Shown piece by piece: positions 1 to 38,724 of a stretch of DNA of 38,724 nt; the stretch's first letter is position 1; every line of letters starts with the position of its first letter. Source of the stretch: an uncultured Fibrobacterales bacterium (GTDB lineage Bacteria; Fibrobacterota; Fibrobacteria; Fibrobacterales; CAWVXU01); NCBI GenBank assembly GCA_963934255.1, contig CAWVXU010000016.1, positions 1 through 38,724 on the forward strand, read 5' to 3'. A program made the position numbers and the translations under genes. Under the pieces are notes generated by a model, which worked only from the letters and a program-made list of their open reading frames with translations, did not search any database and was not told where the DNA came from.

Positions 1-545
1 ACGTCTTTACCTATGGCATTTGCTTCTTCTAGGTAAGACAAATACTGAACTTCATCAGATAAAGGCATAAAACCCGCGATGGATTGGGCATTGTCAAGTG
101 GAGTAAAATGCTCTAGTTCTTCAATTAAATCCCGGCTGAGTTCATCAATTTCTTCTGAATCAAGTTGAGAAAGACGAAATTGAACTATTTTACGAGCACG
201 TTCTTGAGAAATTTCTTTGAGAGCTGGGTCTTGACCTAAAATAGCCTCAGAAGAAGTGGTGCTGTTTTTGTCGTCAATGATGGCTGAATCTTTAACCTGA
301 GTGACGGGTATTGCTGATGGGGTCTTGTTGGTCTTGAATCCACTTGAAATCTGCTCATTGGGCTCGTGAGGTTCACTCACTTTTAAATAATTATCCACTT
401 TTTCTTCAATATCAAATTGGAGGTTTGTGAGTCGAGAACGAGTTGTTCTAATCCATTTAAAAGCTTGTACAAGCTTTTTGGCGTCGACAAAAAAGGCTGC
501 TAATATGCCTATTACTAGCATCTCATCAATCCCGAGATTAAACAT
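1..545 (-). CDS. TatB-like N-terminus fused to a 5-formyltetrahydrofolate cyclo-ligase-like domain (runs off the left edge)
   Basis: Manual translation from ATG at 545 (8-nt overlap with the tatC end), open to position 1. It begins MFNLGIDEMLVIGILAAFFVDAKKL (cf. TatB MFDIGFSELL), has a low-complexity linker, then ERARKIVQFRLSQLDSEEIDELSRDLIEELEHFTPLDNAQSIAGFMPLSDEVQYLSYLEEANAIGKD, the pattern of the 5-FCL/YgfA N-terminus. Confidence 0.7.
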   Translation of the reverse strand, partial: MFNLGIDEMLVIGILAAFFVDAKKLVQAFKWIRTTRSRLTNLQFDIEEKVDNYLKVSEPHEPNEQISSGFKTNKTPSAIPVTQVKDSAIIDDKNSTTSSEAILGQDPALKEISQERARKIVQFRLSQLDSEEIDELSRDLIEELEHFTPLDNAQSIAGFMPLSDEVQYLSYLEEANAIGKD

Positions 546-1314
546 CAATAGACTCTTTGTGGGTAGGATTGACCCAACGGGCGATTAAAATACTAAAACC
601 ATAAAGTAAGATGAGTGGCAAAGCAAGCATCAATTGTGAGATAACTTCTGGAGGAGTTAAGATGGCGGCTAATATGAATATGATGACAATAGCGATTCGT
701 GCTTGTGAGATTAAAAACTGAGAAGTGATAAGTTTAAGGGTTGCTAATACCCATGTAACTACGGGTAATTGAAACATGATAGCAAAGGCTAGAATCATTC
801 TCATGGTAAAACCAAGGTAATTGGATTGAGTCCATTGTTGCTGAGTAATTCCTGCAGAATAAGAATGTAAAAATTGGAATGAGGCAGGAAGTACAATAAA
901 AAAAGCAAATGCCGCACCACCAATAAAGAAGAAGACGCTCATGAAGACAATGGGCCAAACCATAGTGCGTTCCTTATTAAAAAGGGCAGGTGCGATGAAT
1001 TTCCATATTTGCCAAAATATAAAGGGAGATGCAGCAAAAATCCCAACCAATATAGCGACTTTGAAATCCATCACCAGAACTTCAGTAGGTGCAATGTTTT
1101 GCAAAGATCCAGTCGCTTTATCAGGAAGCGGCGATAGTAAGAAAACCCAGATAAGTTTAATTTGAGTAAAAGCCACCGCCGTCATAATAGATGTCGCTAA
1201 AACAGCTTTGAACAAGCAACTTTTTAATTCACCGAAGTGACTCATAAAGCCCATTTGACCGAGTTGCTCTTCCTCTTGCCCTTGCCCTTGCTCCGAACTT
1301 TCTTTTTGACTCAT
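538..1314 (-). CDS. tatC: Twin-arginine translocase subunit TatC
   Basis: MGFMSHFGEL, SPFIFWQIWKFIAPAL, FQLP and AAILTPPEVISQ motifs; about 6 TM helices; adjacent to tatA. Confidence 0.97.
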   Translation of the reverse strand: MSQKESSEQGQGQEEEQLGQMGFMSHFGELKSCLFKAVLATSIMTAVAFTQIKLIWVFLLSPLPDKATGSLQNIAPTEVLVMDFKVAILVGIFAASPFIFWQIWKFIAPALFNKERTMVWPIVFMSVFFFIGGAAFAFFIVLPASFQFLHSYSAGITQQQWTQSNYLGFTMRMILAFAIMFQLPVVTWVLATLKLITSQFLISQARIAIVIIFILAAILTPPEVISQLMLALPLILLYGFSILIARWVNPTHKESIDV

Positions 1315-1321
1315 GATTTAT

Positions 1322-1534
1322 TTATGAGTCTTTGTCTTCAGACAGTTTGTTTTCAGATGATTTGTCTGCTTCACTAGTGTCGATTTTATTAACAGTGTCA
1401 TCTTTTTGTGCATCTTTAAATTTTTTAATACCCTTTGAAACACCTTCGGCAATTTCAGGTATTTTTCTGGCACCGAAAAGTAAAACAATGATGGCCAAAA
1501 TAATGATTAAGCCGGGAACGCCGATATTAGACAT
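1322..1534 (-). CDS. tatA: Twin-arginine translocase subunit TatA
   Basis: 70 aa; IGVPGLIIILAIIVLLFGARKIPEIAEGVSKGIKKFK (TM, FG hinge, amphipathic helix); AGGAG RBS upstream. Confidence 0.96.
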   Translation of the reverse strand: MSNIGVPGLIIILAIIVLLFGARKIPEIAEGVSKGIKKFKDAQKDDTVNKIDTSEADKSSENKLSEDKDS

Positions 1535-1574
1535 AGTATTCTCCTAGTTTCGGGAAAAGATAGCAATCTTCAAT

Positions 1575-2699
1575 TTATTTTGGTTGCCAACCCACAATTT
1601 TGGGAATCAATAAATCATATTGCCATTCCATCAGATTGGTGCCTTCTCTAATATCAGATTCAGAGTCAATAGAGCCGGTAGAAATATTCACTAATTGTAA
1701 TTTGTTTGCAAGAAGGGTAGGTTCAAGCTCTAATTTACTGCAAATTAAGTCACGTTGTTCTTTTACATGCTCTAAAGTGAGTGGATGGGGAGAAACTGGA
1801 GGTGGTGGTTTACGTTTGAGGCGAGATGGATCATTGTCACGAGGGCCACTAATTTCATCATTGATAATTTTTAAAAACTTTGCAATCAAAGAGCCTTTAA
1901 AATTACGAGGCATTTTAGGTAATTCATTGAATGTGACTGATTCTAGAGTTGCGGCACTGCAGGCTATTTGAACTAATTTCTCATTTGAAAGAATTTTAAA
2001 GACCGGTTGATCCCAATCCATGGCAATTTCTTCACGAAATGCCCATGTTACTTTTAATATTGCAAGTTCTTTCGAGGCTAAGAAGGTTGAACCTTTCACC
2101 CGCCATGGATCGTCCTTTTTTTTGTCAGAAGGGAGAGTGGCTGAAATACGAAGGTGTTCACAACTCTGAACAGCCCAATCAAGCCGCCCTAATTCAATCA
2201 ATTTGTCCTGAATTAGATCGACTAACTCATGTAAGATAGCCGTATCTAGGGCTGCATACTTTTGCATAACATCAGGGAGCGGTCGAAGCGACCAATCCGC
2301 TTTTTGAGAACCTTTATCAAGTTCCATACCAAGAAACTCTTTAGCGAGACTGGCTAAGCCAAATGCTTTGGCACCAATGAGGCGAGAGGCTACCATCGTG
2401 TCGAAAATTTTAGAAGGTATAAAATTCCAATGTTGATTCATCATTCGAAGATCGTAATCACATCCATGAGCCAAAATTAACTTATCTTGAATCGCACTTA
2501 AAAGCGACGACATGTCTTTAATGCTGAGGGTATCAATCAGGAAATGTTGATTTTTTACTGTAATTTGAATCAAACAAATTTTTGAGTGATAATGATGCAA
2601 AGAATCAGCCTCTAAATCGAGCGCAATTGTATCTACTTGATTAATTAAATCAATTAAAGGAGCTAAGTCCGCTTCAGTTTCTAATAAAGTCCATTCCAT
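1575..2699 (-). CDS. rnd: Ribonuclease D (DEDDy 3'-5' exonuclease plus HRDC)
   Basis: ALDLEADSLHHY, HGCDYD, FDTMVA, QKADWSLRPL, YAALD motifs, followed by an HRDC-like region. Confidence 0.9.
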   Translation of the reverse strand: MEWTLLETEADLAPLIDLINQVDTIALDLEADSLHHYHSKICLIQITVKNQHFLIDTLSIKDMSSLLSAIQDKLILAHGCDYDLRMMNQHWNFIPSKIFDTMVASRLIGAKAFGLASLAKEFLGMELDKGSQKADWSLRPLPDVMQKYAALDTAILHELVDLIQDKLIELGRLDWAVQSCEHLRISATLPSDKKKDDPWRVKGSTFLASKELAILKVTWAFREEIAMDWDQPVFKILSNEKLVQIACSAATLESVTFNELPKMPRNFKGSLIAKFLKIINDEISGPRDNDPSRLKRKPPPPVSPHPLTLEHVKEQRDLICSKLELEPTLLANKLQLVNISTGSIDSESDIREGTNLMEWQYDLLIPKIVGWQPK

Positions 2700-2756
2700 A
2701 TGGCACCAAAGTTAGTATTAAATGAATTACATTTGGCATCTTGGAAGGAACTAATC

Positions 2757-3755
2757 ATGAAACCTGTTGCACTTACTGGTATTAAACCTACGGGAACTCC
2801 ACATTTGGGAAACTATCTCGGCGCGATTAAGACTGCTCTATCAAGGGTAGAGAGTAGTGAAGCGATTTATTTTATCGCTGATTACCATGCTTTGACTACT
2901 GTCCACAAAGGTGAGGAGATGCGTCACTCCATAAGAGAAGTAGCCGCAACATGGCTCGCTCTCGGGTTAGATCCTGAAAAAGCGACGATTTACAAACAAT
3001 CAGATATTCCTGAAATATTTGAACTCAACTGGGTCTTAAGTTGTTTTACACCTAAGGGTTTCATGAATAAAGCTCATGCCTATAAAGCAAAAGCTCAAGC
3101 CAATCAAGAAAAAGGTGATGAATTAGATTCTGGTGTCAATATGGGGTTGTTTGGATACCCTTGCCTGATGAACGCAGATATTTTGCTTTTTGACTCAAAT
3201 ATCGTTCCGGTTGGTAAAGATCAGAAGCAACATGTTGAGTTTGCACGTGATATTGCTGTTCGATTTAATAAAAACTATGATCAAGATTTATTTGTCGTGC
3301 CTGAGCCTCTCATTATTGGTGAAACAGAAACAATACCTGGACTTGATGGCCGTAAAATGAGCAAGTCTTACAACAACACGATTGAATTATTCTTGCCTTC
3401 CAAAAAGCTCAAAAAGAAAGTCAACAAAATTGTAACTAATTCTCAAGAGATTCATGAGGCAAAGGACCCAGAGGTTTGTCAAGTATTTGCTCTGTATAAG
3501 TATTTCTCAACCAAGATTGAACAAGAAGCTCTAGCTGCCAAATATCGTGCTGGTGGCATGGGATGGGGAGAGGCCAAAAACACATTATTTGAAGCCATAG
3601 AGTTCCATTTTGGTGATGCTCGTAAAAAATATGACGATTTGATGGGTCACCCTGATAAGATTGATGTAATACTAGCAGAGGGAGCCCAAAAAGCTCGAGT
3701 AAAAGCTCAAGCTAAAATTAAAGCGATTCGTGAAGCCGTTGGCGTCGCTTGGTAA
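2757..3755 (+). CDS. trpS: Tryptophan--tRNA ligase
   Basis: TGIKPTGTPHLGNY, VPVGKDQKQH and GRKMSKS motifs; start moved to ATG 2757 (AAGGAA RBS). Confidence 0.98.
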   Translation: MKPVALTGIKPTGTPHLGNYLGAIKTALSRVESSEAIYFIADYHALTTVHKGEEMRHSIREVAATWLALGLDPEKATIYKQSDIPEIFELNWVLSCFTPKGFMNKAHAYKAKAQANQEKGDELDSGVNMGLFGYPCLMNADILLFDSNIVPVGKDQKQHVEFARDIAVRFNKNYDQDLFVVPEPLIIGETETIPGLDGRKMSKSYNNTIELFLPSKKLKKKVNKIVTNSQEIHEAKDPEVCQVFALYKYFSTKIEQEALAAKYRAGGMGWGEAKNTLFEAIEFHFGDARKKYDDLMGHPDKIDVILAEGAQKARVKAQAKIKAIREAVGVAW

Positions 3756-3836
3756 AGAATTAATCCACTTTTTAATTGCAAGATGTTTTGAATTATCATT
3801 TTTTATTCAAATTAATTGTTTACGCCTAACATCTGG

Positions 3837-3854
3837 TACACTACATGTGGTGTA
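3837..3854. promoter_or_regulatory. Near-perfect palindrome (NrdR-box-like) upstream of the motor operon
   Basis: TACACTACATGTGGTGTA, 18 bp with one mismatched pair; a related copy (CCTAACATCTGGTA) lies just upstream. Confidence 0.35.
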
Positions 3855-3889
3855 GTCGCCCACGTTGGATAAATTTTTTGTTTTAATCC

Positions 3890-3919
3890 TTGCTTTTCAT
3901 GTCGTTATTGTTCTACAAT
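3890..3919 (+). promoter_or_regulatory. Candidate sigma70-type promoter for the 3979-9053 operon
   Basis: TTGCTT (3890-3895), 18-bp spacer, TACAAT (3914-3919). Confidence 0.4.
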
Positions 3920-3978
3920 TAACTCTAAGTTGTTAAAAATGTATGGTTTACAAATATTGTATGCCGGAGGTTGAACTT

Positions 3979-5769
3979 TTGAATTGGACCAAATTACACG
4001 GATTTGGACTCTTTCTTTTGGTCCTTAGCTCTTGGACTTATGCTCAAGATATCGATCCAGAGGTCTACAGGCGATCAGTTGCTTATTCTGAACAATACGA
4101 AAGAATGCTTTCTAAAGCATTGTCGAACTACTATCACGATGAGAGTTATCTCATTGACGTGAGAGTGACGCTTGACCAAATGATCGTGCCGCTTGAGTAC
4201 GAGCGCCGACAAAATCAAAATATTGACCCAGCAATAGAGAAATTGCCTGGATTACCTGTGATTCCTGATGAATGGCGTAAAGCTGTGAAAGACTCACTCA
4301 ATGTGACTGAATTTCGTCGAGAATTTGGAATTAAATATGTTGATGTGACAATTCTCGTTGATACATCCTATCAGGTAGAGGATGTGGGATTTGTTATAGA
4401 ACTTGTCAAAATGAATGCCAACCTTGATGATGTTAGAGGCGACCGTGTCTCAATTAAAAAGAAAGTTTTCCCTGAATTATTTCAAAGCCACCGCAAAGTT
4501 GATACAATTCCAATGAGTGCCAACCCTCCAGTAAGTGAAGACTATGCTAATAATTCATTTGGTGAAGTACTTCAAAATGAATTACCTGTGGTCTTGCCTT
4601 TAATCCTTATATTCGTTTTTCTCGCTTTGATGATTTGGATGGTTTTACGGTATCTCAAACAGTCAGATCAAGCTGGAGAAGCAACGACTAGACACATGCA
4701 AACCCTAATGATGAAGATTGAAGAATTGAAAGATTCACAATCTAGGCCAACTGAATCTGTGGGAGAGCTTCCACCCGAAAAAACTCCGGAGTACAATGCA
4801 TTGAGAAACTATGTTCTTGATAATTTTATTGGTAGACCCCAACAATCATCAAGGCTTTTAAGTAATTGGATTCAACACCTTGGGGACCAAGGTTTAAAAG
4901 ATTCTGCTCATATCGTAGGGCTGGTTGATGAAAAGATTTTGGATATACTAGGACCACATTTAGGTGAGTCAACTTTTAATAAAATGACACTAAGATTGCA
5001 ATCAATTGAAGAACTTGATGGCGATGCCAAACTTTCACTTTTAGGCCAATTTAAAATGGATATGGAAGCTATTTTAGGGAATAGCCTCGCAAGTGATCGC
5101 GAAGGCGATATTTTTAACTTTTTAAATCAACTGAGTATTAGGCAACTCCGTCATGTGCTTAAAGGTGAGTCAACTGGAATTCAAGGTTTAGCTTTGGCAC
5201 AAATTCCATCTGAAAAAGCTGCTCAAATTTTGCAAGCAATGGATGGAGCTGAGCGCACAGGTATCTTAGTTTCAATGGGACAAATAGAGAATGTCTCTGT
5301 CCAGAGTTATAAAGATGTCGCTAAATCACTTAGTCGCAAGGCTTTAGAAGTAAGTAATATGAGATATGTGGCCGCTGATGGTATTGAAAGTATCTTGGAT
5401 GTGATCGTTGATATGCCAAGTGAATCACAGAAAAAATATTTGCAAAACATTGCCGAAATGGATTTGCCTTTGGCTGAAAAAATACGAAGATTCTACTTGC
5501 CATTTGAAGATTTAATTCAGATTCCAAAGAAGCAATTATTGGAATTAATTCAAGACCTTGATAGGGATGAAATGTCAGTCTCACTCGTGGGATCACCTGA
5601 GGAATTAAAAATACATTTCTTAGAGTCTATGCCTGAACGAATGGCTCAAGCTGTTGCTGCTGGCATTGAATCTTCGATTGACGTGGGTGGTGAAAAGGTT
5701 GAAGAAGCACGTAAGAAATTAATGCATCACTTACGAAGTGAAATTGCACTTATTGGAGGTTTAGAATGA
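3979..5769 (+). CDS. FliF(RBM3)-TM-FliF_C / FliG(N,M,C) natural fusion; rotor-like protein
   Basis: Likely start is TTG 3979 (GGAGG 8 nt upstream; the ORF track starts at 3943), giving signal peptide MNWTKLHGFGLFLLVLSSWTYA-QD. FliF RBM3-like motifs: YLIDVRVTLD, IKYVDVTILVD, LDDVRGDRVSIKKKVF. One TM helix, then FliF_C-like RPQQSSRLLSNWI. FliG-like segments: GLKDSAHIVG, FNFLNQLSIRQLRHVLKGESTGIQGLALAQIPSEKAAQIL, LAEKIRRFYLPFEDL, FLESMPERMA, VEEARKKLM. Confidence 0.85.
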   Translation: MNWTKLHGFGLFLLVLSSWTYAQDIDPEVYRRSVAYSEQYERMLSKALSNYYHDESYLIDVRVTLDQMIVPLEYERRQNQNIDPAIEKLPGLPVIPDEWRKAVKDSLNVTEFRREFGIKYVDVTILVDTSYQVEDVGFVIELVKMNANLDDVRGDRVSIKKKVFPELFQSHRKVDTIPMSANPPVSEDYANNSFGEVLQNELPVVLPLILIFVFLALMIWMVLRYLKQSDQAGEATTRHMQTLMMKIEELKDSQSRPTESVGELPPEKTPEYNALRNYVLDNFIGRPQQSSRLLSNWIQHLGDQGLKDSAHIVGLVDEKILDILGPHLGESTFNKMTLRLQSIEELDGDAKLSLLGQFKMDMEAILGNSLASDREGDIFNFLNQLSIRQLRHVLKGESTGIQGLALAQIPSEKAAQILQAMDGAERTGILVSMGQIENVSVQSYKDVAKSLSRKALEVSNMRYVAADGIESILDVIVDMPSESQKKYLQNIAEMDLPLAEKIRRFYLPFEDLIQIPKKQLLELIQDLDRDEMSVSLVGSPEELKIHFLESMPERMAQAVAAGIESSIDVGGEKVEEARKKLMHHLRSEIALIGGLE

Positions 5770-6860
5770 GAATGAGTTTAGTTACTTGGATTCTAGTTCT
5801 TGCTTTTTTCACAAGTCAAGGATGGGCTCAGCCTAAGATTGTGTTTGATAAAGCGGGCGGAGTTTGGTCTGAAGAGACTAATTCAGGTCTTCAACAAATG
5901 TACGATGTTTTAGAGCAACTCGAAGAAGCAGTTGCCGAACTTCCGCCTACAGTAGAGCGTATTGCGATTCACCAATTTAAAGTTGATTCAAAACACTTTG
6001 ATAAAGGAATGGGACGTTTCTTCAAAGCTCAGATTGAAGAAGTTTTTCGAAGAAATGGACGGCGAGATATTGTGTCGGCACCTGAACTTAAAACAACTAG
6101 AATTATAGCAACGGACACTTCATTTCAAATGTCTAATGCGATTCCAGATGCAGAGGCTTTGTGGGTCATAGGGCGTAAACTTCGTGTTGATGCTTTTGTT
6201 CAAGGTGCGATTACAAGGTCGACTGATGGTGATATGCTTTTGTCAATTAAATTAATCAAACAGGGAAGTGCTGAAATTATGTGGTCAGGTAATTTCGTTG
6301 CAGGCCCTAATAAATTAGCATCGAGAAGTCCATCATTTAAATACGCAGTCGTAGCCGCTTTTGGTTATATGCCAGTCGCCAAATATACTACTAAGGATAC
6401 CGTTATTACAAAAGGTATTGATATCTACAACTATAGTATTGACTTTACCGCATCAGAATACATTACTGATAACAAACGTCTATTATTGAATCTGACAATG
6501 GGGTTGGGGAGTTATGTACCCGTGCTTGAAAACCCTGCTGATGACGAACTATCCAATGTAGTTTTGAGGCTTCACGCAACAGGTGGTGCTGATTTTGTTC
6601 TTGTATTGTTAAAAAAACCAGCAGAAATTGAAGGCTATTATTTAGGAATGTATGGTGGAGCTAAAGCCGTTTTTCCCAACAAATTCTTATTGGTAAATGC
6701 TGGCTATATTATGCAGGCAACACCTCATTTAGGCGTGAGTGTTGGTGCTAACTATTTACCACTAAATACCAAAGTTGATGGTGGAATCCTTAGTTTAAAT
6801 GAATATGTACTTGAAATGGAGCCGCTGTCTTATGATGCTAAGATCTATTATTTCTTCTAG
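5766..6860 (+). CDS. Exported protein: FlgO/CsgG/LpoB-like alpha-beta domain plus C-terminal outer-membrane beta-barrel
   Basis: Signal peptide ending GWA-QP; RIAIHQF...IGRKLRVDAFVQGAIT...LLSIKLIKQGSAEIMWSG; C-terminal half has amphipathic beta strands ending YDAKIYYFF; overlaps the upstream stop codon. Confidence 0.6.
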   Translation: MRMSLVTWILVLAFFTSQGWAQPKIVFDKAGGVWSEETNSGLQQMYDVLEQLEEAVAELPPTVERIAIHQFKVDSKHFDKGMGRFFKAQIEEVFRRNGRRDIVSAPELKTTRIIATDTSFQMSNAIPDAEALWVIGRKLRVDAFVQGAITRSTDGDMLLSIKLIKQGSAEIMWSGNFVAGPNKLASRSPSFKYAVVAAFGYMPVAKYTTKDTVITKGIDIYNYSIDFTASEYITDNKRLLLNLTMGLGSYVPVLENPADDELSNVVLRLHATGGADFVLVLLKKPAEIEGYYLGMYGGAKAVFPNKFLLVNAGYIMQATPHLGVSVGANYLPLNTKVDGGILSLNEYVLEMEPLSYDAKIYYFF

Positions 6861-7557
6861 ACTATTTCTTCTTTGTCTATCTTCACTTGTTACGATTGCA
6901 TGCACAGGTAAAGGTGTTAAGGCTAGTAAACTTGACTCCAAAGAAAGCATTGAGGAAGAAGAGCTCGACCCTCATTCTAACAAGGAGCTCATTGTTACTT
7001 TTAAAAATGAGCGTACTCAATTATCATATAAAATCAACCCTAATGATGAAGATTTGTATATCAAGCTTTCGGGTGGAGAAGTCACAGGTATAGCGCCTGC
7101 AGCTCAACAGTTAGAGAGATCTAATTCGCAACCTATTCAAGTGACACAAACGGTTCAATCACCTCAGGCTCCTGCTCAAATCACCAAAGCTGCAGAGGTA
7201 ACTGAACCTAAAGAAGACAGTATGAGTGAAGATTTGAAACGTCAGTTGGAGCCAAATGATACTGAGTTACAAAAGGTAGGTTTGCCGCCAGAAGACGCCA
7301 CTGATCGCGTACTGAGTGATATTCGCAAGGCTCAAGAAGCTCTTTATAAAAATGATTTAGGTAATGCAGAAAAACTTGTAAGAAATTCACTTGGCATTAA
7401 AGAAACTGCAGAAGGGTTTTCTTTACTCGGCTCTATTCATTATATCAGAAAAGACAAAGCACGAGCAGTAGATTCTTGGAAGCGTTCGTTAGAGCTCGAT
7501 CCAAATAATCAGGATGTACGTGAGATGATTTTTCAAATTGATAGGTTAGAAAAATAA
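6832..7557 (+). CDS. TPR-containing lipoprotein
   Basis: Lipobox LVTIA-C; Q/P/A-rich linker; C-terminal TPR (AEGFSLLGSIHYIRKDKARAVDSWKRSLELDPNNQDV); start moved to ATG 6832 (GGAG upstream). Confidence 0.8.
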   Translation: MMLRSIISSRLFLLCLSSLVTIACTGKGVKASKLDSKESIEEEELDPHSNKELIVTFKNERTQLSYKINPNDEDLYIKLSGGEVTGIAPAAQQLERSNSQPIQVTQTVQSPQAPAQITKAAEVTEPKEDSMSEDLKRQLEPNDTELQKVGLPPEDATDRVLSDIRKAQEALYKNDLGNAEKLVRNSLGIKETAEGFSLLGSIHYIRKDKARAVDSWKRSLELDPNNQDVREMIFQIDRLEK

Positions 7558-8375
7558 TGAGAATTAGCTTAAGTACTTTAATTGGCATTGCCGGTGGTTG
7601 TGGAATAATTGGCTGGGGTGTAATGACTTCAACTAATAATTATGGCATGTTCTGGAATGCTCAAGGTTTTGCAATTGTTGTAGGTGGAACTCTCACTGCT
7701 GCTTTTGTAGGCTTTCGATGGAGATATATCCTCAAGGCGTTAATGGGCACTTTAACCATTTTCGTACGGCAAACAATTACTCCTACGACCTTAGCTGCAG
7801 AAGTTGGTCAAGTTGTTGAATGGGCTAAAACCATTCAATCTGAAGGTAAAAAGGGCGCTGAAACCATTATCGGTCAAACTGAAGATGACTTTGTAAAATA
7901 TGTATTTGGTCTTTTTAGTACAGGCTATACAACAGATGAAATCAGAGATTTTGGTGAAACATCCATTGAAGAGAACTATTTTCGTGGCTTAAGTGAAAGT
8001 ACAATCCTGCAAAACATGGCAGGGACTGCACCTGCTTTTGGTATGGTCGGTACTTTGATTGGGTTAATTGTTATGCTATCCAAAATGGATGACCCTGCAA
8101 GTATGGGGCCGGGTTTATCAGTGGCACTTATGACCACACTATATGGTGTGTTATTGGCTCGATTTATATTTCAACCCGCCTCAACTAAAGTCAAACAAAA
8201 ACTAGGAATATCCCGGTTTAGAGAATACCTCCTTTTAGAAGGGATATGTCTTATCTCTGATAAAAAGTCCTCATTTTATATTCAAGATAAGTTGAATGCT
8301 TATTTGGATCGTAAATCACAATATGCTAAGGCAACGGCTTCGGCATCCATTCAAGCTCCAAAGACTGATAAATAA
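7557..8375 (+). CDS. motA: Stator A subunit (MotA/PomA family)
   Basis: IVVGGTL; APAFGMVGTLIGLIVMLSKMDDPASMGPGLSVALMTTLYG; EYLLLEGI; four TM segments; TAATG coupling to the upstream gene. Confidence 0.93.
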   Translation: MRISLSTLIGIAGGCGIIGWGVMTSTNNYGMFWNAQGFAIVVGGTLTAAFVGFRWRYILKALMGTLTIFVRQTITPTTLAAEVGQVVEWAKTIQSEGKKGAETIIGQTEDDFVKYVFGLFSTGYTTDEIRDFGETSIEENYFRGLSESTILQNMAGTAPAFGMVGTLIGLIVMLSKMDDPASMGPGLSVALMTTLYGVLLARFIFQPASTKVKQKLGISRFREYLLLEGICLISDKKSSFYIQDKLNAYLDRKSQYAKATASASIQAPKTDK

Positions 8376-9053
8376 ATGGGCCTGTCTAGTCAAAAGAATC
8401 GGTATCGTTCATCAGAAGGTGGTGAAGAGAATATTGATGATTGGATGGCAACTTATGCCGACATGATCACACTTTTGATGTGTTTTTTCTTATTACTCAT
8501 ATCTGTATCTGAGCCAAATATGGCCATATTTGAACAAATTAAATCCGGTCTTCGGTCTGAAATCGCCGGAACTAAGATTCAAGAAACCCCACTTGCTGAA
8601 ATCAAAAAAGACCTGGATTCAGTTCTTGTCGCTGAGCGTGCAGCTGGACTTGTCATGATAGAGCTCGGCAAAAAAGGGATTCGTATGGAGTTTGCAAGTT
8701 CTGCACTTTATGGCCCAGGTGAAGCTGATATTGGTGGAAGCGCCAAAGTGATGATGAAGAAAGTCTCCGATGCCATTAATGGAATTGATTACTTTAAGTT
8801 TGATGTAGATATTGAGGGACATACCGATGATATCCCAATCAATACAGCAAGGTTCCCGTCTAATTGGGAGCTTTCCGCGGCCCGTGCCACAGGAATTGTT
8901 AAATATCTCATTTCCGAGGAAATTGAGCCTGACAGATTAAAAGCTGCAGGGTATGCTGACACCAAGCCACTTGCTCCTAATCGGGATGAGGACGGTAAAT
9001 CAATTCCAGAAAATCAGGCTAAAAATCGCAGAATCGTGATGCAAATCCGATAA
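8376..9053 (+). CDS. motB: Stator B subunit (MotB/PomB family) with OmpA-like peptidoglycan-binding domain
   Basis: WMATYADMITLLMCFF with the conserved Asp; IEGHTDD, NWELSAARA and NRRI motifs; ATG directly follows the motA stop. Confidence 0.94.
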   Translation: MGLSSQKNRYRSSEGGEENIDDWMATYADMITLLMCFFLLLISVSEPNMAIFEQIKSGLRSEIAGTKIQETPLAEIKKDLDSVLVAERAAGLVMIELGKKGIRMEFASSALYGPGEADIGGSAKVMMKKVSDAINGIDYFKFDVDIEGHTDDIPINTARFPSNWELSAARATGIVKYLISEEIEPDRLKAAGYADTKPLAPNRDEDGKSIPENQAKNRRIVMQIR

Positions 9054-9188
9054 ATCAATTTCTCCCTTTGTAAACTCATGTAAAAGAACAAGATTAGAAC
9101 GGAAAAGGTTACTTTCCCTTTGTGTTTTAGTTCATTTAGTATATTTTTCGGGTAAATAAGGTCCTGAATTGTGTTCTAGGAGTTGTAA

Positions 9189-11579
9189 ATGCTTAAAGAT
9201 GTAAAATATTTGTTCACTATAGTGGCAGTGGTAACCTCATTTATGGGTTCTGTGTTTGCTCAAGGTAGTATCACCGTGCCACCAAATTGGCCTGAACAAA
9301 AAATGATGCTTGGCCTTGCATGGGCTTCAACTGAAGATGGTAAAGCTATTCAAGATCATGGTGGCTCCTTAACCAACTACTATACTTATCGTTATATTAA
9401 TGCTTCCAATGGGAGTTCAGCTGTATCTGAGATGTCTGATGCATCGTCGGTCTATCCTGGTCTACCAAAACAGTCGGTTATTACCCAGCTCTTCATTGAT
9501 GATGAAGTCAACGTTGCTCCCGCAGGGACTCGGAAAGATTTACTCATTACAAAACTACAAACACCAACATTTGCTGCAAACTTTTTTACTCAATTGTTCC
9601 AAGCAGCTGTGCACATTAATACGGCAGGTGCCCCAATCGTCGTACTTGAGCCAGATGCACTTGGATACATACTTCAAGCTCGGTTTCATTTAGAAGAAGA
9701 GGTTGCTCCAGTAGGAATTACCTCACCAGTTTTTACAGGTGCTATTCCTGTATTCGGAGAGGATGCAAAATACAAGAATATTCTTAACTTCCCTGCGGCT
9801 GTGAAACCCTCTTCCAATGGCTTAGGTCCTGAATTTGCTTTTTTGGAAGACTACCCTAATACCATTGCTGGATTTATGCGTGCGATGGTCAGAGCCTCAA
9901 AAGTACTGATGCCGACTGCAACTGTCACTGGTCACGCTGCTGCTTGGGCTGTCTATGCAGATGGGTGTTCTGGATCAGGAAGTGCTGAAGCACTTGGACA
10001 AGAAGTTGTCAACGGGAATGTTGATGTTTTAGGTACGCAGTCTGTGGTCACATGGGACCCTGCTGATGTTGAGTTAGCTGCACTTTCAAATGTTAAATTT
10101 ATGAGAGAGCTCTATGGTTGGGATCCTGTTAATAATACCCCTGCACTTGCTGGATTGGATTGGCCTCATGCTATTGCCGTTGAAAAAGGTAATTCTTTAG
10201 CATCTAGAGATGCTGGACTTATTCAATTTGGTCCAACTCAATTTGACGGTTCAGCTCAATTATATCCAGCTGATAGACCTGCAGCAGGGACGACTGCTCT
10301 TTACTGGGATCAAGTCAAGAATGATAAATGGTTAAATTGGGCTAAGAATATCTCTCATGGAATTAAACTACCACTCATTGCTTTACGAATCCCTGTTGGC
10401 AATGGGTCCTTAGTTCAAAATACAGCTTTTCATTATCAAGATACGTTCTTGGATTGGCTGTATAGTTCAGCAAACTGGACGATCCCCATTCCGGGTACTC
10501 CTATGGCGCCTATTTGGAACCCAAACAATTTAACAAATTTCAAAAATGCTGGCTTTGTCGGATTATTTATTGGACGTGATGGTTGGCCTGCAGCCGGCAC
10601 TCATTATGGTTCTAGAATTAACACAAAAGCCACAGGATATAACGGTACTCCACCAGATTCAATTATTACCGGTGATAATGGATTTGCAATCACAACTTTT
10701 CAACAAAAAGACATGTCTTTAGCACCAGTGCCAGTTGATTTTGATGAAACAAATTTTGCGACATTCACTGGTTTTTGTGATTTAACAGAAACGACGGTAA
10801 AAGTTGCAACTCGTGGTACCGTAATTGCAACGACAAGTACTGGAACTCAAGTATTAGGAGCTGGAAATATTGCTAAGAATAACGATGATTTCCTGAGTGA
10901 AAACGAATTTCCTGAAGAATTAAAGAACAACACGATTATATTCTATAATGATGGCATGCCATTTACTCCTAACTTTAACAGATTAGAAGTAGTTGACCCC
11001 GTCACAGATTTACCTATTTCAGGTAAATTGTCGACGAGTAATGTGAACCTTACCCAACCACTTAGTGGTGAAGTAACAGCTGCTTTAGAGGGCCTTTCTG
11101 AAATGTGGATTGATATTGAAATGGAAGTTCCAGGAATGGAGTTTGCTTTAGACAACAATGTTGATCTTGGTGATCGTATCAAGAGTATTTACCCAATGTC
11201 TTATCGTTTTGATCTTTATGATCATACTGGCCAGTTTGTCGCTAGTGATTCTGGTACTATATCAGAGCAAGATTTAATCAGACTTTCATCCAATGTTGAT
11301 AACAAGATGGTGACCAACCTTAATATGAGAATTCTTCCTACCAATGAAGATGGACGTCAATTGGGCACCGGTGTCTATATATTTAGAGGGTTCATCAAAG
11401 AAGAAGCCAAGTGGATGTGTGAGCCGGGAATTGACCTGATCAGTGGCAATCCCAATTCGCTCACACTTAAACAACTAGTCAATTTTGATGATTGTTTTGC
11501 TGCAGGTGGTACCTGGCTTGTTCGGACTCGTAACGCGGTTGTGGTTAAAGATAAAATACCTTATGTTCGAATACATTGA
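9189..11579 (+). CDS. Large secreted protein: putative glycoside-hydrolase-like domain plus Fibrobacter-type/FlgD-Ig-like C-terminal domain
   Basis: Signal peptide VFA-QG; AGGAG RBS; VVLEPDALGY, PNTIAGF, SRDAG, IPVGN and HYQD motifs; C-terminal FDLYDHTGQFV...EDGRQLGTGVYIFRG. Confidence 0.55.
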   Translation: MLKDVKYLFTIVAVVTSFMGSVFAQGSITVPPNWPEQKMMLGLAWASTEDGKAIQDHGGSLTNYYTYRYINASNGSSAVSEMSDASSVYPGLPKQSVITQLFIDDEVNVAPAGTRKDLLITKLQTPTFAANFFTQLFQAAVHINTAGAPIVVLEPDALGYILQARFHLEEEVAPVGITSPVFTGAIPVFGEDAKYKNILNFPAAVKPSSNGLGPEFAFLEDYPNTIAGFMRAMVRASKVLMPTATVTGHAAAWAVYADGCSGSGSAEALGQEVVNGNVDVLGTQSVVTWDPADVELAALSNVKFMRELYGWDPVNNTPALAGLDWPHAIAVEKGNSLASRDAGLIQFGPTQFDGSAQLYPADRPAAGTTALYWDQVKNDKWLNWAKNISHGIKLPLIALRIPVGNGSLVQNTAFHYQDTFLDWLYSSANWTIPIPGTPMAPIWNPNNLTNFKNAGFVGLFIGRDGWPAAGTHYGSRINTKATGYNGTPPDSIITGDNGFAITTFQQKDMSLAPVPVDFDETNFATFTGFCDLTETTVKVATRGTVIATTSTGTQVLGAGNIAKNNDDFLSENEFPEELKNNTIIFYNDGMPFTPNFNRLEVVDPVTDLPISGKLSTSNVNLTQPLSGEVTAALEGLSEMWIDIEMEVPGMEFALDNNVDLGDRIKSIYPMSYRFDLYDHTGQFVASDSGTISEQDLIRLSSNVDNKMVTNLNMRILPTNEDGRQLGTGVYIFRGFIKEEAKWMCEPGIDLISGNPNSLTLKQLVNFDDCFAAGGTWLVRTRNAVVVKDKIPYVRIH

Positions 11580-11604
11580 TATTGAATAAATGTTTTAATT
11601 ATAT

Positions 11605-11634
11605 GGCCTTGTACTCAGTACAGGGCCTTTTTTT
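11605..11634 (+). terminator. Rho-independent terminator
   Basis: GGCCTTGTAC-TCA-GTACAGGGCC stem followed by T7, 25 nt after the stop of 9189-11579. Confidence 0.85.
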
Positions 11635-11800
11635 GGGATTTAACAATACGCCCTTAGTTTTGGATAATCACCCTTAGGCGACCTCTAATAAGGCTTAAAA
11701 AGATAAGGCATCTGTCTCTCTGTTCATTGAGGATGGAGTCTGAAATTGGGTTTATAGGTCTTTAGAGAATGATGACGTTTAAATAAACCTGGGAAACTTA

Positions 11801-11860
11801 AAGATTTAATATTTTAAAAGGCTACCTCTTCGGAGATAGCCTTTTAAAATATTAAATCTT
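11801..11860. terminator. Long inverted repeat, probable (bidirectional) terminator
   Basis: 24-bp perfect arms AAGATTTAATATTTTAAAAGGCTA plus an inner stem and TTCG loop; lies 14 nt past the stop of the minus-strand gene. Confidence 0.8.
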
Positions 11861-11874
11861 GTTAGATAGAGTTC

Positions 11875-12576
11875 TTAAAATGAGTAAAAGATACCCATGT
11901 TTAAGGCATAATAAACGCCCGTATAATCAAAGGCAGGTGTATGACCTGGATCACCAGGGACCTCCTCAGCTGTATCTGTATTAATATTTTCAGTTAAATC
12001 GTCGTATGTGGAGAATGACCCACCAAGCTCAATTGAATAGTTAGCGCCTATAGTCGTTGAAAATTTTTGAGTGTATCCAATTTCAGTGAGTGGAGACCAA
12101 TTTTGATATGAAAATTCATAAGCAGTTGGGATTTTGTTTTTAAGACGTTCATACTTTGTTATGATGTGCCAAATTCTTAAGCCACCACCGTAAAATAACC
12201 CTTCGTCAATTTCATTCTTAAATTTTCGAATCTTAAGTCCGCTACCAATAACCACATTACTTGGGTTGAAATAGACCATAGTGCCATTTGCAGGAGTTGG
12301 AGGTTGCCCAAATGGTTGGTAAGAAAAAGGAATATTTACCTCACCAAGGCCATCGTTATATACGTAACCATATGCAATTGAGTAACCTACATGTTTGAAG
12401 CCAAATGCACCAGCATAGACATTCACCTCTAAATGATGATCCTTCTTAGCCCGGCCGAGTTTTTGACCAAATTCACTAGCACCGATGTATTTTTTTTGTG
12501 CAAAGGCTGCGCCCGACAGGCTAGCTACGATAACTATTGTACCCAAGATTGAGCTAAATGATTTTCTTGATTTCAT
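11875..12576 (-). CDS. Small outer-membrane beta-barrel protein
   Basis: Signal peptide AFA-QK; alternating aromatic/glycine strands (LFYGGGLR, EIGYT); C-terminal GIFYSF. Confidence 0.7.
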   Translation of the reverse strand: MKSRKSFSSILGTIVIVASLSGAAFAQKKYIGASEFGQKLGRAKKDHHLEVNVYAGAFGFKHVGYSIAYGYVYNDGLGEVNIPFSYQPFGQPPTPANGTMVYFNPSNVVIGSGLKIRKFKNEIDEGLFYGGGLRIWHIITKYERLKNKIPTAYEFSYQNWSPLTEIGYTQKFSTTIGANYSIELGGSFSTYDDLTENINTDTAEEVPGDPGHTPAFDYTGVYYALNMGIFYSF

Positions 12577-12721
12577 TTGAGAGTCTTCTACTTTAAATTC
12601 ATCACTAATCTATATTAAAATGCTCAAAGTTCACAAGAAAAGTGAAGTGTAAAATGGAGTTTACAATAAAAGCTTCTCATTTGAGCAGCCAAAAGTTTTT
12701 AATCAAATTGAACCAATATTT

Positions 12722-13147
12722 TTAGTCAGATAGGTGAGAGTGATGTCTGATTTCTACAGTAGCTCCAAGCATTTTTGATACACTACAGTATTTCTCCATA
12801 CTGAGCTCAACAGCCTTTTCGAGTTTTTTCATTGGTACATCACCTTTAGCGGTAAAGTGAAGGTCAATTGCTGTAAAAACTGAAGGAACTTCGTCCGCGC
12901 GATGACCTTCGACTGCAATATGTAAATCTTCAATGGCGACGCGTTGCTTTTTAAGGATGCTCAAGACATCAAATGACGAACAGCCGGCCAAACCCATCAG
13001 GATCATTTCCATAGGTCTCACGCCGTCTTCAGTGCCGCCGATAGCAGAAGGACCATCAATGATTGCAGACTTGCCAGCACTATTAATGCATTCAAATTTG
13101 AGAGGGCCAATTTGATTCAGTTCAATTTTTGTGATGCCAGTAGCCAT
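12722..13147 (-). CDS. OsmC-family protein (YhfA-like)
   Basis: GVRPMEMILMGLAGCSSFDV and SMEKYCSVS two-cysteine motifs. Confidence 0.93.
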   Translation of the reverse strand: MATGITKIELNQIGPLKFECINSAGKSAIIDGPSAIGGTEDGVRPMEMILMGLAGCSSFDVLSILKKQRVAIEDLHIAVEGHRADEVPSVFTAIDLHFTAKGDVPMKKLEKAVELSMEKYCSVSKMLGATVEIRHHSHLSD

Positions 13148-13467
13148 TAATTATCGGCCTCTTCAAGACCTTCATCTACTAGCTCATCAAAACCCTCCGA
13201 CAGAGCGATAACATTGGAAAACCCAATCTCTTCCAAAATTGGAGCCGCCATTTGAACTCGTTGTCCTGAACGACAATGAATGTAGGTTTTCTTTGATTTG
13301 TCGAAAGTCATATCCTCTGGCAATTCATAATTTCTTAATGTAGACAGAGGAACAAGTGAAGATGTTGTTAAATGACCATCTTCCCATTCGTCAATTTCTC
13401 TAATGTCAAAAAGTACAGCACTTCCAGATTTAATTTCTTCAATCATTTCTTTAATGTGGGCTTGCAT
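13147..13467 (-). CDS. Single-domain rhodanese (sulfurtransferase)
   Basis: DIREIDEWEDGHL and active-site loop HCRSGQR. Confidence 0.92.
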   Translation of the reverse strand: MQAHIKEMIEEIKSGSAVLFDIREIDEWEDGHLTTSSLVPLSTLRNYELPEDMTFDKSKKTYIHCRSGQRVQMAAPILEEIGFSNVIALSEGFDELVDEGLEEADN

Positions 13468-13486
13468 GTTGAGTCTCCTTTAATGT

Positions 13487-14362
13487 TTAGGCAAATAAAT
13501 CAGATGACAAATAGCGGTCGCCTTTGTCACATATAATACAAACTAATACGCCACTATCCAATTCGTTTGCCAGCTGTGAGGCAGCCCAAGCTGCACCACC
13601 TGCGCTCATACCACAAAAAACACCATCACTTGCGGCTAGTTTCCTTGTGGTCATTGTAGCATTGTATTCGTGTATGTCAATGATTCTGTCGACTCGATGT
13701 GGCTCATATATGCTCGGTAAATACTCTTTAGGCCAGCGCCTAATTCCTGGGATACTTGATTCATCAGTTGGTTGACAGCCTACAATTTGAATCTCAGGGT
13801 TTTGTTCTTTCAAATATCGACTTGTACCCATAATCGTCCCAGTTGTGCCCATAGCGGAGACAAAATGAGTGATTTCACCAGCAGTGTCTTTCCATATTTC
13901 AGGACCCGTGGTCTTGTAATGAGCCAAAGGGTTGTCGGGATTGGAGAATTGATCTAGCATATAGTGGCCATTTGCCACTAATTCTCTCGCGTAATCAATT
14001 GCGCCCTCCATTGAATCCTTGGCTGGCGTTAGGGTGACCTTGGCTCCAAAAGCTTCCATTGTGCGCACTCGTTCACGAGTAGCGTTATCAGGCATGATTA
14101 ATTCAAGTGATATACCTAACATCCTCGAAACCATTGCTAAGGCAATGCCTGTGTTGCCGGAAGTTGGTTCAACTAATTTGGTTGATTTATTAATATCACC
14201 ACGCTCTAAAGCGCTATTAATCATGTTGAAAGCAGCTCGATCTTTGACTGAGCTACCAGGGTTATTTCCTTCAAGCTTTCCGTAGATTTTCACCTTGGGG
14301 TTTGAGCTTAAAGAACATAATTCAACGAGAGGAGTGTTTCCAATGAGATCTGTAATTTTCAT
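13487..14362 (-). CDS. cysM: Cysteine synthase B
   Basis: IGNTPLV, KLEGNNPGSSVKDR (PLP Lys), EPTSGNTG, SAMGTTGT, IPGIRRW. Confidence 0.96.
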   Translation of the reverse strand: MKITDLIGNTPLVELCSLSSNPKVKIYGKLEGNNPGSSVKDRAAFNMINSALERGDINKSTKLVEPTSGNTGIALAMVSRMLGISLELIMPDNATRERVRTMEAFGAKVTLTPAKDSMEGAIDYARELVANGHYMLDQFSNPDNPLAHYKTTGPEIWKDTAGEITHFVSAMGTTGTIMGTSRYLKEQNPEIQIVGCQPTDESSIPGIRRWPKEYLPSIYEPHRVDRIIDIHEYNATMTTRKLAASDGVFCGMSAGGAAWAASQLANELDSGVLVCIICDKGDRYLSSDLFA

Positions 14363-14405
14363 AATAAAATAAGATTAACAATTAATAAAAATTATTGGGT
14401 GATTT

Positions 14406-15668
14406 TTAAAAACCAAGGCTTAATTCTCCTGCCCAACGTCTATTGGGTTTGTGTCCAGTGAAATAACCATCTTCATTGGCCCAGGTAGCTAGTTGGAGGT
14501 GAATATAGTGGGCTAATGAAAGTCCTGTGCCACCAGTCCAATAGCCCCCTTTAAACCCACCTGCAATCCGCGTTTCAAGTAGGTTGAGATTGAGCCAAGG
14601 AATTCCAAGCCAGGTTTGTTGGAGTTCAGCTCCCATATTCAAATGACTAAATGTTTTATAATTGCGGTCATTATTGATTGCGTCTGCAAAATCTACAGCA
14701 AAGTTTATTTTACGACCATGTAGTGTATTGCGTTGCCATTTTCTTGGAGAGAAAACCATACCTATGGTAAGATTGGGTGTAACTTTTTCTCCGTTAATGC
14801 CGTTAATAAAGATATTGGTGATTGAGCCACCTAAGCGGACTTCACGAGAATACTGGTAAAGCCCCCCTAAATCAAATCCATGATTCCATTTCTTGGGATT
14901 GATTACGTTATTTTGAGCTTCGTTAACTTGACCTTCGAGATTATTTATACTCATAACATCTTCAGGGTTTTCTAATATGATCGTTACTTCTTCTATGGAG
15001 AGTGGTACATTTTCTATTCGAGAGTTAATTAAGAGTCTATATCCAATCCCAACAGATAGTTGTGGATCGATTTCGTAGGCTGTTTGTAACTGTCCTTCAA
15101 TTGCTGCGTCTACATATTCAATTTCAGCCGCAGGTATCGCAATACCGGTGTCAAACAACATTTTCATTTCTGCTTGTGTCCAAAAAGCAGCGCCAAAATT
15201 GTGCATAGCCAAAGCCATTTCGTAACCAAGTCCGACCGGAATTGAAATACGATCTAAAAACGCCATGTCATTATAAAGATCTTCATCTGCTGCAATAGCT
15301 TCCTCTGGAGATACATCACCTGTACCGGCTAATGCATCAAAAGTTCCACTGTGTCCAGTATAAAAGTTTTTGAAGTCTGTTCCAATACCCAATATATCTG
15401 GCCCAACCCCTTGAAGACTAATTCTACCATCAAAGCTATTATTTCTATAATAACCAAGATCGGGCCGTTCTTCATACTCTCCTAATTTGTTCAAATTATT
15501 CAGTCCGGCGGGGTTATAGTAAATTGTATTGTAGTCATCTGCGACTGCTACAAAGGCGTTACCCATTGATAATGCTCTTAATGAATTATAGTTGGGTGCC
15601 GACTTTGTAAAAGCAGTGAATGGTATAGCTGTTAGGATTAGCCCGGAAATTAATATTCTGATATTCAT
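14406..15668 (-). CDS. Outer-membrane beta-barrel of the FadL/PorV/TraF-like superfamily
   Basis: RALSMGNAFVAVADDYNTIYYNPAGL N-terminal motif; ends ELSLGF; start moved to ATG 15668 (TAATG overlap with the upstream stop). Confidence 0.75.
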   Translation of the reverse strand: MNIRILISGLILTAIPFTAFTKSAPNYNSLRALSMGNAFVAVADDYNTIYYNPAGLNNLNKLGEYEERPDLGYYRNNSFDGRISLQGVGPDILGIGTDFKNFYTGHSGTFDALAGTGDVSPEEAIAADEDLYNDMAFLDRISIPVGLGYEMALAMHNFGAAFWTQAEMKMLFDTGIAIPAAEIEYVDAAIEGQLQTAYEIDPQLSVGIGYRLLINSRIENVPLSIEEVTIILENPEDVMSINNLEGQVNEAQNNVINPKKWNHGFDLGGLYQYSREVRLGGSITNIFINGINGEKVTPNLTIGMVFSPRKWQRNTLHGRKINFAVDFADAINNDRNYKTFSHLNMGAELQQTWLGIPWLNLNLLETRIAGGFKGGYWTGGTGLSLAHYIHLQLATWANEDGYFTGHKPNRRWAGELSLGF

Positions 15669-17005
15669 TACCAGCAACCTCCAATTAACGCTCTTCGTTG
15701 AGCGCGTGATATTTCGTTATTAACGTCTTCCATTATCAATGTTCTGATTGAATCAGCTGATGCTCGTCTTTGGTCTTGCTCGTCAATTGTTAATTCATCC
15801 AAAGAATCAAGATAGAGAATGTATTTTCCTGATTTGTTATACCCAAAGTTAGCAGTCAGTAATGACTCGCTGTTTAGTTCTTCGGCAGCTTCATCAGCCG
15901 TGTTATTCAAATTATTGTCGAATAAATCAGTTTCAGTAAATCTTGCATCTTCATCAATAATTCCATCGCCGTCATTATCAATTCTATCACGAATTTCTTC
16001 GTCAACACATCCATCGCCGTCATTATCTTCTTTGTCTGCGATTTTGTAGAAAGTTGCGATCGCTTGAGCCCGTTCTAATTCTTTTTGAAATTCAGGGGTT
16101 TCTGTATCAACTTGTTCACCATCTTCGGTCTGCAATAGGTCAGCTGGTATGTCAATAATATCTAGGTTTTCACCTAAAGTCTCAAGACTTCCATTGAAAT
16201 CATCAATATCTTCTTCTGCAATTGTCGTCAAGTCAAGATCACCTTTTGCTAGATTATCAAAAAACGCTGTATCATTAGTTATTTGACTTAGATTGCTAGC
16301 GATACTTGCAGTTTCAATCAGACTGAGTAGCATATATTCTGGATTGACCCTTACTGCTGTGACCTTTCCATCCATGATGGGAAATTCATTCGGCTTGTAA
16401 ATTGGGGCATCATGAGTGTGGTATTGATAATAGTAGAGTCGATAGTCTGCTAAAATAACTGAATCCTTTGCGCTTGCCATGACAATTGTTAATTCAACTG
16501 AGTCACCTGCAGCGAGGCTCACTGGGTCTTCGCTTGATTGATACTTATTAAATGTGACCCAAAGATCATTAATAGAATCTCTTCGAATAAGTTCAGTAAG
16601 TACAGCGGTGGTTGATTTAATCGCTGGAATATTACTAGCTAGGTCGCCTTGAACAAGATCAGTGATGGCGGTTAATGCGTCACCACTTTCGCTATTCATA
16701 GTGATCATTGCTTCAGATACAGTAACGGGATTAAAATTATCTGTTCTTAGTATTGCCTTTGATAAGCCATAATATGCCAGGGACTTACTTGAGTCTTTTT
16801 TGAGTGCATTTTCAAAAACTATGATAGCATCTTTGTTATCGCCTTGCTGCAGAAGGCTTTGACCATAAACAATTAATCCATCGGCATCGAGATCTACATT
16901 ATCTGCAGCACCTGATGGATTAAAAAGGTTTTGACACCCCATGATTACCAAACCTAAAGTGAACACTAGGGCTAATTGGGCTTTTATTCGAGGCATTTGC
17001 AACAT
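15668..17005 (-). CDS. Lipoprotein with N-terminal TPR and acidic DxDGDG (Ca-binding-like) repeats
   Basis: Lipobox VIMG-C; TPR (AIIVFENALKKDSSKSLAYYGLSKA); DNDGDGCVDEE and DNDGDGIIDED. Confidence 0.75.
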   Translation of the reverse strand: MLQMPRIKAQLALVFTLGLVIMGCQNLFNPSGAADNVDLDADGLIVYGQSLLQQGDNKDAIIVFENALKKDSSKSLAYYGLSKAILRTDNFNPVTVSEAMITMNSESGDALTAITDLVQGDLASNIPAIKSTTAVLTELIRRDSINDLWVTFNKYQSSEDPVSLAAGDSVELTIVMASAKDSVILADYRLYYYQYHTHDAPIYKPNEFPIMDGKVTAVRVNPEYMLLSLIETASIASNLSQITNDTAFFDNLAKGDLDLTTIAEEDIDDFNGSLETLGENLDIIDIPADLLQTEDGEQVDTETPEFQKELERAQAIATFYKIADKEDNDGDGCVDEEIRDRIDNDGDGIIDEDARFTETDLFDNNLNNTADEAAEELNSESLLTANFGYNKSGKYILYLDSLDELTIDEQDQRRASADSIRTLIMEDVNNEISRAQRRALIGGCW

Positions 17006-17109
17006 ACTTGACTCACCATTTCTACTTGATTACCTCTATTTTATCAAATCTATTGTCCTTTTTGCATACTTTTTAGATAAAAGTGATATAAAGTTTTAAA
17101 ATTACAAAG

Positions 17110-17862
17110 ATGGATGCTTATTTTCACTATAAAACACCTATGATGAAACGCGTTGCGCGTCGTTTAGAACAATTAGTCATATCTTCATTTATGATTGCCG
17201 ATCAAGTAAAATTAGGTGAGAACATGGTTGAAAACCATCATTTTTGGTTTCAATTTAATTCTGAGTTTCAAGAAATCGCGACAAACTACTTAGAGTTGTC
17301 TTCAGAGCCTTTAAAGGGGCGTGTGCAGTGTAAAGAGGGGTGCAGCAATTGCTGCTCTCATTCACCTCAATCTGTGGAGCCATTTGAATCTCTCTCGCTT
17401 TATATTCATCTTAGAGGTCGCGAAGATTTTTCCTCCTTAATTATTAAGCTATTTGAACGGGAGCAGTCGTTAAATCGAATTATCGATAACTCTTTAGTTT
17501 TCACTCATGAGGGAAATTCAAATGAAGAAGATGTTGAGGACCTTTGGCTACATAAATATTTTGAGTTAAATACACCATGTCCGTTTTTGAAAAATAACAG
17601 TTGCAGTGTTTACGAGTATCGCCCACAAACCTGTCGATTATTTATGTCTATTTCTGAACCGCAGTATTGTTTACCTGATGCTGTCCATTCCCCTGAAAAT
17701 CAAAGTTTCTTGGCATACCTACCTGATGAGGTAGAGTTTCAATTAGAGAAGCTTAATTCTAAATTTGAACACCTAAATATCCCACAAGGGTTGTTTTCAG
17801 CAATTCTTTGGTGGAATCAATTTGAAGGCGAATTTCAGAAGAACTCTCCAGATAGAGAATAA
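17110..17862 (+). CDS. YkgJ-family cysteine-cluster (CxxCxxCC) protein
   Basis: CKEGCSNCC and CPFLKNNSCSVYEYRPQTCR. Confidence 0.88.
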   Translation: MDAYFHYKTPMMKRVARRLEQLVISSFMIADQVKLGENMVENHHFWFQFNSEFQEIATNYLELSSEPLKGRVQCKEGCSNCCSHSPQSVEPFESLSLYIHLRGREDFSSLIIKLFEREQSLNRIIDNSLVFTHEGNSNEEDVEDLWLHKYFELNTPCPFLKNNSCSVYEYRPQTCRLFMSISEPQYCLPDAVHSPENQSFLAYLPDEVEFQLEKLNSKFEHLNIPQGLFSAILWWNQFEGEFQKNSPDRE

Positions 17863-18035
17863 TCATCCATTGCCATAGATTTAGCTAAACTCAAAAAACT
17901 CAAGTGGTTTTAGTGAATTCGTTCGTTTTCTACATAATTGTATTAAAATAATGTCATTTCTCCCTTGTACTTTGGATTCCATTTTTTATTCTTTCCACAA
18001 CTTTTAAGTAACAACATATCTATTTGGAGATAAAA

Positions 18036-19436
18036 ATGACCCCAGCTGACGTGATCAAACTCGCACAAGAGAATAACGTTAAGTTCATCGATTTAGTTTT
18101 CGGTGACATGTTCGGCGCCCTACAGCGTTGGACTTTACCTGCTACAGACATCACTGAAACACTTTTTGAAGAAGGTGCACCATTCGATGGTTCATCAATC
18201 CGCGGTTGGAAATCAATCGACAAATCTGATATGTTGATGATGCCTGACCCTACATCTGCATTTATTGATCCGTTTCGTGTTCACACTACATTAACCGTAT
18301 TTTGTTCAATTCTTGAGCCCCGTACAGGTGAACTATATGAGCGTGATGCTCGTTCTATCGCAGAAAAAGCTGTAAAGTATCTTAAATCAACTGGTATTGG
18401 TGATACAGCATTTTTCGGTCCAGAGCCTGAATTCTTTATCTTTGACTCTATATCTTTCTCTTCAGAGCCCTCATCTGCGTTCTACGCAATTGATTCTGAA
18501 GAAGGTTGGTGGACATCTGGTGAAGAGGGTGGAAACGGTCGTGTTATTCAACATGGTGCTGGTTATTCACCTGCATCTCCCATCGATACTCAAGCTGACC
18601 TACGAAACGAAATCTCACTTAATTTACATGCAATGGGTGTTGTAACAGAAGTTCATCATCACGAAGTTGCTGTTGGTCAATCTGAAATTGGTACTCGTTT
18701 TGCTGAAATCGTACATGCTGGTGACCAAGTTCACAAACTTAAATATGCGGTAAAAAACACTGCGGCTAAATACGGTAAAACTGCAACATTTATGCCAAAA
18801 CCACTTTTTGGTGATAATGGATCAGGTATGCATGTTCATCACTCAATCTTTAAAGATGGCGAAAACATCTTCTCTGGTGATTTGTATGCTGATCTTTCTC
18901 AAGAAGCACTATGGGCAATTGGTGGAGTATTGAAAAATGCACAAGCTATTCAGGGTTTCTCAAATGCTTCTGAGAATTCTTATCGTCGTCTAGTCCCAGG
19001 ATACGAAGCTCCAACAAAACTTGCATATTCTGCAACTAACCGTTCTGCTTCAGTTCGTATTCCATATGTTGCTAATCCAAAAGGTCGTCGCTTTGAAGTT
19101 CGCTTCCCTGACTCTTCTGGTTCAGCTTACCTAACATTTGCGGCTATTATGATGGCTTCTCTTGAGGGTATCAAAAACCAAATTGATCCAGGCGCTCCTG
19201 CTGATAAAAACATCTATGATCTCCCTGCTGAAGAATTGGCCTCTATTCCATCTGCTGCTGAGTCTTTAGAAGCTGCTCTTGCTGCACTTGATGAAGGCAA
19301 AGATTTCTTAACGGCTGGCGGAGTATTTGATGAAGGTATGATTCAAGCATACATTGAATACAAAACTGAGAACGAAGTTATGCTTCTTAAACTTCGCCCT
19401 AATCCGGTAGAGTTCCAACTTTATTTTGATGCTTAA
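18036..19436 (+). CDS. glnA: Glutamine synthetase type I (beta-type)
   Basis: FDGSSIRGW, GPEPEFF, HHHEVA, MPKPLFGDNGSGMH, RLVPGYEAP, NRSASVRIP; adenylylation-site-like KNIYDL; start ATG 18036 (GGAG RBS). Confidence 0.98.
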   Translation: MTPADVIKLAQENNVKFIDLVFGDMFGALQRWTLPATDITETLFEEGAPFDGSSIRGWKSIDKSDMLMMPDPTSAFIDPFRVHTTLTVFCSILEPRTGELYERDARSIAEKAVKYLKSTGIGDTAFFGPEPEFFIFDSISFSSEPSSAFYAIDSEEGWWTSGEEGGNGRVIQHGAGYSPASPIDTQADLRNEISLNLHAMGVVTEVHHHEVAVGQSEIGTRFAEIVHAGDQVHKLKYAVKNTAAKYGKTATFMPKPLFGDNGSGMHVHHSIFKDGENIFSGDLYADLSQEALWAIGGVLKNAQAIQGFSNASENSYRRLVPGYEAPTKLAYSATNRSASVRIPYVANPKGRRFEVRFPDSSGSAYLTFAAIMMASLEGIKNQIDPGAPADKNIYDLPAEELASIPSAAESLEAALAALDEGKDFLTAGGVFDEGMIQAYIEYKTENEVMLLKLRPNPVEFQLYFDA

Positions 19437-19460
19437 TTAAAAGTTTCAAATTGTTGAATT

Positions 19461-19492
19461 AAAAGCCTTTCGCTAATGCGGGAGGCTTTTTT
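19461..19492 (+). terminator. Rho-independent terminator of glnA
   Basis: AAAAGCCTTTCGC-TAAT-GCGGGAGGCTTTTTT. Confidence 0.85.
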
Positions 19493-19687
19493 TGGTGCCG
19501 GGGTGTTTCTACAGAATACCCCGAAGGTCTTTGTATTGTTGTTTTGATTTGAGACATGATTAAGGCACATTGCAGTGGGTTTTATGATGCGGTTGGTATG
19601 GGGTGCTCATGTTATTTAAGCAAGTTTTTATGTGGCAATGAGTGTCTTTTGAGGCATATTCTTTGACATTGCACTGTGTGTATAAAC

Positions 19688-19722
19688 AAAAAAAGGCGAA
19701 CTCTATTGAGTTCGCCTTTTTT
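19688..19722 (-). terminator. Terminator of the L31 gene (bidirectional shape)
   Basis: A-tract, GGCGAACTC-TATT-GAGTTCGCC, T-tract. Confidence 0.88.
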
Positions 19723-19737
19723 AGAAAGTAGAGAAGA

Positions 19738-20031
19738 TTAATCTTCTGTTTTTTTAACTTCTTTTTTACGAGTCTTACGTTTACCGGTATCAATAGAAGC
19801 AAATTTTTTCTCGAATCGCTCGATACGACCTGCTGTATCCAAACGATGAACTTTGCCTGTCCAATGAGGATGACTTTCAGATGTAACTTCACAATTGATT
19901 ACGAAATGCTTTACTCCATCAATTTCGCGAGATTCTTTCGAACTTGCGGTTGACATTGTAATGAATTCTGTACCATTAGATGTATCTACGAAAACCACTG
20001 GATTGTACTTTGGATGTATTCCGTCTTTCAT
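19738..20031 (-). CDS. rpmE2: 50S ribosomal protein L31 type B (no Zn-binding CxxC motifs)
   Basis: MKDGIHPKYNPVVFVD, EVTSESHPHWTG, DTAGRIERF. Confidence 0.93.
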   Translation of the reverse strand: MKDGIHPKYNPVVFVDTSNGTEFITMSTASSKESREIDGVKHFVINCEVTSESHPHWTGKVHRLDTAGRIERFEKKFASIDTGKRKTRKKEVKKTED

Positions 20032-20151
20032 GGTGAGTCCCTTGAAAATTTTTTTGATAAAATAGGTATTATTAAGGGTTTATCAAAGGTTTTACATTCA
20101 AAAGGTGTGTTTATTTCGATAATTGCCTAATTTATGTCTATATAATGCCTT

Positions 20152-20799
20152 ATGCTGCCAGTTTGGGTGAATATTTTGAAAATGAATGGAGCATCTGTGA
20201 ACTGTAAAACAATAAAATTATCAGGCTCATTAAAATATTTTTCGTTTTCGAAGATCGTTTGGTTTAAGGTATTAGTATCAACATTCCTGTTTTCCGGGTG
20301 TGTAGAAGAGCGAGATTCACTCAAATCAATTATCCCAGTAGGAAGCAAACAGTTTCTTAGTGAATGGCCTGATGAACTTTATATCAATCAAATGGATTCA
20401 TTATTAAAAGAAGAAGTGGTTGTTGGGCCTGTTTCTAAAAACGATGTGTCTCTTACTATGGGTGGTATTCCTTCACTCGAAAGTTTGGCTAAAAAAGCAG
20501 TAGCTGAAGGGGAGGGGCAGGCACGAGTGTCTCGCAAGTCACTCACAACTAAAATGAGTGTAGAAGAATTTCTAAGTAAATTTCAAAACAAATTAGATTT
20601 AGTTCGTTCGGGCGAGTCAAGTGGGCGATATGTCTTGGTTTCTAATGAAGGAAAAATCATGGCTATACTTGCAAAGGCATATGGCCACCAAGCCAATAAT
20701 ATTCCTGGGGTTTTGATTGACTATCATTTGCAATCCATCAATCCAGAAATAGACCTGAACAACTTAACATCGGGAACTAAAGTGTTACTTCCTTTTTAG
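20152..20799 (+). CDS. Probable lipoprotein with C-terminal LysM-like domain (start uncertain, possibly GTG 20197)
   Basis: Lipobox-like LFSG-C; C-terminal LQSINPEIDLNNLTSGTKVLLP. Confidence 0.55.
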   Translation: MLPVWVNILKMNGASVNCKTIKLSGSLKYFSFSKIVWFKVLVSTFLFSGCVEERDSLKSIIPVGSKQFLSEWPDELYINQMDSLLKEEVVVGPVSKNDVSLTMGGIPSLESLAKKAVAEGEGQARVSRKSLTTKMSVEEFLSKFQNKLDLVRSGESSGRYVLVSNEGKIMAILAKAYGHQANNIPGVLIDYHLQSINPEIDLNNLTSGTKVLLPF

Positions 20800-21382
20800 G
20801 GAAAATAAATTGTTCATTTTCTAAAATACCACAAGTATAAAATTGCTGCCCGAGTGCGTTGAGTGTCGCTTTGGCATGATGAAGACTTCTGTGAACAGTG
20901 GCTTGATCACTTTGTTGAAATTTCATAAAGTCCATACATATACTATTCATGTCAATATAATGAAAATCATGTCTCTGTGATTCTTTATGTAAAGCCTTAT
21001 TGAGTTGGATAAGGTTGGTGTGCTGAACGGTCCCTATTTCAAATATGAATTCAGGGAAATTAATAACATGTATTTTTGCATCAATTTTATTTTTCAAATC
21101 TTTAAAAAATATTGGTAAAGCATGAAAATCGGTTTCAAATAGCTCCGGATGTATGAGTAATTCATGGCCTAAACAAAAGACAAGATGTGAGGCATTTCGA
21201 CCGACTATATTTTTAAAGCCGGTCTCTACGAGATGTGTGAAAGTGTTGGTTTCGGATTCATAATAGAACACTTCAAAATCTTCGTGACGATGTTGATAAA
21301 TTAATGTTCTAGCAATGTGGCCAAAAGCACCTTCTTTGCCACCGCAAAGACCATCTTCTAAAAATAATATTCTAGCACTCAT
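20777..21382 (-). CDS. SGNH/GDSL-fold-like protein with degenerate catalytic motifs
   Basis: RILFLEDGL (block I-like), HLVFCLGHEL (block III-like), FHYIDMN, TLNALGQQ (block V-like); start moved to ATG 21382, 7 nt after the mscS stop. Confidence 0.5.
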   Translation of the reverse strand: MSARILFLEDGLCGGKEGAFGHIARTLIYQHRHEDFEVFYYESETNTFTHLVETGFKNIVGRNASHLVFCLGHELLIHPELFETDFHALPIFFKDLKNKIDAKIHVINFPEFIFEIGTVQHTNLIQLNKALHKESQRHDFHYIDMNSICMDFMKFQQSDQATVHRSLHHAKATLNALGQQFYTCGILENEQFIFPKKEVTL

Positions 21383-21389
21383 ATGGGAC

Positions 21390-23111
21390 TCAAATCTTTG
21401 GTGGTTTTGGTGGTTTGCCATCAATAAAATGGCTCATTGCCATTTGACGCGCAAGTTCTTGAATATGTTCTAAAGGTAGGGATGTTTTTGAACCATCAGA
21501 ATGCTCAGGTGCCATGTGGATAGTTTGAGTTGGGAAAGCAAAATCAACACCAAGCTGTTGAGAAAGTTTAAGAATATCAATAAATAATCTTTCTTTTTCT
21601 CTTAGCTCAGTGCTCCAATCTGGAACTTTAAGGAATACATAAATCAAAATATCTAAACTAGAAGAACTATAGTTTGTGAAATAGACTTGATAGTAATCTT
21701 TACGAGTATATGGGTGATGATCTATGAGTGTTCTTATGCCTTCAACAAAAAGCTGTATTTTTTCGGCAGGTGTATTATAGGTAATTCCAAGGGTAGTTTT
21801 GATGCGTCGATATTCTCGCTCTCCCATGTTATCTACAGTGGCCGAGATCATTTTTGAATTAGGAAGAGTAACTTGTGAATTGTAAAAGGTTCTTATCCGA
21901 GTTGACCTAAACCCTAGTTTCTCAATAGTACCTTCAACTCCATCAATCACGACCCAGTCGCCAATGTTAAAAGGGCGATCAAGTAATATTGTTAATGAAC
22001 CAAATAAATTTTCAATAGTGTCTTTGGCTGCAAAGGCAAATGCCATAGCACCAATGCCTAAGCCGGCTATCAAATTTTGAATAGGAAGATTTAGTGTTTC
22101 GGCGGTAAGGATCATTGATAAAGCAACAACAAATACTCGTAAACCTGTTCTAACAAATGGTATAAGTAGGTCATCAAATTTTGATTCAGTATTTGTAGCT
22201 TTTGTTGTAAGGATTTCGGCGACCCAATCGACTACTCTCCAAAGAGTCCAAACCAAGGTGAGACTAAAAAATATTTTTGCACTTACATAAAGAATTTGTT
22301 CAGCTTGAAGTGGAAGAGATAATAGCGGCAGAGATTTCATCCAAACAAGAGACATAAGAAGATGACCCATAGGTTTGTATAAAATTACCTTGTGTTTTAT
22401 TCCGACTTGCAGGAATACTGTTTTATGTATCCAATTAGCGGCTTTTGGACTGAGAATTCGAAATATTCCTTGTAAAATAGCGCCTGCCATTAACAGTAGA
22501 AGTAGACCAATCCATTGCCAATTTCTAATGAGTAAAATTTCCTGGCCAAGCCATGACTTTGACCCAAAGTATTCTTCTTTCAGTTTGAATATCAAACTTT
22601 TTTCATGATGTTGAACAACATTCATTAATAATGGTTTGTCTTTAATTTGGTGATAAAAAGATTCTATTTCTCTTAATGTGTTTTGATTAAATCGCCATTG
22701 ACCATTTGCTCCAATTGAAAGGGCAACGGACCCAATCTTAGTTTCAACCAATATGTAGATTGAGTCTTTAGGGCTAGATGAAATTTTATCCATCTCAATA
22801 AAAATTGTACGGTCTAAAACTTCTTTAAGATATTCTGCAAGTATAGGTGCATTTGATTTACTTAAATTACTGGGTAAAAAATCTAAATCAAGTGTTTTTA
22901 TAACGTCTGCTTGACCTTGTCCATCCCATTTTTTAAATGAATTTATAAAGGTTTTAACAGTTGCTTTAGGGCTTGATAATTGGTCGTCATAAGCCATAGC
23001 TGAAGTTGCCAATATGAATAAACTCATGATTAGGTTCATCAATTGCCTTGGCGTATGTGGGAGCTGTGATTGTTTCATCTGAGTTGATTTCTTTGTTGTT
23101 TTAGTTTCCAT
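21390..23111 (-). CDS. Mechanosensitive ion channel, MscS family (YnaI-like) with N-terminal periplasmic domain
   Basis: AGLGIGAMAFAFAAKDTIENLFGS, DRPFNIGDWV, GTIEKLGFRSTRIRT, FAFPTQT; exact start uncertain. Confidence 0.93.
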   Translation of the reverse strand: METKTTKKSTQMKQSQLPHTPRQLMNLIMSLFILATSAMAYDDQLSSPKATVKTFINSFKKWDGQGQADVIKTLDLDFLPSNLSKSNAPILAEYLKEVLDRTIFIEMDKISSSPKDSIYILVETKIGSVALSIGANGQWRFNQNTLREIESFYHQIKDKPLLMNVVQHHEKSLIFKLKEEYFGSKSWLGQEILLIRNWQWIGLLLLLMAGAILQGIFRILSPKAANWIHKTVFLQVGIKHKVILYKPMGHLLMSLVWMKSLPLLSLPLQAEQILYVSAKIFFSLTLVWTLWRVVDWVAEILTTKATNTESKFDDLLIPFVRTGLRVFVVALSMILTAETLNLPIQNLIAGLGIGAMAFAFAAKDTIENLFGSLTILLDRPFNIGDWVVIDGVEGTIEKLGFRSTRIRTFYNSQVTLPNSKMISATVDNMGEREYRRIKTTLGITYNTPAEKIQLFVEGIRTLIDHHPYTRKDYYQVYFTNYSSSSLDILIYVFLKVPDWSTELREKERLFIDILKLSQQLGVDFAFPTQTIHMAPEHSDGSKTSLPLEHIQELARQMAMSHFIDGKPPKPPKI

Positions 23112-24261
23112 TAAAATGCTCGACGACCTCACCAATAATGATGGACAAGGGTGATTTTAATGAGGTTTCGTGAAGTTGATTGATTGGAAGGATTTCAATT
23201 TCTTGGTCCTCTAGGCTGGCATTGTAAACGAGTGCAACTTTGAGTTTTGGATCAAGGCCTAATTGGACCAATTTGTTGGATAAGTATTCAAGTTTACTGG
23301 CTCCCATATATAGCACGAGAGTACCCTCTGATGGGATTTCCTCTAGCTCAGTATCAACATGGTGAGCACTCATGAAGGTGAGTCTGCGGCTCACTCCTCG
23401 ATGGGTGAGAGGTGTGAGCGCTTCAGCCGAGGCGCTCAAGGATGAGGTAATGCCTGGTACAACTTTTACTTCAATCCCGTTTTTTCTAAGAAATTGCAAT
23501 TCCTCACCGCCCCTGCCGAATATAAAAGGGTCACCGCCCTTTAGTCTTAAAACGCGATTTGAATTTTGTGCGGATTCAAGGAGTAGCAGGTTGATTTCAT
23601 CCTGATTTTTATAATGTTTACCTTTTCGTTTACCTACATAAATTTTGGTGGCAGAGCACATGTCAAGAATTTCATTACCTATGAGATCATCATAAAATAT
23701 GACATCGGCTTGTTTGATTAATTTATATGCCCTTAAGGTCATTAAATCAATTGCCCCTGGGCCAAATCCTACAAGCTGAACTTGACCAGGTAAAAATTCA
23801 GGTTCCCTTAATAAAGGTACAATCCAATTTTTTAATAAGATAGACTGGTGTTTGTCGGCTTGATTATGGGATATAGAAACTTTGAATTCATCAGTATGAA
23901 TGGTAGCCTGAAAATGAAAATCACTGAGACCGGGAATATCTGCTCGGTAAGCTAGCATTCCAAGACATCTGGCCTGTGATTGTATGTTTGAATTAGTTTC
24001 CTTATCAGGTGTGCAGGCAAGCACGATGTCTCCGTGGTTTACCTCATATTCGGTAAGTTGACTTGTGCCTAGGAATTCTTCTTTAATCCACCTAATTCGG
24101 TTTTTTAATATAAAGGTGCCGAGTTCAGTACTTACTTCGGGGCTGACGATGATCAGTTCAACATCGTTTTTAACCAAAGTCTTACATTTTAGGGTTGCTG
24201 CATGCCCACCACCAATACAAAGTACTTTTTTGTTTTTAGTGTTGAGGACGATATTTAACAT
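23101..24261 (-). CDS. cysG: Siroheme synthase-like fusion (shortened precorrin-2 dehydrogenase part plus uroporphyrinogen-III C-methyltransferase)
   Basis: N-terminal IGGGHAA Rossmann motif; C-terminal LVGFGPG, RLKGGDPFIFGRGGEE, VVPGITS, TLVLYMG. Confidence 0.85.
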   Translation of the reverse strand: MLNIVLNTKNKKVLCIGGGHAATLKCKTLVKNDVELIIVSPEVSTELGTFILKNRIRWIKEEFLGTSQLTEYEVNHGDIVLACTPDKETNSNIQSQARCLGMLAYRADIPGLSDFHFQATIHTDEFKVSISHNQADKHQSILLKNWIVPLLREPEFLPGQVQLVGFGPGAIDLMTLRAYKLIKQADVIFYDDLIGNEILDMCSATKIYVGKRKGKHYKNQDEINLLLLESAQNSNRVLRLKGGDPFIFGRGGEELQFLRKNGIEVKVVPGITSSLSASAEALTPLTHRGVSRRLTFMSAHHVDTELEEIPSEGTLVLYMGASKLEYLSNKLVQLGLDPKLKVALVYNASLEDQEIEILPINQLHETSLKSPLSIIIGEVVEHFNGN

Positions 24262-24301
24262 CTAGGTCTCACAAGTTTCTTTAGTATTGTTTGAATATTA
24301 G

Positions 24302-25066
24302 TTATTGATTGCTATGGTGTTCAGGGTGGTCAATTGGCAAATCTTTGGTGCGAAGCATTTTCCCATCAACAAAATGTAAACCACATTCTTTTTGATCTGG
24401 CATTTCCCACCACCAACGTCCAGAACGGATGTCTTGCCCAGGCTCAATAGCTCTTGTGCAGGGCGCGCAACCAATAGAGGGAAATCCTTGGTCGTGAAGT
24501 TTGTTATAAGGAATGCTTTCACTTTTGATGAGGTCCCATACGTCCTCTTCAGACCATAAAATCAGTGGGTTGATCTTATAGAGGCCGAAATTTTCATCCC
24601 ATTCAATGGCTTGCATGTCACCTCGTGTAATTGATTGACCTGAGCGAAGACCAGTAATCCAACAGTCAGCGGTTGTTAGCTTCTTACGCAGAGGGGTCAT
24701 CTTACGGACTTCACAACAAGCTTTGCGGTCTTCAATAGATTTTCGAAATAAATTCGGACCTTTGACTTTGACAAGATTTTGGACTTCTGTTGGGTCCGGA
24801 AAACAAAGTTCGTATGCGAATGAGTATTTCTCTTGTGAAGCCTGCATCACATCGTAATTTTCTTGAAATTGACGACCTGTATCCAAAGTGAAAATTCTTG
24901 ATCGAGAATTTTCTTGTAACATCATTTTGGTGAGGACTTGATCTTCTGCACCCAAGGAGGAAGCAAGTAGTAATTTGTCGTAACCAAACTCTTTAAGTGC
25001 CCACTTAATTAGATCTTTGGTATTAAAACCTTTGATGCTTTCTTGATACTTCTTTAAGTCTTGCAT
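24302..25066 (-). CDS. cysH: Adenylylsulfate (APS)/PAPS reductase, 4Fe-4S type
   Basis: LDTGR, CCEVRK, WITGLR, SIGCAPCT, RSGRWWWE, KECGLH. Confidence 0.95.
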   Translation of the reverse strand: MQDLKKYQESIKGFNTKDLIKWALKEFGYDKLLLASSLGAEDQVLTKMMLQENSRSRIFTLDTGRQFQENYDVMQASQEKYSFAYELCFPDPTEVQNLVKVKGPNLFRKSIEDRKACCEVRKMTPLRKKLTTADCWITGLRSGQSITRGDMQAIEWDENFGLYKINPLILWSEEDVWDLIKSESIPYNKLHDQGFPSIGCAPCTRAIEPGQDIRSGRWWWEMPDQKECGLHFVDGKMLRTKDLPIDHPEHHSNQ

Positions 25067-25098
25067 AATGATCCAATGAAATTTGTAATAAATAGGTT

Positions 25099-25413
25099 TT
25101 AGATTGAATAGTCTTCTTTTTTGGGAATTCCAAAATTAAGTCGAGTCCAGAGTCTTTCGTGAAAATAATAAAGAAACGATTTAGTTATAACTTCGACAAT
25201 ACCGATGCTAAAAGCAATCTGAGCATTTGACGTTGAGTCTTTACATAGCCCGGTTTCAGTGCTTTGTCCAAAAAAACTCATGAGCACAAAAGCGATAATC
25301 ATAGTGTCGATTGAGCCAATCAAACGCCAAGATAAAGCCTTAGCGAGAGCCCTTTTTTTTTGCTCTTTAGCGCCAATTTTATTCGATATCTTAGGCATTA
25401 GTGAATCGCTCAT
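25099..25413 (-). CDS. DUF2061-family small membrane protein
   Basis: KALSWRLIGSIDT...KSFLYYFHERLW; located beside cysH. Confidence 0.88.
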   Translation of the reverse strand: MSDSLMPKISNKIGAKEQKKRALAKALSWRLIGSIDTMIIAFVLMSFFGQSTETGLCKDSTSNAQIAFSIGIVEVITKSFLYYFHERLWTRLNFGIPKKEDYSI

Positions 25414-25981
25414 TTCCCTTAATTACAGTGATAGACCAATAATCTTCAACTTTAATCCGTTCAATGATTGAGTATCCATCTGCTTTTAAGCGCATGGGGA
25501 CGTTTTCAATCGGCATTCCGGAATCAAGTAAAAGTTTGAGTTTTGACTTAGCTGGGAGTTTTTTGAGAATCACGCTAGCTTTGACATAATTGCGTGGGCA
25601 CTCTACACCTCTAAGGTCTCGTTCAAAATTTTGCTCAATATTGATGAGGCTAGTCATGAAATCAGAGGGGAGAAGCTGTCCGGTCTGTTTCAAGTGAGTA
25701 AGCTCTTCGATCATACAAATGATGCTATTAGTATCAACGAGTAACTCATCCCAAGCCTCACGCTCCACTCTTTCAATAAGAATAGAGAAATCAAATTGGT
25801 CTATATGACCTAAATTTAGTAACAATTCAAAGATGTCATTATCACATTTTTGTGATATTTCGCCTTTCAAGCCTAAAAACATGCCTACAATGATTTTGCA
25901 GAAATTGGCATCTCGAACTTGAGTTCGTGCCCAGGTTCTGAGAGATTCTATCGTGCTGGCACATTTTTTCATCGTTTCCAT
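25391..25981 (-). CDS. Protein with C-terminal TusA/SirA-like sulfur-carrier domain and a helical N-terminal domain
   Basis: DLRGVECPRNYVKA...LLLDSGMPIENVP...GYSII...WSITVIK. Confidence 0.82.
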   Translation of the reverse strand: METMKKCASTIESLRTWARTQVRDANFCKIIVGMFLGLKGEISQKCDNDIFELLLNLGHIDQFDFSILIERVEREAWDELLVDTNSIICMIEELTHLKQTGQLLPSDFMTSLINIEQNFERDLRGVECPRNYVKASVILKKLPAKSKLKLLLDSGMPIENVPMRLKADGYSIIERIKVEDYWSITVIKGNERFTNA

Positions 25982-26050
25982 GAATTCTTCGTAAGGTTTT
26001 CTCCTTCAAGGTAACTAAATTTGAGATAAATTTAATGAAATGCTATTTTT

Positions 26051-27535
26051 GTGGTTCAATTTTTCAATCTCTTTGTTTTAGATATTTTCATGGTGCTCTA
26101 TACGATGTGTGCTATGCTGCTTTTTATCTATGGAATCAATTCTTATCATTCAATCTATTTGTTTTTAAAGCATCGTAAAAAGACTGTGACTCGGGATCGA
26201 GAGTTTCTTGCTACGCACCAACTAAAAGATTGGCCTTTAGTTACAACACAGCTGCCTCTTTATAATGAATCAGCTGTGGTCGAGCGTCTCATCAAGGCCA
26301 TTTGTGCGATTGAATACCCACATGGATTACATGAAATTCAAGTACTAGATGACTCAACTGATGGTTCGGAGTTGATATCCAAGGGCATTGTTGATGAAAT
26401 GAGAGCTTTGGGTCATCAAATTAATTGGATTTATAGAAGTGATCGGTCTGAATACAAAGCAGGTGCTTTGAAGGCTGGAATGAATCTAACAGAAGGCGAG
26501 TTTATTGCAATTTTTGATGCTGATTTCATGCCTGAAGCTGATTTTTTGATTAAAACTATCCCGTTTTTAATGGAGAATTCGACATTAGCCTTAGTACAAG
26601 GTCGTTGGGGGCATGTCAATCGTGGCGATAGTTTATTGACATTAGCTCAATCTATTGGGATTGACGGGCACTTTGTGATTGAACAATCTGCTAGGTCTTG
26701 GGGTGATTTGTTTATGAACTTTAACGGTACGGCTGGAATTTGGCGTAAAAGTGCGATTGAAGATGCAGGCAATTGGCAAGGTGATACGCTGACTGAAGAC
26801 ATGGATCTAAGTTATCGAGCTCAGTTGAGAGGTTGGAAAATGAAGTTTCTTTATGACATTATTGTACCAGCTGAATTGCCAGATGATATTAATGCTTTTA
26901 AAAGTCAACAATACCGCTGGGCCAAGGGGTCTATACAGACAGCCAAGAAGGTTCTTCCACAAGTGTTTAGAGGTGACTTTAGCCTTCGAGTTAAATGGCA
27001 GGCTCTCATGCATACCACGCACTATATGATTCATCCTTTGATGCTGAGTACGGCTATTTTATCTTTACCCTTATTGACGTGGTATCGTTATAGTTTACCT
27101 AGCTTCATGATTTGGTTTATTGTAGTGACTATTTTTATTGCTTCAGTGGCTCCTTCTGTACTTTATTTTGTTGCCCAACGCTTTTCTCAGTCGGAAGGGT
27201 GGAAAAAAAGAGTCCTTGTTTTTCCTATTTTAATGAGTTTAGGTACGGGAATTGCCATAAATAATTCAAAAGCAGTGTTTTCTGCTCTTTTGGGGCGGAA
27301 ATCAAGCTTTGTACGAACACCAAAAAAAGGTGATCAGAAGTTTGTCAAGACCTCTATTAATTTCCCATTAATTGCCATTATTGAGTTAACTCTAGGAGTC
27401 TACTGTGCCATATCTTCTCAGATTTATTTCACAAGTGATAAATATCTCGTGGGTCCTTTTTTAATCCTCTATGCAATTGGGTTTTTATGGGTAGGAACAC
27501 TCTCTATTCTCCATTTTAGTCGCCAAAAAGCCTAG
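26051..27535 (+). CDS. Membrane GT2 glycosyltransferase (cellulose-synthase-like family)
   Basis: QLPLYNE, VLDDS, YKAGAL, IFDADF, FNGTAG, TEDMDL and QQYRW (D,D,D,QxxRW); N- and C-terminal TMs. Confidence 0.92.
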   Translation: MVQFFNLFVLDIFMVLYTMCAMLLFIYGINSYHSIYLFLKHRKKTVTRDREFLATHQLKDWPLVTTQLPLYNESAVVERLIKAICAIEYPHGLHEIQVLDDSTDGSELISKGIVDEMRALGHQINWIYRSDRSEYKAGALKAGMNLTEGEFIAIFDADFMPEADFLIKTIPFLMENSTLALVQGRWGHVNRGDSLLTLAQSIGIDGHFVIEQSARSWGDLFMNFNGTAGIWRKSAIEDAGNWQGDTLTEDMDLSYRAQLRGWKMKFLYDIIVPAELPDDINAFKSQQYRWAKGSIQTAKKVLPQVFRGDFSLRVKWQALMHTTHYMIHPLMLSTAILSLPLLTWYRYSLPSFMIWFIVVTIFIASVAPSVLYFVAQRFSQSEGWKKRVLVFPILMSLGTGIAINNSKAVFSALLGRKSSFVRTPKKGDQKFVKTSINFPLIAIIELTLGVYCAISSQIYFTSDKYLVGPFLILYAIGFLWVGTLSILHFSRQKA

Positions 27536-27585
27536 TGTATTTATTATATTTGGAAATGAAAAGAATAAATTTATGGGAACATAAA

Positions 27586-28521
27586 ATGAAAAAAAAATTT
27601 GCTTTAATCTTGACTCTTGTAGGCTTCTCTTTATTGGCTTCAGCCTGTGGCTCTTCTGATATTGATTTGGATAATATTCCAAATAAGCTTGATGAATGTC
27701 CTCAAGAAGCTGAAGACTATGATGGTTACAAAGATAACGATGGTTGTCCTGACCTAGATAATGATTCCGATGGTGTTCCTGATACTCAAGACCAATGTAT
27801 CTTTGATCCAGAAGACCGTGATGGCTTTAACGACCAAGATGGTTGTCCTGATAATGATAATGATGGCGACAAAATGCCTGACAACAAAGATAAATGTCCA
27901 AATGAACCAGAAGACCGTGATGGCTTCAAAGATGCTGATGGTTGTCCTGACCCTGATAATGATGGTGATGGTGTTCTAGATGTCAATGATAAGTGTCCAA
28001 TTGACAAAGAAGATATGGATAATTTTGAAGATACTGATGGTTGTCCTGAATTTGATAATGACGGCGATGGTATCAAAGACAAATTCGATATATGTCCGCT
28101 ACAACCTGAAAATGTGAATGGCAAAGAAGATGATGATGGCTGTCCTGATAGAGCTCGTGCTCCGTTACCAGAACAATTTGAGTTGGTGATATTGTTTAAT
28201 TCTGGGACTGATGAACTGACTTATAACTCAAAGGTTAAATTAGAAGAGGATATCGTAAAGACTCTCTCTATTTACCCTGAACACCAGTTACTAGTCTACC
28301 TCTACATGCCTCGTATTGAATTAGACTTACCAGAATACTTACTGTTAATTAACAATCGTTCATCAGCTCTAGCAAATTACCTTTATTCTAAAGGAATTAG
28401 AGAGAATCAACTTCGGATTCGTACAATTACAGAAGAGCTTTACTTGAAATTTGAAAATAAATCTGAGGATTTCAATCAAAACAAAAAAGTGAAATTTGTT
28501 CGTAAGACGATTAAAAAATAA
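27586..28521 (+). CDS. Lipoprotein with thrombospondin type 3-like repeats and a degenerate OmpA-like C-terminus
   Basis: MKKKFALILTLVGFSLLASA-C lipobox; five 33-aa repeats; ILFNSGTDEL...YLYSKGIRENQL...NKKVKF. Confidence 0.82.
   Translation: MKKKFALILTLVGFSLLASACGSSDIDLDNIPNKLDECPQEAEDYDGYKDNDGCPDLDNDSDGVPDTQDQCIFDPEDRDGFNDQDGCPDNDNDGDKMPDNKDKCPNEPEDRDGFKDADGCPDPDNDGDGVLDVNDKCPIDKEDMDNFEDTDGCPEFDNDGDGIKDKFDICPLQPENVNGKEDDDGCPDRARAPLPEQFELVILFNSGTDELTYNSKVKLEEDIVKTLSIYPEHQLLVYLYMPRIELDLPEYLLLINNRSSALANYLYSKGIRENQLRIRTITEELYLKFENKSEDFNQNKKVKFVRKTIKK
27658..28152 (+). repeat. Five tandem 99-bp (33-aa) coding repeats
   Basis: Consensus DNDGDGxPDxxDxCPxxxEDxDGFxDxDGCPD; GATGGTTGTCCTGA-like motif recurs every 99 bp. 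Confidence 0.92.
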
Positions 28522-28545
28522 GTTGAAATGATTCAATAATTTCAA

Positions 28546-28590
28546 AATACAAAAGAGGCTAACTCATTGTGAGTTAGCCTCTTTTGTATT
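28546..28590. terminator. Bidirectional terminator between convergent genes
   Basis: 21-bp perfect inverted repeat AATACAAAAGAGGCTAACTCA-TTG-TGAGTTAGCCTCTTTTGTATT. Confidence 0.9.
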
Positions 28591-28609
28591 AAAAAATAAA
28601 CTGAATATT

Positions 28610-29590
28610 TTAATAAGGAATATGAACAAGTGTTTTGTTTGCCTTACCTTGTATCTCTCGAACTACTTTAGGGCAAAGATATCCAGGCAGCTTACTCTGA
28701 ATCTCTTTATAAATCGCCAATGCCTTAGAGTCTGAAATTTCAAAGTGTTGGACTCCTTCAACTCGATCTAATAAATTCAAATAATAGGGTAATACACCTT
28801 GATCAAATAGCTTATGTGAAAGGTTAATTAGAGTAGTTGCCTTATCATTCACATCTTTTAAGAATACAGTTTGATTGAGTAATGTCCACGAATTTACTTT
28901 CCACAAAGCCAACGCATTTTTTGTTTGTTCATCAAGTTCATTGGCATGATTAACGTGTGCTACAATAACTTTATTGCCCTTGAATTTATTGAAAATATTT
29001 AAAAGTTCCTTGGTGGAAATTGATGGACTGGTAGTGAGGCTTCTCGAGTGAATTCTTAGTGTTTTAATATGCTCAATTTTAATTATTTCATCAACAAGCT
29101 GCTCCAATCGTGCTTGGCTCAAACTCAGGGGGTCACCACCTGATAAAATGAGTTCAGATATACTCGTGTCGGCTTTCACCAATTCAAGGCTTTGCACAAG
29201 TTGTTGGTGTGTCTTAGGAGAATCATTGTAAGGGAAGTGTTTACGAAAACAATACCTGCAATGAAGTGCGCAGCTACCGGTTGTTATTAATAAAGCTCGG
29301 CCACTGTACTTGTGGATAAGCCCCGGTGCAATAGTGGCGGCTAGATCACCTACAGCGTCTTTACTCCAATTTAATTCCGGAGCGTTCAACTCTTCTTTGC
29401 GGGGCAATACTTGAAGAAGAAGTGGGTCTTTGGGGTTTCCTTTTTCAATTTTATCTAACCAGTGGCGGGGTATTAATAAAGGGAAATTTGGAGTCAAGGG
29501 GATGGCATTGGCGTCAAGACCAAGTTTTTGAGCAATGTCAATGACTCTATGAACCGATGTTGACTGACTTTTTGCTACATTTTCTGTCAT
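28610..29590 (-). CDS. epmB: EF-P beta-lysylation lysine 2,3-aminomutase (radical SAM)
   Basis: DPLLLQVLP, GLIHKYSGR, CALHCRYCFRKHFPY, ILSGGDPL, LRIHSR; divergent from efp; start ATG 29590. Confidence 0.93.
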   Translation of the reverse strand: MTENVAKSQSTSVHRVIDIAQKLGLDANAIPLTPNFPLLIPRHWLDKIEKGNPKDPLLLQVLPRKEELNAPELNWSKDAVGDLAATIAPGLIHKYSGRALLITTGSCALHCRYCFRKHFPYNDSPKTHQQLVQSLELVKADTSISELILSGGDPLSLSQARLEQLVDEIIKIEHIKTLRIHSRSLTTSPSISTKELLNIFNKFKGNKVIVAHVNHANELDEQTKNALALWKVNSWTLLNQTVFLKDVNDKATTLINLSHKLFDQGVLPYYLNLLDRVEGVQHFEISDSKALAIYKEIQSKLPGYLCPKVVREIQGKANKTLVHIPY

Positions 29591-29618
29591 TGAAAAACCT
29601 CTAAAATGGATGTGATAT

Positions 29619-30191
29619 ATGGCTCTAGGACATACAGACCTACGCAAAAGAACAAAAATCTTAATTGATGGTCAACCTCATATTATTCAAGATGCTGATT
29701 TTGTTAAGCCTGGCAAAGGCCAAGCCTTCACTCGCGTAAAGATTAAAAACTTAATAACAGGTAAAATATTCGATAGAACCTATAAGTCAAATGAATCTGC
29801 TATTGAATGTGATGTCACTCAATCTGCAATGCAGTATCTTTATAATGACTCTTCTGTATGGACCTTCATGGATATGGAGTCTTTCGAGCAAGTTGAAGTT
29901 GAAAAGGTTGCAATGGGTGGTGCTGAGAATTTCCTTCTTGATAGCATGATGTGTAATGTGATGATGTGGGAAGGCCGTGTACTAGAGATAGAACCGCCTA
30001 ACTTTGTAGATCTCCTCATTACAGACGCTCCTCCGGGAGTAAAAGGCGATACAGCTACAAATGTTCTTCGCCCTGCAATTTTAGAGACTGGCTTTGAAAT
30101 CGGTATCCCACTATTTATTGATCAAGGTACTCGTATCAAAGTGGATACAAGAACTGGTGAGTATGTTGAACGCTCAAAGATTGAAAAGTAA
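29619..30191 (+). CDS. efp: Elongation factor P
   Basis: FVKPGKGQAF loop, PGVKGDT, KVDTRTGEYVER. Confidence 0.98.
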   Translation: MALGHTDLRKRTKILIDGQPHIIQDADFVKPGKGQAFTRVKIKNLITGKIFDRTYKSNESAIECDVTQSAMQYLYNDSSVWTFMDMESFEQVEVEKVAMGGAENFLLDSMMCNVMMWEGRVLEIEPPNFVDLLITDAPPGVKGDTATNVLRPAILETGFEIGIPLFIDQGTRIKVDTRTGEYVERSKIEK

Positions 30192-30198
30192 ACTTTTC

Positions 30199-31185
30199 AT
30201 GAACAGCAAGCTTCAAGCTGCAATTAAACGCGCGGACCTTATGTCAATCATAAGGTCCTTTTTTACAGAGAAGGGAGTCCTAGAAGTAGAGACTCCTTTG
30301 TTGTCAAGAGCCTCAGGTATGGACCCTTGGATAGATGTTTTTGAAACTCAAAATTTCGTTGATGGCGTTGAAGCAAGCCAAATTAAAAAACAATCACTTT
30401 ATCTAAATACGAGTCCTGAATTTCACATGAAGAGGTTATTGTGTGAGGGATTCCCTGATTGCTTTCAGATTTCAAAAGCGTTTAGGTGCGGTGAAACGGG
30501 CCCACGACATCAGTGGGAATTCACAATTTTAGAGTGGTATCGACTTGGTTATGATTCAATTAGTCTTCAAGCTGAAGTCGAGCAACTTTTGGTGCTCGTT
30601 GGATTTAGTTTACCGGCTCTAAAGATCACTTGGCGTGAGTTATATCAGAATAATTGTCATTTCGATCCAATTCATGTGTCAATTGAGGATTTAGAAAAGT
30701 TTATTGAGGCGCAAAATTTAGCACCCCTCAATCGCTCTCAATCTGAGAACTCCTTTGAATTTAAAGAATCACTTTTAGACTATATATTGGTTTCTATCAT
30801 TGAACCCAAGCTAGGATTTGAGGGACCTTTGTGGGTGGAGAAATATCCTGCTCACCAAGCCGCACTTGCTAAGACTTGGATAGATGATGAAGGTTTGGCT
30901 TGGGCTCATAGGTTTGAACTCTATATTGAGGGCGTGGAGCTTGCTAATGGCTATTGGGAGTTGACTGACGTTCACGATCAACGGTCTCGTTTTAAAGCCG
31001 ATCAAACCAAAAGGCTTGAGCTTGCAAAACGGCCTTTAAAAATTGATGAAGAATTTTTATCAGCCTTAGATGAAGGCCTGCCCGATTGCAGTGGTATTGC
31101 AATAGGTTTGGATCGACTTTTAATGTTGAAGACCCAATCTTCAGTAATCCAGGATGTTTTATTGTTTCACAATGACAACTGTTAG
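30199..31185 (+). CDS. epmA: EF-P lysine aminoacylase (GenX/PoxA)
   Basis: LEVETP, LNTSPEFHMKRLL, EFTILEWY, ELANGY, CSGIAIGLDRL; no anticodon-binding domain; start ATG 30199. Confidence 0.94.
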   Translation: MNSKLQAAIKRADLMSIIRSFFTEKGVLEVETPLLSRASGMDPWIDVFETQNFVDGVEASQIKKQSLYLNTSPEFHMKRLLCEGFPDCFQISKAFRCGETGPRHQWEFTILEWYRLGYDSISLQAEVEQLLVLVGFSLPALKITWRELYQNNCHFDPIHVSIEDLEKFIEAQNLAPLNRSQSENSFEFKESLLDYILVSIIEPKLGFEGPLWVEKYPAHQAALAKTWIDDEGLAWAHRFELYIEGVELANGYWELTDVHDQRSRFKADQTKRLELAKRPLKIDEEFLSALDEGLPDCSGIAIGLDRLLMLKTQSSVIQDVLLFHNDNC

Positions 31186-31205
31186 TTGAATTAGATTTAT
31201 TAGTC

Positions 31206-31239
31206 AAAAAAAAGAGGCTGTATTTTTACAACCTCTTTT
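31206..31239 (-). terminator. Terminator between convergent epmA and hisB
   Basis: Minus strand AAAAGAGGTTGTA-AAAA-TACAGCCTC-T8. Confidence 0.8.
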
Positions 31240-31265
31240 CTAATGGTTAAAATCTAACACTCATA

Positions 31266-31850
31266 TTATAAAGCGTCTTTTGAGCTAGGGATACCTTTAA
31301 TTCGAAGTGAAGGGCTGATCGCCATAGCAGTTGCACGAGCAAAGGCCTTGAAGAGCCCTTCAATCATATGGTGAGTATTTTCACCACGGATTATATCAAG
31401 GTGGAGGTTCATCTGAGCATGCTCTGCTACTGAATGAAAAAAATGTTTAACAAGTTCAGTATCTAAATTACCTATGCGAGTTTGTTTGTACTCTGCATCA
31501 TAAGCAAACCCATATCGGCCACTAAAGTCAAGGCAAGCACGAGCTAAAGTTTCATCCATTGTAACATAGTAGAAGCCATAACGCTCGATCCCTTTTTTGT
31601 CACCTACACACTCTTTGAGTGCTTGACCAAAACAAATGGCAATATCTTCACAACTATGGTGCATATCAATCCAAGTATCACCCTCACAAATAACCTCTAA
31701 GGCAATTCCTGAATGCATTTGAAATAGGTCTAACATATGGTCTAAAAACCCAGAGCCGGTTTTGATTTCACCACGTTCAAATTCATCAAAGTTCATTCTT
31801 AAGCTGATATTTGTTTCTCTAGTCTTACGTTGGATTTCTGATTTACGCAT
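31266..31850 (-). CDS. hisB: Imidazoleglycerol-phosphate dehydratase (monofunctional)
   Basis: RKTRETNI, FLDHML, DMHHSCED, MDETL, NTHHMIEGLFKAF. Confidence 0.97.
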   Translation of the reverse strand: MRKSEIQRKTRETNISLRMNFDEFERGEIKTGSGFLDHMLDLFQMHSGIALEVICEGDTWIDMHHSCEDIAICFGQALKECVGDKKGIERYGFYYVTMDETLARACLDFSGRYGFAYDAEYKQTRIGNLDTELVKHFFHSVAEHAQMNLHLDIIRGENTHHMIEGLFKAFARATAMAISPSLRIKGIPSSKDAL

Positions 31851-32064
31851 CTGTTTCCTCTTGCGGAGTCATGGGTGAAGAATACTGACGTTTGATTTTG
31901 GATTCCATATCATAACGTTCTGTAAGTTTGAGAGCAAAGCTATCGAGTTTTTTTTCAAAATCATTAATGCTAATAGATATTGTGGAAAACAATACGAAGA
32001 CAACGAGTAGAAAGACCATATAAATTCCAATGGCAAACATTAATTCGTTATTGACATCATTCAT
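31843..32064 (-). CDS. Small single-TM hypothetical protein
   Basis: 73 aa with one hydrophobic helix; overlaps both neighbouring genes, which suggests translational coupling. Confidence 0.7.
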   Translation of the reverse strand: MNDVNNELMFAIGIYMVFLLVVFVLFSTISISINDFEKKLDSFALKLTERYDMESKIKRQYSSPMTPQEETDA

Positions 32065-32960
32065 TATTTAACCAACTTGCCATTATAGATTTTGTGCAAT
32101 GATTGTGTTACTTTGGTTAACTGCCCATTGAGTTTTAAATTCAAAATTTCTGGTTGACCTATTTCCAAGCTGATGGTGTCAAGGCGACTAAGATACTGAG
32201 GCTTTTGGCCTTTTCTCAACCATATTGCAAATTGTTTGGACCCTTTTGCATTCACTGAAATCCAGGTTGAGTCTTTTGTCGTGCTGAGGCTTAAAAGTGT
32301 TTTAACTGACTTTGAAACAGTTCTTGTCTTACCACTCCCTGATTTAAGGCCCTTTATTGAATCTTTTTTGATTAATGCCAGGCGATCTAAATTTTTAATG
32401 ATAGAGTCTTGTTTAAGTGAGTCTTTTTGGATGAGAGATTCTGTTTTGTTAGAATCAGCGGTGTTTTGTGCCCCCGTAACCGCTGATGTTTGGCTCTTGT
32501 CCGCAGGTTCAATCCACTTCTGGCTAAGAAAGTTCATCAACTGTGCAGCGCCAAACAAACCAATAATCACGACTAAAAGAATTACCACCTTGCCTTTTTG
32601 TAAGGTTTGCGTGTCATGAGGCTGATCATTCACAATTTTAATAACATGATCTAAATCGTGAGGGACTTCTTGTTTGGTTTCTTTGAGATACCAAGTAAGA
32701 ATTTTTTCTTCGCTGAGTTGTAAACGCTTAGCAATTGACTTCAGGTAAGCGCGAACATAAGTATCACCCGGCAGTTGAGCATAGTTTCCCTGCTCTAAAT
32801 AAGTGAGATATTCATCAGTCATGCGATTTTCACGTGCTAAATCACCGAGCTCAATTTGTTTGGCTTCACGAGCTCTTTTGATGTAATCACCTAGAGTCAG
32901 CTTTTCATTTTCCAATTTTGGATTGTTATCCGAGGGATTGGGATTTTTTGTTTGGCTCAT
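32064..32960 (-). CDS. RodZ-like protein (XRE HTH, TM, periplasmic domain)
   Basis: LGDYIKRAREAK, LEQGNYAQLPGDTYVRAYLKSIA, a single TM, and C-terminal TWISV...LEIGQPEILNLKLNG. Confidence 0.85.
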   Translation of the reverse strand: MSQTKNPNPSDNNPKLENEKLTLGDYIKRAREAKQIELGDLARENRMTDEYLTYLEQGNYAQLPGDTYVRAYLKSIAKRLQLSEEKILTWYLKETKQEVPHDLDHVIKIVNDQPHDTQTLQKGKVVILLVVIIGLFGAAQLMNFLSQKWIEPADKSQTSAVTGAQNTADSNKTESLIQKDSLKQDSIIKNLDRLALIKKDSIKGLKSGSGKTRTVSKSVKTLLSLSTTKDSTWISVNAKGSKQFAIWLRKGQKPQYLSRLDTISLEIGQPEILNLKLNGQLTKVTQSLHKIYNGKLVK

Positions 32961-33513
32961 AATCTTCAGTTCTTAAAATTTCTTTGAGTGTAAAAATAGG
33001 TAATCCAACGACATTATTAAAACATCCATTGATTTTTCTCACGAGAAAAGCCCCTTGTCCTTGAATAGCATAGCTACCAGCTTTACCAAAAGGCTCTTTT
33101 GTATCAATATAGTTTTGAATTTCAATCAAGCTAAGACTTTTAAAGAAAACTTCAGTTTGTTCGGTGAATTGGTGAATAATTTGATTTCCTTGGCTAATAC
33201 AGACGCCTGTTTCAACAATATGGTTCTTATCAGAGAGGAGTTCTAACATATTTTGAGCATGATTGTAGTCTTTTGGTTTGCCTAGTATCGTATTGTCAAG
33301 TCGTACAATTGTATCTGCCCCAAGAACAAATGCTTTGGGGTGCAGATTACTTATGTGCAGGGATTTTTGACAAGCAATATTTTGAGCGACTGTTTGAACT
33401 GGCCAACTAGGGTCAATGATCTCGTCACAATTTGATGCGATAACTTCAAAGCTTTTCATTAAACTTGAAAGTAATTCTTGACGACGGGGGCTTGCACTAG
33501 CTAAAATCCACAT
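32926..33513 (-). CDS. maf: Maf-family nucleotide pyrophosphatase (YhdE-like)
   Basis: ILASASPRR, VLGADTIV, ILGKP, KAGSYAIQG, NVVGLP; start ATG 33513 (TGATG overlap). Confidence 0.95.
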   Translation of the reverse strand: MWILASASPRRQELLSSLMKSFEVIASNCDEIIDPSWPVQTVAQNIACQKSLHISNLHPKAFVLGADTIVRLDNTILGKPKDYNHAQNMLELLSDKNHIVETGVCISQGNQIIHQFTEQTEVFFKSLSLIEIQNYIDTKEPFGKAGSYAIQGQGAFLVRKINGCFNNVVGLPIFTLKEILRTEDYEPNKKSQSLG

Positions 33514-34505
33514 CAGTTGAATGACCCACCTAGATGAGTGTAATCCCCTATGCTCATGCGTCCTTTTTGTGTTTCGAGATAACACTCTTTTCCGACGATA
33601 GCATTACTGAGTTTAGATGAAATAATTTGAGACTTTTGATCAATTACTGATTCAGAAAGCTGAGAATCTTGAACTTGACAGCCTTTAAACAATGAAAGAT
33701 TCGGACCTAGAGTTGAATTTTTGGCAACAACATCTGCTGATATATGACATGGCTCAATAATAGTACAGTTCTCAAGTTGAGCTGTTGGCGCTACAAAATG
33801 CTGTCCTTTTAGAACTTTTGCATTGGTTGCAAGAAGTGTTTCAGGCCTACCGCAATCTAACCATTCTATAATTGAGGCTGTTTTGAATTCAGTGCCTGAC
33901 TCCATCATAAGAACTAAAGCATCAGTTAGTTGGTATTCACCACGAGTTCTGATATCCTCACGAATTAATTGATCCAAGCTTGATCTTAAGGCTGTTGTGT
34001 CTTTGATCCAATAAATGCCAACCAAAGCTTGATCTGAGACAAACTCGCTCGGCTTTTCAACAAGCTCGGTAATAGTACCAGAAGCGTCAGCTACTGCAAC
34101 ACCAAAGCGTTCAGGATGGTCAACTTGACGAATACATAATGCATTGTGGTCTCGAGATGTTAGTTCATTTAGATCAGCTTCAAATAAAGTATCACCTAAT
34201 ACGATTAAAACTGGCTCATCGTCGCTTAAAAAAGGAGTACAAAGTGAAATTGCTTCACCCAGGCCTTGAGGGTCTTCTTGTTTAACAAAGCGGTGAGGGA
34301 TGTTGAGAGTTCTAACGTATTCTTCCACGAGTTCACTCTTATAGCCCGTGGTAAATATATACTCACTGACATCAAGTGAATCAAAGGACTCTAAAATATG
34401 ACCTAAGATACAATTACCGCCGACAGGTAGTAATGCCTTGGGTAAGAAACAAGTTTGAGGCCTAAGTCTTGTGCCCATTCCGGCAACGGGAAGAATGATT
34501 TTCAT
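33513..34505 (-). CDS. Sugar-phosphate nucleotidyltransferase (long-form glucose-1-phosphate thymidylyltransferase-like)
   Basis: PVAGMGTRLRP, LPKALLPV, LGDT, LVEKP, RGEYQLTDAL, WLDCG; C-terminal hexapeptide repeats. Confidence 0.88.
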   Translation of the reverse strand: MKIILPVAGMGTRLRPQTCFLPKALLPVGGNCILGHILESFDSLDVSEYIFTTGYKSELVEEYVRTLNIPHRFVKQEDPQGLGEAISLCTPFLSDDEPVLIVLGDTLFEADLNELTSRDHNALCIRQVDHPERFGVAVADASGTITELVEKPSEFVSDQALVGIYWIKDTTALRSSLDQLIREDIRTRGEYQLTDALVLMMESGTEFKTASIIEWLDCGRPETLLATNAKVLKGQHFVAPTAQLENCTIIEPCHISADVVAKNSTLGPNLSLFKGCQVQDSQLSESVIDQKSQIISSKLSNAIVGKECYLETQKGRMSIGDYTHLGGSFN

Positions 34506-34569
34506 AGTAGTCCTTTATTTACTTCTAAAATAGCCATTTTTCAAACATTTTGGGATATTCAAATAGGCC

Positions 34570-37077
34570 CTAGTAGTCTAATTTACTTTGAGCAGCTTGA
34601 AGGCGTATATCAGGTAAATCAATGATATGAACATTAAATGCCCAACCTTCAGCCGGTCCTTTTGGGGTCCATCTAAATTCTAATTTCCAACAATGTAAAA
34701 GACGAGTAAAGTTGAAGCTGTGTTCTGCAAATTCTCCATCTTGAAAATTATAATGAGTATTATATCTCATATCCCATTTGGGAGTGGGGTGAAGAGCAAT
34801 TTGCGCTGAGCTTGTATGAAATTCACTCGTTTGAAAAGCTGTCTGTGACACTCTCGTAGTGCGGTAGCCATAGCTGTAGTTTAAGCCTGCGCTCCAATCA
34901 GTCATGAGATATTTACCATTAAGAGAAGGGAAACCACCATTGAAATCTCCTCGCCATGCAAGGCTCTTGTTGAGTGAGTATTTGTACTCTCTAAGGATAG
35001 GGGTGCTTTGTTGAGTATTAGGTGTTGTAGAATATGGATCATAAAGGGTGTGAATAAAATTGACATTAAATCGATAAGAGTCGGTGATTTGAAGGCCTAC
35101 TTGAGACGTTATATCTGACCAATTTAAAGAGTCGGCTGCTAAGTTATAGCTAGCATTAGATCTGGTGGAAAGAATTTTAATGTTGTTATATTCAGGCTGA
35201 AGAGCTGTTTTAGTCATAGAACTGTCCTCCTCTGACTGTAAACTTTTTTTGGCATGGGTCACATAGCGTGTGATATACTTCAGATCAAAGTCATTTCCTA
35301 GTCCATAACCAATTGCTTGCTGCTCACTTTGATAAGGAGTTGAGTGAATGACAGGATTTTTAACGAAGGTCTTGTTTGAATCAATTTCGGGAGCAAATGT
35401 ATACGAAATATTTGGGAGGATTGTGTGGCGTATGCCAAAAAAACGTTGAATCTCTGGTCGCCAAATCCCATAGAGTTTGGTGTCTAGATTGAGTCGAGCA
35501 TTATATTTACCAAAGTATGAGCCATAGTTTTTTTCGGCAGGGTCAAGCTGATAGCGGTTAGGTTGTATTGTGTCAATTGAATTGTAGTCTTTGTTGTATG
35601 AGTGAGCGCTCCACATGCCATTATAGCTCAAGCTAGGCGTGACATTCACGACATCAAAAAGCGAGCCAGTATAATCTAAACTTAAATTGTCATTTGTCCC
35701 TATCCAAAGAGTGTCATTTATACCAGTGGAATCTTCAATAATCCTTTGGTGTTGATTTCCTCTTAGTTGGTATCTATAGTTGAGCTTCTCATACCAGCTA
35801 GCCGTCGTACTGGTATCAAATTCGGCATAATCTGAACGAGGAATTAATGGTCCACTTGAAGTAAACTGAAGATCAGGTATATTTCGAGTAGTTTTTCTCG
35901 TGTTAATTCCATTGCTTTTAACCTCCTTGAGATCTCGCTCTTGTTGAAGCTCGGCACTAAAGGTTGAGTTATTTTTGAATTGATGCCTCAGAGCCATTCG
36001 TGCATTGGCTTGCTGATCCAAAACGGTTGATTTGTCCAAACCCTTTTCTTGACGTACATCAGATTTAGAAACAAAACTACCTGAACCTGTCAATGTTGTT
36101 CGACCATCTGGAGTGAGTTTCTGGTCGTGATTAAAATGTATATCCCATTCAGATCCTTTTTCACCCAATTGGTCCAAGTAGAGCGCTCCATCCACATTGC
36201 CATCAAGCTCGTAACGTTTTTTATATCTGAAATTACTTTTGGCTGTAGTCTTGTCAAAGTCACCTGCAGAGCCTTCAACGAGGTCCGTTCTGAAGTCCCA
36301 ATCCATATAATCATTAATTGCCCAATAATAACCAAGGTCTCGCATATAGAAGCCTTGAGCCTGATCACCACCATATTTGGGCATCAGCAAACCACTTTGA
36401 CGTCCGTTGGACATTGGATTGACAATGATAGGGAGTATCGCAATAGGAACATCTGCAATATTAAGCACTACTGGCTTGGCTACAATACTTTCTTTGGGTT
36501 TAATCAACATGCGCCTAGAGTAGAAGTAATAGTGTTGTTCATCTAAAGTGTCACAGCTAGAAAAATCACCTCGTGAAATGGCTAAGCGGCCGTCTTCTAA
36601 TCGACGAATATCCATTCCATTAAATTGTTGGCTTTCCCTATAGGACGACCCATAAAATACTTGTCCGACCTTTTTCTTGAGATTGTATTTCATTTTATAA
36701 CCGGCAATGGGCGGGTTTGAGCGGTCTTTAATGACGGGAGAACCGACAGCCTCAAGCACTTGGCTTTGTGTTTGGTAAATTATAGTGTCGGCAGATAGGT
36801 CTGCACCTTTGTATTTCAGAGAAGCCTTTTCATTAAGTTCTAGTGTTTTAGTCTGAAGGTTGTATTCGAGTTCGACAGATTGATACTCAACTGTGTCAGG
36901 CCCGCTAGGGGTGTCTTGATTCTCTAGCTGGTCCTTGAGGGCTTCATCTTGTTCAAATATTTCCAGGTTGAGTTCTTCATCACTCACAAGACCGGAGTCC
37001 ACGACTTGGAGAGTCTGAGCCGAAGTGGCTGAGACTAAAATCCAAACAGTGAGCAAAAATACAGTCTTCAGTTTCAT
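34570..37077 (-). CDS. lptD: LPS-assembly outer-membrane protein LptD-like
   Basis: Signal peptide; N-terminal OstA-like region, FSSCD, RQSGLLMPKYG, LGYYWAINDY; C-terminal TRLLHCWKLEFRW. Confidence 0.85.
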   Translation of the reverse strand: MKLKTVFLLTVWILVSATSAQTLQVVDSGLVSDEELNLEIFEQDEALKDQLENQDTPSGPDTVEYQSVELEYNLQTKTLELNEKASLKYKGADLSADTIIYQTQSQVLEAVGSPVIKDRSNPPIAGYKMKYNLKKKVGQVFYGSSYRESQQFNGMDIRRLEDGRLAISRGDFSSCDTLDEQHYYFYSRRMLIKPKESIVAKPVVLNIADVPIAILPIIVNPMSNGRQSGLLMPKYGGDQAQGFYMRDLGYYWAINDYMDWDFRTDLVEGSAGDFDKTTAKSNFRYKKRYELDGNVDGALYLDQLGEKGSEWDIHFNHDQKLTPDGRTTLTGSGSFVSKSDVRQEKGLDKSTVLDQQANARMALRHQFKNNSTFSAELQQERDLKEVKSNGINTRKTTRNIPDLQFTSSGPLIPRSDYAEFDTSTTASWYEKLNYRYQLRGNQHQRIIEDSTGINDTLWIGTNDNLSLDYTGSLFDVVNVTPSLSYNGMWSAHSYNKDYNSIDTIQPNRYQLDPAEKNYGSYFGKYNARLNLDTKLYGIWRPEIQRFFGIRHTILPNISYTFAPEIDSNKTFVKNPVIHSTPYQSEQQAIGYGLGNDFDLKYITRYVTHAKKSLQSEEDSSMTKTALQPEYNNIKILSTRSNASYNLAADSLNWSDITSQVGLQITDSYRFNVNFIHTLYDPYSTTPNTQQSTPILREYKYSLNKSLAWRGDFNGGFPSLNGKYLMTDWSAGLNYSYGYRTTRVSQTAFQTSEFHTSSAQIALHPTPKWDMRYNTHYNFQDGEFAEHSFNFTRLLHCWKLEFRWTPKGPAEGWAFNVHIIDLPDIRLQAAQSKLDY

Positions 37078-37133
37078 TTGACCCAAGAATATGTTGTAAT
37101 ATGAATAAAGTTAGCAATTTGAATGGAGTAAAA

Positions 37134-37482
37134 ATGTTGAAGTTGGAACGAATAGTTATTCCTGTATATCGAGACCACTTAATCAAGGGTGTTTTAGATG
37201 GCGCGCTTGAATTAGCAGAACAATTTTCATCTGAGAGTTCGTTTCATATATGCTAATTCCCCTCAAGCGGATTATCTGATACCATACGAGCATGAAGACC
37301 AAGTAGCACTGAAGGTCAAAAAAAAATGCAACCTAATCACGTTCGCTTAAATGATTTATTTAGCAATATATGAGTCTATATTGGGTTCAAATGGCCAACG
37401 AATTCTTGAAGCATCTGAAATTTCTTTACTTGCCCTGCTAAGTCATCATAGTGAGAATAAAACCAAAAAATCCCAACGTTAA
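37134..37482 (+). pseudogene. Universal stress protein (Usp) remnant
   Basis: GGAG RBS then MLKLERIVIPV...ALELAEQFSSE; +1 frameshift near 37236 to VRFIYANSP...KKKCNLITFA; stop at 37348; same frame resumes ESILGSNGQRILEASEISLLAL. Confidence 0.65.
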
Positions 37483-37526
37483 AAGGTTAGAATTTTTTAA
37501 TCATTGTATAAATTGGTCTCCGTAAC

Positions 37527-38210
37527 CTAATCAATAAGGTTGTAATGTTTTGCTTGACTCTTATTGCCAATATATTGAGTAATGCTGAGATGCACAACCT
37601 TGTCTATAGTCTCTTCGGCCTTTCTCTTAAGTATATAAGACGCCCCAATCCACTCTTCAATTTTGAGTGTAGAATTTGATTTGGCACTATATTCGACTTT
37701 GAAACTTGCAGCCTCTTGGATACTTAAGTCGCGAGACTCAATCAGAAGAGTATCTGGCTTGATACTTGTTAATCTTGCAACTCTCGAATTGTATTGAAGG
37801 AGAAAGGGTGATACCCCTGTTAGGCTTTCGTTTTGAATGACACGAACACTATCGATATCGAGGGTGTCATTTGTTTTATAAAAACTATTCTCATTCAGTT
37901 TGATGCGGTCACTAATAGCCCCGTCTTCGGGTATTTTTACACCTTGAAAATACATGGTATTAGATTCATTTTCTTTTAAACTATAGTAAGAATAGTTTGT
38001 TGATTGAAGAATACCATCTTCAAATACTTGAGATTTGTACACATAGGTGCTGGTACTGTCAACTTTGAGCCGATACACAACTGCTGGTTCAGTTTGGGTC
38101 CCGTTAGCTGAATTGCCTGTAGGGTTTTCATCGCTGCATGATGTTGCTAATGCGGTGAGGGTTAAAAAGCCTAGTAGTAAAGTTGATTTTGTAATAACTT
38201 GAAAAAGCAT
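37527..38210 (-). CDS. Hypothetical beta-rich lipoprotein
   Basis: Lipobox LATS-C; AAGGGG RBS before ATG 38210; no recognised domain. Confidence 0.72.
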   Translation of the reverse strand: MLFQVITKSTLLLGFLTLTALATSCSDENPTGNSANGTQTEPAVVYRLKVDSTSTYVYKSQVFEDGILQSTNYSYYSLKENESNTMYFQGVKIPEDGAISDRIKLNENSFYKTNDTLDIDSVRVIQNESLTGVSPFLLQYNSRVARLTSIKPDTLLIESRDLSIQEAASFKVEYSAKSNSTLKIEEWIGASYILKRKAEETIDKVVHLSITQYIGNKSQAKHYNLID

Positions 38211-38372
38211 AAGGTCCCCTTGAGATTTATAGAATAACATAATTTCTCATCTTCTGCAAGTTTCTTAGAGGGAATTACAAACTAGATAGAGACATTTTTT
38301 AAACTGTTTTAACCCTGAATGATGGCTTTGCCGCCAATCGTCTAAATAAGAAACCCACCTGCGAGTTTATTA

Positions 38373-38595
38373 CTACCCTGCTGAATTGGCTCCAGCTGTT
38401 CTGCCGGCTTTGTTTGAATGAGTTGCTAAAGGAATATAATTGTCTTTTTCTAGTAGTTGATTCCAAGTTGAGGACACTCTCACTATCTAATTAAAGTTCA
38501 CCAAAAGCCTGTCCTTGGATGACATGAACGCCTTTCCCTCTTAGACTTCTTGCAGCGTAATTAGGAAATCCTGCTGACCATTGTTGTTGAGGTAG
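38373..38595 (-). pseudogene. Remnant of a CoA-disulfide reductase/NADH oxidase-family flavoprotein
   Basis: 38373-38477 translates ...NYIPLATHSNKAGRTAGANSAG*; 38491-38595 (different frame) gives ...ARSLRGKGVHVIQG...*. Confidence 0.5.
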
Positions 38596-38629
38596 CTAGA
38601 GAGGAGTGAGCGATTAATAATGGTGGATG

Positions 38630-38672
38630 AAAAAAAAGACAAAAAAGACAAAAAAAAGACAAAAAAAAAGAC
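38630..38672. repeat. Four tandem (A)nGAC units
   Basis: A8GAC, A6GAC, A8GAC, A9GAC. Confidence 0.9.
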
Positions 38673-38692
38673 CACTTGGAAAGTGATCTTTT
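38661..38692 (-). terminator. Terminator directly downstream of the tRNA
   Basis: Minus strand AAAAGATCACTT-TCC-AAGTGGTC-T9. Confidence 0.8.
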
Positions 38693-38694
38693 AA

Positions 38695-38724
38695 TGGCCT
38701 CGAGCAGAATTGAACTGCTGACAC
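38695..38724 (-). tRNA. 3' part of a tRNA, probably tRNA-Phe (anticodon outside the window)
   Basis: Minus strand GTGTC-AGCAG-TTCAATT-CTGCT-CGAGGCC-A: T-arm, acceptor strand and discriminator A. The GTGTC variable loop is typical of Phe. CCA is apparently not encoded. Confidence 0.85.

Follow-up and report, generated by a model that had tools for sequence, protein, structure and literature searches.

Sequence analysis of the window, the whole 38,724-nt stretch of DNA that was analysed, identified a five-gene cassette that appears to encode a rotary machine of the cell envelope not described before. Judged from sequences and structural models, it is probably (roughly 0.6) a flagellum-independent, unswitched, ion-driven rotary motor that would exert torque onto an outer-membrane partner.

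The operon comprises five + strand ORFs in the same orientation, located between trpS (2700–3755) and an unrelated 796-aa ORF (9189–11579). Its features are as follows.

3979..5769, + strand: gene 1, rotor, with signal peptide, FliF RBM3/beta-collar, one membrane helix, linker and complete FliG (ORF open from 3943)
4051..4473, + strand: FliF RBM3/collar-like periplasmic ring domain (structure and profile comparison)
4243..4257, + strand: LPGLP motif at the collar tip, aligned with FliF GVPGA in the rod-gripping loop region of flagella
4588..4644, + strand: single transmembrane helix equivalent to FliF TM2, the sole hydrophobic segment above threshold (mean hydropathy 3.05)
5140..5739, + strand: FliG middle and C-terminal (torque) domains (Pfam, alignment, structure)
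5766..6860, + strand: gene 2, outer-membrane protein, with periplasmic domain (~5892–6314) and 8-stranded beta-barrel (~6333–6857)
6799..7557, + strand: gene 3, predicted lipoprotein, likely start 6832 or 6835, with C-terminal TPR module (~7408–7509)
7557..8375, + strand: gene 4, MotA/PomA-type stator subunit (NCBIfam)
8376..9053, + strand: gene 5, MotB, with plug and OmpA-type peptidoglycan-binding domain

Genes 1 and 2 share an ATGA overlap (5766–5769), gene 3 starts within gene 2, genes 3 and 4 meet in a TAATG overlap at 7557, and the stop of gene 4 abuts the start of gene 5 (8375/8376). The TTG start of gene 1 at 3979 has GGAGG 7 bases upstream. These coordinates and junctions, together with Pfam, confirmed the preliminary description of five co-oriented, overlapping or abutting genes after trpS. 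Pfam was run on 35 of the 47 window ORFs of at least 80 aa, the 12 omitted being short and mostly overlapping larger ORFs. In the operon it returned FliG_M/FliG_C, TPR, MotA_ExbB and MotB_plug plus OmpA, and none of the 35 ORFs gave a hit to any further flagellar or chemotaxis family. Promoter and terminator scans of the sequence were close to chance (18 found versus 15.4 expected). The downstream 796-aa ORF was rejected as a part of the system because it is not conserved beside the operon in related loci. One marine metatranscriptome contained 0.16 of the words, with three contigs that match segments of genes 1 and 2 exactly; these matches were not counted as evidence of expression because of possible DNA carry-over.

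Gene 1 encodes 596 aa (counted from TTG 3979) and belongs to a family with more than 100 full-length representatives. Pfam detected FliG_M (1.7e-10) and FliG_C (6.3e-18), and Foldseek returned both FliG (3.6e-10) and the FliF S-ring (1.2e-4). The FliF part was undetected by Pfam, with no YscJ_FliF match compared with 2e-59 for the host's true FliF, but was recognized as RBM3/collar by profile comparison (hhalign against E. coli FliF 235–431: probability 93%, E 2.8e-7) and by structure, where model residues 25–165 matched Vibrio FliF 8z5v with Z 14.4 and an rmsd of 2.0 Å over 98 residues (VIA-align). RBM1 and RBM2 are absent from gene 1, whose FliF part consists only of RBM3/collar and one helix and therefore provides no export-gate seat. 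In the collar-tip LPGLP motif, P is conserved in 172/178 and G in 171/178 family sequences. Two loci were left out of the analysis: L110, a fusion-like ORF that contains a run of N and is probably an ordinary fliF-fliG, and L130, with ordinary fliF and fliG. A natural FliF-FliG fusion has reportedly been seen in Chlorobium. The published sections consulted report that RBM3 alone forms the S-ring (PMC11739650), that engineered FliF-FliG fusions form rings (PMC11481574, PMC6079021) and that the FliF 305–354 loop region binds or grips the rod in flagella (PMC11739650, bioRxiv 10.64898/2025.12.04.692373).

The FliG N, M and C domains are all present in gene 1, since the structural alignment spans FliG 3–327, and FliG-C matched the stator-bound structure 8ucs_H with Z 13.5 and an rmsd of 1.6 Å over 88 residues. 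The equivalent of FliG Arg281 (5638–5640 in gene 1) is kept in 56/56 fusions, and 142 of 146 wider members have R or K there. Neither Lys264 nor Arg297 is conserved, Ser mostly takes the place of Asp288, and Asp289 is Glu in 41/56 fusions and Gly in the window. On the stator side, MotA Arg90 is K or R in 43/53 cassettes (Gln in the window) and MotA Glu98 is Glu in 6/53, so that the rotor-stator charge set (FliG K264, D288, D289, R297; MotA R90, E98) is kept in part only. The FliM-binding motif EHPQ reads ESTG in gene 1, and its H, P and Q are kept in none of the 55 type-1 fusion proteins, E alone being retained; the consulted part of PMC7505661 assigns the EHPQR motif to FliM/FliN switch binding. 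In a phylogeny, the FliG parts of 30 fusions formed one clade (UFBoot 100), separate from six flagellar FliGs.

The stator genes are of the flagellar type. Gene 4 matched the NCBIfam models PomA (7e-41) and MotP (5e-37) and ExbB at only 2e-3, all below the curated cut-offs, and its equivalents of Pro173, Thr209 and Pro222 occur in 53/53 cassettes. A small tree that included only two flagellar MotAs separated it from four ExbB-like proteins of the host (UFBoot 100), while the host flagellar MotA grouped with three cassette MotAs. Gene 4 is TGI4-like because it aligns without the E. coli insertion, and its threonine pattern, of interest for the coupling ion, looks PomA-like. Gene 5 matched MotB_plug (3e-16) and OmpA (8e-14) in Pfam; its channel Asp29 lies at 8460–8462, and the Asp32 equivalent is found in 53/53. 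Genes 4 and 5 thus show two sequence features of a flagellar ion transporter (FIT), namely a MotB with plug and OmpA domain and an A subunit that sides with MotA/PomA and not with ExbB/TolQ.

Sequence searches of Pfam, NCBIfam and the PDB returned nothing for gene 2. Its AF2 model (pLDDT 80) contains an 8-stranded barrel, which matched the OprF, NspA and OmpA barrels at Z ~14, and a periplasmic domain of the LpoB/TolB-N/PelC/FlgT-like type (LpoB 4q6l, Z 12.0; PelC, Z 8.0). The C-terminal residue is aromatic in 55/55 homologs. The barrel probably serves as an anchor, rather than as a conduit for protein or polysaccharide, because it is modelled as narrow, 8-stranded and OmpA-type; the earlier proposal of protein or polysaccharide translocation was accordingly not supported. 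Gene 3 carries a lipobox-like Cys at 6901–6903, with a lipobox-like motif in 38/54 homologs, and its TPR_2 match (2.6e-5) is below the Pfam cut-off. The same TPR module matches the C-terminus of usher-like proteins in a sister form of the cassette (E 3e-13).

The preliminary description found no flagellum genes, which holds for the 38.7-kb window as searched with Pfam and fails for the genome. The host carries FliF, G, H, I, J, FlhF, A, B, FliR, P, O, N/Y, M and L as well as MotA, MotB, FlgE and FlgD on contigs C90 and C3, and gave seven flagellin-N matches, so the host itself is flagellated. The operon is not the genome's only source of fliF, fliG and motAB, because the host flagellum has its own. 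Gene order is intact in 52 of 56 related loci in Fibrobacterota and Balneolaceae, the remaining four running into contig ends, and no conserved flanking gene was found in them. FlhA, flagellin-N and ordinary FliG were all absent from 19 of 50 carrier genomes, seven of the 19 being single-chromosome records, and Flg_bb_rod was absent from all five tested flagellum-marker-free carriers. One such genome (G291; 1.6 Mb in one contig, 98% complete) contains the five genes and has no FlhA, rod/hook, FliP or ordinary FliG. Median dN/dS values for seven pairs of genomes without flagellar markers were 0.057, 0.049, 0.115, 0.037 and 0.032, and by this sequence measure the cassette genes in such genomes are under strong purifying selection. 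Conserved synteny in aflagellate genomes, which had been named as support, was found, and the relaxed selection that would have spoken against it was not. Together with the domain composition, these results support a minimal rotor-stator of flagellar parts with two dedicated envelope partners, one that need not rely on a flagellum.

In the sister form, found in Balneolaceae, gene 2 is replaced by a chaperone-usher-like pilus locus. This locus comprises four pilin-like genes (DUF4402), one gene for a chaperone and one for an usher-like protein of 1000 aa, and the motor directly follows the chaperone and usher-like gene. The chaperone is named PapD/fimbrial chaperone by JGI, NCBI and UniRef, gave PapD_N matches below the cut-off in two members (E 6.7e-4 and 7.5e-3), and had no match to EcpB. 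The usher-like protein matched Usher PF00577 only at E 0.01 in one member and TcfC weakly in two; neither it nor the pilins had a PDB sequence match, and it also lacked an EcpC match. The same pilus locus occurs without the motor in 20 loci. A gene-3-like TPR is found at the end of all 27 usher-like proteins linked to a motor versus none of the 20 motor-less ones, although the genomes are related and a small number of events could lie behind the count. TPRs of a different kind occur in one motor-less usher (L144). A wall-binding SPOR tail matching the MotB tail profile is present on 16 of the 20 motor-less ushers, while in motor-linked loci the usher bears the TPR and the SPOR tail is found on the stator MotB. 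The usher cores of the two kinds of loci interleave, and the SPOR tails are only 19–42% alike even among close usher cores, and the tail tree is weak; the motor may have been either inserted into the usher locus or deleted from it. No pilus genes of this type were found in the window's own genome, so the pilus evidence touches the window by homology only.

We propose that gene 1 self-assembles as an inner-membrane ring with the FliG gear beneath it, and that MotA5B2 units from the operon fix to the wall and turn this gear. The motor would run in one direction without chemotactic switching, because the FliM-binding motif has been lost. The conserved collar loop may hold the TPR lipoprotein, the gene-2 periplasmic domain or both, and by this grip torque would get to the outer membrane. 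Several points speak against this reading: no axial shaft protein was found in the operon, the rotor-stator charge set is kept in part only, and a cultured carrier is described as non-motile. The outer-membrane end would be a swappable load, either the small barrel or the chaperone-usher-like pilus platform with the same TPR module. The ring, its contacts and its rotation are predictions from sequences and models. The barrel form's job is most likely mechanical work on the outer membrane or surface layer, such as moving or tensioning surface material, and most likely neither swimming nor transport through the barrel. Gliding, suggested earlier, is without support, as the motility entry reads 'None' for the cultured carrier Gracilimonas tropica (G. 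tropica DSM 19535), which has both forms of the cassette but lacks flagellar markers, and gliding is unreported for Balneolaeota in the part of PMC5167729 consulted. It is conceivable, though we think it doubtful, that the cassette acts as a plug-in rotary engine for spinning structures of the outer membrane, namely small barrels arranged in a ring in the present case and an usher with its growing pilus in Balneolaceae. With the SPOR tail on MotB and the TPR on the usher, the usher would be free to turn, and the sister form would then be a rotating filament made without type III export.

Against a freely spinning ring, a Tol-like force transducer can be considered, in which the stators push and the outer-membrane anchor is pulled or tensioned for envelope upkeep or division. 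This is possible but unlikely. In its periplasmic domain gene 2 shows the TolB-N/LpoB fold, which in TolB adjoins the TolA-binding region, and TPR lipoproteins (CpoB) accompany Tol systems, as stated in PMC12204202; the torque residues are partly lost, and the set is kept in a 1.6-Mb genome. However, Tol and Ton systems rely on a TolA/TonB arm with ExbB/TolQ-type motors, whereas the cassette has a flagellar-type stator and a full FliG gear for which such systems have no need. No TolA/TonB transducer, TolB beta-propeller, Pal or ExbB/TolQ-type motor was found in the operon with Pfam and NCBIfam, and in gene 2 the TolB-N-like domain is followed by a barrel, not a propeller. Improbable to a greater degree is an energised conduit or assembly platform, with the RBM3 ring as periplasmic channel and the motor powering the export or assembly of some polymer or fibre. 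The position of the sister-form motor directly after the chaperone and usher-like gene fits this idea, as do the RBM3-like rings in SpoIIIAG (PMC11481574, in part) and the gene-2 fold of the exopolysaccharide export ring PelC. Nevertheless, the 8-stranded barrel is too narrow for a polymer, no conserved substrate, synthase or export-gate gene lies near the operon, and fibre assembly needs no motor because the same pilus locus exists without one.

Two further explanations were considered. An accessory or alternative rotor-stator for an ordinary flagellum would suit the host and most Fibrobacterota carriers, which are flagellated, but is largely refuted and very improbable: purifying selection acts in genomes without flagellar markers, the protein has no RBM1/RBM2 for an export gate and no FliM site, and most flagellated genomes sampled from the phylum lack the operon. 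The idea of a remnant in decay, left by a flagellar cluster that was lost or duplicated and suggested by the origin in flagellar parts and the loss of several canonical residues, is refuted by selection and synteny, as the frames are open with a fixed order in two phyla, dN/dS is far below 1, and two non-flagellar partner genes are present in every case.

Compared with the flagellar motor core, the proposed rotary motor shares the RBM3/collar fold, the FliG N/M/C folds, the plug and OmpA stator, the channel Asp and FliG Arg281. In contrast, its FliF and FliG form one chain without RBM1, RBM2, TM1 or FliM site, two non-flagellar partners are added, and export apparatus, rod, hook and filament are lacking from the operon and, by markers, from 19 of 50 carrier genomes. 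In the sister form, the DUF4402 pilin-like genes, PapD-named chaperone and usher-like gene resemble those of chaperone-usher pili, which are not known to need an energy source, but here a TPR forms the end of the usher-like protein, whose gene leads straight into rotor and stator. Laboratory FliF-FliG fusions of Salmonella and Vibrio are likewise single chains able to form rings, but these are full-length mutants or constructs that act inside a flagellum, whereas the cassette fusion is natural, truncated and conserved and has its own stator (PMC6079021, PMC11481574, in part). The non-flagellar 5:2 motors TolQRA-TolB-Pal, ExbBD-TonB, AglRQS, ZorAB and SiiAB are also inner-membrane ion motors working at the outer membrane, but none is described as driving a FliG ring in the sections consulted of PMC12204202 and PMC12505986. 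The latter places non-flagellar motors in the GIT class, without plug and OmpA domain, and counts as flagellar those stators that carry a plug and wall-binding domain; unlike the GIT motors, the cassette stator shows FIT features while outside a flagellum.

No description of the five-gene system was found in a literature search that left subscription journals mostly uncovered, and supplements might list the operon. To our knowledge, a FliG gear driven by MotAB is known from the flagellum only. If the main reading is true, a three-protein rotor-stator that is under selection in cells lacking a flagellum would represent a minimal motor of natural origin, with neither switch nor export apparatus, and a simple system for studies of torque generation, and the use of a motor without a filament would become directly testable in the cultured G. 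tropica. The cassette also bears on the origin or re-use of the flagellum, either direction of descent being possible. Further relatives, identified by protein labels only, were noted in Elusimicrobiota, Gammaproteobacteria and Bacteroidales, gene order having been seen in two phyla.

The host assembly (2.67 Mb, 92% complete) has Fibrobacterales records as its nearest named relatives, and the window is its contig C16. Five ORFs whose ends overlap or abut occupy positions 3979 to 9053 of the + strand, as the preliminary description stated. Pfam analysis of 35 of the 47 window ORFs identified FliG_M and FliG_C in gene 1 (the FliF-FliG fusion), TPR in gene 3 (the TPR lipoprotein), MotA_ExbB in gene 4 (MotA), and MotB_plug and OmpA in gene 5 (MotB); gene 2, the outer-membrane barrel protein, had no Pfam match. 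No further flagellar or chemotaxis families were found among these 35 ORFs, in agreement with the earlier reading of the 38.7 kb. Family searches of the host genome detected FlhA, FliF, seven flagellin-N matches and five rod/hook matches, and the flagellar genes on host contigs C90 and C3 are fliF, G, H, I and J; flhF, A and B; fliR, P, O, N/Y, M and L; motB, motA, flgE and flgD. Because these include a separate fliF, fliG and motAB, the operon adds another rotor-stator set to the genome, distinct from the flagellum rather than its absent core. The proposal of a flagellum-free motor thus fails for the host itself, which is flagellated, but holds for other carriers.

The gene 1 protein has, by sequence reading, a signal-peptide-like start and a single strongly hydrophobic helix. 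In Foldseek, its AlphaFold2 model (pLDDT 72) matched FliG with an E value of 3.6e-10 and the FliF S-ring with one of 1.2e-4. Residues 25-165 of the model aligned with Vibrio FliF (Z 14.4, rmsd 2.0 Å, 98 residues), the part from about residue 300 onward with entire FliG chains, and the C-domain with stator-bound FliG (Z 13.5, rmsd 1.6 Å). RBM1 and RBM2 of FliF are the seat of the export gate; flagellar FliF has both, whereas gene 1 has neither. The family profile matched E. coli FliF 235-431 (probability 93%, E 2.8e-7), and the family's LPGLP motif was placed on FliF GVPGA, with P in 172 and G in 171 of 178 sequences. The collar-tip region of flagellar FliF is assigned to rod binding and torque transmission in the sections covered of PMC11739650 and bioRxiv 10.64898/2025.12.04.692373. 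E is all that remains of the FliM-binding EHPQ motif (55/55). Among 56 fusions, the FliG Arg281 equivalent was retained in every one, the Asp289 equivalent was Glu in 41 and Gly in the window, and those of Lys264, Asp288 and Arg297 were unconserved. In a small-sample tree, the FliG parts of 30 fusions formed a single clade split from six flagellar FliGs (UFBoot 100).

The top NCBIfam models for gene 4 were PomA and MotP, below their cut-offs, with ExbB and TolQ far lower. Channel residues Pro173, Thr209 and Pro222 of MotA and Asp32 of MotB were invariant (53/53). The MotA Arg90 equivalent was K/R in 43/53 and Gln in the window; that of Glu98 was poorly conserved and Glu in the window. In the window, therefore, the Glu98-Arg281 pair is intact and neither partner of the Arg90-Asp288/289 pair remains; this pattern suggests a matched but diverged MotA/FliG interface.

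The gene 2 model (AlphaFold2-type, pLDDT 80) combined an LpoB/TolB-N-like domain with an eight-stranded barrel. The periplasmic-type domain matched LpoB 4q6l (Z 12.0) and, at a middling Z of about 8, PelC and a chain of the Vibrio LPHT ring; the barrel matched OprF, NspA and OmpA (Z about 14). All 55 homologs end in an aromatic residue, and the labels on look-alike clusters name Balneolota, Myxococcota and Bdellovibrionota. Gene 3 has a conserved TPR module and a lipobox-like Cys (38/54 homologs).

A species-genome scan yielded 56 loci, which belong to Fibrobacterota or to Balneolaceae and kin. The proposed synteny survey bore out the cluster: the five genes were in order at 52 loci, and the other four run into contig ends. 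Only trpS recurred among flanking genes, at three loci. The best 150 matches of a profile search against 1.84 billion representatives were in the majority full-length fusions, a few of them labelled Elusimicrobiota, Gammaproteobacteria or Bacteroidales. In the host phylum, 31 of 296 genomes (one of which, the unpublished G303, counts in the denominator alone) held a full or near-full fusion and four a fragment; two large genera had none (0/101 and 0/19). In the phylum of Gracilimonas tropica, 40 of 301 sampled genomes matched the fusion; one match was an ordinary fliF-fliG. Three loci (L126, L127, L129) had the order barrel, TPR, MotA, MotB, fusion, and their MotAs clustered with the host flagellar MotA in a small tree.

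A second fusion is common to many Balneolaceae and belongs to the first of two pilus locus types:
L088-L099, L113-L125 and L131-L132, Balneolaceae and kin, sister form: DUF4402 pilin-like genes, chaperone, usher-like gene with C-terminal TPR, FliF-FliG fusion, TPR lipoprotein, MotA, and MotB mostly SPOR-tailed
L133-L152, motor-less pilus locus: usher-like protein usually SPOR-ended, related to the sister-form MotB tail

The sister-form gene is a putative usher by position, size and weak matches. It replaced gene 2 directly upstream of the fusion at 12/12 first and 15/20 further loci, preceded by the DUF4402 genes and chaperone wherever the contig extends far enough. A gene-3-like C-terminal TPR was present in 27/27 motor-linked usher-like proteins versus 0/20 motor-less ones, the latter chosen from chaperone matches without a fusion match. 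Motor-less proteins had SPOR domains above the Pfam cut-off in 10/13 scanned, and 16/20 matched the MotB SPOR tail of 24 motor-linked loci. Exceptions were TPRs of an unrelated kind in one motor-less usher and a short SPOR-free MotB at two motor-linked loci. Motor-linked and motor-less ushers interleaved in a tree, which may reflect repeated loss or allele exchange. In several motor-less loci, the same downstream genes follow the SPOR-ended protein. A profile search found no such pilus genes in the window's genome.

Three family searches were run on 50 of the 56 carriers. FlhA was detected in 28 and flagellin-N in 31, and 19 had no FlhA, flagellin-N or ordinary FliG match. Single-chromosome records account for seven of the 19 (completeness values not given), and two of the 19, G. 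tropica DSM 19535 and Balneola sp. EhC07, are named without a MAG prefix. The Fibrobacteria genome G291, a single contig of 1.6 Mb at 98% completeness, has all five genes in order, and FlhA, FliP and ordinary FliG were not found in it; no rod/hook matches occurred in any of the five genomes searched for them, G291 and four of the 19. Its locus (L103, G291:C1:928000-947999) has an opposite-strand ExbB/TolQ-like gene cluster about 5 kb from the five genes. The operon is real, conserved and flagellum-independent, and a role as accessory of an ordinary flagellum is very improbable, close to excluded. Decay into a remnant, the least probable reading, is virtually excluded: among the marker-free carriers, median dN/dS of the five genes was 0.057, 0.049, 0.115, 0.037 and 0.032 (seven pairs of usable divergence, six for motB; kin not independent), and neither relaxed selection nor loss of the cluster, raised beforehand as contrary outcomes, was seen. 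Medians in flagellated carriers were 0.05 to 0.29.

RBM3 of FliF alone suffices for S-ring formation (PMC11739650, sections covered), and engineered FliF-FliG fusions assemble rings (PMC11481574; PMC6079021, likewise in part). The RBM3 part of gene 1 would form a ring and its FliG part a gear, MotA/MotB would be the ion motor anchored to the wall, and the retained collar loop would grip; the outer-membrane end would be exchangeable, with the TPR module constant. Such an assembly favours an unswitched rotary motor whose torque reaches an outer-membrane load by way of the TPR module (probability about 0.6). A Tol-like device tensioning the envelope is a distinctly less probable explanation, and an energised conduit is more doubtful still. 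Gliding had been suggested as an output of the rotary motor; motility is disfavoured because G. tropica is recorded as non-motile and gliding is unreported in its phylum (PMC5167729, as far as covered).

The operon is a new kind of machine from known parts, with a putative output. As the preliminary description supposed, no account of the five-gene system was found in the literature (supplements excluded), and it is unmentioned in the parts covered of PMC12505986, PMC12204202, PMC13277936, PMC11481574, PMC6079021, PMC11739650, PMC5167729, PMC7505661 and the Vibrio preprint (bioRxiv 10.64898/2025.12.04.692373).

Other features were observed in the window:
9189-11579: secreted-looking 796-aa protein, unmatched in Pfam and NCBIfam, its C-terminal region weakly similar to one other host-genome protein; not conserved beside the operon across related loci
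14406-17005, minus strand: FadL/TodX-like outer-membrane protein gene (weak match) adjoining a TPR protein gene
26051-28521: thrombospondin type 3 repeat gene overlapped by a GT2 glycosyltransferase gene
29619-31185 and 28610-29647: elongation factor P beside a gene with an EpmA-like class II synthetase domain and beside a divergent radical SAM gene, a group that presumably resembles EF-P modification clusters
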